From: Gemmatimonadota bacterium
Lineage (GTDB): Bacteria > Gemmatimonadota > Gemmatimonadetes > Gemmatimonadales > GWC2-71-9
Length of the DNA stretch: 64,000 nucleotides
NCBI GenBank assembly: GCA_031367105.1
Contig: JANLPG010000120.1
Coordinates: forward strand, 12,016-76,015
Direction: 5' to 3'
The number at the start of each line of letters is the position of its first letter. Position 1 is the stretch's first letter. The notes beneath the pieces are model-generated. The model saw nothing but the letters and a program-made list of their open reading frames with translations. It was not told the origin of the DNA and ran no database searches. Both the position numbers and the translations under genes were made by a program. Below are positions 1 through 64,000 of this stretch, piece after piece.

Positions 1-633
1 CATCAGCGGGCGGTGGCAGCGCAGGCTGCGGGGAAGTTCGCGCCCGAGATCGTGTCGGTGGAGATCGCCGATCGGAAGGGGCCAATCAGAGTGAGCGCCG
101 ATGAATCGCCCCGCGCCGACACCACGCTCGAGACGCTCGCGAAACTCCGCCCGGTCTTCCGCAAGGACGGCACCGTGACCGCGGGCAATGCCCCCGGCCT
201 CAACGACGGCGGCGCCGGACTGGTGGTGGCTTCGCTGGCATTCGCGAAGGCCCATAACATCGCCCCGCTCGGCCGGATTACCGGATACGCCACGGGTGGT
301 GGCGAACCGAAGGACCTCTTCTTCGCGCCGATCCTTGCGGTACAGAATCTGATGCACAAGCACGGCACGACAATCAACGACTACGACCTCATCGAGGCCA
401 ACGAGGCCTTTGCCGTGCAGGCGATTGCCAACGGCCGCGCGCTCGGTTGGGACGACACACGAGTCAACGTGAACGGTGGCGCGATCGCACTGGGCCACCC
501 GATCGGTGCCTCTGGTGCGCGAGTGCTGGCGACGCTGCTCTACGCGATGAAGGACCACGGCGCTCGGACAGGACTGGCGACACTCTGTCTCGGCGGCGGG
601 AATGCGGTGGCGCTGAGCGTGGAGAGCAGCTGA
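1..633 (+). CDS. Acetyl-CoA C-acyltransferase (thiolase), 5'-truncated by window edge
   Basis: [19 protein letters not shown] and C-terminal LCLGGG thiolase motifs; frame is open from base 1. Confidence 0.95.
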
Positions 634-635
634 AA

Positions 636-727
636 GGATGATGGATGATGGAGGATGGATGGTGGATGATGGGGCATCGATGGGAGCATCCATGATCCAT
701 GATCCATCATCCACCATCCACCATCCC
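636..727. repeat. Inverted pair of heptamer arrays, (GGATGAT)x5 facing (CATCATC-like)x5
   Basis: ggatgat ggatgat ggaggat ggatggt ggatgat ... catgatc catgatc catcatc caccatc caccatc; can fold into a long imperfect hairpin. Confidence 0.9.
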
Positions 728-757
728 AACACTGAACGCACTGCAAGTTGAGATCTT

Positions 758-1609
758 ATGCAAAATGTCGCAGTCGTCGGTTCTGGTACCATGGGCAACG
801 GCATCGCCCACGTCTTCGCGCAGCACGGCCACGAGGTCGCGCTGATTGATGTGAGTGAAGCGGCGCTTGCGAAAGCCCTCGCCACCATTACCGCGAACCT
901 CGAACGGCAGGTGAAGAAGGGAACACTCGCCACCGAGGCGGTTGCCGAAGTCGTCGGGCGGATCCGCACCAGCAGCGACCTCGGCGCGGCGAAGGATGCC
1001 GGGCTGGTGGTCGAGGCGGCGAGTGAGAACCCCGCGATCAAGTTCGATCTCTTCACCCGGCTCGACGCCATCTGCGGACCCGACGCCATCCTCGCGAGCA
1101 ACACCTCGTCGATCTCCATTACCGAGATCGCCTCAAGGACGAACCGCCCGGCACAAGTCATCGGGATGCACTTCATGAATCCGGTGCCGGTGATGCAGCT
1201 GGTCGAGATCATCCGGGGGCACGCGACAAGTGACGCTACCACCCGGACGGTGGTCGAACTCTCGACCGCACTTGGAAAGACCCCGGTCGAAGTCAATGAC
1301 TACCCTGGCTTCGTCAGTAATCGGGTGCTCCTGCCAATGATCAATGAGGCGATCTTCTGCGTGATGGAGGGCGTCGCCAAGCCTGAGGCGATCGACACGG
1401 TGATGAAGCTGGGTATGGCCCATCCGATGGGACCGCTGCAGCTCGCCGATTTCATCGGGCTGGATGTCTGCCTCGCGATCCTGAACGTGCTCCACGAAGG
1501 ATTGGGTGAGAGCAAGTACCGCCCCTGCCCGCTGCTGAAGAAGATGGTGGCGGCGGGCTATCTTGGCCGGAAGAGCGGCCGCGGCTTCTACGACTACGGG
1601 AAGGCCTGA
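758..1609 (+). CDS. hbd: 3-hydroxybutyryl-CoA dehydrogenase
   Basis: [11 protein letters not shown]ossmann motif, ASNTSS, GMHFMNP, GFVSNR, HPMGPL. Confidence 0.93.
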
Positions 1610-2676
1610 TGGACGTCTTCGACGAAATGAAGAAGTGGGGACACGAGCAGCTGCTGTTCTCCCACGAACCCTCCTGCGGTTATTTCGGCATCATTGCCAT
1701 CCACGATACTACGCTCGGGCCGGCGCTCGGCGGGACGCGGGTGTGGCAGTATGCCGACAACGAGGCGGCCATCAAGGACGCGTTGCGGCTGTCCCGCGGA
1801 ATGACCTACAAGTCGGCCGTGGCCGGCCTCAACCTCGGCGGCGGCAAGGCGGTCATCATTGCCGACCCGAAGCGCGCCGATCGGGAATCGCTCTTCCGCG
1901 CCCACGGCCGCTTTGTGGAAACCCTGGGCGGACGCTACATCACGGCGGAAGACGTCGGTACTTCGCCCACCGATATGGAGTTCATCAAACGCGAGACCAA
2001 GCACGTCGCCGGTCTGCTGAACCTCTCGGGCGATCCGTCGCCGGTAACCAGCTACGGCGTGTATATGGGGATGAAGGCGGCCGCGAAGTCGCGCTGGGGG
2101 AAGGATTCCCTCGCCGGCAAGACGATCGCAGTCCAGGGCTGCGGCAAGGTCGCATACTATCTGATGACGCACCTCAAGCAGGAAGGCGCCAAGCTGATCG
2201 TCACCGATATCGATCAGGAGAAGGTGAAGCGCGTCGTGGACGAGCTCGGAGCGACGGCCGTCTCTCCCGAAGCGATCTATGATGCCAAGGCAGAGATCTT
2301 CGCGCCGTGCGCCCTCGGTGGCATCATCAATGACGACACCCTCCCGCGCCTCAAGGTCGAGATCATTGCTGGTGGCGCCAACAATCAGCTCGGCGAAGAA
2401 CGGCACGGCATCGAGCTGGAGAAGCGCGGAATGCTCTATGCCCCTGACTATGTCATCAACGGCGGCGGCGTCATCAACGTGTATGGTGAGTTGCAGGGCT
2501 GGACAATGGAGCGCGCCAAGCGGAAGGCCCAGGAAATCTACGACACGATGCTCCGCGTCTTCGCCATTGCCAGCCGCGACAAGATCCCGACCTACGAGGC
2601 GGCGGATCGTCTCGCCGAGGAGCGGCTCAAGTCGGTGGCAGCGCTGAAGCAGATGTGGGTCGCCGGAGATAGATAG
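1609..2676 (+). CDS. Leucine dehydrogenase (Glu/Leu/Phe/Val dehydrogenase family)
   Basis: LGPALGGTR, GMTYK, GGGKAVI, ITAEDVGT, GGANNQL. Confidence 0.93.
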   Translation: MDVFDEMKKWGHEQLLFSHEPSCGYFGIIAIHDTTLGPALGGTRVWQYADNEAAIKDALRLSRGMTYKSAVAGLNLGGGKAVIIADPKRADRESLFRAHGRFVETLGGRYITAEDVGTSPTDMEFIKRETKHVAGLLNLSGDPSPVTSYGVYMGMKAAAKSRWGKDSLAGKTIAVQGCGKVAYYLMTHLKQEGAKLIVTDIDQEKVKRVVDELGATAVSPEAIYDAKAEIFAPCALGGIINDDTLPRLKVEIIAGGANNQLGEERHGIELEKRGMLYAPDYVINGGGVINVYGELQGWTMERAKRKAQEIYDTMLRVFAIASRDKIPTYEAADRLAEERLKSVAALKQMWVAGDR

Positions 2677-2715
2677 CGACTGGCGACTGTAGACCAGGTC
2701 CGGGCCCGTAGGGCT

Positions 2716-2837
2716 GTCATCCTGAGCGAAGCGAGCCGCAGGCGAGCGCAGTCGAAGGAGCTTCGGGCTTCCCGACTGCGGTGAACCGCGCTTCTGCGTC
2801 GGCGACACCGAGGATCCTTCACTTCGCTCAGGATGAG
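2716..2837. repeat. REP/MITE-like palindromic element, copy 1
   Basis: 15-bp terminal inverted repeat TCATCCTGAGCGAAG (2717-2731) / CTTCGCTCAGGATGA (2822-2836); related copy in opposite orientation at 6307-6427. Confidence 0.85.
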
Positions 2838-2856
2838 ACGCCTCAGGAGAACTCCG

Positions 2857-4152
2857 ATGCGACTACTCGTTGCTGCCATCTTCCTCACCACCCCTCTCGC
2901 CGCCCAGGCGCCAACCGCCCCGCCGGTCACCGCTCTGCGCGCCGCCCGGATGCTCGATGTTCGGAGCGGCGCGATGGTCTCCGACGCAGTGGTGCTGATC
3001 TCCGGCGAACGAATCATTGACGCGGGAAAGGGGCTCGCCATACCGACCGGCGCGAAGGTCATCGACCTCGGCAACGTGACGCTGCTGCCGGGCCTCATCG
3101 ACGTTCACACGCACCTGCTGCAGAACTACGACGGAAACCTGGAGGGCGACGATCCCAATATGCTCCTCACCGTGGCGGCGATGGGGACCACGCGGCGCGT
3201 GCTGCTCGGGGCGGCGATGGGTCGCGAGGACCTTGAGGCCGGCATCACGACCGTGCGCGACGTCGGCAACTCGGGGTGGGGCGGCGATGTCGCCTTGCGT
3301 GATGCGATCGATGCTGGCTGGGTTCCCGGCCCGCGGATCGTGGCATCGACGCGTGCGCTCTCGGCTGCAGGGGGGCAGTTCGGGTCCGTGGCGCCCGAAG
3401 TGCAGTCGCTGATCGCGAACGAATACGCCGTTATCAGCGGCGTCGAAGAGACGCGGCGTGCCGTGCGCCAGGCGTTCTACGACGGCGCCGACGTCATCAA
3501 GGTGATCGTCAACACCGGCCCACGCGTGGTGTCGCTCGACGAACTCAAGGTTATGGTCGACGAGGCGAAGCTGGTAGGAAAAAAGGTGGCCGCGCACGCC
3601 ATCGGCGCCCACGCCACTGCCATCGCCGCACAGGCTGGTGTTGCCTCGATTGAGCACGCCTACACTATTCCCGACAGCGTGCTGCAGATGATGAAGGCGA
3701 AGGGGATCTTCCTGGTCCCCACCGATTACATGCCCGAGTTCTACCTCGGCGTCGGCCAACCGGCTGCGACTCCCGCAGCGGCGAAGCAGCGCGAGGCGGG
3801 GGTCAATGGGTTCACCCGGGGAAGCCGCGAACGCCTTTGCCGAGCCATCGCGCAGGGCGTGCGCGTCGCCTTCGGCTCCGATGAGTACTACCAGCTGCCG
3901 GGACTCACGCGCGGCCAGGCCACACTGCGCTCGCTGCGGGCCTACTCCGACGCCGGTATGACTCCCATCCAGGTGATTCGCGCTGCCACGACCGAAGCCG
4001 CCGAGCTGCTTGGTTGGGCCGGCCGCGTCGGTGCCATCGAGAAGCTCAAGTGGGCGGATATCATTGCCGTGCCCGGGAATCCGCTGGAGGATATCCGGGT
4101 GCTGGAGCAGGTGAGCTTTGTGATGAAAGGCGGAAAGGTCGTCCGCCAATAG
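2857..4152 (+). CDS. Secreted metal-dependent amidohydrolase (Xaa-Pro dipeptidase-like)
   Basis: Signal peptide, PGLIDVHTH, DVIK, AAHA, SIEH, FGSD; AGGAG RBS before ATG 2857. Confidence 0.88.
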   Translation: MRLLVAAIFLTTPLAAQAPTAPPVTALRAARMLDVRSGAMVSDAVVLISGERIIDAGKGLAIPTGAKVIDLGNVTLLPGLIDVHTHLLQNYDGNLEGDDPNMLLTVAAMGTTRRVLLGAAMGREDLEAGITTVRDVGNSGWGGDVALRDAIDAGWVPGPRIVASTRALSAAGGQFGSVAPEVQSLIANEYAVISGVEETRRAVRQAFYDGADVIKVIVNTGPRVVSLDELKVMVDEAKLVGKKVAAHAIGAHATAIAAQAGVASIEHAYTIPDSVLQMMKAKGIFLVPTDYMPEFYLGVGQPAATPAAAKQREAGVNGFTRGSRERLCRAIAQGVRVAFGSDEYYQLPGLTRGQATLRSLRAYSDAGMTPIQVIRAATTEAAELLGWAGRVGAIEKLKWADIIAVPGNPLEDIRVLEQVSFVMKGGKVVRQ

Positions 4153-4173
4153 CCCCCCTGTTTATCTTCCCGT

Positions 4174-4614
4174 ATGCCAGAAAAGATCCCCATCGGAGCC
4201 GATCACGCCGGTTTCGAAATGAAGGAAATGCTCGCGGACGAGCTCCGCACCCTCGGCTACGACGTCGAGGATGTCGGGACGTACTCCACCGAGTCGACTG
4301 ACTACGCCGACTTCGCCCATCCGGTGGCGCGGGAGATCGAGAGTGGCGAGGCCAAGCGCGGGATCCTGCTCTGCGGTACCGGGCTGGGGATGTCGTACGC
4401 TGCCAACCGGCACCACGGAGTCCGCGCGGCGGTGGTATGGAACGCCGAAGTGGCGAAGCTCTCCCGACAACACAACGATTCCAATATTCTGGTGCTGCCG
4501 TCGCGCTGCCTCGACGAGGGCACGGCCCGCGAAATTCTGCGGGTCTGGCTGGCGACGCCATTCGATGGCGGACGCCACCTCCGACGCATCGAAAAAATCG
4601 AGGATGAGGAATGA
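4174..4614 (+). CDS. rpiB: Ribose-5-phosphate isomerase B
   Basis: [28 protein letters not shown]. Confidence 0.95.
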
Positions 4615-5876
4615 CCTTGCACCACGATGCACCCCTCGCCCAGGCCGACGCCGGAATTGCTGCTCTCGTCCACGAGGAGCTGGTCCGCCAGCAGAACGGC
4701 CTCGAGCTGATCGCCAGCGAGAATTTCACATCGCGTGCGGTCCTCGAGGCGATGGGGTCGTGCCTCACCAACAAGTACGCCGAGGGCTATCCGGGGAAGC
4801 GGTACTACGGCGGCTGCGAGGTGGTGGACAAGGTAGAGCAGATTGCGATTGATCGTGCGAAGCAGATTTTCGGTGCCGATCACGCGAATGTGCAGCCCCA
4901 CTCGGGGGCACAGGCCAACTTCGAAGCGTATATGGCCCTCATCCCGCCAGGTGAGAAGATCCTGGGGATGTCGCTGCCCCACGGGGGGCATCTCTCCCAC
5001 GGCTCCTCGGTGAATCACACTGGCCAGGTGTGGAAGGCGGTGCACTACGGCGTCCGCTCCGATAGCGGCCGGATCGACTACGACGTCGTGCGCGAGATCG
5101 CGAAGCGCGAGCGCCCGAGGGTGATCATCTGCGGCGGATCGGCCTATGCACGGATCATTGATTTCCCCGCATTCCGCAGCATCGCCGACGAGGTTGGTGC
5201 CTTCCTGGTGGTCGATATGGCCCATTTCGCCGGGCTAGTGGCTGGTGGCGTGCATCCGAATCCGCTACCGCACGCCCATATCGTTACCAGTACGACGCAC
5301 AAGACGCTGCGGGGTCCGCGTGGCGGCCTGATTCTCTGTCACGCTGAGCACGCCAAGGCAGTCGACAAGTCGGTCTTTCCGGGCGGGCAGGGTGGGCCGC
5401 TCGAGCACGTGATTGCCGGCAAGGCTGTGGCGTTCGGCGAGGCGCTGACCGATGATTTCAAGCGCTATGCCCAGCAGGTGATCGACAACGCAAAGGTGCT
5501 GGCTGAAGCGATGATCGAGCGCGGCTTTGCGGTCATCTCCGGTGGGACCGATACCCACCTGATGCTGGTCGACCTGCGCCCCAAGGAGCTGACGGGGAAG
5601 GAGGCCGAGAAGTTGCTCGGCTTCGCCGGGATCACCGTGAACAAGAATACCATTCCCGACGATCCGCAGTCGCCGTTCGTCACCAGCGGCATTCGCATCG
5701 GCACGCCGGCGATCACGACGCGCGGAATGGCGCAGTCCGAGATGGTGCGAGTCGCCGAGTTGATCGACCGGGCACTCACCGGCAGGGATGAGGTGACACT
5801 CGCACGGGTGAAACACGACGTCGAGGAGCTCGCGGGGAAGTTCCCGCTCTACGCCGCGGGCGTGGTGGCGGGCTGA
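4611..5876 (+). CDS. glyA: Serine hydroxymethyltransferase
   Basis: [38 protein letters not shown]-lysine motif. Confidence 0.98.
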
Positions 5877-5882
5877 GGCGAA

Positions 5883-6275
5883 ATGCAGGAGCTCCAGTTT
5901 GCCGACGGGGTGCTCGCCCGGATTCGTGCCAGCGCTGGGTCGCGCTACGATGAACGTGCCTACCTCTTCGTCCTTTCGGCCATCGAGTTCCTGCAGCTCA
6001 CGCTCGATGTGCGTCGGCACGTCACTGGCGTCGAGCTGGCGTGGGGCTGCCGCGACCTGGCACTCGAACGGTTCGGACTCCTCTCGCGTACCGTGCTCGA
6101 CTGCTGGGGCATCACCTGCACCGCCGACTTCGGGCGCATTGTCTACACCCTGGTGGAGATCGGGCTGCTGTCGACGCAGCCGGGAGACCGTGAGGAGGAT
6201 TTCCACGGGATCTATGATTTCGCCGAGGCGATGGACGGGGTGTACGCCATCAAGTCGTTTCCTGCCGGCGAGTAG
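5883..6275 (+). CDS. Conserved hypothetical protein (Minf_1886-like family)
   Basis: AYLFVL...RRHVTGVEL...FG.L...VL..WGI..T.DFG.IVY.LVE.G pattern recalled for this family. Confidence 0.7.
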   Translation: MQELQFADGVLARIRASAGSRYDERAYLFVLSAIEFLQLTLDVRRHVTGVELAWGCRDLALERFGLLSRTVLDCWGITCTADFGRIVYTLVEIGLLSTQPGDREEDFHGIYDFAEAMDGVYAIKSFPAGE

Positions 6276-6306
6276 GAGTTGCTGGCGCCGCGCCTTGCGC
6301 GGTTTG

Positions 6307-6427
6307 GCATCCTGAGGGGAGCGAAGGATCCTCGGAATCGCCCACGAGTGAGGTCAGGTTGAACGCGACCGGGAGCCCGAAGATCCTTCGACTGCGCTCG
6401 CCTGCGGCTCGCTGTGCTCAGGATGAC
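6307..6427. repeat. REP/MITE-like palindromic element, copy 2 (inverted relative to copy 1)
   Basis: Reverse complement of 6370-6427 (gtcatcctgagcacagcgagccgcaggcgagcgcagtcgaaggatcttcgggctcccg) nearly matches 2716-2774; the other arm also matches. Confidence 0.85.
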
Positions 6428-6453
6428 CTCCTCCGGGATCGCCCATCGCCCAT

Positions 6454-6488
6454 CCATCATCCATCATCCATCATCCATCATCCATCAT
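6454..6488. repeat. Perfect tandem heptamer (CCATCAT)x5
   Basis: Read directly; same unit as 636-727. Confidence 0.92.
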
Positions 6489-6506
6489 CCCAACTAGATT
6501 TCTGGG

Positions 6507-8057
6507 ATGCATTTGACCCCCGTCCTGACCCCCCTCCAAGCCGCCGAATGGGACGCGCGCGCCGAGGCGGGGGGACGCCCACTGGCATCGCTGATGGAGA
6601 GTGCGGGGCGGGCGGTCGCGCAGATCGTGCTCGAGCGCTTTGCGCGCGCCGCCGGGCAGGGCGTGCTGGTGGCGTGTGGCAGCGGGAACAACGGCGGTGA
6701 CGGCTGGGTGGCCGCGCGCGCCCTTCACGCCCTCGGAGTTCCGGTCTGGGTCACCGAGGCGAATGAGTCGCACCCGGGGCTCCCTGCTGTGGTGCGTGAG
6801 GTCGCGCTCGCCGACGGTGTGCGCACCGTGCCACACGACGGCCCTTGGCCAGCGGTCGGGCTGCTGATCGATGCGATCCTCGGCACCGGCGCGCGCGGAC
6901 CGCTGCGGGCTCCGGTCCCCGCACTGCTTGCCCGGGTGATGGATCTCGACCTTCCGGTGATCGCAATCGACGGCCCCACCGGTCTTGATCTCGAAACCGG
7001 CCTCCCGCACGGCGCACTTGATGCCACGCTCACCATCACCTTCGGCGGCATCCGACGCGGCCACCTGCTCGCGCGGGATGAGAGCGGCGAGATCCTCGTC
7101 GTCGACATCGGCCTCGGTCGCGCCGATGCCACATTGCCACGATTGGTCGATCGCGCCTGGGCGGCCGAACGGCTCACCGGGCTGGCCGCACGCAGTCACA
7201 AAGGCATCCGTGGCCGAGTGGTGATCGTGGGTGGCGACGCCACGATGACTGGCGCGGCGCGGATGGTCGCGCGGGCGGCATTTGCGACCGGGGCGGGGCT
7301 GGTGCACGTAGTTGCTCCCGAGGCGAGCCTCGTGGTATTGCGAGTGGCGGAGCCGGATGTGCAGTGCACGCCACAGGAGTTCGCATTGCCACTCGCGGTG
7401 GGGGTCGGCGAGCTGTGCCAAGGCGCCGACGTGGTGATCATCGGTCCGGGGCTGGGAAGGGAGCCCGAACGATCTGCTTTCGTGCTCGAAGTGTTGTCGC
7501 ACGCGCGCGCCGCGGTCATCGATGCCGACGCACTCGTCGCCCTGAAGCAGCAGCTTCCCGCCCTGGCTGCCCTCGCCGCGACGCGTGCGCTGGTGTGCAC
7601 GCCGCATTTCGGCGAATTCCGCACGCTGTTCGGTGAGTTTGCCGATGACCTCGAGACAGCACCGTGGGAGGCGGCGCAGAATGCCACCTATGCCAGCGGC
7701 TGCACCGTGTTGCTCAAGGGGGTTCCGACTGTGGTGGCATGCGGCGCGAACCCGATTCTCACCGTGGCCGCCGGGAATCCTGGCCTCGCGACCGGGGGCA
7801 GCGGCGATGTCCTCGCCGGAATCCTCGGGGCGCTGATGGCGCAAGGAATTGTCCTCCCCGACGCCGCGGCGATGGCGGCACAGGCCCTCGGTGAAGCCGC
7901 TGACCACGCCGCCCGCCGCACCACGGCGCGCGCGATGCGACCAATGGACGTTGTCGCCGCACTCGCGGACGTCTGGCGCGGCTGGGCGAGGCAACCACGC
8001 GAGCAGGTACCGCACGCGCCGATCCTTGGTCACCTCCTCCCACCGCGGTCGGTCTGA
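6507..8057 (+). CDS. nnr: Bifunctional NAD(P)H-hydrate epimerase/dehydratase
   Basis: LMESAG, GSGNNGGDG, DAILGTG, SHKG..G, GPGLG, DADAL, TPHFGEF, LATGGSGDVLAG. Confidence 0.93.
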   Translation: MHLTPVLTPLQAAEWDARAEAGGRPLASLMESAGRAVAQIVLERFARAAGQGVLVACGSGNNGGDGWVAARALHALGVPVWVTEANESHPGLPAVVREVALADGVRTVPHDGPWPAVGLLIDAILGTGARGPLRAPVPALLARVMDLDLPVIAIDGPTGLDLETGLPHGALDATLTITFGGIRRGHLLARDESGEILVVDIGLGRADATLPRLVDRAWAAERLTGLAARSHKGIRGRVVIVGGDATMTGAARMVARAAFATGAGLVHVVAPEASLVVLRVAEPDVQCTPQEFALPLAVGVGELCQGADVVIIGPGLGREPERSAFVLEVLSHARAAVIDADALVALKQQLPALAALAATRALVCTPHFGEFRTLFGEFADDLETAPWEAAQNATYASGCTVLLKGVPTVVACGANPILTVAAGNPGLATGGSGDVLAGILGALMAQGIVLPDAAAMAAQALGEAADHAARRTTARAMRPMDVVAALADVWRGWARQPREQVPHAPILGHLLPPRSV

Positions 8058-9640
8058 TGCGTCGCACCTGGCTGCTCATCACGCTCCTATCCGCTGCGTG
8101 CGGGCAGGGAATGAGTGGTGGCGGCGTCGGCGTCCCGGTCCGCCCGATCCGGCCCGAGGACCGCGTCCTCCTCGGCGACTTCTCTCGCGTCAATGCAGTG
8201 GCCTCCTCCTTCGATCGCGTCTTTGTGGCATACCCCACCGCCCTCGGCATCTATCGCCCGCTCGAGCGGCGCTGGGATGTCCCGCGCTCGCCGAGCGAGC
8301 CTCGGCTGCTGGGCACGGTGTTCGCTGCCGTGATCGATGGTGTCGATCAATCGGTGTGGCTCGCCACCCCCGATGGCTGGCTTCACTATCGCCCGGAGAT
8401 CGACCAGTGGCAGCGCGGCCTCATTCCCGGGCGGGTCCAGCTCATCGCGAATGATGCCGCCGACCCCTCGCGCGGGATCTGGTTCCAGACATCGAGCGGC
8501 TGGTTTGTGCAGTCGCGATACGGTGGAGCGCCGGTGCCGGCGACTCCACCGCGCACGCTCCGCCCCGCCACCACGGTCGACGATGCGATGCGCGACTTGC
8601 CGCAGTTGCGTTCGCTCGCACCAACACTGGCACTCGGACCTCGACTGCTGCAGGGTCGGCTCACCGCCGCGGCCCCTGCGCCAGATGCCAATGGCTGGTA
8701 CATCGGCACCAGCAGTCGCGGCCTGCTCTACTTCGACAGAATGGGTGCGCAAGCGCAGTCGTTCGGACTCGGACTGCCGTCGGAGGTGGTGGGGGCGCTC
8801 GTCGCCACCAACGACGGGGTCTGGGTCGCTACCGATGCCACGCCGGCATCTGGCGCGCAGCTCACCTGGCTGAGCGGCGAGCTCACACGTTCCGAGAGGG
8901 TCGCAGGGTTGCCCACCGCCGGATTTCCGTTCGATGCCGTGCGACGGCTCTTGCTTGGCGACCACCTGCTCTGGGTCGGTAGTGATCGGGGATTGCTCCG
9001 GGTCACGCTTCCGGGTGGCGATTTCACGCGCTTCGACGAAGGGAGCGGACTCCCCGACCAGCGGGTCACGTCGCTGTCGCAGCGGCGCGGTCGCCTGGTG
9101 GTGGGCACCCTGCGCGGACTCGCCGAGGAGACCGCGGCCGGCAACATCGAGCGGCGCGCGACCAGGTACTTCGGCGCGGTGTACGCGCTCGCGAGCCGCG
9201 GTGACACCGTCTGGGTCGGCACCATCAACGGACTCGCGGCGATGCTTCCCGGTGACGACGACCTCCGGATTCCCGATGGCCTGCGCCAGCTCGGCCTCGG
9301 CAACTCCCCAGTCTACGGCGTCGGTTACGTCGCCGACACCCTCGTCGCGATGACCGCCGATCGGCTGCTCTGGCGCGATCCGCGCACCGGGGCCTGGACG
9401 CCGGGTCCGGTGCTCTCCGCCCAGGTCGGGCGGCTCACGGTGATGTATGCTGACGATGATGGCGTCTGGGTCGCCGGACTGCGCGGCGCAGCGCTGGTGC
9501 GCCCCACGCTGGGTGCGTTGCGGGTGCTGCAGGTGCCGGGTGATCTCCCCGATCACGTGACGTCGATCACCCGCTCGAGTCGCTATCTCTGGATTGGCAC
9601 GGTGCAGGGGCTGGTGCGCTACCTGCTGGAGGTGCGATGA
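8057..9640 (+). CDS. Putative lipoprotein with beta-propeller repeats
   Basis: Signal peptide ending LLSAAC; repeated (L/V)W(V/I)G(T/S)..GL blade motifs. Confidence 0.7.
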   Translation: MRRTWLLITLLSAACGQGMSGGGVGVPVRPIRPEDRVLLGDFSRVNAVASSFDRVFVAYPTALGIYRPLERRWDVPRSPSEPRLLGTVFAAVIDGVDQSVWLATPDGWLHYRPEIDQWQRGLIPGRVQLIANDAADPSRGIWFQTSSGWFVQSRYGGAPVPATPPRTLRPATTVDDAMRDLPQLRSLAPTLALGPRLLQGRLTAAAPAPDANGWYIGTSSRGLLYFDRMGAQAQSFGLGLPSEVVGALVATNDGVWVATDATPASGAQLTWLSGELTRSERVAGLPTAGFPFDAVRRLLLGDHLLWVGSDRGLLRVTLPGGDFTRFDEGSGLPDQRVTSLSQRRGRLVVGTLRGLAEETAAGNIERRATRYFGAVYALASRGDTVWVGTINGLAAMLPGDDDLRIPDGLRQLGLGNSPVYGVGYVADTLVAMTADRLLWRDPRTGAWTPGPVLSAQVGRLTVMYADDDGVWVAGLRGAALVRPTLGALRVLQVPGDLPDHVTSITRSSRYLWIGTVQGLVRYLLEVR

Positions 9641-10596
9641 CCCAGATCGCGATGGGCGGCAGCGGCGAGTTCGATCGGATCCGCGCTATTGCCGCCGCCC
9701 TCGGCGACAAATGCGGCCGGCTCGGCGACGACACGGCCGCGATTCCCGAAGGCGTCGGTACGCTGGTAGTGAGCACCGACGCGTCAATCGAGAATGTCCA
9801 CTTCCGCCGCGCCTGGCTCACGCCCCGTGAAATTGGCTGGCGGGCAGCGGCGAGCGCACTCTCCGACCTCGCAGCTGCGGCAGCAACAGCTGCTGGGATA
9901 ACTGCTGCTCTCACCGTCCCAGCCGACACCGGGGAGAGGGAGCTGGTCGACCTGATGCTCGGCGTCGGTGACGCTGCAGCGTTCGCCGGCTGCAAGGTGC
10001 TCGGCGGCGATCTCTCCAGCGGCGAGGCGCTTGCCATCACCATCACGGTCTTCGGCCACGCCGAGCGGCCGCTGTCGCGCCGAGGCGCATCGGCGGGCGA
10101 TGGGGTGTGGGTGACCGGGACGCTCGGTGGTGCGCGTGCGGCGCTGAGTGCCTGGCTCGATGGACGACAGCCGGAGGAGAGCGCTCGCGCAGCATTCGCG
10201 CATCCGCTGCCGCGGCTCGGAGTTGCTCGCTGGCTCGCGGCGAGTGGTGCCACCGCGATGATGGATATCTCCGATGGCCTCGGTGGCGACGCGCCGCATC
10301 TTGCGGCGGCCTCGGAGGCAGGACTCCGGCTCGAACTCGAGCGGATTCCGCTGCACGAGTCGGTGAGCAACGCCGCCCGATTCGTGGACGAGGATCCCGC
10401 CCTTTTTGCGGCCGTGGGTGGCGAAGACTACGAACTGCTCGTGACCCTCCCGCGCGACTTCAACCGGGCCGACGAGTGCCTGGCGGCAACGGGCGTTGCG
10501 CTCACCCGGATCGGCTCGGTGCGGCGCGATGCGGGGGTGGTGGCGACGATGATGGGGGCGCTGGTGACTGTGCCGGGGTTTCAGCATCGGTTGTAG
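9637..10596 (+). CDS. thiL: Thiamine-monophosphate kinase
   Basis: GEFDRI, GDDTA, VSTD...E.VHF, SDLAA, GGD, MDISDGL, GGEDYEL. Confidence 0.93.
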   Translation: MTQIAMGGSGEFDRIRAIAAALGDKCGRLGDDTAAIPEGVGTLVVSTDASIENVHFRRAWLTPREIGWRAAASALSDLAAAAATAAGITAALTVPADTGERELVDLMLGVGDAAAFAGCKVLGGDLSSGEALAITITVFGHAERPLSRRGASAGDGVWVTGTLGGARAALSAWLDGRQPEESARAAFAHPLPRLGVARWLAASGATAMMDISDGLGGDAPHLAAASEAGLRLELERIPLHESVSNAARFVDEDPALFAAVGGEDYELLVTLPRDFNRADECLAATGVALTRIGSVRRDAGVVATMMGALVTVPGFQHRL

Positions 10597-12257
<1,661 letters not shown>

Positions 12258-12268
12258 GGTCGCGACGC

Positions 12269-12297
12269 TTGACCCTGAGGCGTTGGGGCGATAATCT
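12269..12297 (+). promoter_or_regulatory. sigma70 promoter of tRNA-Met
   Basis: TTGACC-N17-TAATCT, 12 nt before the tRNA. Confidence 0.65.
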
Positions 12298-12309
12298 CCC
12301 GCCCCGTTC

Positions 12310-12383
12310 GGCAGGGTAGCTCAGCTGGTTAGAGCACGGCACTCATAATGCCGGGGTCGCGGGTTCGAGTCCCGCCCCTGCTA
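12310..12383 (+). tRNA. tRNA-Met(CAT), elongator type; CCA not encoded
   Basis: GGCAGGG/CCCTGCT acceptor stem, D arm AGCTCAGCTGGTTAGAGC, anticodon arm CGGCA-CTCATAA-TGCCG, T loop TTCGAGT. Confidence 0.93.
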
Positions 12384-12492
12384 TTGCTCCCCTCGACCTC
12401 GCGGCGATGTCTCGCCCTCGAAATGGTCCGCCCCCGTCGTGGTCACCCCACGCCCCAACCGCACGGTGATCTGCCCGGAGCGGTAGTGCCTC

Positions 12493-13053
12493 TCATTCCA
12501 CCGGGTGCGGTGCGATCCGCTCCATCAGCGCAGCGAGCAGTTGATCCTGGGCAGCGAGATGCTGCTGAATCTGGATCGCCTCGTGCAGGACGGCCTCCGC
12601 ATCGTTGTAGGTGTCCAGCGCCCGTTTGTCCGATGCCTCCGCCGCCACCTTCTGACCGACGATGATGATTGACAAGAGAACCAGCTGCAGAAACGTCTGG
12701 GCGATCCAGGAGATGATGGTGGGGGTTCCGCCCCTGATGGCATCGGGCAGGCTGATCAAGGCAAGGATGGCGAACAGATAGGCACACCACATCGTGCCCA
12801 CCCCGCCAGTAATTTGCACGGCCAGAAATGCGTTGAAGCGCTCCACCGCGCCCTTGCGTGAGCTCGCCTCCGCGGAAGGGATCGGAGCATTTGCCTTGCG
12901 CCGTGCGATATGAGGGTGGGGAATGTGGGTATAGATCTCGCCCACGACCTTCCGAAGCGCGCTGGTTTTCCCGGGAGCTACGCTGGTACCACACACGCCA
13001 CAATAGGCTGCAGGCGAAACCACGTCGGCACCGCACTTGCGACAGGGTGACAT
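12493..13053 (-). CDS. Membrane protein with N-terminal zinc ribbon and DUF1003-like domain
   Basis: CRKC..CGVC, then GTMWCAYLF...WIAQTFLQLVLLSIIIVGQ; GGAGGAAG RBS before ATG 13053. Confidence 0.7.
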   Translation of the reverse strand: MSPCRKCGADVVSPAAYCGVCGTSVAPGKTSALRKVVGEIYTHIPHPHIARRKANAPIPSAEASSRKGAVERFNAFLAVQITGGVGTMWCAYLFAILALISLPDAIRGGTPTIISWIAQTFLQLVLLSIIIVGQKVAAEASDKRALDTYNDAEAVLHEAIQIQQHLAAQDQLLAALMERIAPHPVE

Positions 13054-13394
13054 ACTTCCTCCCTCGTGCGTGATGATGGATGAACCGCGCCCACGGAGCA
13101 ATGGGCTTCTCTCGGTGGTTTCAGGCAGCGTGGGTAAGTCCCCGCGCAAAGCGCACGGCGGGTGACCGTTACCCCAACGCTCGCGAGGCCGTTCGCACAC
13201 ACGCCAGCTCCACGCAATCGTGCGAGGCGGGTCGCAGGAGTATACTTGGACCCGCTTCGCCACGGTGCACGACACTCGGTGCGTGTGGTGCGAGTAACAG
13301 CCCCCAGGCTCAGTCCACCAACGGCCGAGGGTGGCGAGGTGTCTATCACATCGAGGCGGGGTTAACCCTCGACTTACTCCCCCGGAAGGAAGCG

Positions 13395-14153
13395 ATGACA
13401 GCCGCTCGCGAAACAGCCCTGAACAAGGTCCCCGAAGTCGGCCTGCTCTTCTGGATCATCAAGATCGCCGCTACCACGCTCGGCGAGACCGGCGGCGATG
13501 CGGTGTCGATGTCGATGCGATTGGGCTATCTCGTCAGCACTGGAATTTTCGGCATCATTTTTATCGTCGCCGTCATCTTCCAGATACGAGCGAAGCAGTT
13601 TCATCCCGTGGTCTACTGGACCACGATCATCGCCACGACGACGGTGGGTACGACGCTGGCAGATTTCGCCGATCGGTCGCTGGGCATCGGGTATGCTGGC
13701 GGCACGACGATCCTGCTGGCGCTCCTGGTGGCGTCGTTGTTCATCTGGCATCGCACACTCGGCTCGATCTCGGTCGCTTCCATAACCGCCCCCAAAGCCG
13801 AGATGTTTTACTGGGTGACGATCATGTTCTCCCAGACGCTCGGCACGGCGCTCGGCGACTGGACTGCGGATACGGCGGGCCTCGGCTATGTCGGTGGCGC
13901 CATCGCATTCAGCGCACTCCTTGCCGGCGTTGCCGCGGCCTCTGCCTGGACCGCGATCTCTCGCACGCTGCTGTTCTGGCTGGCATTCATTCTCACCCGA
14001 CCGCTCGGCGCTGTCGTCGGGGACTTCCTGGACAAGCCTCACGCGGCTGGGGGGCTCGCGCTCAGCCGCTACGCGGCATCGGCCCTCCTGCTCCTGTTCA
14101 TACTCGCCTGCATCGCCATTTTCCCGCAAAAGGCGTCAAAAGCGGCCCACTAG
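13395..14153 (+). CDS. COG4705/DUF347 repeat membrane protein
   Basis: NKVPEV..FWIIKIAATTLGETGGD, TTTVGTTLADF, SQTLGTALGD, FILTRPLGA..GD. Confidence 0.85.
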   Translation: MTAARETALNKVPEVGLLFWIIKIAATTLGETGGDAVSMSMRLGYLVSTGIFGIIFIVAVIFQIRAKQFHPVVYWTTIIATTTVGTTLADFADRSLGIGYAGGTTILLALLVASLFIWHRTLGSISVASITAPKAEMFYWVTIMFSQTLGTALGDWTADTAGLGYVGGAIAFSALLAGVAAASAWTAISRTLLFWLAFILTRPLGAVVGDFLDKPHAAGGLALSRYAASALLLLFILACIAIFPQKASKAAH

Positions 14154-14315
14154 CCCAGCGGGCGCGCTTTTACTCCATCCAATGGTGGATTGCCCCCCCC
14201 CGGATTTCCGGCTCTCTTGCCTCGAACCCGTCACTCGGCATCCTACCCTCGAACACCATTTCCGGCCCTCGCGTTCGGTCTCATCGGCCGAACTGCGCCG
14301 ATGCAAGGACTCGCT

Positions 14316-16100
14316 ATGAAAAGCAAGCAGAAAGTGTTCCGGTCGGTGCCCCTCACGCCATTGCCGAAGGTACCGACAGGGATCACCGGTTTCGACGAGA
14401 TCACCTACGGGGGACTGCCGCTCGGCCGCACCACGCTGGTGCGAGGCGGCGCGGGGTGCGGGAAGACGGTCTTCGCGGTCCAGTCGCTGATCAGTCGCGC
14501 CCGGGACCGCGGGGAACCCGGCATCCTTGTGGCCTTCGAGGAGAATGCCAACCAGATCGTTGCGAACGCCGCGACCCTCGGCTGGGACATACCGGCCCTC
14601 GCCGCGAAACGGCTCTTCTTCCTGGATGCGAGTCTTTCGCCGGAGATGGTACAGGACGGGGATTTCGACCTGACCCGGCTGCTCAATGTGCTTCAGGCCG
14701 TCAGCGAGGAAGCCGGTGCCAAGCATATCGTCTTCGACGGGATCGACGTGCTGCTGCGACTGCTTGATAATCCTGTCGCGGAGCGTCGCGAAATCTATCG
14801 CGTGCGCGACTGGCTCTCGCGGAGCGGGCTCACCGCCATTATCACCCAGAAAGCCGGCGCTGACGACGACCACAGTTGGCAACACTACAGCTTCATGCAG
14901 TTCATGGCCGATTGCGTGGTCAATCTGGGCCACCAGGTGGTCGCGGGATCGAGCTTTCGCAACGTCCGGGTGATGAAGTACCGCGGATCCGGCTTCCTCG
15001 GGGACGAGTTTCCCATCACGATCACCCAGTCGGGTATTCAAGTCACCAATCGCGGCCCGGTCGAGCTCCACTACGTCGTCTCCGATGAACGCATCTCATC
15101 GGGGCTGCCTCGGCTGGACGTGATGCTGTCCGGAGGATACTATCGCGGAAGCAATGTCCTGATCTCCGGCGCTCCCGGAACGGCGAAGTCGACGCTTGCC
15201 GGACTGTTCGTCGCTGCCGCCTGCGAGCGGGGTGAACGAGCGATGTATGTAAACTTCGACGAGGGTGCGTCGCAAATTGTCCGAAACCTGGCGTCGGTCG
15301 GCATCCAGCTGGCGCCGCATCTGAAGTCGGGGCTGCTCAAGATCTACTCGACCCGCACAAGGGGACCGAACATCGAGGATCAGTTCGGTGAGCTCCGGAA
15401 GGTGATTCGCGCCCACAAGCCAACCTGTCTGGTCGTCGATCCGCTGTCGGCCCTTTCGAGCAAGCTGGCCCACGTTGCCTCAGCCGACGCGACCCAGCTC
15501 TTTCTGGACTATCTCAAGGTCGAAGGCATCACGGTAGTCAATACCTCCCTGCTGGATGGCCCCGATGTGGACGAGGCCACCTCGACCGGGATCTCGACGA
15601 TCGCGGACACCTGGATTCACGTCTCCTATATTGTCAATGAGGGAGAGCGCAACCGCTCGTTGACGATCGTGAAGTCGCGCGGCACCGGCCACTCGAATCA
15701 GGTGCGCGAGCTGACGCTGGCCGATAGCGGTGTCACCCTGACGGATGTCTACACCGCGCAGGGGCAAGTGCTGATGGGTGTCGCGCGTTGGGAACGGGAA
15801 CAGGAGGAGCGGGCCAGCAAGCAGGTGATGCTGAGGGCTTCAGAGATCGCGCGAGTGAAGCTCAATAGTGCCCAGGCCGAAGCCGCGGCGCGCCTGACAG
15901 TCATCACGACCGAGATGGAGGTCCGGAGAGCGGAGCTTGCGCTTCTGGACTTCGAGGTGGCCTCGGCAAGGGATCTGCGCGCGACCGACCGGCTGACGCT
16001 CCGAAAGCTGCGTCACGCCGATGAGGACTTGCCTCTCCCGGAGCCCGGTCTCAAGAAGCGGCAGCCGCCCAAGCGGGGAGGCCGGGCGACAAAGTCGTAA
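14316..16100 (+). CDS. kaiC: KaiC family double-domain ATPase with C-terminal coiled coil
   Basis: CI: TGITGFDEIT.GGLP, GGAGCGKT, FEE, KYRGS. CII: GAPGTAKS, GISTIADTWI, KSRG..HSNQVRE. Confidence 0.93.
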   Translation: MKSKQKVFRSVPLTPLPKVPTGITGFDEITYGGLPLGRTTLVRGGAGCGKTVFAVQSLISRARDRGEPGILVAFEENANQIVANAATLGWDIPALAAKRLFFLDASLSPEMVQDGDFDLTRLLNVLQAVSEEAGAKHIVFDGIDVLLRLLDNPVAERREIYRVRDWLSRSGLTAIITQKAGADDDHSWQHYSFMQFMADCVVNLGHQVVAGSSFRNVRVMKYRGSGFLGDEFPITITQSGIQVTNRGPVELHYVVSDERISSGLPRLDVMLSGGYYRGSNVLISGAPGTAKSTLAGLFVAAACERGERAMYVNFDEGASQIVRNLASVGIQLAPHLKSGLLKIYSTRTRGPNIEDQFGELRKVIRAHKPTCLVVDPLSALSSKLAHVASADATQLFLDYLKVEGITVVNTSLLDGPDVDEATSTGISTIADTWIHVSYIVNEGERNRSLTIVKSRGTGHSNQVRELTLADSGVTLTDVYTAQGQVLMGVARWEREQEERASKQVMLRASEIARVKLNSAQAEAAARLTVITTEMEVRRAELALLDFEVASARDLRATDRLTLRKLRHADEDLPLPEPGLKKRQPPKRGGRATKS

Positions 16101-16109
16101 GGAGGGCGT

Positions 16110-16751
16110 ATCGACCGCCGCACCCATTGGGAGCAGCTCTACCGCACAACAGGAGCAGAGGAAGTCAGCTGGTTCCAGGCGGAGGCACGCCTGTCGCGTC
16201 AGTTGATCGAGCGAATGGCGCCGGAACGTCGAGCGCGCATCGTCGATATCGGGGCCGGTGCGGCTACCCTCGTCGATGGGCTCCTGAAGTCGGGCTACCG
16301 GAATCTTACCGTTCTCGATCTGTCGGCGTCGGCGCTGGCGCTCGCGCAGCAACGATTGGGCAGCGCGTCGGCTGCGGTGACGTGGCAGGCGGACGACGTG
16401 TTGACTGCCGCGTTTCCCCAATCCTCCTTCGATCTCTGGCACGACCGCGCGGTCTTCCATTTCCTCACCAATCCAGCGGACCGTGCTCGGTACGTGGCTC
16501 AGGCGCACCACGCCGTCCGTCGGGGTGGGCTGGTGCTGGTCGCCACCTTCGCAGCGGATGGGCCGACGCGCTGCAGTGGCCTCGATGTCGTCCGCTACTC
16601 GCCCGAAGCACTACACGCAGAGTTTGGAACCAGATTCGAATTGCTGGAGAGCCATCGCGAGGTACACACGACCCCGTCCGGCTCGCAGCAGGCGTTCACC
16701 TACTGCGTCTGTCGCCGCGGACAGAACGGTCCGGAGGAAGGAGACCTCTGA
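16110..16751 (+). CDS. Class I SAM-dependent methyltransferase, apparent non-canonical ATC start or mutated start
   Basis: IDRRTHWEQLY..EEVSWFQ N-terminus lies upstream of the ORF-track start; VDIGAG, LDLS, WHDRAVFHFL, GPTRCSGL. Confidence 0.8.
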   Translation: MDRRTHWEQLYRTTGAEEVSWFQAEARLSRQLIERMAPERRARIVDIGAGAATLVDGLLKSGYRNLTVLDLSASALALAQQRLGSASAAVTWQADDVLTAAFPQSSFDLWHDRAVFHFLTNPADRARYVAQAHHAVRRGGLVLVATFAADGPTRCSGLDVVRYSPEALHAEFGTRFELLESHREVHTTPSGSQQAFTYCVCRRGQNGPEEGDL

Positions 16752-16844
16752 TCACCCCTTCCGCGCACGGACCTGTCTGACCAGCGGGGATGAGTGCAGA
16801 TTGAGACGATCTCCATCCCGCGACGGAGCCACCACCAGCGCCTT

Positions 16845-16997
16845 ATGCAGCTTCAGACGGATTTACTCCAGCAGATGGCGTCACGGCTCGAGCGGCTGGA
16901 GGATGTGGGCCAGCGGCTGGATGAGGTCGAGGAGCGCCTGAACTTCACCGAGCGGGTGCGAAACTTGCCACTAGGTCAGCGGTCTACTGGAACCTGA
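16845..16997 (+). pseudogene. Short coiled-coil ORF, probable remnant
   Basis: RLDEVEERLNFTER resembles the C-terminus of small membrane-anchored proteins, but no TM segment is present. Confidence 0.35.
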
Positions 16998-17007
16998 CGG
17001 AGCGGCA

Positions 17008-17844
17008 ATGACCCCTAATTTCCTCCTCAACTTCACCCCGACGGGGATGATCCCGACCAAGGCGATGACGCCCCACGTCCCGATCCTCCCCGACGAGATC
17101 ATCACCCAGGTCGACGAAGCCGTGATGCTCGGCGCGAATATGGTGCATCTCCACGCTCGCGACCTGCAGGACGGCAAGCCAACGTACAAGCAGGAGCTGT
17201 ACGGGCAGATCGTCGCGGGCGTCCGCGCGCGACATCCCGATCTGGTGATCTGTCTCTCCACCAGCGGGCGCGATTTTCCCGGTTTCCGGCAGCGTTCCGA
17301 ATGCCTCGACCTCACCGGCGATCTCAAGCCGGATATGGGGAGTCTCACCCTGTCGTCGCTCAACTTCAACAACCAGGCGAGTATGAACTCGCCCGAGATG
17401 ATCCAGGCGCTTGCCGGCAAGATGCAGGAGAAGGGGATTCGTCCCGAGCTCGAAGTGTTTGATCTCGGAATGATCAACTACGCCCACTATCTGATCAAAA
17501 AAGGGTTGATCACGCCGCCCTACTACTTCAACCTGATCCTCGGCAACATCGCCTGCGCTCAGGCCAACCTGCTGAGCCTCGGACTGATGATCAAGGAACT
17601 GCCCGCGGAGTCGATCTGGTCCGTCGGCGGCATTGGCGACGCCCAGTTGCGGATGAATGCCATCGGCATCATCGAGGGCGGCGGGGTACGGGTGGGCCTC
17701 GAGGACAACATCTACTTCGATGCCGAGCGGACCCGACTGGCAACGAATCAGGAGTTGGTGAAGCGCATCGTCGGCATCGCCGCAGCACTGGGGCGCACGC
17801 CGTACTCGCAGGGCGAGGCCAGGGCGCTCCTGGGGATGCGTTGA
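17008..17844 (+). CDS. 3-keto-5-aminohexanoate cleavage enzyme family (BKACE/DUF849)
   Basis: TPTG, PHVPI.PDEI, HLHAR, STSGR, PELEVFD, RVGLEDN. Confidence 0.92.
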   Translation: MTPNFLLNFTPTGMIPTKAMTPHVPILPDEIITQVDEAVMLGANMVHLHARDLQDGKPTYKQELYGQIVAGVRARHPDLVICLSTSGRDFPGFRQRSECLDLTGDLKPDMGSLTLSSLNFNNQASMNSPEMIQALAGKMQEKGIRPELEVFDLGMINYAHYLIKKGLITPPYYFNLILGNIACAQANLLSLGLMIKELPAESIWSVGGIGDAQLRMNAIGIIEGGGVRVGLEDNIYFDAERTRLATNQELVKRIVGIAAALGRTPYSQGEARALLGMR

Positions 17845-17845
17845 C

Positions 17846-18508
17846 GTGATTGAGTCTGCGGGCATCGCCGGCAAGGCGGGGCGAGCGTGGCGACGGCTCG
17901 AGCGTGACGGCCTGAGAGGATGGCTGCGTTACTATCTGCGCCGATTCGGGATCCAGCTGGTCCCGTACTACTACGTACAGGAACGGCTTCCTGCTGATCT
18001 CCCGGCCTCGCTGACAGCATTGCCGGAGGGCTTCGAGTTTGCACGATTCGGCGAGGCGGAAATCGCCGAACTGGGCCGGCTTCCCGCGAACGACGAAACC
18101 GCCAGCGAAGCGTTGATGCGCCAGCGACTGCAGGCCGGCTACAGCTGCCTCGGGATGAAGCATCGCGGCAGCATCGTGGCGTACACCTGGTTCTCACTCG
18201 ACACAACCCAGACGAGGCTCTATCCGGCCGTGTTGCAGCCGAACGAGGCGTACCTCTTCAATATGTATGTCGAGCCCGGGCACCGCGGTCACCATCTCGC
18301 CGTGATCATGCGATATCGCTGCTATGAGACGCTCCGCGATCTGGGCCGCGATACCTTCTACAGTGTCACGGTCACGTCGAACAAGCCTTCGTGGCGGTTC
18401 AAGCAGAAACTCGGGGCGGCACGGCTCTTCCTCGGGCTGTACCTTCAACTGTTCCGGAAGTTTGAAGGGCGCTGGATCGTGCGGCGATACCAGCACAGCC
18501 TCCCTTGA
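17846..18508 (+). CDS. GNAT-fold protein
   Basis: EAYLFNMYVEPGHRGHHLA acetyl-CoA-binding motif A; N.PS..F..KLG. Confidence 0.7.
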   Translation: MIESAGIAGKAGRAWRRLERDGLRGWLRYYLRRFGIQLVPYYYVQERLPADLPASLTALPEGFEFARFGEAEIAELGRLPANDETASEALMRQRLQAGYSCLGMKHRGSIVAYTWFSLDTTQTRLYPAVLQPNEAYLFNMYVEPGHRGHHLAVIMRYRCYETLRDLGRDTFYSVTVTSNKPSWRFKQKLGAARLFLGLYLQLFRKFEGRWIVRRYQHSLP

Positions 18509-18610
18509 TCGGCATCAGCATCCTCCGATACGTGTCAGGAGGCCCGGACCGATCGTCTCCCGGTGTCTGGAACCGACCCTTGCAGCACCCTCCGACAGGA
18601 GCAGTCCGCT

Positions 18611-19093
18611 ATGCCGATCTGGAAGGAACAGACCCCGACGCGCAAGGATCCGATCCCGATGCCTCCCGAAGTTCCGTCAACCCGTCCGTTCGCTGCCCAG
18701 GCCGACATCCCCGCCGTCGCCGATGCCTCGCGCCGGGCGCCAGTGCGCGAGAGCGGCAAGGAATCGTTGATTGCATCGGACCTGACAATCGAAGGGAAGA
18801 TTGAGGGGAGTGGCCACGTTCGCATCGCCGGACGGTTCAAGGGCGATGTCAACGTGCAGGGAAATGTGACCATCGAGGCGGGCGCCAAGCTCACCGGAAT
18901 GGTGCGGGCGAGCACAGTGACCATCGCTGGCGAACTCGAGGGCAACATCGAAGCGGCCGCGCGCGTCGAGCTGGTGGAGAGCGGCGTGCTCAATGGCGAC
19001 CTCAAGGCCGGCTCGCTCACAGTGGCTGCCGGTTCGCGGATGCGGGGACAGGTCGAATTCGGCTGGGAAGAGAAGGGCGCCGCCGCCCAATGA
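18611..19093 (+). CDS. Bactofilin (polymer-forming cytoskeletal protein)
   Basis: SLIASDLTIEGKIEGSGHVRIAGRFKGDV beta-helix repeats after a Pro-rich N-terminus; CAGGAG RBS. Confidence 0.9.
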   Translation: MPIWKEQTPTRKDPIPMPPEVPSTRPFAAQADIPAVADASRRAPVRESGKESLIASDLTIEGKIEGSGHVRIAGRFKGDVNVQGNVTIEAGAKLTGMVRASTVTIAGELEGNIEAAARVELVESGVLNGDLKAGSLTVAAGSRMRGQVEFGWEEKGAAAQ

Positions 19094-19434
19094 CCGGCCC
19101 GCGCCCGGGAGCGCCGGGAGCCACGCGCACCTGTCCCCATTGTCGGGCGACGATTCTGGAGAGCTCGAGCGTCTGTCCCGCCTGCCGGCACCACCTTCGC
19201 TCCGCTCCCTCCGGAACCGGGAAGCGTACCGCAGCGGCAATTGCATCGCCGCTGCGGGTGACCGGTACCATCAAGCAACCCGCCGGCGCCTCGCCGGCGG
19301 AATATTCCGTGGTCGTCACGATCAGCAACGATCGCGGCGAGGAGGTAGCACGTCACATCGTCGGGGTGGGTGCGCTCCAACCCGAGGAGTCGCGGACCTT
19401 CGCCCTCACGGTGGAACTCATCGCGTCCGGCTGA
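19090..19434 (+). CDS. Zinc-ribbon protein with C-terminal beta-sandwich
   Basis: CPHC-x9-CPAC; start overlaps bactofilin stop (ATGA). Confidence 0.7.
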   Translation: MTGPRPGAPGATRTCPHCRATILESSSVCPACRHHLRSAPSGTGKRTAAAIASPLRVTGTIKQPAGASPAEYSVVVTISNDRGEEVARHIVGVGALQPEESRTFALTVELIASG

Positions 19435-19787
19435 GTTACGGCTGGGCCGGATTCGCCTGGGCGTAGCGCAGGCTGATTCTGACGGCCGCCGCCGGCGCGC
19501 GCATCGGCTTCACCGCGGCGAGGGTCGAAACAATTGCAAGACGCCGCGTTCGAGGAGCTGAGGCAGCCCTGCGTTGCGCGGCCACCCAACTTCCGGACTG
19601 TCGGCGGCTGCGGGCTGGAGGGGCAGGGAGCCACGCTCCCGGCCCCTCACGCGCGTGGAGGAAGGCACGATTCCGCGCTGCGGAGGGATCGGCACCGGAT
19701 CAGGGCATTGTCGCATCAGCGGCGACGCGCCGACCGCTGTCGAGTGAACGCAACGTCTAGAGAATTGGCACTTGGGCTGGATTCGCG

Positions 19788-19804
19788 CTGGTGCACGATT
19801 TGCG
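19788..19804 (+). promoter_or_regulatory. Possible sigma54 -24/-12 promoter
   Basis: CTGG-TGCACGAT-TTGC with GG-N10-GC spacing, but imperfect -24 box. Confidence 0.3.
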
Positions 19805-19808
19805 TGGT

Positions 19809-20594
19809 ATGGGGCCAATGCCACCACTCCAACCGCGTGCCCCGACCCAGACCACAACCGATGCCCTCTGGCATCGCTGGCGAGACGCCGGCGATGTCGA
19901 GGCGCGCAGGGAGCTGCTCAGTCGTTACCTCGGCCTGGTCCATCACGCCGCCCGAGAGGTTGCGCCCCGCGTGCGCGATGCGGTCTCCCTGGAGGAGCTG
20001 GTCTCGGCCGGATCGCTGGGGCTGCTGCAGTCGATGGAAGGATTCGATGTCGACCGCGGACTCGCCTTCTCGACGTTTGCAATGCGCCGGATTCGTGGTG
20101 CCATCCTCGACGAACTGCGCGCTCGCGACCCTCTGTCGCGCACCGACCGCGCCCACGCGCGTCGGCTGGATGCCGCCTCCGCCGAACTGGAACAACGCTT
20201 CGGGCGGGCCGCCACTTCGTCCGAAGTCGCCGCCCACATCGGCGTGGACCACGACACGGTGCATCGCTGGAGAGAACGCACATCCAGTCCCGGTCCGGTG
20301 TCGCTCGAGGGAGAGCCAGGCGGCCGCGTGCTGGCCGATCGTCTCGGTGACGACGGCGGTGAGCTGATGCACGGCCTCGTGGAGCTCGATGAGCGCAACG
20401 GCACCCTGCGCAAAGCCCTCGACGCGTTGCCTCGCCGGGAGCGACTGGTGCTGTCCCGCTCGTACCTGGAGGAACGGCCACTCCGGGAGATCGCCGAAGA
20501 ACTTGGCGTCACCGAGTCCCGGGTCTGCCAGTTGCGCTCTCAGGGGCTCGCCCGGCTTCGGCGGATCCCGCGGCTGGAGCTGGTCAACGAGTAA
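19809..20594 (+). CDS. RNA polymerase sigma factor, FliA/WhiG family (start 19809 or 19818)
   Basis: ELVSAGSLGL, FSTFAMRRIRGAILDELR..DPLSR, region 4 LREIAEELGVTESRVCQL. Confidence 0.9.
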   Translation: MGPMPPLQPRAPTQTTTDALWHRWRDAGDVEARRELLSRYLGLVHHAAREVAPRVRDAVSLEELVSAGSLGLLQSMEGFDVDRGLAFSTFAMRRIRGAILDELRARDPLSRTDRAHARRLDAASAELEQRFGRAATSSEVAAHIGVDHDTVHRWRERTSSPGPVSLEGEPGGRVLADRLGDDGGELMHGLVELDERNGTLRKALDALPRRERLVLSRSYLEERPLREIAEELGVTESRVCQLRSQGLARLRRIPRLELVNE

Positions 20595-20656
20595 CCCGCG
20601 GCCGAAGCTTCGCGCTTAGATTCCACCCTCATCCTGGTCCACTTTCCGGAGGGGGT

Positions 20657-21538
20657 ATGCGCGCGGTGTTCGAGGGGATCGTGGACTACGCCGGCCTCTT
20701 CCCGCCCGCGAGTCTGGGGATGGCGGAGGCGGTGGAGCACTACGATCGCTATCGCCGCTCCCCGGAGCGAGCGATGCTCGGCCGCTTCGTCGTGGCCGCG
20801 AGTCGGCTCGATGAGCTGGGTGAGTCGGTGTCGAAGCTGCGACTCGAGATCGAACCCGGCGAGCCCTGGCCGCTGGCCGTGGTCACCGGGGCCAATCTCC
20901 CGCTCGAGCTCGAACGAATCGCCGCATTCCGGAAGCTCTGGGATGTGCGTGGATTGCTCATCGACGCGGTGGAGCACCGCGTCGCCTCGCCAGGCGAGGT
21001 CGTTGCCGTAGCCGAACTGCTCGACCCCAGTTACCGCCGCTTTCTTGAAGTGCCACTGCAGGGGCCGTACACCGACTTGGTGGAAGCGATCGCCCGGATG
21101 GGTGCCTTTGCCAAGATCCGGACTGGCGGAACGACACCGGCACTCTTTCCCTCGGCCGAGGCGTTGACGCAGTTCCTGATTGCGGTCACCACGCAGCGAG
21201 TCCCCTTCAAGGCCACGGCAGGGTTGCACCATCCCTTCCGGGGATCGTATCCGCTCAGCTACGAACCTGGCGCCGACCGATTCGAGATGTATGGATTCAT
21301 CAATCTGTTGCTCGCGACGGCGGAGCTGCACCGGAGCGGTGATGGCAAGCTCGCCCAGTCGATTCTCGAGGAAAGCGATCCTGCGGCGTTCGAATGCGCG
21401 CCACACGCGTTGAGTTGGCGCGGGAAACGGTACTCGACCGCGGCACTGGAACTGGTGCGCCGCAACTCCTTTCTCGGTTTCGGATCGTGCTCATTTCGCG
21501 AGCCGGTCGATGATTTGCGCGCAATGGCTGTCGCATGA
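20657..21538 (+). CDS. Conserved hypothetical protein coupled to fahA
   Basis: VDYAGLFPPA, KIRTGG, PFKATAGLHHP, FGSCSF.EP; GGAGGGGG RBS; overlaps fahA start. Confidence 0.75.
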   Translation: MRAVFEGIVDYAGLFPPASLGMAEAVEHYDRYRRSPERAMLGRFVVAASRLDELGESVSKLRLEIEPGEPWPLAVVTGANLPLELERIAAFRKLWDVRGLLIDAVEHRVASPGEVVAVAELLDPSYRRFLEVPLQGPYTDLVEAIARMGAFAKIRTGGTTPALFPSAEALTQFLIAVTTQRVPFKATAGLHHPFRGSYPLSYEPGADRFEMYGFINLLLATAELHRSGDGKLAQSILEESDPAAFECAPHALSWRGKRYSTAALELVRRNSFLGFGSCSFREPVDDLRAMAVA

Positions 21539-22830
21539 GTGCGCTTGACCGCTCGCACGATGTCGCCCGGCGGAGTTGGGTGCCGGGTGCCGACGGGCAC
21601 GCCGAATTTCCGATCCAGAATCTGCCCTACGGTGTGTCCGGCACGGGCACGGCCGCCGGACACATCGTCGTGGCGATCGGCGATGAAGCACTCGACCTTC
21701 CCGGGGCGCTGGCGGCAGGGTGGGGCAGTGCCCTGGCACCGCGCCTGCAGGCTGCCCTCAGCGCGACTGATCTCAATGCGCTGGCTTCGCTGACCCCGGT
21801 CGAGTGGTCCGCGGCTCGGCTGGCACTCTCGGATGCGTTGAGTGACCCGGCGTGGTCGGTGCAGCTCGCGTCGGCGCTCCGGCCGCAATCGTCGTTAGTG
21901 CTGCAGCTACCGTGCACCGTGCGCAACTACACCGACTTCTATGCCTCGGCGTTCCACGCCACAAATGTCGGATCGATGTTCCGACCCGACAACCCCCTGC
22001 TGCCGAATTACAAATGGATTCCGATCGGCTACCACGGCCGCGCCTCATCGATTGTCGTGGACGGGACACCGGTGCGCCGACCCCACGGGCAGCTCAAAGG
22101 GGCCGATGCGGAAGCACCCGCATTGCGTGCCAGCCACTCGCTCGACTACGAACTGGAGCTCGCGCTGGTCATCGGCGGTGAAAACGCACTCGGCACGGCG
22201 GTGACAGCTGCCGACGCTGCTTCGCGCCACTTCGGAGTGCTGTTGCTGAACGACTGGTCCGCGCGGGATATCCAGTCGTGGGAATACCAACCCCTCGGCC
22301 CCTTCCTTGCCAAGAATTTTGCGAGTACGCTGTCGCCCTGGGTGGTGACCGCTGATGCGCTCCGTCCGTTCCGCGTGCCGATGCCGGCGCGGCCGTCGGG
22401 GGATCCCGAGCCGCTCGACTATCTTCGCATTCCTGACGACGCCACGTGGAGCATCCGACTCGACGTACTGTTGCGCAGTGCCGGGATGCAGGAGCGGGGC
22501 GAGCCGGCCTTCAGGGTGAGTCGCGGCGCATTTGCGGAGTCGATGTACTGGAGCCCGTTACAACTGATCGTCCACCACGGCAGCAATGGTTGCAACTTGC
22601 TCCCCGGCGACCTCCTCGGCACCGGGACCATCTCGGGGCCAACGCCGGACTCGCGTGGCTGCCTGCTGGAGCGAACCTGGCGCGGGAGCGAGCCGCTCTC
22701 GCTCCCCGATGGTTCGGTGCGGCGGTTTCTCGAAGACGGTGATGAAGTCACGCTGCAGGCGCGTTGTGAGCGCCCGGGAGCAATTCCGATTGGATTCGGG
22801 CGCTGTTCTGGCGTCGTGCTGCCTGCGTGA
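21535..22830 (+). CDS. fahA: Fumarylacetoacetase
   Basis: FPIQNLPYG, YTDFYA...HATNVG, YHGRASS, LDYELE, NDWSARDIQ.WEYQPLGPF, GTISG. Confidence 0.95.
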   Translation: MSALDRSHDVARRSWVPGADGHAEFPIQNLPYGVSGTGTAAGHIVVAIGDEALDLPGALAAGWGSALAPRLQAALSATDLNALASLTPVEWSAARLALSDALSDPAWSVQLASALRPQSSLVLQLPCTVRNYTDFYASAFHATNVGSMFRPDNPLLPNYKWIPIGYHGRASSIVVDGTPVRRPHGQLKGADAEAPALRASHSLDYELELALVIGGENALGTAVTAADAASRHFGVLLLNDWSARDIQSWEYQPLGPFLAKNFASTLSPWVVTADALRPFRVPMPARPSGDPEPLDYLRIPDDATWSIRLDVLLRSAGMQERGEPAFRVSRGAFAESMYWSPLQLIVHHGSNGCNLLPGDLLGTGTISGPTPDSRGCLLERTWRGSEPLSLPDGSVRRFLEDGDEVTLQARCERPGAIPIGFGRCSGVVLPA

Positions 22831-23345
22831 GTCCTCAGGTCGCGGTCGTCGTCACCCATCTGGAACTTGGCTCGCGAGAGCAGCTCCGTCCGAGTACCGC
22901 CGACCCGCAGGGCGTCCAGCTGCGACAGGAGCGTGAACCGGAAGCATCGAGCATTGCGGCGGCGATGTATCGTCGCGTCGGCAGTGCGTGGAATTGGCGC
23001 GATCGGCTGACCTGGACCCCCGTGGAGTGGGCGAATGCGATCAACCAGCCGGGCGTCGAACTCTGGACGCTCGGCGAGGATGGGCTGCTCATCGGCTATT
23101 TCGAGCTGGAATTGCGCGATGAAATCGCCGAGGTGAAGTATTTCGGTCTCACGCCCGAAGGGATGGGGCGGGGGCTCGGCGGCTGGCTGCTGATCCGGGC
23201 CGTGGAGCGCGCGTGGGCCCGCGGTGCGGCGCGGGTGATTTTGAATACGTGTACGCTGGACAGCCCGGCCGCGCTCCCCAACTACCTCGCGCGGGGGTTC
23301 CGGCTGGTGCGCGTGGAACATCAGGAACGGGAGCTGCCGGAATGA
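22827..23345 (+). CDS. GNAT N-acetyltransferase
   Basis: YFGL.PE..GRGLG..L, TCTLD.PAALPNY.ARGF. Confidence 0.88.
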
Positions 23346-23980
23346 ACATCAGTGAACTGCGGCGCGAGTATGCCAGGGAGGTCCTCGATGAGGCATCGAC
23401 GGCCGGGAATCCGCTGGAACAATTCGATCGCTGGTTCGCCGAGGCGCGGCAGGCCGCTCTGCTCGAAGTGAATGCGATGACGCTCGCGACCGCCGACGCA
23501 GCCGGTCGGCCGAGTGCGCGGATCGTGCTCCTCAAGGGCGTGGATCCCCGCGGCTTCCTCTTCTTTACCGATTACCGGTCGCGGAAAGGAAAAGACCTCG
23601 CTGCCAATCCCCTCGCCGCCCTGGTCTTCTACTGGGCCGAACTCGAGCGGCAGGTCCGTATCGCGGGACGGATCGAGCGGCTCTCGATCGACGAGTCGTG
23701 GCATTACTTCGCGAGCCGTCCCGAGGGTTCCCGCATCGGCGCCTGGGCGTCCGAACAGAGTGCCCCGCTCGCGGATCGCGCCGAGCTGGAGGCGCGCGTC
23801 AACACGCTCACCGTCGAATTCGCGCAACGCGATATTCCGCTACCGGCCCACTGGGGCGGCTACCGGCTCCTGCCCGACGAATTCGAATTCTGGCAGGGGC
23901 GGCCGAGCCGGCTCCACGACCGGATCAGCTATCGACTCACGGCGGCTGGCGAGTGGCAGCGGGGTCGGCTCTCTCCGTGA
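23342..23980 (+). CDS. pdxH: Pyridoxamine 5'-phosphate oxidase
   Basis: LRREY, AMTLAT, RIVLLK, SRKG, RQVRI, FEFWQGR.SRLHDR. Confidence 0.96.
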
Positions 23981-23987
23981 ACGCGCC

Positions 23988-24878
23988 GTGACCGTGACCG
24001 ACACGAAGCCGCACCGGAACGACGGCGCCCGCCTCGCCGCGACGGGCGTGTTTGTCAACGCCCTGCTCGCCGTATTCAAGGGAGTGGCGGGGATCGTCGG
24101 CAATTCCTATGCGTTGATCGCCGACGCGGTCGAATCGGTGGGTGATATCGGTGGATCGCTCGTCGTCTGGGGCGGTCTGCGGCTCTCCGCGCGCTCGCCC
24201 GATGATGATCATCCGTACGGGCACGGCAAGGCCGAGCCACTGGCGGCGGCGATTGTGGGGATGCTGCTCTGCGGCGCCGCGCTCGGCATCGCTGTCAAGT
24301 CGATCGACCAGATCCGATCACCACACCACGCTCCGAAACCCTATACGCTGCTGGCGCTGGTGGTGGTGATCGTGGTGAAGGAGTTGTTGGCGCGGCGGGT
24401 CTTCCGGGTGGCAGACGATGGGCACAGTCAGGCGGTCCACGCCGATGCGTGGCACCACCGCGCCGATGCGGTCACGTCCGGGGCGGCGTTCATCGGAATT
24501 TCCGTCGCGCTCCTGGGCGGCCCCGGGTATGAATGGGCTGACGCGGCCGCAGCGCTGCTCGCTTCTGCCGTCATTGGTGTGAACGCCGCCGCGATCCTCC
24601 GTCCCGCCGTACACGAGTTGATGGACGGTGCCCCCGACACCGCGATGCTGGAGCAGGTCGCGACTGCCGCGAGGGCCGTGACTGGGGTCCGGATGATCGA
24701 AAAGTTGAAGGCGAGAAAAGTCGGCACCCGTTACCTGGTGGACCTGCACGTTCAGGCTGATCCGGCGATGCCGCTCCACGACTCGCACATTCTCAGCGGC
24801 TGCGTCAAGTCGGCAATTCGCTCCTCGGTGCCGGCGGTCGAGAACGTCCTCGTGCATATGGAACCGTTCGAGGGGTGA
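23988..24878 (+). CDS. Cation diffusion facilitator transporter (FieF-like)
   Basis: ALIADAVES..D, HPYGHGKAE, ADAWHHRAD, VLVHMEP. Confidence 0.92.
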   Translation: MTVTDTKPHRNDGARLAATGVFVNALLAVFKGVAGIVGNSYALIADAVESVGDIGGSLVVWGGLRLSARSPDDDHPYGHGKAEPLAAAIVGMLLCGAALGIAVKSIDQIRSPHHAPKPYTLLALVVVIVVKELLARRVFRVADDGHSQAVHADAWHHRADAVTSGAAFIGISVALLGGPGYEWADAAAALLASAVIGVNAAAILRPAVHELMDGAPDTAMLEQVATAARAVTGVRMIEKLKARKVGTRYLVDLHVQADPAMPLHDSHILSGCVKSAIRSSVPAVENVLVHMEPFEG

Positions 24879-26191
24879 TGAGCCTCACCGCGCGGGTGGC
24901 CGCCGCCGTCGACGCGCTGGTGCCCGCGGGTGCGACGTGTCTGGTGGGTGTCTCCGGCGGTCCCGATTCGCTCGCCCTGCTCGACCTCCTTCACCTGACC
25001 GCGGCGCTGCACGGACGGAAACTGGTCGTCGGACACGTCGACCACGGCATCGCCGAGGGAAGCGACGGCATCGCCGATCGCACCGCCGCGCTGGCCGCCG
25101 AACGAGGCATCCCGATCCGGCGCGTCCGTCTCCAGCTCGGCGGTGGCGCGTCGGAGACGCGGGCCCGGGGAGCGCGCCGGGCGGCGCTCGTTGCGATGGC
25201 CCGCGATGTCGATGCCCGGTCGATCCTCTTGGGGCACCACGCCGATGATCAGGCCGAAACGGTCTTGCTACGGTTGTTGCGAGGGAGCGGCCCTGCGGGG
25301 CTGGCCGGGATGGCGGCCCGCTCGGGGCTCTGGGTCCGTCCGCTGCTGGGGGTCACTCGGGCGGAGCTGGCGGAGCACCTCGCCAGCCGCGGGTTGGCAG
25401 GGTGGCAGGATCCCGCCAACACCGATCCCCGGCACCTCCGATCGTGGCTCCGGGAAGCCATCCTGCCGCGGTTGGCGGAACGCTTGCCCGACCTCACTTC
25501 CCGGCTGCTTCGTGCGGCTCGGCAGGCCGCGGCAGCACGGCAAGGTTGGGATGCCGTCCCGGAACTGCTGGCAGGACTCGAACTCCGGACCGATTCTGGC
25601 GCCATTTCCGTTGCCGCACCCCCCCTGTGGGGGTATCGTTCAGAGGTGAGACACGCCGTCCTGGCAGCCCTCGGGCGGCGGTTCGGCATCCCCCTCGGCG
25701 AGCGTCGACTTTCGGCGATCGACCGGCTGGCGCACACGGCACACGGCACGGTTCGCCTCGCGGATACGCTCGAGGCGGAACTGTTCGACGGCAGGCTGAC
25801 GTTGAAAACTCCGGTGACCGCCGCCGCGGAACCGATTGCGCTGGAGCTGGGCCAGTCGGTGCGGCTGGGTCGGGCGGCGTTCAGGGTCGAGAGCGCAGCG
25901 GATGGCGAAACCTCCCGGGGCGGCTGGAGTACCCAGCTGAAGCTGGGTCGATACGTCGCCCGTCCGTGGCGGCCAGGGGATCGCATTCGTCCTCTAGGTG
26001 GCCAGGGCTCTCGGGCGGTTGCAGTGCTGCTGCGCGAAGCTCGGGTGCCAGTGGGCCGTCGGTCGGCGTGGCCGGTCGTCACAACTGCCGACGACGCGAC
26101 GATCGTGTGGGTACCGGGCATCTGCCGTGCAGATGCTGCTCTTCCCGAACCAGGAACCAGGGCGCTGCATGTCGAGTGTGCTTTCACCTGA
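24878..26191 (+). CDS. tilS: tRNA(Ile)-lysidine synthetase
   Basis: VSGGPDS PP-loop, HVDHG, GHHADDQAETVLLRL.RG, RPLL; upstream of hpt-ftsH. Confidence 0.93.
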   Translation: MSLTARVAAAVDALVPAGATCLVGVSGGPDSLALLDLLHLTAALHGRKLVVGHVDHGIAEGSDGIADRTAALAAERGIPIRRVRLQLGGGASETRARGARRAALVAMARDVDARSILLGHHADDQAETVLLRLLRGSGPAGLAGMAARSGLWVRPLLGVTRAELAEHLASRGLAGWQDPANTDPRHLRSWLREAILPRLAERLPDLTSRLLRAARQAAAARQGWDAVPELLAGLELRTDSGAISVAAPPLWGYRSEVRHAVLAALGRRFGIPLGERRLSAIDRLAHTAHGTVRLADTLEAELFDGRLTLKTPVTAAAEPIALELGQSVRLGRAAFRVESAADGETSRGGWSTQLKLGRYVARPWRPGDRIRPLGGQGSRAVAVLLREARVPVGRRSAWPVVTTADDATIVWVPGICRADAALPEPGTRALHVECAFT

Positions 26192-26725
26192 GATGAAACG
26201 CCGCGCAGGCGGCCGTGAACTTCGGATCGTTTTCGACGAGACCACGATCGCGGAGCGCGTGCGTCAGCTCGGTGCCGAAATCACCGCGGCATATCCCGAC
26301 GGCGATTTGCTGGTGCTCGGGCTGTTGAAGGGAAGTTTTATTTTCCTGAGCGATCTGGTTCGGCAGATCGACCGACCCCTGCATCTCGACTTCCTGGTTG
26401 CCAGCTCCTACGGGACCGGGACGGAATCGAGTGGCACCGTCCGGTTGTTGTACGACCCGGAGACGCCGCTTGAGGGAAAGCACCTGCTCATTGTCGAGGA
26501 CATCATCGACAGCGGGCGGACGATGCAGCATCTGCTGAAGCTGCTGGATGCGCGCAATCCGGCCTCGCTGGCGGTCTGCGCGCTGCTGGACAAGAACCTG
26601 CTTCCGGAGCCGATCCCCCAGATGCGTTGGGTCGGATTTCCGGCACCCCCTGCGTTTCTGGTCGGATATGGCCTGGACCACGCGGAGGACTTTCGCCATC
26701 TCCCGTTTATTGGTGACTTGATCTG

Positions 26726-26726
<1 letters not shown>
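26169..26726 (+). CDS. hpt: Hypoxanthine phosphoribosyltransferase
   Basis: LKGSFIFLSDL, SSYG, VEDIIDSGRT, FLVGYGLD. Confidence 0.95.
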
Positions 26727-28707
<1,981 letters not shown>

Positions 28708-28711
<4 letters not shown>

Positions 28712-29880
28712 TCGTCTCCCCACTCTCGGGTCGCGGCACCGCGATCCGGGACGCCCTCCTGTCCCACGGATGGGAGGGCGACGTCTGTCGGCTCACGGCC
28801 GAAGGACTCGAGGGCTCCGCCTTCCACGTGACCGACCTCCCCAGCGACACCATCGAGGCGATGCTGATGGTGGCCGCCCGCCTCGGACTCGAACTCATCA
28901 CCGGCGACGACTGGATCATCCTCTCGGGTGCGCGCTCCCGGCTGGGAGCCTTTGCGAGGCCCTGGGTGCAGCCCGAGCCGGTGCGAGCCCTCTCCGATGC
29001 CATCGGGATGGCGATGCCGGGGGAGTCGGCTGCTTCGTGGAGCCACGCGCTCGGTGCCCAGTCGCTGGTGCGCCCGGTGATGATCGGCGTCATCAACGTC
29101 ACGCCCGATTCATTCTCTGGCGGGGGTGGCCTCCTCGGAACGGACGACGCCTTGGCGGCGGTCGAACTTCTCCTCGAGGGCGGGGCCACGATGATTGATG
29201 TCGGTGGGGAATCGACCCGACCAGGCGCAGCTCCCGTCGATCTCGCGGAGGAATTGGCGCGCGTGATCCCGGTCATCGCGGCGATCGCGGGTCGCTATCC
29301 ATCGCTTCCGATATCGGTGGACACCGTGCGCGCCGCCACGGCCGAGGCCGCGCTCGACGTCGGCGCCGCGATCGTGAACGATGTGACGGCCGGGCGTCAC
29401 GACCCGGCGTTGCTTGGCGTCGTGGCGTCGCGGCGCGCCGGGGTGGTGCTGTCGCACTCGCGCGGCCCGCTCGGAGCCCTCGCCTCCTATCAACGTGCCG
29501 ACTATCAGGGTGATGTCACCGATGCTGTCACGCGCGAGTTGAAGCTCTCCCTTGGCGCGGCGCGCGCTGCCGGCGTCGCCGACGCGGCGATCGTGCTGGA
29601 CCCCGGCTTCGGCTTTTCCAAGACGCCGGCGCAGAACTTCCGGCTGTTGTCACAGCTCGATGCCTTGGCCTCGCTGGGCCGGCCGGTGCTGGTCGGGCCG
29701 TCTCGCAAACGATTCCTCGGGGACGCCACGGGCCGCCCGATCGACGACCGCGAGCGAGCGACCGCAGCCGTCTGTGCGCTTGCGCTCGATCGCGGTGCCC
29801 GGCTGTTCCGCTTGCACGACCCCGGCGCGTCCCGGGATGCGATCGCCATTGCGGCGGCCCTGCACCTGGGCGAGCCGTGA
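28708..29880 (+). CDS. folP: Dihydropteroate synthase with N-terminal extension
   Basis: GVINVTPDSFS, DVGGESTRPG, SVDT, DPGFGF.K, GPSRKRF, RLHD. Confidence 0.92.
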
Positions 29881-32240
29881 CCGGCGCCAGGCCACCGTAT
29901 CGCGCCGCCGCGCTGGCGGCGGCGGCGGTCCTGGCGGGCTACCTCGTCACCCTGGCACCTTCGGTCACCTTCTGGGATGCCGGTGAGTTCATTGCTGCGG
30001 CCAAAACGCTCGGCATTCCGCATCCGCCTGGCACACCGCTCTTCATCCTGATCGCCCACACCTGGGGAATGCTTTTCCCAGTGGGCGAATACGCCTGGCG
30101 ACTCAACCTCCTCAGTGCGCTCTGCAGCGCCACCGCCGCAGGGTGCTGGTTCCTCGTCGCGCACGGGACCACCCAGCGGATGTACGCTTCTCTGGACGCT
30201 GCCCCACGCCGCGCGATCGCACTCGGCAGCGGCGCCGCCGCCGCGCTGCTGACCGCGTTCTCATTCACCAACTGGCAGAATGCGGTCGAGACCGAGGTCT
30301 ACAGCATTGCGATGCTCTCGATCGCACTGGCAGCGTGGTTGATGATCCGCTGGCGCGATTGCCGCGATGTAACCGGCGGGGGGCGGTTGCTGCTGCTGAT
30401 CCTCTATCTCGGCAGTATTTCGATCGGGAATCACCTGCTCGCCTTGCTGGTGGGGCCAGCGCTGATCGCCGGGCTGATCGCCGAGTCGCACGGGCGACCG
30501 CTGCGCACGCGGGAAGCGGCGGCGGCCGAATGGGCCCGCATCGCCGTCGTGGCCACAGTCTGGGCGCTGCTGATCGCCTTCGGCCTCGGCAGCGGCAGCT
30601 TGACGCTCGTGGCAGGCGCGCTGGTGCTCGGCGCCGCGTGGACCGCGGCGCGCACCCGACAGTTCGCCTTCGCCGCGACCGCGCTGCTGATCGCCGTCGT
30701 CGGGGTCACTCCCTACCTCTTCCTGCTCTTTCGCGCACGACAGGGGCCGTGGCTCAATGAGGCCGACCCCGCGACTTGGGACGCGCTGCTGGGCGTGATC
30801 CGCCGGGCCCAGTATCCGATCCGCACTCCGCTCGACGATCCCACGGTGCTCCACGGCGCTGACAATCCCGGCCGCACGCTCACGCTCTTCGGCTATCAAC
30901 TCGCGAATTATGTCCAGTACTTCGACTGGCAGTGGGCCAAATCGATTGGCGTGACGATCGCACCGTCGGCCGGACGATTGCTGGTTACCCTCGGTGCATT
31001 CTCGCTCGGCCTGCGGGGGGCGATGGCGCAGCGACGCGGCGACCGATCCGGCTTCTCGCTCCTGCTCACCCTCTGGGCCGCGACCGGACTCGGGTTGGTG
31101 GTGTACATGAACTTCAAACCTGGGGCCACGCTGGGCTACGATCGCTGGCCCGCGGGGGCTGATCACGAAGTCCGCGAGCGCGACTATTTCTTCGTGGCGA
31201 GTTTCGTGGCGTGGGGCGTCTGGGTTGCGGTCGGAATCGGCGACCTGGTGCGGACGCTGATGCCTCGGCTCCGCGGCGCGGCACGCGGCGCGGTGCTCGG
31301 GCTGTTCGCAGTGGGGGCGATCCCGCTGCTGCTTAATGCTCGCGCGGCCACCCGGCACAGTGGGCCCGAGGCCACGCTGGCTCGCGACTTCGCACGGGCA
31401 CTGCTGCAATCGGTCCCACCCGGCGGCATCCTCTTCACCTGGGGCGACAACGACACGTTCCCGCTCTGGTACGCGCAGGCGGTAGAAGGCGTGCGACGTG
31501 ACGTCACCATCGTCTGTCTCGCGCTTGCCGAAACGCCGTGGTATATGCGCACGATGCGGGACGCGAAACGCGAGCCGGTCGACAGTGCCTCGCTCGCACC
31601 AGTGTGGCACGGGATGGCTGCCCCCTCGATCGATTTGCCGTTGCACGACCTGAGCGACGTCACCATTGACGCCTTCGCGCCACAGCGGATCGACCGGGAC
31701 CTCTCGATGCCGCTGCGTAACGGGCTGGTGGTCGAGTTGCCACGTGGCACGGCGATTTACGGTAAAGACTTCCTGCTGCTGAGCATCCTCCGGCAGAACG
31801 CCGGACGTCGACCGATCGCCTGGTCAGTCACCGCCGCACAGAAAATCTTCAATCTCGGCCCGCACCTGGTCCAGCAGGGACTCGCCCTCACGATGCCGCT
31901 CTCCCGGCCCGACGGCCGGGCGCTCGTCGGCGGGTCGGCCAGCGGTCCCGGCGGGGCCCTTCTCGACCTCGCAGCTACCCAGCGATTGATGCTGGAGAGC
32001 TGGTCCTTCGGTTCGCTCTTCAACGAGGATCTCTCCCGGCTGGACGGCAACATCCAGGGGATGACCGGAACGATTGCCATCCCGTACGCGCAGGTCGGGG
32101 TAGCGCTGGCCGCGCGGGGCGACCGGGCCGGCGCAATTGCCGCGCTGGAAAAGGCCCTCCGGCTGGCTCCGCAGCCGGCGATTCAGGCCGCCCTCAGGGA
32201 GCTGCGGAACGGCCAGGGCCTTCCCCCCTCGGCACCCTGA
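29877..32240 (+). CDS. DUF2723 polytopic membrane protein (TMEM260-like putative glycosyltransferase)
   Basis: TLAPSVTFWDAGEF, GIPHPPGTPL, ETEVY, NH, RERDYFF, GDNDTFPLWY. Confidence 0.88.
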   Translation: MTGARPPYRAAALAAAAVLAGYLVTLAPSVTFWDAGEFIAAAKTLGIPHPPGTPLFILIAHTWGMLFPVGEYAWRLNLLSALCSATAAGCWFLVAHGTTQRMYASLDAAPRRAIALGSGAAAALLTAFSFTNWQNAVETEVYSIAMLSIALAAWLMIRWRDCRDVTGGGRLLLLILYLGSISIGNHLLALLVGPALIAGLIAESHGRPLRTREAAAAEWARIAVVATVWALLIAFGLGSGSLTLVAGALVLGAAWTAARTRQFAFAATALLIAVVGVTPYLFLLFRARQGPWLNEADPATWDALLGVIRRAQYPIRTPLDDPTVLHGADNPGRTLTLFGYQLANYVQYFDWQWAKSIGVTIAPSAGRLLVTLGAFSLGLRGAMAQRRGDRSGFSLLLTLWAATGLGLVVYMNFKPGATLGYDRWPAGADHEVRERDYFFVASFVAWGVWVAVGIGDLVRTLMPRLRGAARGAVLGLFAVGAIPLLLNARAATRHSGPEATLARDFARALLQSVPPGGILFTWGDNDTFPLWYAQAVEGVRRDVTIVCLALAETPWYMRTMRDAKREPVDSASLAPVWHGMAAPSIDLPLHDLSDVTIDAFAPQRIDRDLSMPLRNGLVVELPRGTAIYGKDFLLLSILRQNAGRRPIAWSVTAAQKIFNLGPHLVQQGLALTMPLSRPDGRALVGGSASGPGGALLDLAATQRLMLESWSFGSLFNEDLSRLDGNIQGMTGTIAIPYAQVGVALAARGDRAGAIAALEKALRLAPQPAIQAALRELRNGQGLPPSAP

Positions 32241-32283
32241 TTCTCCACCTTTCAGGAGCCCTCCCCGGTTAGATTTACCAGCT

Positions 32284-32963
32284 ATGTCCGAAGCGGCCCT
32301 GGCTGACCGTCTGGCCGAAGTGGCGGCCGTTATTGCCGAGCGCAGGGCAGTCGGGGGGTGGCAGCATTACGCCAGGGTGATTGCGGTCACCAAGACGCAC
32401 GGCCCCGAGACCGTGCGCGCCGCCGCCGCCGCCGGACTGACGATGATAGGGGAGAATCGGGTCCAGGAGGCGCTCCCGAAACAGGATGCCTGTGCCGGTC
32501 TCGGAGTCGAGTGGCACCTGATCGGGGGGCTGCAGCGCAACAAAGTGCGGCAGGCCGCGGGACGCTTTGCGATGATCCATTCGGTTGACCGGTTGGAGCT
32601 TGCCGAAGCACTCGATCGGCGGACCGCCCCGACCACTCGACAGTCCATCCTGGTGCAGGTGAACTGTTCGGCGGAACCACAGAAGGGCGGGGTGGAACCT
32701 GATGCGCTGGCGGCCCTGCTCGACGCGCTGCGTCGCTGCGAGCGACTCGAGGTGCGCGGTTTGATGACCCTGGCCGCTTTCACCGATAACGAACAGTCTC
32801 AGCATCGGAGCTTTGCGCTGCTGCGCACGCTCCGCGACACGCTGGTGACCGAAGGGCACTCACTTCCCGAACTCTCGATGGGGATGTCCGGTGACTACCC
32901 CGTCGCGGTGGAGGAAGGTGCCACGATGCTGCGGCTCGGGACCGTGCTGTTCGGTCCCCGCGA

Positions 32964-32967
<4 letters not shown>
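32284..32967 (+). CDS. yggS: PLP homeostasis protein YggS
   Basis: AVTKT, GENRVQE, WHLIGGLQRNK, IHSVDR, LSMGMSGDY..AVEEGAT..R.GT. Confidence 0.95.
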
Positions 32968-36181
<3,214 letters not shown>

Positions 36182-36185
<4 letters not shown>

Positions 36186-36565
36186 CCAAGATTCAGCTGA
36201 AGCATCTCGAGGCGCGGCTACTCGAGGAACGGAGCCGGGTGATGAAGGAGCTCGGTTACTATGACGAGGCCTTCAATTCGACGCTGCAGGGATCCGACGG
36301 CGATCTGTCGTCCTACTCCTTCCATATGGCCGATCAGGGCACCGACGCAATGGAACGCGAGAAGCAGTATCTCTTCGCCTCGCAGGAGGGACGCTACCTC
36401 TGGCACCTCAATGAGGCGTTGCGCCGGCTCTACAACCAGCCCGACAAATTCGGCAACTGCCACCAGTGCGGCACGAAGATTGATTTCGAGCGACTGGACG
36501 CGCTGCCGCACGCACGACTCTGCATCTCGTGCAAGGAGAAGGAAGAGGATGGCAAGCGGCGTTAG
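36182..36565 (+). CDS. TraR/DksA C4 zinc-finger protein
   Basis: HMADQGTD coiled-coil tip, CHQC...RL.ALP.ARLCISC. Confidence 0.9.
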
Positions 36566-37058
36566 TTGGCGGCCCCCGTTCTGGGGGCTGGTGGCCATCG
36601 TGGTGGTGCTCGACCGGATCACCAAGGTGCTGGCGGAGCGCGCGCTCGGCGCTGGAGAAGTCGCCTCGCTGGTCGGCGACACGGCGCAGCTTCGTCTTGT
36701 CCACAACCCCGGGGCGGCGTTCGGCCTCAACCTCGGCGCATACTCCCGCTGGATCTTCATGGCGATTGCGATCGTGACGGTGCTCTTCCTCTATCGGATG
36801 TGGAAGGAGACGGCACTCACTGAGCGGTTGCGGCTCTACGCGCTGGGATTCGTCGCGGGCGGTGCCGCGGGCAACCTGATCGATCGCTTCATCTCACCGC
36901 GCGGCGTCGTTGACTTCATCGACGTCGGCATCGGCGTCGCGCGGTGGCCCACGTTCAACGTCGCGGACATCGCGGTGTCCTGCGGCGCCGTGGCATTGGC
37001 GCTGTCGCTCTGGCGCGAAGATGCGCGGCGCGCGGCCGCGATCGTGCCACCCACGTGA
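36549..37058 (+). CDS. lspA: Lipoprotein signal peptidase II
   Basis: D.ITK, N.GAAFG, GA.GNLIDR, VVDFI, WPTFNVAD. Confidence 0.95.
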   Translation: MASGVSWRPPFWGLVAIVVVLDRITKVLAERALGAGEVASLVGDTAQLRLVHNPGAAFGLNLGAYSRWIFMAIAIVTVLFLYRMWKETALTERLRLYALGFVAGGAAGNLIDRFISPRGVVDFIDVGIGVARWPTFNVADIAVSCGAVALALSLWREDARRAAAIVPPT

Positions 37059-38053
37059 CCTGCTGCGTCCTGGTCGACTCGACCGAGCGCCTCGACCGCT
37101 TTCTCGCCGATCAATTGCAGATGTCGCGCACCGTGGCGGCACGCCTGGTGGCCGAGAAGGCAGTGTCGGTCAACGCCGTGGTGGCTCGCGCCTCACGCAC
37201 GATGCAGCGCGGTGACCTCATCGAGGTGACGTTTCCTGAACACGAAGCACCCCGGACCTTCACGCCCAACCCGATCGGACTCACCATCGTCTACGAAGAC
37301 GACGACCTCGCCGTCATCGACAAGCCCGCCGGGCTGGTGGTGCATCCCGCACCGGGGCACTGGGACGACACCCTCGTTAATGCGCTGGTCGCACGCGGGA
37401 CAACCCTCGGAGGCGGTGCCGAGGGGCGACCGGGAATCGTGCATCGACTTGATCGCGAGACCAGCGGACTGATCATTGTGTCAAAGACCGATCTCGCGCA
37501 TCGTCGACTCGGTGCGATGATCGCCGCGCGCAAGGTCGCCCGCGTCTATGCCGCGATGATCTGGGGCCATCTCGACGAGCCGAAAATCACCATCGAAGCG
37601 CCACTCGGTCGGAGTCATCGCGACCGCAAGCGTGTGGCGATCATCCCCGAGGGTCGCCCCGCCAAGACCGACGCGTTCGGGATCGCCCACCTTGGCCCGG
37701 TGGAGATCGTCCGGCTCGAACTGCACACCGGCCGTACCCACCAGATCCGGGTGCATCTCGAATCCATCGGACATCCGGTCGTCGGAGACCCGGTCTACAC
37801 CGGGGGTGGTTGGAAGCGGATTTCCGGTGTGGGTCGCGCCCAGGCCAGGCTGCTCGCCTCGCTGGCACCGCGGCAGGCACTTCATGCCGCCCTTCTGGCG
37901 TTCCGCCACCCCATCAGTGGCGAACCGCTCCGATTGACCTCTCCCTGGCCGCTCGACCTCTGGCCACTCCTGGAGACCGCGGCCGGCGCCGGTGTCCTTC
38001 CGAGTCGGGAGGAGGCGCTGTCGGCCATCGGCTTCGAAACCCAGCATGCCTGA
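37055..38053 (+). CDS. rluD: RluA/RluD family pseudouridine synthase
   Basis: S4 domain, DKPAGLVVHP, GIVHRLDRETSG, TGRTHQIRVH, RQALHA. Confidence 0.93.
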   Translation: MTCCVLVDSTERLDRFLADQLQMSRTVAARLVAEKAVSVNAVVARASRTMQRGDLIEVTFPEHEAPRTFTPNPIGLTIVYEDDDLAVIDKPAGLVVHPAPGHWDDTLVNALVARGTTLGGGAEGRPGIVHRLDRETSGLIIVSKTDLAHRRLGAMIAARKVARVYAAMIWGHLDEPKITIEAPLGRSHRDRKRVAIIPEGRPAKTDAFGIAHLGPVEIVRLELHTGRTHQIRVHLESIGHPVVGDPVYTGGGWKRISGVGRAQARLLASLAPRQALHAALLAFRHPISGEPLRLTSPWPLDLWPLLETAAGAGVLPSREEALSAIGFETQHA

Positions 38054-38408
38054 CAGCCTTCCGGCCGTTGGCGGTCTGGTGGTTCGGGTCGCCGGGACTC
38101 GCTGGTTCATCCCGGTGGACGGGGTGATCGAGGTCCTGCGAGATGCGACAATCGTCCGGGTGCCGGGTGGGGTGCCGGCGGTCCGGGGGATGGTCAACCA
38201 CCGCGGCCGGATCATCACGGTGGCCGACCCGGTCCGAGCGCTGGGGCTCCCAGGGGAGGCGGGCGGTGCGCGGGAACTGGTGGTGGTCGAGTCGGAGAGC
38301 CGCCGTTTCGCCCTCGCGGTGGATGGTGTGGTGGAGCTGACCGCCGAACCGCGCACGGGCCTTGCAACATTGGATTTGATCCAGGTCGCCCACGCGATCT
38401 TTGCCTGA
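38046..38408 (+). CDS. cheW: CheW domain protein
   Basis: V.EV...IVRVPG..PAVRGMVNHRGRIITV.D, FALAVDGV. Confidence 0.85.
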   Translation: MPDSLPAVGGLVVRVAGTRWFIPVDGVIEVLRDATIVRVPGGVPAVRGMVNHRGRIITVADPVRALGLPGEAGGARELVVVESESRRFALAVDGVVELTAEPRTGLATLDLIQVAHAIFA

Positions 38409-38428
38409 CCCCTGTTCCCGGAGGACCG

Positions 38429-38794
38429 ATGGCCCAGCGGATCCTGATTTGTGATGACGCCATCTTCATGCGGACGATGATCGCCGATATCCTGACGGGT
38501 GCGGGGTACGAAATCGCCGGCGAGGCCGAAAGCGGCCTGCAGGCAGTCGAGCGCTACAAGGCAGTGAAGCCTGATCTGGTGACAATGGACATCGTGATGC
38601 CCGATATGGGCGGCATCGACGCCGTCCGGGCGATCATCGCCAGCGACCCCGATGCCAAGATCCTGATGTGCAGCGCGATGGGCCAGCAGGCGCTGGTGGT
38701 CGAGGCCGTCCAGGCCGGCGCGAAGGACTTCGTGGTGAAGCCGTTCCAGCCGTCCCGGGTGCTCGAGGCCGTCAAGCGCGTTCTGGGCGAATGA
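38429..38794 (+). CDS. cheY: Single-domain response regulator CheY
   Basis: DDAIFMR, PDLVTMDIVMPDMGG, SAMGQ, FVVKPF (Firmicute/Thermotoga-like CheY). Confidence 0.92.
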   Translation: MAQRILICDDAIFMRTMIADILTGAGYEIAGEAESGLQAVERYKAVKPDLVTMDIVMPDMGGIDAVRAIIASDPDAKILMCSAMGQQALVVEAVQAGAKDFVVKPFQPSRVLEAVKRVLGE

Positions 38795-40296
38795 CCGACC
38801 CGCGGCGGGCGCGATACGTCGCGCTCTTCGCGGCCGAGGCGCGCTCAATGCTCGGCGGGGCTCGGCGCACGATGGCGGCCTGGTTCGACGACCTGACCGA
38901 CACCAGCCACGCCGAAGAAATCTTCCGGGTGCTGCACACCATCAAGGGGATGGCCGCCTCACTTGAGTTCGACGCGGTATCCGAACTGACGCACGCGACC
39001 GAGTCGGCGCTCAGTTCGGTGCGAGAGGGCGTCCGCCCCGCCGACCGGGGATGGTTGCGAGAGCTTGAGCGTGGCCTCGATGACATCTCGGCCGAGTGCG
39101 AACGGGCCGTCGAAGGCGAGGGCGGTGCAGCCGCAGCAACTGCCGCTGGTGGCCCGACCGCCGCGCGCATTGTGCGGGTCGATATCGATCGTCTCGATGC
39201 GCTGTTCAGCGATCTCGGCGGGCTGGTAACCGCGCGGCAAGACCTCGAGCGCCACGCCTCGCGCGACACCCTTTCGCCCGTCGCGCGTGCCGCATCGGCG
39301 ATGGCGCACCGGCTCGATCTGCTGCAGGACCGCATCCTGCACGTGCGCCTGGCCCCACTCACGGAAGTGTTCGAACGGCTGCCGCCGCTGGTGCGGGACC
39401 TGGCCCGGCAGCTCGGGAAGGAAGTCACGGCGGAGATCTCCGGCGAGGGGCTCGAAGTCGACCGGGCCGTCCTCGACCATCTGCCCGAGCCGCTGATGCA
39501 CTTGCTGCGCAATGCGCTCGACCACGGGATCGAGTCGCCGGAGCTCCGGCGTGCGGCAGGGAAGCGGGCAGCCGGGCGCATCGCGGTGCGGGCACGCCGC
39601 GATCGCGATGCCGTGGTCGTAGAGCTCACGGACGATGGCCGCGGCATTGATCGCGAGCAGGTGGCAGCCAAGGCGCGTGAGCAAGGGATACTCGAGGAAG
39701 GTGCCGCCCTCTCCGACGACGGACTGCTGGCGGTGCTGGCCCGGCCAGGATTCAGCACCGCGCAGACGGTGACGGATGTGTCCGGGCGTGGTGTCGGACT
39801 CGACGTGGTGCTCGCCCGGCTCCACGAGATTGGGGCGGCGCTCTCGTTGACGACCGTCGCCGGGAAGGGGACGGTGTTCACGCTCCGGCTGCCGATGCGA
39901 CTTGGCATCGTCCGGGCACTGGTGACCGGCATCGGCGATGAGCGGTACGTGATGCCGCTGACGCACGTGGCCGAACTCATTGCCTGGGATCCATCGACGG
40001 TGCGGCAGGTCGATGGGCGCTCGGTGATCGAGCACCGCGGGGAGACGATTCCGGTGGTCGACTTGCGCCGGCTGCTGCTCTATCGTGGTGCCGCGGCGCC
40101 GCTGCGCCGCCCCGCGGTGGTGTTCGAAGCCAACGGCCAGCGCGTGGTGCTGGTGGCCGATGCGGTCCACGGCCAGATCGACGCGGTCGTGCAGCCGATC
40201 CAGCGGCCCCGTGGGATGCCGCGCTGGATCACCGGCGCGGCGGTGCTGGACAATGGCCGACCGGCGCTGTTGCTCGACCTGGCGAGCGTCGTATAG
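38791..40296 (+). CDS. cheA: Compact CheA histidine kinase (Hpt-dimerisation-HATPase-CheW, no P2)
   Basis: FRVLHTIKGMA, VRVDIDRLD, HLLRNALDHGIE, DDGRGID, PGFST...SGRGVGLD, C-terminal CheW domain. Confidence 0.92.
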   Translation: MTDPRRARYVALFAAEARSMLGGARRTMAAWFDDLTDTSHAEEIFRVLHTIKGMAASLEFDAVSELTHATESALSSVREGVRPADRGWLRELERGLDDISAECERAVEGEGGAAAATAAGGPTAARIVRVDIDRLDALFSDLGGLVTARQDLERHASRDTLSPVARAASAMAHRLDLLQDRILHVRLAPLTEVFERLPPLVRDLARQLGKEVTAEISGEGLEVDRAVLDHLPEPLMHLLRNALDHGIESPELRRAAGKRAAGRIAVRARRDRDAVVVELTDDGRGIDREQVAAKAREQGILEEGAALSDDGLLAVLARPGFSTAQTVTDVSGRGVGLDVVLARLHEIGAALSLTTVAGKGTVFTLRLPMRLGIVRALVTGIGDERYVMPLTHVAELIAWDPSTVRQVDGRSVIEHRGETIPVVDLRRLLLYRGAAAPLRRPAVVFEANGQRVVLVADAVHGQIDAVVQPIQRPRGMPRWITGAAVLDNGRPALLLDLASVV

Positions 40297-40356
40297 CGAT
40301 CGAAATCGATCATCGATCAGCGATGGTCGAGTTGTGAGACTTCACCCGGAGTGCCG

Positions 40357-40977
40357 ATGCCCACACCGAACGATATCGATACGCTGCGCCGCGACGGACT
40401 CCGTGAGGTCGCGACCATCGGCGCAGGCCACGCCGCGACGGCGCTGTCGCAACTGACGGATCGTCGCATCATGATCTCCGTGCCGCAGGTGCGCCGTGTC
40501 AACTACGGCGAAGTGCCCAAGATGCTGTCGAGCTTCGGTGGTCACGTTGCCCTGGTCTCGATGCGGATGTTGGGTGACCTGACCGGCCGGGCATTGCTTG
40601 CCTTCGCCGAGCAGGATGCCACGCGACTGTGCGACCTGATCCTGCGGCGACCAGTTGGGCCACCCCGCGCACTCGGGGAACTGGAGCAGTCGGGCCTCAA
40701 GGAGGTCGGCAACATCGTCTGCTCGGCCTACCTCACTGCGCTCAGCAACTTCATGGGAATGATGCTGCTGCCGTCGGTGCCGTCACTCACGGTCGGCCCG
40801 ACGGATTTGGCGATCGCGTCCACCGTCGATCCCGAGGAGGAAAGCAGCGATCTCCTGTTCTGCGTCGACACGGCATTCCGTGCCGAGGGCAATGAGCATC
40901 CCTTGACCGGGGCATTCCTGCTGATGCCCGACCACGCCTCGATCAAGGCGATTCTCGAGGCCATCCGGCTCGACTAG
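40357..40977 (+). CDS. cheC: CheC-family phosphatase
   Basis: LREVATIGAGHAATALSQL and LKEVGNI..SAY repeats. Confidence 0.88.
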   Translation: MPTPNDIDTLRRDGLREVATIGAGHAATALSQLTDRRIMISVPQVRRVNYGEVPKMLSSFGGHVALVSMRMLGDLTGRALLAFAEQDATRLCDLILRRPVGPPRALGELEQSGLKEVGNIVCSAYLTALSNFMGMMLLPSVPSLTVGPTDLAIASTVDPEEESSDLLFCVDTAFRAEGNEHPLTGAFLLMPDHASIKAILEAIRLD

Positions 40978-40978
40978 G

Positions 40979-42121
40979 ATGACGGCGCCCCGTCCGCGCG
41001 ACGCCGCTGTTGTCGCTGCGCTGGTGCGACGGCTCGGTACCACCGACGCCGCGACGCTGACGAACCTTGCCTGGTTCGCGGCGCGGCGCGGGGCTACTGC
41101 GGCCGCGCTCGATACCGTGCGCCGCGCCGTGGCGATGCCCGGCGCACCCCGTGCCGCCTGGCGCACACTGGAGCGGCTCGCCGTCGGGCGGACCGATCAG
41201 TTGCTGCTGGCACTTCCTCCCGGCCAGGCTGCCACGGCCGCTGGTCCGTTGGCCACGCATCCGCTCGCCGCAGCTGTTGCTGCCCACGCGCAGGGTGCGC
41301 TCGCCGTCGCCGAGGCGTGCTATTGGGCCGCCACCGAAGATGGCCCCGATGCGATCGCGGCGTGGAACGGGTTGGCAGTCTTGCACGAGGAGCGAGGCGA
41401 ACGCTCGGCGGCCGACGAGGCGTGGCGGCGGATTGCCGAGTCACCCAGTGTCGCCGTGGCGCACGATCACGTGCTGGCCTGGCACCGCCGCGGCGAATCG
41501 CGGCACGCCCGGACGCTGCTTGAGCACGCCATCTTGCGCCTGCCCCGCTCGGCGCCGCTCCTCCACCTCGCGGGATATCTGGCCTACATTGGCGGCGAAG
41601 CCGCGGCGGCAGTGCCGTTCCTGACCGCGGCCGTCGCCATCGACCCAGCGCTCGCGCGGTCCCACTTCACCCTTGGCCTCGCACACGAGCGCCTCGGGGC
41701 ACACACCTTGGCGGTGGAAGCGACTCGCCACGGACTGCAATGCTCGCCCTGGTTCGTCCCCGAGGTCTGGTTGCTTGACAACGGACGTCGCGGCGAACTG
41801 GTTGAAATTGCTCCGGAACGCTCCACCGGAACCGCCGCTGCCACAGATGAAGTCCTCCTCGCACTCGGTCGCTCGCTTCTCGAGACGCTGCACCTCGGCG
41901 AGGCGCTCTCGGTCTTCGATCAGGTGCTCGTGCGGCAGCCGTCGCACACGGCTGCGCTGTTCCACCGCGGCGTCGTGTTAGCCAAACTGCGCCGGTACAA
42001 CGACGCGTTGGCCGATTGGGAAGCCGTCGGAGTGGCGGATGGGGAGAGCGTGCTCGGGGCGATGAGTCGCCGACACGCGCACTCGGCACGCGAACTTGCC
42101 GCCCTCTTCCCGGTCAGCTAG
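40979..42121 (+). CDS. TPR repeat protein
   Basis: AWNGLAVL, ARSHFTLGLA, ALFHRGVVLAKLRRY..A TPR consensus. Confidence 0.8.
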   Translation: MTAPRPRDAAVVAALVRRLGTTDAATLTNLAWFAARRGATAAALDTVRRAVAMPGAPRAAWRTLERLAVGRTDQLLLALPPGQAATAAGPLATHPLAAAVAAHAQGALAVAEACYWAATEDGPDAIAAWNGLAVLHEERGERSAADEAWRRIAESPSVAVAHDHVLAWHRRGESRHARTLLEHAILRLPRSAPLLHLAGYLAYIGGEAAAAVPFLTAAVAIDPALARSHFTLGLAHERLGAHTLAVEATRHGLQCSPWFVPEVWLLDNGRRGELVEIAPERSTGTAAATDEVLLALGRSLLETLHLGEALSVFDQVLVRQPSHTAALFHRGVVLAKLRRYNDALADWEAVGVADGESVLGAMSRRHAHSARELAALFPVS

Positions 42122-42128
42122 GCGCTGC

Positions 42129-43052
42129 GTGCACGGGCCACTCAGTGAGATCTCACTCGTAGAAGTGCTCCAGCTCCTCCAACGCGGCCGTCGGAGCGGA
42201 ACCCTGCGCGTCACCGGCCCTGACCCGACCGCGCCGCGCACGCTCTGGCTCCGCGAAGGGCTGGTGGTCGCACTAGAACCCGAAGCCAGTGACGCCGCCG
42301 TCAACGATGGCCTGATCGCGCGTGCCCTCGCGAGCGAGGAAGCTGACGACGGACCGGACACCGTGCCGGCACCCATTCGGGACGCACTCCGGGCCCGGCT
42401 CGCGAGTGCCGCCCTGGGGGTAATGCTCCACTGGTCCCGCGGTCGGTTCGATTTTGCAGAGGGCGTCGTCGCAGTCGGGCCCCTCGCCGTCTCGCCCGAT
42501 GCGCTCGTGTTCGAGGTCGTCGAAACCGAGATGCGCCGGGTCGACCTCGCCGCCGAGTTCGACCAGTTCCGAGCCATTCCCGCGTTCGCTCCGACGGAAA
42601 CACTCGCCGACGGCCCCGCCCCCTCGCTCGACCCGTTGGATTGGCGGCTGCTCGACGCGGTGGATGGCGTGCGCAACGTGGCCGCGCTCGCCGCTGCCCT
42701 GGATGAACCGCTCGATGTGATCGCCGATCGGGTTCGGTCGTTGCAGTCCACCGCTATACTTCAGCTCGCCGCTGCACCCGCCGATGTTTCGCTCGAGGCG
42801 AGGGCTGCCATCGAGGCGGGTCGGTATGACGAGGCCGCCGCGCTGCTCCGCTCGCGAGTAGCCGCCGTGCCGGGCGATGGCGAGGCGTGGCGAACGCTCG
42901 GCCTCGCCGAGGTCGGGGCGGGGCGGTTCGATCGCGCCATCGGCGCGTGGGAGGGATGGCGCGCCGCCGATCCGCTGCGCGCCGAGGAGGCTGCGTCGCT
43001 GACGCGTGCTGCCCAGACTATGGTGGAGGCGTTGCGCGACGGCCGTGACTGA
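42129..43052 (+). CDS. DUF4388 domain plus TPR protein
   Basis: G.LSEISLVEVLQLL....RSGTL, W..GRFDF, winged-helix-like segment, C-terminal TPR. Confidence 0.8.
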   Translation: MHGPLSEISLVEVLQLLQRGRRSGTLRVTGPDPTAPRTLWLREGLVVALEPEASDAAVNDGLIARALASEEADDGPDTVPAPIRDALRARLASAALGVMLHWSRGRFDFAEGVVAVGPLAVSPDALVFEVVETEMRRVDLAAEFDQFRAIPAFAPTETLADGPAPSLDPLDWRLLDAVDGVRNVAALAAALDEPLDVIADRVRSLQSTAILQLAAAPADVSLEARAAIEAGRYDEAAALLRSRVAAVPGDGEAWRTLGLAEVGAGRFDRAIGAWEGWRAADPLRAEEAASLTRAAQTMVEALRDGRD

Positions 43053-43797
43053 ATCGTTTCCGACACTCCCCGGCGTCACTCAGGGCCTCGCCTTTCTGGA
43101 CCTCGGCGAGCGCCTGCGACAGCGTGGCCAGCACGAGGCCGCCGCGACGGTCGCGCTCGCCGGGTTGGCGCGGTATCCGGCGCTGGCCGACGCGCACGAC
43201 CTGCTTGCGCGCATCCGCGCCGACCAGGGCGAGGATGCCCCGGCGATCGCGTCGTGGCGTGCCTCCCTCGAGATCGAGCCCGGTCACATCGGCGCGCTCA
43301 AGGGACTCGCGTTTCTCGCCTTCCGGGCGCACGATCTGGCGGGCGCGGAGCGCTACCTTGAGTCCGCTGCGATGCGTGCCCCCCACGACACCACGATCCT
43401 CGCTGCCCTCGACCGGGTGCGTGCCTCGGCGCCGGCACCGTCGGCCGAGTCGTTCCGACTCGATGACCTCGCCAGCGGCCTGCTGCTGTTCGACAGTCAG
43501 GGGATGCGATTGACGGGCGGCGTCGGCCCATCGACTGGTGAGCTCGACGCCGATGCCACCGCGGCCGAGGCATCGGGCCTGGTGCGGGAGGCCATCCGCG
43601 CGGCCCGCTTCCTCGAGTTGGGCGCCTGGCAACAGCTGGTACTCGAAGGGAGCGAGGCCCGGGCCGCGCTAGTCGCGATCACTCCCGAGGCGACCCTGCT
43701 GGTGCGCCGTCCGGTGAGCACCCCGCCAGGACGATTGCTTGCGACCAGCGCACGAGCCGCGGACGTGGCGCGCGAATGGCTCGGTCGGGCGCAATGA
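43045..43797 (+). CDS. TPR plus C-terminal Roadblock-like domain protein
   Basis: ADAHDLLARI, ALKGLAFL TPRs; LLLFDSQG..L...LELGAWQQLVLE Roadblock pattern. Confidence 0.72.
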   Translation: MTESFPTLPGVTQGLAFLDLGERLRQRGQHEAAATVALAGLARYPALADAHDLLARIRADQGEDAPAIASWRASLEIEPGHIGALKGLAFLAFRAHDLAGAERYLESAAMRAPHDTTILAALDRVRASAPAPSAESFRLDDLASGLLLFDSQGMRLTGGVGPSTGELDADATAAEASGLVREAIRAARFLELGAWQQLVLEGSEARAALVAITPEATLLVRRPVSTPPGRLLATSARAADVAREWLGRAQ

Positions 43798-44147
43798 GCA
43801 TCGCACGGTGGGAGGGGATGCTGCGCGAAATCACCGGCATCATCGGCGTCCGCGGTGCCCTGATCATCTCCGCAGACGATGGGCTGGTGGTTGCGGAATC
43901 GGCGATGGAAGGGCTCGAAACCACGGACGTGGCCGCTTTCGCCGCGTCGCTGATTTCGCGCGCGCAGCGCACCGCGGCAGCGATGCGCACCAGCCCGCCG
44001 ACTCGATTGCACGTCACTGCCGAGTTGGGAACTCTCTTCGCGGTGGCCGGCGGCGAGCCGCTCTGGCTGGTCGCGGTGACCGACCCCACCGTCGAACTCG
44101 GCCGGCTCCGCATCCTGCTCGGCGACCTCGCTGTCGTGCTGGCCTGA
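43794..44147 (+). CDS. Roadblock/LC7 (MglB-like) protein
   Basis: GVRGALIISADDGLVVAE, VAAFAASL, ELGRLR. Confidence 0.85.
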   Translation: MSIARWEGMLREITGIIGVRGALIISADDGLVVAESAMEGLETTDVAAFAASLISRAQRTAAAMRTSPPTRLHVTAELGTLFAVAGGEPLWLVAVTDPTVELGRLRILLGDLAVVLA

Positions 44148-44614
44148 TGCGGGTTCTCGAACCGTGGGTTGCCGACCCGCTCGCGGAATTTCTGCGCGAG
44201 TCATCCGCCCGGCTCGCCCTGGTGATGACGAGCTCCGGTCAGGTCATTGCGCAACACGGCTTCACCCGTTCGCTGGACGTGATGGCCGCGGCGGCGCTCG
44301 GCGCCGGTATCCTTGCTACCACAGCTGAACTGGCGCGGGTGGTCGGCGCCGACGCCGGCTTCGGGGTGATCGTCCATCAGGGTCACCAGCAAGGTGTCTG
44401 GCTCGCCGGATTCGACACGCCCCGTGGCCGCTGGATCGCTCTGGTGGTGTTCGGTCGCGAATCGTCGGTCGGGCTGGTCCGCCTCTTCTTCGCTCGCTTC
44501 ACCGAGCGCCTGGTCGCAGCGGCGCCGGTTGCAGTGCTGGTGCGCGAGGTGCTCGCCGAAGGCTTCGAACGGGAACTCGACGACTCGCTGCGTGCCCTCT
44601 TCGGGCGGAGCTGA
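44147..44614 (+). CDS. MglB-like Roadblock protein
   Basis: SGQVIAQHG, AALGAGILATTAELARVVG...F..IVHQG, VVF...SSVGLVRL, as in MglB. Confidence 0.8.
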   Translation: MRVLEPWVADPLAEFLRESSARLALVMTSSGQVIAQHGFTRSLDVMAAAALGAGILATTAELARVVGADAGFGVIVHQGHQQGVWLAGFDTPRGRWIALVVFGRESSVGLVRLFFARFTERLVAAAPVAVLVREVLAEGFERELDDSLRALFGRS

Positions 44615-44616
44615 CG

Positions 44617-45216
44617 ATGGCTCGGACGAATGGCGCGCAACGGGAACTCACCGCCACCCTGGTCGTCTACGGAGCAGCCCGGTCGGGGAAGAGCTCGATC
44701 TTGCGCTGTGTGCAGGATCGGGTGGCGCCGGCGCGCCTCGGTGAGCGTTATCCGCTCGGCTCCCCTCCATCGGGCGTGCCGTTGCTCGACTGGCTGCCAC
44801 TCGAACTTGGCCTGATTGGCGGCTGGCAGGCCCGCGTCAATCTGTACGGCGTCCCCGCGGAGCGCCACGCCGACACCACGCGCCGCCTGGTCCTCGCCGA
44901 GGCCGATGGCATCCTCTTCGTAGCCGACAGCCAGGCGTCACGGCTCTCGGAGAACCTCGATGCGTTGCAATCGCTGCAGGGCGAGTTGCTCGACCGTGAT
45001 GGCGATCTGCGTGACCTTCCGCTCGTGCTGTTGTACAACAAGCAGGATCTGCCGGCGGAGATGATCCTGACACCCGACGCGCTGGGGGAGGCGCTCAATT
45101 TTCGCGGCGCACCGAGTTTCGCCTGTGACGCATTGCGGGGGGTGGGAGTGCTTGAGGCGCTCCACAGCGGAGTGACCCGGATGATGCGGCGCCTTGCGCC
45201 TGCACAGGGGGGGTGA
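44617..45216 (+). CDS. MglA-like small GTPase with degenerate catalytic motifs
   Basis: VVYGAARSGKSS, DWLPLELG, DGILFVADSQ..R..EN, YNKQDL, L...LN, A..G.GV. Confidence 0.82.
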   Translation: MARTNGAQRELTATLVVYGAARSGKSSILRCVQDRVAPARLGERYPLGSPPSGVPLLDWLPLELGLIGGWQARVNLYGVPAERHADTTRRLVLAEADGILFVADSQASRLSENLDALQSLQGELLDRDGDLRDLPLVLLYNKQDLPAEMILTPDALGEALNFRGAPSFACDALRGVGVLEALHSGVTRMMRRLAPAQGG

Positions 45217-45223
45217 CGCAGCG

Positions 45224-47224
45224 ATGCTGAACCCGCATTCACGCTTCGCCTCGTTCGTGGTAGGCTCGTCCAATCGACTCGCGGCCACGGCCGCCAAGGC
45301 GGTGGCCGAGGCGCCCGGTGCTGCCTACAACCCGCTCTGGTTCTACGCTCGGCCCGGGCTCGGCAAGACCCATCTCCTGATGGCGATCGGGCACGAGGCA
45401 CAGGTGATCGATCCGTCGCGCACCGTGGAGTACGTCACCGTCGATGATTTTGTCGAGGCGTATCACGCGGCGCTCGCCGCCGGGCAGGCCGAGGCGTACC
45501 GGCGCCGCTTCACCGAGGCAGATCTCGTCTTGCTGGATGACGCCCAGCTCCTCACCGATCAGCGCGAGTTGCAGTCGGAATTGCTTCGGCTGATTGATCT
45601 CCTGATGGCGGGTGACCGACAGATTGTCCTGGCTGGTGATCGCCCCCCGGAAGAGATCCAGTCACTCGACGAACGGCTGATCCGTCGCTTCGCCGGTGGT
45701 CTGGTGATTGATATCGGTGCCCCTGACTACGAGACCCGGCTCGCCATCCTGGCGCGTCGCGCCCAGGAACGACAGATCGTCTTCGCGCCGGAAGCGCTGG
45801 CCGCGGTGGCGGAGCTGCCGATCGGGACTGTGCGGGAATTGCTCGGCGCCCTCAATCGGCTGATTGCGCAGCAGGCAGTGCAGGCGTCGCAGCTCAGTGC
45901 GGCGGAAGTGCGACTTCTCCTCGCCAGCCTGGGGCACGTGAAGCCGGGGGAACCGGTCGATGGATCGACTCCTTCCGCGAGCGACGAGTCACGAGGCGGA
46001 GCGAACGCCGCCACGCCGCGAACGGAGCATGGCGAGGACGCCGGCGCAGCGGAAGACGAGTTTTCCGACTTTCTCTCGGACCTCTCGGCCGCGGTATCCC
46101 ATCAGGTCGACCGCTGGCGCCGGCGCGTGACCGAAGCGACGCTGCGTTACGTGGGTGAGGGATTCCGAACCAATCGGCTGGAGGCACTGCTCGCGGGCGA
46201 GATGGGGAGCGACCCTGAGGTGGCACTGGCGGAGTTCGAGCGCGATGTCGAGGCGTTACGTCGTCTGCAACGCGAACTTGCGGAACTCGCGCCTTCGCTT
46301 CTGGGAGAGGCGGCGCTCCACGACCCCGACCGCCTCGCCGAAGCCGACGCGTTGGTGGCTGAGGCGCGCGACGTTGGCGAGCCATTGCCCGGGCCGATGG
46401 CGCGCTACACGCTCGAACTTTTCGGGGAAGGCCCCAGCACGCGTTCGGTGACTGAGGCCATCCGGACGGCGGCGAGCGACCCGGGGCAACGCTACAACCC
46501 CTTCGTGATCGTCGGCCCGAGCGGCACAGGGAAAACCCACCTGCTCCACGCCTTCGCGCACGCTCTGCGCGCGTCGGGCTTGACGCGCGTGGCGGTGTTC
46601 GACGCCCAGCAGTTCGTTGATGGACTGGTCGCAGCCCTCGGCGATGGCAGCATTGCCCGATGGCGGCAGCGATTGCGCCGGGTCGAGGCGCTCCTGCTGG
46701 ACGATGTCGGTGTATTGGCGGGAAAGGAACGCAGTCAGGAGGAGCTCTACCAGCTGTATAACCTCCTGCTCGAGTCAGGACGGCAGATGGCGTTCACGGC
46801 CAGCGTTCTGCCCACCCAACTCGAGGGCTTCGAGTCACGGCTGGCCACCCGGCTCGCGGGTGGATTGGTGCTGGAGCTCGGATCGCCCGATCGCGACGCG
46901 AGGCTGCAGGAGGTCGTGCGCCTGCTCGGCCCGGCCGCGGAGGACGCCGACCTGGTGGAATATCTCGCGGCGCGCCCGGCCGGATCGTTGCGCGAAGTCC
47001 AGCAGCTGTTGCAACGTCTTGCGGCCGCGGTCGAAGAGCGCCAGACCACACTGACATTCGCGTTGGCGCGAACGCTGCTCGAAGGGTCGCAGGTTGAAGG
47101 ACCGCGACCCCCGCGTCGGGGCAGCGGATTGCTCGCTCCCGGAAGTGGTGCGGTTCGCTCCCGCGAAAAAATGGTCGACATCTGGCCGGACATCGGCGAG
47201 CGCTTGCTGGAGGAGTGGCGCTGA
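45224..47224 (+). CDS. Tandem DnaA/Hda-type AAA+ protein lacking DnaA domains I and IV
   Basis: Two modules: FVVGSSN..A..YNPL..GLGKTHL..LDD..RL.RRF.GG..VREL and YNPF..GTGKTHL..LLDD..SQEEL..RL.TRL.GG..LREV. Confidence 0.88.
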   Translation: MLNPHSRFASFVVGSSNRLAATAAKAVAEAPGAAYNPLWFYARPGLGKTHLLMAIGHEAQVIDPSRTVEYVTVDDFVEAYHAALAAGQAEAYRRRFTEADLVLLDDAQLLTDQRELQSELLRLIDLLMAGDRQIVLAGDRPPEEIQSLDERLIRRFAGGLVIDIGAPDYETRLAILARRAQERQIVFAPEALAAVAELPIGTVRELLGALNRLIAQQAVQASQLSAAEVRLLLASLGHVKPGEPVDGSTPSASDESRGGANAATPRTEHGEDAGAAEDEFSDFLSDLSAAVSHQVDRWRRRVTEATLRYVGEGFRTNRLEALLAGEMGSDPEVALAEFERDVEALRRLQRELAELAPSLLGEAALHDPDRLAEADALVAEARDVGEPLPGPMARYTLELFGEGPSTRSVTEAIRTAASDPGQRYNPFVIVGPSGTGKTHLLHAFAHALRASGLTRVAVFDAQQFVDGLVAALGDGSIARWRQRLRRVEALLLDDVGVLAGKERSQEELYQLYNLLLESGRQMAFTASVLPTQLEGFESRLATRLAGGLVLELGSPDRDARLQEVVRLLGPAAEDADLVEYLAARPAGSLREVQQLLQRLAAAVEERQTTLTFALARTLLEGSQVEGPRPPRRGSGLLAPGSGAVRSREKMVDIWPDIGERLLEEWR

Positions 47225-48843
47225 TGGCGATCAAGGGTTCGCTCAAGGAGGCATCGCTCCCCGACGTGGTACAGTTGCTCTACCTCGGCCGTCGCACCGG
47301 TTGCCTCTCGGTCGCCAACGATCGCAATTTTGCCTCGATCTGGCTCGACGATGGGTGGATCGTCTTTGCCGGCCTGTTGTCGCGCCCCGACCGCCTTGGC
47401 GAACGACTGGTTGCGGCGGGAAAGGTCAGTCCCGATCAGCTCGAGTCGGCGATTGCAACGCAATCGGCGCTCCCCGGCCATCGGCTGGGTGCGGTGTTGG
47501 TCCAGCTCGACCTGATCTCCCAGGCCGAACTGGAGGGTGAACTGCGTCGCCAGGTCGAGGAGACCATCTACACCCTCTTCACGTGGGCCAGCGGAACCTT
47601 CTCCTTCGAGGCAGGCATCTCCCCGGACGAAGCGGAGGGGACAGTGCGACTCAATCCCGAGGGGCTGCTGCTCGAAGGGGCACGCCGAGTCGACGAATGG
47701 AGTGTGATCGCGAAGAAGATTCCGTCGCTCGACGCCGTCTTCGCGATCGAGGGCGAGGGTGCCATTGAATTCAAGGGTGAGCCAGCCCTGGTCGATATCG
47801 AGCGTCGGGTGCAGCCGTTGATCGACGGAGCCCGCACGGTCCGGGATATGATGGACGCCACTGGTCTCACCGATTTCGAAGTCTGCCGTGCGCTCTTTGG
47901 CCTGCTCTCCGCTGGCCGGCTTCGGCGCGTGGCGACTGCACCCCCGGCGGTCCCGCGTCAGGGGACGGCGCGGCTCGAGGAACATCGCAACCTCGGCGTC
48001 GCCTTCTACCGCACCGGGATGTTGAATGAAGCCGAGCGCGAATTCAAGCGCGTCGCCGAATTGCGTCCCGGTGATGGCGAGGCGTCCTTCCGGCTTGGTC
48101 TGATTGCGCTGCGGCAAGCGCGCTGGGCCGATGGGCTGGCGCAATTTCAGCGGGCAACCGAGCGAGGCGGCGCACGACCTGCGGTGCTGCACAACCTTGC
48201 GCTGGCCCTCGAGTCACTTGGCCGCCTCGACGAGGCGGAGACGGCGCTCGGCGAGGCCGTGCAGCTCGACAAGGACGACCCACGGCTCTGGACCGGCTGG
48301 GGGTTGCTCGCGCTGCGGCGCAGTGAACCTTCGCGCGCACTGGAGCGCTTCGCCCGCGCCCGCGACTTGGTGGGGCAGGGGAAGCCGCCAGCCCACTGGT
48401 ACTGGGGCTGCGGCTGGGCCCAGGCGCTCTCCGAGGCGTGGCCGGACGCGCTCGCGACCATTCGCGAGGGGGTTGTGGCATTTCCCGATCATCCGGTCCT
48501 GCGGACCACGTTGGGCGTCCTGCTCGAAGGTACCGGCGAGGTGGGTGAGGCCGAGGCCCACTTGCGCCACGCACTCGGCGAGGATCCGACCATCCCGCAG
48601 ATTTCCAAGAATCTCGGGGACTTGCTCTATCGTGCCGGCCGCTGGGATGAGGCCGAAGAATCCTACGACCGCGCTGCCAAGCTGGCCCCGACTCTGGGAG
48701 ACGATCTCTACTTCAAGCTGGGCAACCTCGCCTGCCGTCGGGGCGATATGCCGAAGGCGCGACGGCACTGGGGGGCAGCGCTGGCAATCAATCCCGAGCA
48801 CGCCCTGGTCCGCGCCAATCTCGCCGGCTCCGGTGCGGCGTGA
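47224..48843 (+). CDS. DUF4388 plus multi-TPR protein
   Basis: MAIKGSLKEASLPDVVQLL..RRTGCL, W..GTFSF, LLLEGARRVDEW, then many TPRs (HRNLGVAFY, LHNLALAL, SKNLGDL). Confidence 0.88.
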   Translation: MAIKGSLKEASLPDVVQLLYLGRRTGCLSVANDRNFASIWLDDGWIVFAGLLSRPDRLGERLVAAGKVSPDQLESAIATQSALPGHRLGAVLVQLDLISQAELEGELRRQVEETIYTLFTWASGTFSFEAGISPDEAEGTVRLNPEGLLLEGARRVDEWSVIAKKIPSLDAVFAIEGEGAIEFKGEPALVDIERRVQPLIDGARTVRDMMDATGLTDFEVCRALFGLLSAGRLRRVATAPPAVPRQGTARLEEHRNLGVAFYRTGMLNEAEREFKRVAELRPGDGEASFRLGLIALRQARWADGLAQFQRATERGGARPAVLHNLALALESLGRLDEAETALGEAVQLDKDDPRLWTGWGLLALRRSEPSRALERFARARDLVGQGKPPAHWYWGCGWAQALSEAWPDALATIREGVVAFPDHPVLRTTLGVLLEGTGEVGEAEAHLRHALGEDPTIPQISKNLGDLLYRAGRWDEAEESYDRAAKLAPTLGDDLYFKLGNLACRRGDMPKARRHWGAALAINPEHALVRANLAGSGAA

Positions 48844-49682
48844 CGACCCCCGACCCGCTCGCCAGCTTCCGCGCCGAATACCAGCGATTGAGTGCCTCGC
48901 TGACGCGACCGCTTGCGGCACGGGAGCGCGACACCCTGCGCGCCGCGATCATCGCGCTGTTCAAGGAAGTTGATGGGCTGCTGACCGAGGTCGATGCGTT
49001 CAAGGCATCGATTCGCGCGCTGGTCGACGGCTTCAAGGCGCTGCCGGCGGACGAGGCCGCTGCCACGGTACGGTACGATCACCTCGGCGCTTCGACAGCG
49101 ATGGAGCGGGGCTGGAGCGACTTGGCGGGGGCGCGCTGGAGCGGTGCCGAGGCACACTTTCGCGAGGCGATCGCCCGCGATCCTGGCAGTACCGATGCGC
49201 CGGCATTGCTCGGTTGGGCACTGATGCACCAGCAGCGTCACGACGAGGCCCTGCAGCTCTGCCTCCAGGTGCTGATGCGTGAGCCGGAGCACGGGCTCGC
49301 GCGAGTGGCACTCGGATTCGTCTGTCTGCGCAAGGGCATCACCGGCGAAGCGATGGAGCATCTCTCCCGCGTGGCCGGTCGGCCGGGAGACGCGCGCGCA
49401 ATTCTTTACGCGAGTTACTGGCTCGGCGTCGCCTACATCGAACGCGAGATGGATACCGACGCCGTGGAACTGCTGCGGCGGGCGGTGACGCTCGGGCCGA
49501 ACCTCGCCGAGGGTTGGGCCGACCTTGGCCGTGCACTCTGGTTCCGAGGCGAGCCCGAGCGGGCACGGGAGGCCTGGTCCACCGGTTCGGTAGTGCGGTA
49601 CTCACCCTACGCCGAGCGGAACAGCACCCTCCTCGATGTCACCAATGCCGGGGGAGTGCCGCCACGTTCCGCGTTCCGCTGA
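48840..49682 (+). CDS. Coiled-coil plus TPR protein
   Basis: N-terminal helical hairpin; LLGWAL, LGFVCL, YWLGVAY, LGRAL TPRs. Confidence 0.8.
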   Translation: MTTPDPLASFRAEYQRLSASLTRPLAARERDTLRAAIIALFKEVDGLLTEVDAFKASIRALVDGFKALPADEAAATVRYDHLGASTAMERGWSDLAGARWSGAEAHFREAIARDPGSTDAPALLGWALMHQQRHDEALQLCLQVLMREPEHGLARVALGFVCLRKGITGEAMEHLSRVAGRPGDARAILYASYWLGVAYIEREMDTDAVELLRRAVTLGPNLAEGWADLGRALWFRGEPERAREAWSTGSVVRYSPYAERNSTLLDVTNAGGVPPRSAFR

Positions 49683-50626
49683 GCCTGCTGCTCGCGCTGC
49701 AGGCGCCCCCGTCTGGCCAGCCTGCCTCGCCACCGTTGCCCGGAGTGCGGATCGAGGTTGGGGAGATCACCGTGCTGGTCGACCGGAAGCACGCCGTCCT
49801 CGGCAGGTCGTTGGGCGAAGCGGCCGGCGTGGTCCGGGAGTGGCTCGGGCTCGGCCGGCTGGATCTGGGGAAGCTCGTCCTCGTGGTGGTTCCCGATACC
49901 GCTGGCTTCCGCGCCTGGTCGCGGGGCCGGGTTCCGACCTGGGGGGCTGGGCTGACCCTGCCGGGAAGCCGGTTGGTGGTTGTCCGGGTCGACGCCGGCG
50001 ACCCCTTCGGCACCCTGAGGCACGAGTTGGCGCACATCGCCCTCCACCAACGGGTGACGGGCCGTGTCCCGCTCTGGTTTGACGAGGGCTTTGCCGTCCT
50101 GGCAGCTGGGGAGTATGGTCGCCTGGCGGGGCTCCAGCTCAATATGTCGGTCGCGGCGGGGCGAGTGCCTACCCTCCGGGCCCTGGATGCCGACCTCCGG
50201 GGGAGCCGCGGCGACGCGGAGGCCGGCTATGCCCTAGCGGGGTCAGCCGTCTCCTACCTCGCCCGGCGGAATCCCTCGGGTGGGCTCGAGCCGATGCTGG
50301 CGCGACTGGTGAGCGGGATGCCGTTCGATGAGGCCGTCCTGGCGACCACTGGCCTGACTGAGGAGCGGTTCAGCGACGCCTGGCACCGTGATGTCCGGCG
50401 GCGCTTCAACTGGCTGGTCTGGTTTATCACCGGCGGTGCGTGGCTGGTCATCGCGCTGCTGTTGGGGTGGGCCGCGGCGTGGCGCCGCCATCGGGACGCC
50501 CCCCGGAGGGCGGCCCTCAACCAGGGGTGGGTCATCGAAGATGACCCCGCAACCGAAGATGACGAGGAGATTACAACACCAGACCAGTCCCCCGATCCGC
50601 TTGACCCATCTGACTCTGGCCGCTAG
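49679..50626 (+). CDS. Peptidase MA-like (gluzincin) protein with C-terminal TM anchor; start uncertain
   Basis: HELAH...PLWFDEG, hydrophobic C-terminal helix, acidic tail. Confidence 0.75.
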   Translation: MSLLLALQAPPSGQPASPPLPGVRIEVGEITVLVDRKHAVLGRSLGEAAGVVREWLGLGRLDLGKLVLVVVPDTAGFRAWSRGRVPTWGAGLTLPGSRLVVVRVDAGDPFGTLRHELAHIALHQRVTGRVPLWFDEGFAVLAAGEYGRLAGLQLNMSVAAGRVPTLRALDADLRGSRGDAEAGYALAGSAVSYLARRNPSGGLEPMLARLVSGMPFDEAVLATTGLTEERFSDAWHRDVRRRFNWLVWFITGGAWLVIALLLGWAAAWRRHRDAPRRAALNQGWVIEDDPATEDDEEITTPDQSPDPLDPSDSGR

Positions 50627-50629
50627 CCT
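50601..50629 (+). promoter_or_regulatory. sigma70 promoter for small ORF and tRNA-Val
   Basis: TTGACC-N17-TAGCCT. Confidence 0.55.
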
Positions 50630-50638
50630 CCTCACCCT

Positions 50639-50830
50639 ATGCCACCTACCGACCCGATCTCCGTGCCTCCGGCGGCGCTCTTCTCGCGCCGCAATCTCCT
50701 CCTGATCGCCGTGGCACTGGCGAGCATCGGGGCCGGCTACGCTGTGCTCCTCGGCGGCTCCCCAGGGGCCGCCGCAGTCCTGCTCGTCGCCGGATATTGC
50801 GTGCTCTTTCCCTTGGCACTTCTCGCCTGA
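50639..50830 (+). CDS. Small two-TM membrane protein (DUF3098-like)
   Basis: FSRRNLLL...GY.....A.VLLVAGYCVLFPLAL. Confidence 0.6.
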   Translation: MPPTDPISVPPAALFSRRNLLLIAVALASIGAGYAVLLGGSPGAAAVLLVAGYCVLFPLALLA

Positions 50831-50843
50831 ACTGCGGCGCGTC

Positions 50844-50917
50844 GGGCGAATAGCTCAGCTGGTTAGAGCGCCTGCCTTACACGCAGGATGTCGGGGGTTC
50901 GAATCCCTCTTCGCCCA
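50844..50917 (+). tRNA. tRNA-Val(TAC); CCA not encoded
   Basis: GGGCGAA/TTCGCCC acceptor stem, anticodon arm CCTGC-CTTACAC-GCAGG, TTCGAAT T loop. Confidence 0.96.
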
Positions 50918-50983
50918 TCGTCGGCGTGTCGCAAACGAGGCCGGACCCGTCTTATGCATTTGAACCTCACGGAGGTAGCTGGG

Positions 50984-52702
50984 ATGTTGCAACAGGTGTC
51001 GTCGCTCGTGGTTCTCGCCGTCATCGTCACGGCCGCCCCCGCCCCCGCCGCCGCAAACCAGATCCGCGGGACCATCCGCGGCGGGCAGATGCAGGCGCCG
51101 AAGACTCTGGTGTTGATCGCCAACCCCTACACGTCCAGTCCCTCCGACTCGGCGTTCACGGTCGCGATCGGGAGCAGCGCGCGCGAAAAGCTGGAGCGCA
51201 GCGTGGGGGCAGAGTACGGTGTGGTGACCCGCAAGCAGATGAATGACGCGCTGATCTCATTCGGGTACAGCGGCGACGCCATCCTGACGCCAGGCTCGGC
51301 AGGGGAGATGGCCCGATCGATGGCCGTACGGTATTACGTGACCAGCACGCTCGTGAAGGCGGGCGGTGGCTACTCCGTCACTGCGCGAATGATCGGCACC
51401 AACCTCGACGTCGGTCAGGTCGTCACCGCCACAGGCACGACTCCGGGCGAGCTCGGCGGCAAGATGGCTGATGGCGTCGGACCGGCGATTCGTGCGATTG
51501 CCGACGCCAAGCTCTGCAATGAAAATTCAGTGACGAAGCCCGCCAAGGCGGCCGAGGCGGCCGCCAAGGCGATCAAGGCAGTCCCGAACTTCGGGCTCGC
51601 CGAATACTGCCTCGCCGAAATCGCGCTGAAGCGGGACTCGGTCGGCGCCGAGGCGATGGGCCACTTGCAGAACACCGTCAAGGGCGATCCGCTCTCGCTT
51701 GTGGCACTGAGTTCGATCGCAGTGATCTACCAGAAGAAGGGCGACAGTACCAGGACGATCGAGACATTTCAGCAGATGCTCCGGGCAGCCCCGACCAACA
51801 AGCCGCTGCTGGAGCGAGCCTTCAAACTCTTCCTGGGCTATGGCAAGCCGGAAGCGGCGATGGCGGTGGCCGACGAGGGGATCAAGCAGGATCCGAGCAA
51901 TCCGGACTGGTACGACCTGAAGAGCAACGTCTGCTTCGCGAAGGAAGACTACGCCTGCGCCGTCACTGCGCTGGAGCAGGTCTTCGCCGTCGACAGCACG
52001 AGAGCCGACAGCCTCTTCTACCAGAAGATCCTCTTCGCTGCATCGTCAAAGCCTGACACGGCGAAGTATCTGGCCTACAGTCTCCGCGCAACCAAGCGGT
52101 ATCCGGACAATGCTGGATTGCTGGAGGAGCTCGCCAAGGCGTACTCCCTCGCTGGTCAGACCGACTCCACGGTCGCGGTGACACAGCGGCTGGTGAAGGT
52201 TGATCCGACGAAGACCGATGCCGTCCTCCGGGTCGTGAAACAGCTGCTCGACGCCAAGAAGCCGCGTGAGGCAATTCAGTTTGCCCCGAGCATCAAGCAG
52301 TACGGTGATGAGGAAGCAAAGAACAACTTTGCGAACCTCGCGCTGCAGTCGATGCAGGCGCTGGCAGGTGTCAAGCCGCTCGACGCCCAGTTGCTGGTGG
52401 ACATCGGTGAAGCCGCGCTGTCGGTCGGGCCGACCAATCCGAATATTCTGCTGTTCACGAATTACTTCTACGCCGTCGGGTTGCAGCCCTCACTCAGCGC
52501 ACTCGCGCTGTCGTCGCGGGCGCAGAAGTCGTGCGAACTCGCCAAGAAGGAGCAGGCGTTGCTGGTGAAGCTCGAGCCGGCAGTGACGCTCGCGGCCACC
52601 AGCTCGAACGCCGGCGTGGCCGCCTACGCCAAGCAGTTGCTCACGTCCGTCCAGACCGAGAAGCCTGCGGTGGTGCAGATGATCGGCTCCTTCTGCAAGT
52701 AA
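50984..52702 (+). CDS. Exported TPR-repeat protein
   Basis: GGAGG RBS, signal peptide, N-terminal alpha/beta domain, many TPR-like helical pairs. Confidence 0.8.
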   Translation: MLQQVSSLVVLAVIVTAAPAPAAANQIRGTIRGGQMQAPKTLVLIANPYTSSPSDSAFTVAIGSSAREKLERSVGAEYGVVTRKQMNDALISFGYSGDAILTPGSAGEMARSMAVRYYVTSTLVKAGGGYSVTARMIGTNLDVGQVVTATGTTPGELGGKMADGVGPAIRAIADAKLCNENSVTKPAKAAEAAAKAIKAVPNFGLAEYCLAEIALKRDSVGAEAMGHLQNTVKGDPLSLVALSSIAVIYQKKGDSTRTIETFQQMLRAAPTNKPLLERAFKLFLGYGKPEAAMAVADEGIKQDPSNPDWYDLKSNVCFAKEDYACAVTALEQVFAVDSTRADSLFYQKILFAASSKPDTAKYLAYSLRATKRYPDNAGLLEELAKAYSLAGQTDSTVAVTQRLVKVDPTKTDAVLRVVKQLLDAKKPREAIQFAPSIKQYGDEEAKNNFANLALQSMQALAGVKPLDAQLLVDIGEAALSVGPTNPNILLFTNYFYAVGLQPSLSALALSSRAQKSCELAKKEQALLVKLEPAVTLAATSSNAGVAAYAKQLLTSVQTEKPAVVQMIGSFCK

Positions 52703-52750
52703 CACTTCCCCCCAAGGGGCAGCTTCTGTATCTTTGGCCGCTGTTCCTGG

Positions 52751-52824
52751 GGGGCTGTTGCTCAGTTGGTTAGAGTGCCGCACTGTCACTGCGGAGGTCG
52801 CGGGTTCGAGCCCCGTCAGCCCCG
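52751..52824 (+). tRNA. tRNA-Asp(GTC); CCA not encoded
   Basis: GGGGCTG/CAGCCCC acceptor stem, anticodon arm CCGCA-CTGTCAC-TGCGG, TTCGAGC T loop, G discriminator. Confidence 0.95.
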
Positions 52825-52832
52825 TTCCTTCT

Positions 52833-52870
52833 GCCACCCCGTCCGTCGTTGCGGACGGGGTGGTTTGTTG
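52833..52870 (+). terminator. Intrinsic terminator-like hairpin after tRNA-Asp
   Basis: GCCACCCCGTCCG-tcgttg-CGGACGGGGTGGT followed by TTGTTG. Confidence 0.7.
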
Positions 52871-52881
52871 TCCGGAATCCC

Positions 52882-53796
52882 ATGACCGACCTGCCGCTCC
52901 ACGTCCCCGTCCTTCTCGCACCAATCCGGGCCCGGGCGCTCGGCGCTGGACGGGTCGTGGACGCCACTCTCGGACACGGTGGCCACGCGGCAGCATTCCT
53001 GACCGACGGGGCATCGGTCCTCGGGATCGATCGGGACCCCGACGCGATCGCGACCGCCCGAGCCCGGCTCGGCGACCACAATATCCAATACCTCCAGGCG
53101 CCCTATGCGTCGCCAGACGCACTGGTCGCGGTCGCCGGATTCCGGCCGGGCTTCATCCTTCTCGACCTCGGCGTGTCCTCGCGGCAGCTCGACAGCACCG
53201 ACCGCGGTTTCACTTTTCGGCCCGGCGCCCCGCTCGATATGCGGATGGGTCCCGACGCTCCGTCCGCCGCGGAATGGCTGGGGGTGAGCGATGAGGCTGA
53301 ACTGGCACAGGTGTTCTACGACTACGGCGATGAGCCCCGCAGCCGCCGACTGGCAGCGGAGGTGGTGCGCCGCCGCGGCAACGCCCCCTTCCAGACCAGT
53401 GACGACCTCGTCAACGCGATCAGAGCCGCCCTCGGCCCGAAGAGCGGGGCTCCCGATTTCGCCCGGATCTTCCAGGCAGTCCGGATCGCGGTCAATGAGG
53501 AGTTAACCGGACTGGCAGAGGCGCTGCCGGCATTCCGGGACGCACTGGAGCCGGGCGGAACCCTTGCGGTGATCAGTTATCATTCGGGCGAGGATCGGTT
53601 GGTGAAAGGGGCGCTCCGCGACTGGGCCTCCGGCTGTGTCTGTCCGCCGGGTCTGCCGCAGTGCATTTGTGGTCGCAACCCACTGGGCCGTGCCGAACCT
53701 CGCAAGGCGATGATCCCGGACGCGGCCGAGCTCGTCGCCAACCCACGCTCCCGCAGCGCCAAGCTACGCTTCTTCCGGACCAACGATGCAGGTTAG
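52882..53796 (+). CDS. rsmH: 16S rRNA m4C1402 methyltransferase
   Basis: HVPVLL, DATLGHGGH, DLGVSS.QLD..RGF.F, PLDMRM, FQAVRIAVN.EL, SYHSGEDR, NPRSRSAKLR. Confidence 0.97.
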   Translation: MTDLPLHVPVLLAPIRARALGAGRVVDATLGHGGHAAAFLTDGASVLGIDRDPDAIATARARLGDHNIQYLQAPYASPDALVAVAGFRPGFILLDLGVSSRQLDSTDRGFTFRPGAPLDMRMGPDAPSAAEWLGVSDEAELAQVFYDYGDEPRSRRLAAEVVRRRGNAPFQTSDDLVNAIRAALGPKSGAPDFARIFQAVRIAVNEELTGLAEALPAFRDALEPGGTLAVISYHSGEDRLVKGALRDWASGCVCPPGLPQCICGRNPLGRAEPRKAMIPDAAELVANPRSRSAKLRFFRTNDAG

Positions 53797-54067
53797 GGGA
53801 CGCCATCTGGTGCTCGCCTGGACAGCAGTGTTCCTCGCTGTCGCGGGGATCATCGTGTCACGGGATCGCCGAGCGTTCGTGATGCAGGATCGCCTGCGTG
53901 CGCAGAACGACCACGTCCGTGCACTCCTCTCCGATCGCGACAAGTTGTCGGCCACCATCGCCCGCCTCGCCACGCAGGAGGAGTTGCAACCCAAGGCGGA
54001 AGCGATGGGACTGCGGATCGCGTCGGACTCCGAAATGGTCGCCCTTCCGGTACCGTCGCCCCGCTGA
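53786..54067 (+). CDS. ftsL: FtsL-like cell division protein
   Basis: TM helix plus coiled coil, lying between rsmH and ftsI. Confidence 0.7.
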   Translation: MQVRGRHLVLAWTAVFLAVAGIIVSRDRRAFVMQDRLRAQNDHVRALLSDRDKLSATIARLATQEELQPKAEAMGLRIASDSEMVALPVPSPR

Positions 54068-56034
54068 TGGCGAAGCCCGCTGCGCGTATCGCCGTGTTGC
54101 AGCTGCTTCTGGCGCTCGGAGGCGCCGCAGTGCTCTGGAAGGCGTTCAAGTTGCAGATCGTGGAGCACGCTGCGTGGAGCGGCCGAGCCGACAAATATCG
54201 CTATCGGACGAGTCCGGTGCCGGCACCTCGCGGCCGAATCTACGACCGCAATGGCGTGCCGCTGGCCGTGACCGATGAAGGCTACCGCATCGCTGTTGCC
54301 CAGAATCAGCTGCGCGATACGGCCAAGGTGATGGCGCTCCTGATCACCAAGCTCGGGATTCCCCGTGAGCAAGTGGTCAAGGAATTCGGCGACAACGATG
54401 CCTACTTCAACACCCTCTACTCGGCGAGTCAGGTCGAGCCGCTGCGCCGCATCAAGGGCGTGTATCTGCAGTCGGTCCGGGAGCGCACCTACCCGGTGAA
54501 GGCGCTCGCGGCGCCGCTGCTCGGTCGCCTCGATGATCAAGGGCGCCCCTCCGGCGGCATTGAGCGGATGCTCGACACCTTGCTGGAGGGTACACCCGGC
54601 GAATCGCGCTATCAGCTCGATCGCGCCGGGCGACTGCTCGAAGTCCCGGAATCACGGCTCCGTGATCCACTCCCGGGCCGGGATGTCTACCTCACCATCG
54701 ACCGGAATGTCCAGGCGATCGCCGAGGGCGCCCTGCGTCGTACGGTGGTACAGAGCAAGGCCCGCGGCGGCGATGTGGTGATCCTCGATCTTCGCACCGG
54801 TGAGCTGATCGCGATCGCCTCGCTGCGGAGCGATCCCGGCAGTGGTCAGCCGGTCCCCACCCCTTCGGCACTGGTCGAACCGTTCGAACCCGGCTCCACT
54901 TCCAAGATCTTCACCGCGGCAGCAGTCCTCCGTTCGGCACGCGACACCGCCCCGGTCTCCGGGATGGGTGGCATCTGGAATATGCCGGTGAGCGCGACGC
55001 GGACTCGCCCGATCATCGACGAACACAAGACCACCGCACTGCTCACGCTGGGGGAGGCGATCAAGTATTCCAGCAACATCGCAATGTCGCAGTTCGCGAT
55101 GAAGCTCTCGGGCGAGGCGCAATACCGGACGATCCGTGATTTCGGCTTTGGAACGCCTCCGGGAATCGGGTTCCCCGGGGAGTCGCCCGGCGGGATCGCG
55201 CTCCCCGCCCAGAGTGCCAACCTGCGTTACACGCAGCCGTCGTGGGCGCAGGGATACGAATGGACCACGACGGCGCTCCAGATGGCAACGGGGTATGCGG
55301 CGATCGCCAACGATGGCATCCTGCTCGCCCCGCAGCTGTTGCGTGAGGTCCGCGATGGACTCACGGGCAGGGTGCTCTTTCGCGCCCGGCCCGAAGTCGT
55401 CCGCCGTGCGGTTCCGACGGAAATAGCCCGCCGCCTGCGCGAGTACCTCACACTCGCGACGGACAGCGGTGGCACCGGCACGCGTGCCCAGCTGGACGTC
55501 TACTCGGTGATCGGCAAGACCGGAACCGCGACGCTCAAGCCGTACGGCCCTGGGAACTACCGCGCCTCGTTCTCGGGGATCTTCCCTGGCGACGACCCTC
55601 AATGGGTGGTTTACGTGATGATTGATCACCCGACTGCCGGTTCGCACTTCGGCGGTTTCGTCGCCGCACCGGTTGTGCGTTCGATGCTGCTGCAGGCGCT
55701 TGCGGCCTCGTCGTCGCCCCTCGACCGGAGCCGGATCACCGCGGAGCCTGCTCCCGGGCCGGTCGCGCGCACCGGGTTGCAACTCCCCCCCGCCCGCGCG
55801 GTCACGCGCATCCGCCTGCCCCTGGGCGCAGCGGTGCTGGCCGGCACACCGGCTTGGATCCCGGTTCCGAGCCTGGCTGGCAGTTCGGTCCGCGATGCTG
55901 CGTACGCCTTGCACCGGCTCGGCCTCGAGGTGCGGTTGAGCGGGCAGGGTCGGGTGCGTTCCACGTTACCTGCCGCGGGCGACAGCGCGACTCGCGGCAC
56001 TCCCGTCACCATTTACGCCGACACATCGCGATGA
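54067..56034 (+). CDS. ftsI: Class B penicillin-binding protein (FtsI-like) with PASTA domain
   Basis: RGRIYDRNG, EPGSTSK (SxxK), SSN, GKTGT. Confidence 0.92.
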   Translation: MAKPAARIAVLQLLLALGGAAVLWKAFKLQIVEHAAWSGRADKYRYRTSPVPAPRGRIYDRNGVPLAVTDEGYRIAVAQNQLRDTAKVMALLITKLGIPREQVVKEFGDNDAYFNTLYSASQVEPLRRIKGVYLQSVRERTYPVKALAAPLLGRLDDQGRPSGGIERMLDTLLEGTPGESRYQLDRAGRLLEVPESRLRDPLPGRDVYLTIDRNVQAIAEGALRRTVVQSKARGGDVVILDLRTGELIAIASLRSDPGSGQPVPTPSALVEPFEPGSTSKIFTAAAVLRSARDTAPVSGMGGIWNMPVSATRTRPIIDEHKTTALLTLGEAIKYSSNIAMSQFAMKLSGEAQYRTIRDFGFGTPPGIGFPGESPGGIALPAQSANLRYTQPSWAQGYEWTTTALQMATGYAAIANDGILLAPQLLREVRDGLTGRVLFRARPEVVRRAVPTEIARRLREYLTLATDSGGTGTRAQLDVYSVIGKTGTATLKPYGPGNYRASFSGIFPGDDPQWVVYVMIDHPTAGSHFGGFVAAPVVRSMLLQALAASSSPLDRSRITAEPAPGPVARTGLQLPPARAVTRIRLPLGAAVLAGTPAWIPVPSLAGSSVRDAAYALHRLGLEVRLSGQGRVRSTLPAAGDSATRGTPVTIYADTSR

Positions 56035-57479
56035 CCCTGCACGAGCTGGTTCGCCTGCTCCGTTCCCACGACCTTGTGATCCGCTCGAGCGACGACGATC
56101 TCGCGGTGAGTGCCCTCGCACTGGATTCGCGGCAGGTCGTTCCGGGAGCCCTGTTCATTGCCGTGCGTGGCCCAGCAGTCGATGGACACCGTTTCATCGC
56201 CAACGCGGTTGCGGCGGGGGCAGTCGCGGTCGTGACGGAAGCGGAGTGCACACTCGGGGTGCCCGTGGTGGTCGTTCGCGATGGTCAGCAGGCGGCGCAC
56301 CTCCTTGCCGAATGCTGGTATGGGCACCCCGCGAGTGCGTTGCAGCTCACCGGGGTCACCGGAACAAACGGCAAGACGACGACGACCGCGTTGCTGCGGC
56401 ACTTGCTCAACGCCGCCGGCGACGCCGGGAGCATCGGCACGCTTGGTGCCTTCGATGGCAGTGGCCGTGCGGTTCCGTCGACCGCTGGCTCGCTCACGAC
56501 GCCGGGCCCGCTCGATCTGCAGGCGACGCTGCGCGAGCTCGTCGCGGCAGGCGTGCGCCGGGTGGCGATGGAGACGTCTTCGCACGCACTCGATCAGGGC
56601 CGCCTCGACGGGCTGACGTTTGCGGCCGGGATCTTCACCAACCTGACCCGCGACCATCTCGATTACCACCTCACGATGGAGCAGTATCTCGCCGCGAAAC
56701 TGCGGCTCGCCGAGCTGGTGTCCGGCGACGGTGTGCTCGCGGTCAACGCCGATGATTCGGCCTGGACGTCGCTGCACGGTGATTCCCGGACGATCACGTG
56801 GGGCGCTTCGGCCGACGCGACCGTGCGTGTCGAAGCGGTGATGTCGGTGGCCGCAGGAAGCCGCTTCACGTTGTCCGGTCGCTTCGGTCGCGCGGAAGTT
56901 GCGATTCCGTTCCCGGGTGATTTCAATGTCGCCAATGCTGCTGGCGCTGCCGCCGCCGCGCTCGGGCTCGGCATCGCGCTTCCCACGGTCGCCGAACGAC
57001 TTGGCTCTGCACCGCAGGTGCCCGGCCGGATGGAAAAACTCGTCGACGCCCCGTTTCACGTATTGCGCGACTATGCCCACACCCCCGATGCCCTGGAACG
57101 CGCCCTCGCCACGCTCCGGCCCCTGACACCGCGCCGATTGATTGTCGTCTTCGGCTGTGGCGGCGACCGCGACAAGGGGAAGCGACCGCTGATGGGGCAG
57201 ATCGCCGCCGCGGGCGCCGACTATGCCATCGTGACCTCCGACAACCCGCGGACCGAAGACCCCGAACGGATCATCGACGACATCGTCGCCGGGATGCCAC
57301 GCAGCGGCTGGGAGCGGGAGAGCGACCGCTACGTCGCGATCGCGCTCGCACTGGGGCAGGCGGGCCCGGGGGATGCCGTGCTGCTGGCCGGCAAGGGGCA
57401 CGAGAGCTATCAGGTCGTCGGCACTGCTTCCCTCCCCTTCGACGAGCGCGCAATTGTGCTCGGCCTTCTGGGTCGTTGA
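56031..57479 (+). CDS. murE: UDP-MurNAc-tripeptide synthetase (meso-DAP type)
   Basis: GVTGTNGKTT, METSSH, TNLTRDHLDYH, DYAHTPD, DNPR, AGKGHE. Confidence 0.96.
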   Translation: MTLHELVRLLRSHDLVIRSSDDDLAVSALALDSRQVVPGALFIAVRGPAVDGHRFIANAVAAGAVAVVTEAECTLGVPVVVVRDGQQAAHLLAECWYGHPASALQLTGVTGTNGKTTTTALLRHLLNAAGDAGSIGTLGAFDGSGRAVPSTAGSLTTPGPLDLQATLRELVAAGVRRVAMETSSHALDQGRLDGLTFAAGIFTNLTRDHLDYHLTMEQYLAAKLRLAELVSGDGVLAVNADDSAWTSLHGDSRTITWGASADATVRVEAVMSVAAGSRFTLSGRFGRAEVAIPFPGDFNVANAAGAAAAALGLGIALPTVAERLGSAPQVPGRMEKLVDAPFHVLRDYAHTPDALERALATLRPLTPRRLIVVFGCGGDRDKGKRPLMGQIAAAGADYAIVTSDNPRTEDPERIIDDIVAGMPRSGWERESDRYVAIALALGQAGPGDAVLLAGKGHESYQVVGTASLPFDERAIVLGLLGR

Positions 57480-58831
57480 CGGTGCGCTTCCCCGACGCGT
57501 GGGTGCGAGCCGCTCTCGACCTTCCCGGGAGTGCCGCAGTCAGCTTCGCCGCGGTGGTGACCGACTCGCGCGCCATGGTGCCGAATGCACTCTTCGTCGC
57601 ATTGCGGGGTGAGCGGTTCGATGCCCACCATTTTCTCGAGGGCGCACGAGCGGCCGGCGCGTCCGGCGCGGTCGTCGTGACGGTCACGCCACCGGTCCCG
57701 GGCCTGATTCTGTACCACGTGGCCGACACCCTCCACGCGCTGGGTGACCTCGGCAACGCGGCTCGCAAAGGGATCGCCGGCCCGGTCATCGGCATCACCG
57801 GGCAGAACGGCAAGACCTCCACCAAGGAGATGGTCGCGGCAGTGCTGGGGACCCGCTGGCGCACCCATCGTACTCGCGCCAACCTCAACAACCTGATCGG
57901 GGTGCCCCAAACGATTCTCGAGGCGCCCGAAGGCACCGAGGCGCTGGTAGTCGAAGCCGGCGCCAATCTCCCCGGCGAGATCGCGCGCTACCGCGAGATC
58001 ATCGCGCCCGACATCGCGATCGTCACCAACGCGGGTGCAGGGCACCTCGAAGGCTTCGGAAGCGTCGCCGCGGTGGTGCACGAGAAACTGGCGCTGACCC
58101 GGGACGTGCCCCTCGCCATCGTGGGGGTCACGCCGCCGGAATTGGCGCCCGGCGCCCGGGAGCGGCTGGCCGCTCGCGTGATGACCGCCGGGCTTGCCGA
58201 CGCAGATGTGGCACCGGAGCGGGTCGAGTGCGCTGCCGATGGTCGACCGATCATCACCATCGACGGACGGACCTTTACCCTGGCAGCGCGAGGCAGGCAC
58301 CAGGCGGGCAACGCGATGTTCGCGTGGGCAGTCGCACGTGAACTGGGTCTCGATCTTGACGACGCAGCCCGGGCGCTGGAATCGTTCAGCGTGCCTGGGG
58401 GGCGCGGCGAGTTGAGCCAGCACGGCACGTTGACGGTGTTGAATGACAGCTACAACGCCAACCCCCAATCGTTCGCCACCGCGATCGCGCTGGCCCAGGA
58501 TCTCCGGGCCGGGCGCCGGCTGGTCTTCGTCGCGGGGACGATGCGGGAGCTGGGCGACGAAGCCCCGGCCTTCCACGCCGCCGTGGCGGAGGAACTTGCC
58601 CGGTTGCAGCCCGATCTCCTCGCCGTGGTGGGTGAGTTCGTCGCCGCGTTCGCGCCGTGGCGAGCGCAGTTTGCCGGTCGGCTGATCGAGGCGTCCGATG
58701 CCGAGGCGATGGGGCCGCTGCTTGCCGCACGGCTGCAGGGGGACGAGCTGGTGGTCCTCAAGGCTTCGCGGGGGGTGGCCCTCGAACGTATTCTTCCCGC
58801 GATTCTCCCCCGCGCCGCTACCAACGCCTGA
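57476..58831 (+). CDS. murF: UDP-MurNAc-pentapeptide synthetase
   Basis: TDSR, ITGQNGKTSTKE, NLNNLIGVP, NDSYNANP.S, M.ELG, LKASRG. Confidence 0.95.
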   Translation: MTVRFPDAWVRAALDLPGSAAVSFAAVVTDSRAMVPNALFVALRGERFDAHHFLEGARAAGASGAVVVTVTPPVPGLILYHVADTLHALGDLGNAARKGIAGPVIGITGQNGKTSTKEMVAAVLGTRWRTHRTRANLNNLIGVPQTILEAPEGTEALVVEAGANLPGEIARYREIIAPDIAIVTNAGAGHLEGFGSVAAVVHEKLALTRDVPLAIVGVTPPELAPGARERLAARVMTAGLADADVAPERVECAADGRPIITIDGRTFTLAARGRHQAGNAMFAWAVARELGLDLDDAARALESFSVPGGRGELSQHGTLTVLNDSYNANPQSFATAIALAQDLRAGRRLVFVAGTMRELGDEAPAFHAAVAEELARLQPDLLAVVGEFVAAFAPWRAQFAGRLIEASDAEAMGPLLAARLQGDELVVLKASRGVALERILPAILPRAATNA

Positions 58832-58837
58832 GGCACG

Positions 58838-59965
58838 ATGCTCTACCATCTGCTCGCGCCGCTCGGCAAGACCAACCTGCTCTTCAACTTGTTCAACTAC
58901 ATCTCGTTCCGTGCTGCCGGAGCGATGGTCACCGCGCTGATCATTGCATTCGTCGTGGGGCCGGGGATCATTGCGAAGCTGCGGGAGCTGAAGGTGGGGC
59001 AGGTGATCAGGGCGGAGGGTCCGGCGACGCATCAGGTGAAGCGTGGGACGCCCACCATGGGGGGGCTGATCATCATCGCGGCGACGGTCATCCCGACGTT
59101 GCTCTGGGCACCGATCACCAATCGTTTCGTGATGGTCACGGTTATCGCAATGCTCTGGTGCGGTGCCATCGGTTTCGTCGATGACTATCTCAAGGTGGTC
59201 GAGGGACGTCCCCGCGGGCTGGTCGCGAAGTGGAAGCTGATCGGCCAGGTGAGTTTCGGCGTCACCCTCGGCGTGATGCTGGTCCAGTGGCCGGTGGTTC
59301 CGCCGGCCACCATCCCCGCGGCCGCCACAACGGTGCCATTTTTCAAGTATCTGCTGGTCACCTTCGCGCCGTGGCTCTATGTGCTCTTCGTCACCGGTGT
59401 GGTGACCGGATTCTCCAACGCCGTGAACCTCACCGACGGCCTGGACGGTCTGGCCACCGGACTTTCGATGATCGCCGCGGGGGCATTCGCCTTCTTCGCG
59501 TATGTGCTGGGGCGAATCGATACCACGGGCTACCTGAATCTCTTCTATCTCCCCGGGTCGGGTGAGCTGGCGGTCTTCTGCGCGGCACTGATGGGGGCCT
59601 GCCTCGGCTTCCTCTGGTTCAATGCCCACCCTGCCAAGGTGTTCATGGGCGACACCGGGTCGCTCGCACTTGGTGGCGCCTTCGGTACCATCGCCATCCT
59701 GTTGAAATCGGAGTTCCTGCTGGTCATCGTTGGGGGCGTCTTCGTCACCGAGGCGGTCTCGGTGATGCTGCAGACATCTGTCTACAAGTATTTCAAGCAC
59801 TCGCGCGGCCGTGAGTACGCCGATGCCCATCGCGTGTTCCGGATGGCGCCGCTCCACCACCACTTCGAGAAGCTGGGCTGGGCCGAAACCACGGTGGTCG
59901 TCCGCTTCTGGATTCTTGGCATCTTTTGCGCGCTCGCCGCGTTTGCGACGCTCAAGCTGCGATGA
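58838..59965 (+). CDS. mraY: Phospho-N-acetylmuramoyl-pentapeptide transferase
   Basis: GTPTMGG, DDYLK, NAVNLTDGLDGL, FMGDTGSL, APLHHHFE. Confidence 0.97.
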   Translation: MLYHLLAPLGKTNLLFNLFNYISFRAAGAMVTALIIAFVVGPGIIAKLRELKVGQVIRAEGPATHQVKRGTPTMGGLIIIAATVIPTLLWAPITNRFVMVTVIAMLWCGAIGFVDDYLKVVEGRPRGLVAKWKLIGQVSFGVTLGVMLVQWPVVPPATIPAAATTVPFFKYLLVTFAPWLYVLFVTGVVTGFSNAVNLTDGLDGLATGLSMIAAGAFAFFAYVLGRIDTTGYLNLFYLPGSGELAVFCAALMGACLGFLWFNAHPAKVFMGDTGSLALGGAFGTIAILLKSEFLLVIVGGVFVTEAVSVMLQTSVYKYFKHSRGREYADAHRVFRMAPLHHHFEKLGWAETTVVVRFWILGIFCALAAFATLKLR

Positions 59966-61263
59966 GTCGGATCACGGAGTGGCGTGAGGGGCAGCGCGAG
60001 GTCAGTGTCGCCGGGCTGGGGCGGAGTGGCAGTGCGGCGGTGCAATTGCTCGAGGCGAATGGCATCGCGGTGTACGCTTCCGACGCGGCCAAGGGCGGGC
60101 ACGATCTCCTCCGCATCGCCCGGAGCGCGGCCCTGATCCTCTCCCCTGGCATTCCGCCGGAGTCGGAGGTGGTGCGAGCCGCCACCAACGCCGGCATCCC
60201 GGTGCTCGCCGAGGCCCAGCTGGGATTGGATGCCCTCGCCGGCGTCCCCTACGTGGCCATCACCGGGACCAACGGGAAAACGACCACGACGGCGCTCGTC
60301 GATCACATCTTCCGGACCGCCGGAAAACAGTCGGTCGCAGCGGGCAACATCGGGCTGGCGCTCTCCGCCGTGGCGCTGCGACGGCCGCGGCCCGATTGGC
60401 TCGCGGTGGAGCTGTCCTCGTTCCAGTTGCACGACTCGCCTGCACTGGCTCCCACGGTCGGGATCCTCACTAACCTCGCCCCCGATCACCTTGATCGCTA
60501 TCCGACGCTTGAGTCCTACTACGCCGACAAGGCGCGTCTCTTCGCGAATGCGTCGCCCGCGTCGATCTGGGTCAGCAATCTCGATGATCGCGATTCCCGC
60601 ACGATGGTCGCTGGCGTGCCGGGACGACACCTCGCGTTCACCACCCTGCCCGGGGTGACGGCCGATGCCTGGTTTGCTCACGAGGCACAGCACCTGATGC
60701 TGGGGGGACGACCGCTGCTTGTGAGAGGCCAGTTACCCCTGCTCGGTGACCACAATGTGGCCAATGCGTTGGCTGCCGCGCTGGCGGTCCACGCAGTGGG
60801 TGTGCACCCCGACGTCATCGGACGTGGGCTCGCCTCCTTTCACGCCCTGATGCACCGAGTCGAGCCAGTGCGCGAAGTGGATGGTGTGCTCTGGATCAAC
60901 GACTCGAAGGCGACCAATGTCTCGTCGACGCTCGTGGCCGTCCAGGCGATGATGCGCCCGTACATTCTCCTGCTCGGTGGGCGACACAAGGGTGAACCGT
61001 ACACCGCCCTACGCGAGTCCCTCCGGCCCCGGTGTGCCGGGGTCGTCGCCTACGGCGAAGCCGCAGAGCGCATCGTGCACGACCTGGCCGGCGAGCTCAA
61101 CGTCGTGCGGAGCGGGAGTTTCGAAGAGGTGATCGCGACGGCGCGTCGCCTCGCGCCACAGGGTGGTGCCGTGCTGCTCTCGCCGGCCTGTTCGAGCTAC
61201 GATATGTTCACCAACTATGAGGAGCGCGGCGCAACATTTCGCCGACTCGTCGAGGCAATGTGA
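59962..61263 (+). CDS. murD: UDP-MurNAc-L-Ala:D-Glu ligase
   Basis: GLGRSG, SPGI, TGTNGKTTT, ELSSFQL, DHLDRY, NDSKATN, LSPAC.S.D. Confidence 0.95.
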   Translation: MSRITEWREGQREVSVAGLGRSGSAAVQLLEANGIAVYASDAAKGGHDLLRIARSAALILSPGIPPESEVVRAATNAGIPVLAEAQLGLDALAGVPYVAITGTNGKTTTTALVDHIFRTAGKQSVAAGNIGLALSAVALRRPRPDWLAVELSSFQLHDSPALAPTVGILTNLAPDHLDRYPTLESYYADKARLFANASPASIWVSNLDDRDSRTMVAGVPGRHLAFTTLPGVTADAWFAHEAQHLMLGGRPLLVRGQLPLLGDHNVANALAAALAVHAVGVHPDVIGRGLASFHALMHRVEPVREVDGVLWINDSKATNVSSTLVAVQAMMRPYILLLGGRHKGEPYTALRESLRPRCAGVVAYGEAAERIVHDLAGELNVVRSGSFEEVIATARRLAPQGGAVLLSPACSSYDMFTNYEERGATFRRLVEAM

Positions 61264-62408
61264 GCTCGCCGAACGTTCGCCACCCCGGGGAGTACCGCTG
61301 GGAGACCCGGCTGCTGGCTGTTGTCACCCTGACCCTCACCGGCTTCGGGGTCGCGAACTGCCTCGCCGCTGGCACCTATCTGGCATCGTCCTACCGCGAA
61401 GCAACTCAGCAGGCACTGGCTGCACTGGTTGGCGGCGTGGTGTTCATCGTCGCCGCAAATACCGACTATCAGCTCTGGCGCCGCATCGCGAAGCCTCTCC
61501 TCATCGCGACGATCGGGGCGCTCACGCTGATCGCGATTCCGGCGTTGCTCTATGGGAAGCGGCCCGCCCCCGGGCCGATCGAAGCACTCTTCCCGCTGCA
61601 CTTCGGTGCGCGACGCTGGCTCCGCCTGGGAGTACAGATCCAGATGTCGGAAATCGCACGCTTCACGCTGGCGGCGTGGCTGGCAGCACGGTTGGCCGAC
61701 ATCGGCACCAGGGTGCGGAATCTGCAGGAAGGGCTGCTGCCATTGATCGGCGTTGTCACACTCACCGCCGGGTTGGTCGCGGTGGAGCCATCGGTGACGA
61801 TGGCGGTAGTCATCACCCTGATCTCCGTCGCCGTCATCTTCACGGCCGGTGCGCGTATCCCGCACTTGCTCGCTCCGGTCGCCCTCGGTATCGCCGCGCT
61901 CGCGGCGATCCTGGTGCTCGACCCGGTGCGTGCCCGGCGCTACCTCGCCCACAGCGATCCGTGCGCCAAAGTCGAGCAGGTGTGCAATTCCCTGATCGGC
62001 CTCGGCAATGGCGGGCTCACCGGCGTGGGATTCGGTCGTGGCACCCAGAAGCTCGGACATCTGCCGTTCAACTACTCCGACTTTCTCCTCTCCGGCGTCG
62101 GCGAGGAGTGGGGCTACGTCGGGGTCATCTTTGTGGCCGTCGGCTTTGCGCTTTTCTGCTGGATGGGCTTCCGGATTGCCAAGACCGCACGTGATCCGTT
62201 CGGGACCTACCTGGCTTCGGGGATTACCCTCGGCATCGGTGTCTCGGCATTTATGCACGCGGCCGTGGTGACCAACCTGATGCCGGCCACCGGCCTGACC
62301 CTGCCATTCATGTCGGCGGGACGCGTCTCCGTCATCGTCTGCCTCTTTTCGGCCGGAGTCCTGGTGTCCATCGGCCGACGACGTGGCCGGCCCGCCCCCG
62401 ACCGATGA
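61260..62408 (+). CDS. ftsW: SEDS family peptidoglycan polymerase FtsW
   Basis: GARRWL, Q.SE, GGLTG.GFG, SDF....GEEWG, P.TGLTLPFMSAG; between murD and murG. Confidence 0.9.
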   Translation: MSSPNVRHPGEYRWETRLLAVVTLTLTGFGVANCLAAGTYLASSYREATQQALAALVGGVVFIVAANTDYQLWRRIAKPLLIATIGALTLIAIPALLYGKRPAPGPIEALFPLHFGARRWLRLGVQIQMSEIARFTLAAWLAARLADIGTRVRNLQEGLLPLIGVVTLTAGLVAVEPSVTMAVVITLISVAVIFTAGARIPHLLAPVALGIAALAAILVLDPVRARRYLAHSDPCAKVEQVCNSLIGLGNGGLTGVGFGRGTQKLGHLPFNYSDFLLSGVGEEWGYVGVIFVAVGFALFCWMGFRIAKTARDPFGTYLASGITLGIGVSAFMHAAVVTNLMPATGLTLPFMSAGRVSVIVCLFSAGVLVSIGRRRGRPAPDR

Positions 62409-63499
62409 CCACTGTCCTCTTCGCGGGCGGTGGAACCGGCGGACATCTGATGCCTGCCCTCGCGATTGCCGCAGAGGTGGGTCGCCATCGACCCGACTGG
62501 CGACTCGTCTTTGCCGGCGCCGAGCGCGGGGTCGAGGCCGATGTCCTGCCCCGGCGCGGCGTGCCGCACCGGCTGCTTCCGCTCGAGCCCCTCTATCGCA
62601 ACGCGTGGTGGCGCAATGCGCGCTGGCTGGTGCAGGGACCGCGACTGATCGGCGCGGTACATCGGTTGCTGGAGGAGGAAAAACCCGCTGCCGTGATCGG
62701 CACCGGTGGCTACGCCAGCGGCCCCGTCGTCTGGGGAGCCACGCGTCGCAAGACGCCCACCGGTATTCTCGAACTCGATGTCCATCCGGGGCTGGCTACA
62801 CGCTTCCTCGCCACCCGGGTGAGCGAGGTCTGGACTGCGACTCCAGAAGCGATGGCAGCCCTGCCGGCTGCGGTCCAATTGCGGACCAGCGTCACCGGCG
62901 CGCCAATCGTCGCGCCAGATCGCGCTCGCCGGGGGGCAGCACTCCTGCGCTTCGGTATCGATGCGTCACGACCCGTGCTGGTCGTGACCGGTGGCAGTCA
63001 GGGCTCGTTGGCGCTGAACCGATTGGTGGCCGAGTGGCTTGCCGCCGGTGGAGGGCAGGAGGTGCAGGTGATCTGGGCCACCGGGCGCGCGACCCACGCC
63101 CAGTTCGCGTTATGGCACCGCCCGCCCGCGGTGACGGTGGTGCCGTTCCTTGAGCCGATGGCCGATGCCTGGGCGGTGGCGGATCTGTGCCTGGCACGCG
63201 CCGGGATGATGACGATCGCAGAACTCTGTGCCTGGGGGATACCTTCGGTGCTGATTCCGCTTCCCACCGCCGCAGCAGACCATCAGGCCCGCAACGCGCG
63301 GGCATCGGAGGCATCGGGAGCAGCCGTACTGCTGCCGGAGGCAGGCCTGACCGCGGCCGCACTCGGAGGCGAGCTCGACGATCTGGTGCGCGACCCGGCG
63401 CGTCGGCTGCAGATGGCGACCGCGGCACGTGCCCGCGGACGGCCCGACGCGGCAGGGGTGATCGCCGAGCACGTGATCCGGCTAGCCAGCGGAGCGTAG
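62405..63499 (+). CDS. murG: Lipid II GlcNAc transferase
   Basis: GGGTGGH..PA, GTGGYASGP, GGSQG, RAG..T..E, HQ..NA. Confidence 0.96.
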   Translation: MTTVLFAGGGTGGHLMPALAIAAEVGRHRPDWRLVFAGAERGVEADVLPRRGVPHRLLPLEPLYRNAWWRNARWLVQGPRLIGAVHRLLEEEKPAAVIGTGGYASGPVVWGATRRKTPTGILELDVHPGLATRFLATRVSEVWTATPEAMAALPAAVQLRTSVTGAPIVAPDRARRGAALLRFGIDASRPVLVVTGGSQGSLALNRLVAEWLAAGGGQEVQVIWATGRATHAQFALWHRPPAVTVVPFLEPMADAWAVADLCLARAGMMTIAELCAWGIPSVLIPLPTAAADHQARNARASEASGAAVLLPEAGLTAAALGGELDDLVRDPARRLQMATAARARGRPDAAGVIAEHVIRLASGA

Positions 63500-63533
63500 C
63501 AGGGTCTCTTCCCGACTATCCGAGGACACGCTG

Positions 63534-64000
63534 ATGTCGAGCAGCAGGCGCACCTTTCTCAGCTCCACCGGCGCAGCGCTCTTCGCGCTCCCGCGGTTCC
63601 CCACGATGCCTACCCGGCGAACGCGTTTCGACGTGGTGATCCGTGGGGGCACGGTAGTCGACGGAAGCGGACAGCCGGGCCTCCTGCGTGATGTTGCGCT
63701 CGCGCAAGGCCGCATTGTCCGCATCGCCCGGCAGATCACCGAGCGTGGGTCACACGAGATTGCGGCGCGCGACCTCGTGGTCGCACCGGGCTTCATCGAC
63801 ATTCACTCCCACGGCGATGGGACGCTGGAGCAGGATGCGCGCGCGGAATCCCTGATTCGCCAGGGAATCACCACGATCGTGGTGGGACAGGATGGTGACT
63901 CCCGCGCGGTTGGCATCGATGATCGTGAATTCCCGTCGCTGTTTGCCGCGCTCGACCGTGGTCACCCCGGTGTCAATGTGGCCGCGATGATCGGACTCGG
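63534..64000 (+). CDS. Tat-exported N-acyl-D-amino-acid deacylase family protein, 3'-truncated by window edge
   Basis: Absent from ORF track; translates MSSSRRTFLSST...FDVVIRGGTVVDGSG...VAPGFIDIHSHGD...RQGITTIVVGQDG; GAGGA RBS. Confidence 0.85.
   Translation, partial: MSSSRRTFLSSTGAALFALPRFPTMPTRRTRFDVVIRGGTVVDGSGQPGLLRDVALAQGRIVRIARQITERGSHEIAARDLVVAPGFIDIHSHGDGTLEQDARAESLIRQGITTIVVGQDGDSRAVGIDDREFPSLFAALDRGHPGVNVAAMIGL

Follow-up and report, generated by a model that had tools for sequence, protein, structure and literature searches.

The closest described systems are the Group 1 MglA/MglB pairs of Myxococcus xanthus and Thermus thermophilus (PMC3199381, PMC6785124, PMC4316618), and a 2014 survey reports the Arg finger, R53, in every MglA of Group 1 (PMC4316618). 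As described in PMC3199381, hydrolysis by MglA is abolished by Q82A and lowered by R53A or G21V, and each of these mutants binds MglB normally; MglB contacts in MglA are given there as L55/F56/F57/F59, β3, and α2, with L64/I67 added in PMC6785124. Bdellovibrio bacteriovorus MglA is presented as a natural loss of G21 (G21S) with a proposed loss of cycling and a TPR-protein partner; one residue is changed, the threonine and G3 motifs are kept, and there is no mglB by that account (PMC3983030). Among eukaryotic hydrolysis-deficient GTPases, Rnd1-3 and RhoH (PMC13236570) and class II septin pseudoGTPases (PMC10731463) are described as keeping the nucleotide pocket and lacking the G12-type, G3, or catalytic Thr residues. 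A single small GTPase surrounded by several Roadblock proteins is reported for MglB/RomY and Ragulator (PMC9481161) and for MglC (PMC7949163).

The window, a 64,000-nucleotide stretch of a contig from a Gemmatimonadota bacterium whose lineage is represented here by draft genomes only, encodes a second MglA paralogue (MglA2*; Table 1), and an intact mglBA lies elsewhere in the same genome. The original prediction quoted four motifs (GAARSGKSS, SGVPLLDWLPL, LYGVPAERH, and NKQD), all of which fall inside the mglA2* reading frame, and held that the Arg, Thr, and Gly-Gln of MglA are replaced. Alignment with M. xanthus MglA (5YMX; E = 3.7e-32, gapless up to residue 148) bears this out, giving G21A, R53G, T54V, T78G, G81A, and Q82E (5YMX numbering), with N28 to I as a further change. 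Three of these changes, at G21 (the equivalent of Ras G12), T78, and N28, had been overlooked earlier. The R53-T54 pair is thus absent and the G3 motif TVPGQ reads GVPAE, features that set MglA2* apart from Group 1 MglA together with the loss of G21 and its position as a second paralogue in a che/TPR/DUF4388/AAA+ operon. Other Group 1 hallmarks are retained, namely homology and fold, descent inside the MglA clade, an adjoining mglB2 whose product has an acidic C-terminal helix, a hydrophobic β2 face, the L64/I67 pocket, the P-loop GKS, and G4 NKQD. The predicted structure keeps the MglA fold (pTM 0.85; best Foldseek match 6IZW_A, TM 0.85). Catalytic residues missing from a mostly normal pocket are the mark of class II pseudo-GTPases, and in this MglA2* resembles Rnd, RhoH, and the septins; unlike them it is bacterial, of MglA lineage, and of independent origin. 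It shares G21 loss with Bdellovibrio MglA, but it has lost the whole switch, keeps MglB2, and coexists with an intact paralogue.

Table 1. Features of the mglA2* operon, with positions in the window
Feature	Position	Strand	Remarks
cheW	37992..38408	+	start uncertain
cheY-type receiver	38429..38794	+	
cheA	38791..40296	+	without the P2 domain found in outgroups
cheC	40357..40977	+	
TPR protein	40979..42121	+	about 380 aa vs 887-995 aa in outgroups
DUF4388-TPR protein	42129..43052	+	start approximate; tandem MshEN-type c-di-GMP motif lost in genus
TPR-Roadblock fusion	43045..43797	+	250 aa; PF03259
Stand-alone Roadblock/LC7 protein	43794..44147	+	117 aa; without C-terminal helix; PF03259
mglB2, MglB-type Roadblock	44147..44614	+	conserved alpha2 face, acidic C-terminal helix; PF03259, profile match
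mglA2*, MglA paralogue	44617..45216	+	199 aa; hydrolysis/switch residues lost
P-loop (G1) GAARSGKSS	44671..44697	+	motif in mglA2*
Switch I, residues 40-56	44734..44784	+	in mglA2*; without Arg finger or Thr
SGVPLLDWLPL	44770..44802		switch-I region of mglA2*
LYGVPAERH	44842..44868		switch-II region of mglA2*
G4 NKQD	45037..45048	+	motif in mglA2*
Tandem DnaA-type AAA+ protein	45224..47224	+	directly 3' of mglA2*; both Walker A/B motifs kept
DUF4388-MshEN-TPR protein	47224..48843	+	c-di-GMP motif kept
TPR protein	48840..49682	+	

Loss of the hydrolysis residues extends across the window's genus. The alignment with orthologues from related genomes that the original prediction had proposed found the catalytic motifs degenerate in all 45 readable mglA2 loci of the genus and intact in 34/34 outgroup loci (the denominators used for genus and outgroup counts). 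G21, T54, and the RT dipeptide are each present in 0/45 and GQ in 3/45, compared with 34/34 each in outgroups; T78 is likewise gone (0/45), and Q82 survives in 16/45. Switch I, with neither Arg finger nor Thr, is scrambled and length-variable and is the least conserved region within the genus. Nucleotide-pocket residues, by contrast, are kept: G19, G24, K142, and D144 in 45/45, K25 in 44/45, S or T at position 26 in 42/45 (R or Q in 3/45), and D58, the Mg ligand of the GTP state, in 39/45. The G1 consensus GxxxxGK[S/T], present in the window as GAARSGKS, occurs in 41/45. The description of NKQD as intact holds for the window's genome but not genus-wide, where N141 remains in 7/45 and is T, S, or A in 38/45 (NKxD 7/45; [NTS]KxD 44/45). 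Among the best 120 database matches, a set that overlaps the genome set, 81 are degenerate (K142 and D144 kept in 81/81), 39 are intact, and none is intermediate. Recurrence of the same pattern in every genus locus and in 81/120 matches excludes chance or sequencing error as its source. No independent degeneration was seen elsewhere: in 29 low-scoring genomes every full-length MglA2-type match was intact, and low scores of family members were traced to contig ends or MglA1 matches. A separate set of 80 loci was gathered with intact-motif patterns and is incapable of revealing degenerate forms.

The degeneration of MglA2 appears to have a single origin at the base of the genus. In a quick tree, 43 genus sequences form one clade (SH-aLRT 100) nested among the intact MglA2 of the family, and certain branches within it are very long; N141, Q82, and G81 eroded further several times inside the genus. 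The genus/outgroup tree-length ratio is 4.74 for mglA2, compared with 0.70-1.35 for nine neighbours. Genus-wide fast evolution was rejected as a cause (MglA1 is 91% and CheY 88% identical within the genus), as was pseudogene status, because 45/47 frames are uninterrupted (43 of them complete and 2 truncated at contig ends) and dN/dS is low; the two broken frames come from genomes 56% and 61% complete. A dN/dS comparison, named in the original prediction as the way to separate decay from conserved divergence, indicates purifying selection, with values of 0.04-0.23 in 12 pairs and 0.14 pooled over 11, similar to neighbouring genes (outgroup values were discarded because dS was saturated). Relaxation centers on switch I (0.27) and strand β0 (0.44), compared with 0.08-0.11 in the P-loop, β2-β3, switch II, G4, and α5. 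Pocket residues have site rates of 0.18-0.22 against a median of 0.82, and the rest of the protein is faster too, with core-region identity of 0.54-0.65 in the genus and 0.73-0.94 in outgroups. Relaxed selection confined to this lineage, which had been offered as a refutation, is thus found in part: no more than one genus shows it, but only particular regions are affected and purifying selection still acts on the gene.

The three Roadblock domains predicted upstream are real, although as PF03259 matches they are weak (E = 3e-5, 9e-7, and 1.1e-3, of which the third misses the curated cut-off). Only the third is MglB proper, with the Roadblock fold, the MglB alpha2 face, and the acidic C-terminal helix; its profile matches MglB 6IZW_B at E = 4e-13, and its match to NF052242 is far below the cut-off of that model. 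Across the genus MglB2 shows 75% identity, and its C-terminal helix is invariant. On the MglA side, residues facing MglB are retained in genus MglA2* (L57 42/45, L64 44/45, hydrophobic 67 45/45, R89 45/45), and W59, a genus-specific residue, is newly invariant (45/45). Changes at positions 55-56, in β0, and at the α5 lysines (H/Q and T/S now stand at the K181/K185 equivalents) may make binding of MglB2 weaker. The idea that Roadblock partners were assembled to serve a dead MglA did not survive comparison: the same three-Roadblock gene order accompanies intact MglA2 in 32/34 outgroup loci, which makes it older than the catalytic loss and no product of adaptation to a dead enzyme. In grouping several Roadblock proteins with a single small GTPase, the operon resembles MglB/RomY and Ragulator.

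The surrounding operon (che genes, TPR and DUF4388 proteins, three Roadblocks, mglA2, and a tandem DnaA-like ATPase) is ancestral in Gemmatimonadales. Intact MglA2 of other Gemmatimonadota, the direct orthologue of MglA2*, has every catalytic motif in place and shows about 80% identity from genus to genus; among its neighbours, the MshEN motif, CheA P2, and the long TPR protein are all retained. On the same stem as the MglA2 degeneration, a c-di-GMP-binding motif, the P2 domain of CheA, and roughly 500 TPR residues were lost from neighbouring genes in the genus. We withhold the name SgmX from the 900-aa TPR protein, which had no match at E 1e-25 in a Cystobacter genome. Of five non-Gemmatimonadota genomes, four had no more than single-domain matches to the tandem DnaA-like protein and one had no match. 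A promoter and terminator scan gave results at chance level, and our literature search found no published description of an MglA2 operon that combines a che system with a tandem DnaA-like ATPase. MglA1 is intact in 41/41 genus loci, and most genus genomes carry both MglA1/MglB1 and MglA2*/MglB2; five lack mglA2, and the four of these that were checked also lack mglB2. A gene-content search found pilus-type ATPases and no flagellin. Flagellar loss was rejected as a correlate of MglA2 degeneration, flagellin being patchy (13/20 genus and 9/30 other genomes). Gene content and analogy suggest that the MglA2 module may regulate type IV pili or polarity.

We consider it somewhat better than an even chance that MglA2* is a pseudo-GTPase, as one part of the original prediction proposed, and that it binds nucleotide and works as a non-switching scaffold on MglB2; genus-wide loss of hydrolysis residues, retention of pocket residues, and low dN/dS all point this way. 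After losing the residues for hydrolysis and those of switch I at the base of the genus, the protein would keep guanine nucleotide in its pocket and sit permanently on the MglB2 dimer, within a simplified module that would also have shed c-di-GMP input, CheA P2, and the long TPR arm, and intact mglBA elsewhere would keep the cycling switch. By analogy with published MglA mutants, MglA2* probably lacks GAP-stimulated hydrolysis, and conservation suggests that it binds nucleotide and MglB2. M. xanthus MglA G19A, K25A, T26N, N141A, K142A, and D144A gave no detectable protein (PMC3000849), so the conserved pocket could also reflect fold stability alone. A constitutively GTP-locked MglA2*, a state also raised originally, that signals to a TPR or AAA+ effector is a weaker reading and in our view unlikely. 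Loss of G21 throughout and of Q82 in 29/45, retention of D58, and the precedents of Bdellovibrio MglA, where locking is proposed (PMC3983030), and Rnd/RhoH, where it is reported as shown (PMC13236570), are consistent with it, as is the dispensability of R53 for RomX binding (10.1101/2024.02.20.581209); the predicted model is also slightly nearer to GTP-state than to GDP-state M. xanthus MglA (TM 0.83-0.85 and 0.80-0.81), a weak signal. However, T54 is gone from every genus locus and T54A and D52A delocalize MglA (PMC3000849), the affinity of MglA for GTP is described as about 100-fold below that for GDP (PMC3199381), and Bdellovibrio is reported to retain the threonine and to have lost mglB, whereas mglB2 is strongly kept here. 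Switch I and β0 also evolve fastest, with switch I varying in length, which is unexpected of an effector-binding surface; constitutive signalling activity is described for Rnd/RhoH, whereas switch I of MglA2* is unconstrained. With T54 gone and switch I the least conserved region, the locked state is uncertain.

Slow decay, in which, with MglA1 present, the GTPase cycle was no longer needed and MglA2* persists as a weakly kept, folded, nucleotide-free relic, strikes us as quite improbable. The 4.7-fold relaxation limited to the genus, the long branches, the repeated erosion of N141, Q82, and G81, and the domain losses of neighbours on the same stem fit such a history, but the uninterrupted frames, a dN/dS like that of neighbours, the rise of invariant W59, and the joint absence of mglA2 and mglB2 in 4/4 checked genomes argue against it. 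We give still less credence to MglA2* as a decoy that binds MglB1 or MglB2 and tunes the cycling of MglA1. Co-occurrence of both pairs, the conserved MglB-binding face, and MglB binding by hydrolysis-dead MglA mutants as described in PMC3199381 would accommodate a decoy, but one 98%-complete genus genome (G105) has mglB2-mglA2* and neither mglA1 nor mglB1 was found in it. Least credible is a GTPase that is still active because a Roadblock or other neighbour provides its catalytic residues in trans, an option in the original prediction for which we find no support. Q82 persists in 16/45, and MglB2 Q112R (44/44) and L104R of the stand-alone Roadblock are fixed in the genus; yet M. xanthus MglB also has R at position 112 and the window genome's MglB1 has K, making R there an ordinary choice for an MglB. 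As described in PMC3199381, the active site of MglA is reached by no residue of MglB, and T54 and G21 are also lost and cannot be supplied by a partner, which makes catalysis in trans unlikely. As an extension of the scaffold reading, we raise the unlikely possibility that an ancestral Che/c-di-GMP/MglA2 switch could have been hard-wired across the genus by removal of the GTPase cycle, one c-di-GMP sensor, and the CheY-docking domain of CheA; the dead GTPase might then be a permanent MglB2-bound landmark positioning the tandem DnaA-type AAA+ ATPase, with the second, intact MglA cycling.

MglA is the model bacterial Ras-like switch, and an orthologue kept by selection throughout a genus without the Arg finger departs from the Group 1 rule as stated in the 2014 survey (PMC4316618). 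The comparison also brings to light the spread across Gemmatimonadota of an MglA2 operon in which a che system and a tandem DnaA-like ATPase occur together. MglA2* and intact MglA2 form a natural dead/live pair with the same partners, which permits a direct test of the role left to an MglA-MglB complex that has no GTPase cycle, could separate the surfaces of MglA that serve regulators from those that serve effectors, and bears on how a pseudo-GTPase arises after duplication.

Four abutting ORFs end in mglA2, whose product aligns with M. xanthus MglA (E 3.7e-32) without gaps up to residue 148, so that the numbering of that protein can be used directly. The alignment bears out the active-site substitutions of the original prediction (R53 to G, T54 to V, G81 to A and Q82 to E) and adds G21, the equivalent of Ras G12, to A and T78 to G. 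An AlphaFold model built from 42 genus sequences retains the MglA fold (mean pLDDT 86.7, pTM 0.85), with low confidence (64) at residues 41–60; the structure closest to it is that of MglA in 6IZW (TM 0.85).

Features of the MglA2 cluster and related loci of the same genome (G000), in window positions unless a contig is named
Feature	Position	Strand	Remark
Upstream flank	32964-38053		ORFs presumably ileS-like, dksA-like, lspA-like and RluD-like (from translations)
cheA	38791-40296		
TPR protein	40979-42121		
Upstream DUF4388-TPR	42129-43052		
TPR-Roadblock ORF	43045-43797	+	
Roadblock ORF	43794-44147	+	Nearest structures are uncharacterised Roadblock proteins
mglB2, Roadblock ORF	44147-44614	+	The only one of the three that is MglB proper
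mglA2	44617-45216	+	MglA homologue, 199 aa
Tandem DnaA-type AAA+	45224-47224		Both Walker A/B motifs kept; no DNA-binding domain by Pfam
Downstream DUF4388-TPR	47224-48843		
Downstream flank	49514-52702		Peptidase MA-family ORF and TPR-like ORF
Canonical mglBA (L002, L033)	C146:12392-13784		Adjoins recR and dnaX
Orphan Roadblock gene (L032)	C72:1426-1779		117 aa, possibly MglC-like; flanks presumably a sugar-phosphate nucleotidyltransferase-like ORF and an efp-like region (from translations)

Judged from sequence, loss of catalysis in the second MglA is real, genus-wide and under selection. MglA2 occurs in 47/52 genomes of the genus; the other five are all <90% complete, and mglB2 was also not found in the four of them checked. 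After removal of two frameshifted loci (L075 and L080, genomes 56% and 61% complete), 45 loci remained, in which G21, T54 and the RT dipeptide are kept in none, GQ in 3, N141 in 7 and Q82 in 16. Conserved positions include G19, G24, D104, K142 and D144 (45 each), K25 (44), S/T26 (42) and D58 (39), and a new W59 is universal (45/45). Aligning MglA orthologues, as originally proposed, thus found loss throughout the genus and intact motifs outside it: G21, R53, T54, G81, Q82 and N141 are each present in 34/34 outgroup loci (24 from the family's other genera, 10 from other families). Because these had been chosen as good matches to a degenerate query, 29 low-scoring genomes were checked as a counterweight, and no other degenerate MglA2 was found among them. 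The best 120 of 1010 database matches, which overlap the genome set, comprise 81 degenerate, 39 intact and no intermediate forms. Distant families hold other divergent MglA-like proteins: L210 has no RT motif, and L213 and L214 are missing several G motifs; no cluster neighbours were detected at these loci. In a quick maximum-likelihood tree omitting four broken or truncated genus rows, the 43 genus sequences group as a single clade (SH-aLRT 100), whose long stem is nested among the family's intact MglA2. Mapped on a six-neighbour-gene tree (29 genus and 19 outgroup genomes), G21, T54 and F59 each require a single change, and G81, Q82 and N141 require 3–5.

The dN/dS comparison that the original prediction offered for separating decay from conserved divergence supports purifying selection, but constraint on MglA2 has relaxed within the genus. 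Twelve close pairs, in which one genome appears twice, give 0.04–0.23, similar to accessory neighbours, and pooling 11 pairs without overlap gives 0.14; dS is near saturation, whose effect on dN/dS, if any, would be inflation. The mglA2 tree is 4.74 times as long in the genus as in the outgroup, versus 0.70–1.35 times for nine neighbours, indicating that MglA2 alone came under weaker constraint. Identity is 47% within the genus versus 80% among other genera, whereas MglB2 runs in the normal direction (75% versus 58%). Regional dN/dS is highest in β0 (0.44) and switch I (0.27) and 0.08–0.11 in the P-loop, β2-β3, switch II, α2-α3, G4 and α5, in agreement with site rates (pocket residues 0.18–0.22, switch I mostly 1–2.3, median 0.82). 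Switch I spans 13–18 residues in the genus versus 18 in 34/34 outgroup loci.

Changes in three neighbouring genes map to the stem that also bears the MglA2 loss, although shared ancestry makes this co-simplification one event rather than independent confirmation. The upstream DUF4388-TPR protein (DUF4388 we take to be the PATAN domain) has an MshEN-like motif in 31/32 outgroup and 0/46 genus copies, and the NCBIfam c-di-GMP model matched 10/10 outgroup and 0/9 genus copies tested; its ExARRxDEW motif is also lost genus-wide (0/46). The downstream paralogue keeps both its tandem MshEN-type c-di-GMP motif (39/41) and ExARRxDEW. The CheA linker is 71–78 residues in 36/38 genus versus 179–251 in 21/23 outgroup copies, and genus-type CheA lacks the P2 domain that Pfam finds in outgroup CheA (2/2 scanned). 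The TPR protein has 375–390 aa in 35/47 genus loci (10 shorter, 2 longer), and 887–995 aa in 31/32 outgroup orthologues; it has about 500 fewer N-terminal residues than outgroups, and certain genus members retain a protein of about 195 aa. The window's genome encodes two chemoreceptors and pilus-type ATPases, and a search of it for flagellin found none. Scanning cluster genes revealed no chemoreceptor; contigs C192 and C114 carry two MCP-domain genes.

The same genome carries a canonical second mglBA with every motif intact, and MglA1 motifs are intact in 41/41 genus and 28/28 outgroup loci. MglA matches occur in 238/301 genomes of the phylum, and within the order a genome usually has two (the tally includes the unpublished G155, on which no claim depends). 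In the window's genome, MglA1 carries about 30 extra residues inserted behind G4. In G105, a genus member (98% complete, 10 contigs), degenerate MglA2 (L061) stands alone; mglA1 and mglB1 were not found there, which an assembly gap may explain. The cluster reads cheW, cheY, cheA, cheC, TPR, DUF4388-TPR, TPR-Roadblock, Roadblock, mglB2, mglA2, tandem DnaA-type AAA+, DUF4388-TPR. Its five-gene core keeps its order in 45/47 genus loci (the other two end at a contig edge) and 32/34 outgroup loci, so the three Roadblocks are ancestral rather than an answer to a dead enzyme. The AAA+ gene lies directly 3′ of mglA2 across the order and is well conserved within the genus; a separate single DnaA-like match on contig C33 is probably the true dnaA.

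The degenerate genus form, MglA2*, shares descent with Group 1 MglA but lacks its R53-T54 and TVPGQ features as given in PMC4316618, and is therefore not to be filed as an active member. Bdellovibrio MglA, which has a natural G21S and no MglB, offers the closest precedent (PMC3983030), and functional analogues are Rnd/RhoH (PMC13236570) and class II septins (PMC10731463); pseudoGTPases are known from bacteria through to humans (PMC12490416). We found no description of MglA2* or its operon in literature on MglA, Gemmatimonad pili and polarity, pseudoGTPases and DUF4388/MshEN, a search covering few subscription papers and excluding the PMC4316618 supplements, which list Gemmatimonadetes MglAs.

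GTP hydrolysis by MglA2* is very likely dead, since no copy retains G21, R53 or T54 and most have lost Q82. In Thermus MglA, according to PMC3199381, Q82A abolishes hydrolysis and R53A and G21V lower it, MglB binding stays normal in all three, and no MglB residue extends to the active site. MglA2* would still bind nucleotide, as its retained lysines and aspartate suggest; since M. xanthus mutants of such pocket residues are described as unstable (PMC3000849), the nucleotide may be merely structural. MglA2* could instead be a GTP-locked ON signal; with T54 absent and switch I free of constraint, we rank this reading lower. The Thermus interface comprises L55, F56, F57, F59, β3 and α2 (PMC3199381), and the MglB C-terminal helix docks in an MglA pocket with L64 and I67, allowing MglA to be held in either nucleotide state (PMC6785124; also PMC11016934 and PMC13408092). 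Positions 55–56, β0 and the α5 lysines are changed in MglA2*, which counts against a complex with MglB2. Nevertheless, MglA2* keeps the hydrophobic face from 57 onward, L64, I/V/L67, T88 and R89, and MglB2 keeps its α2 face and C-terminal helix, so that the two are predicted to form a complex that is likely lasting.
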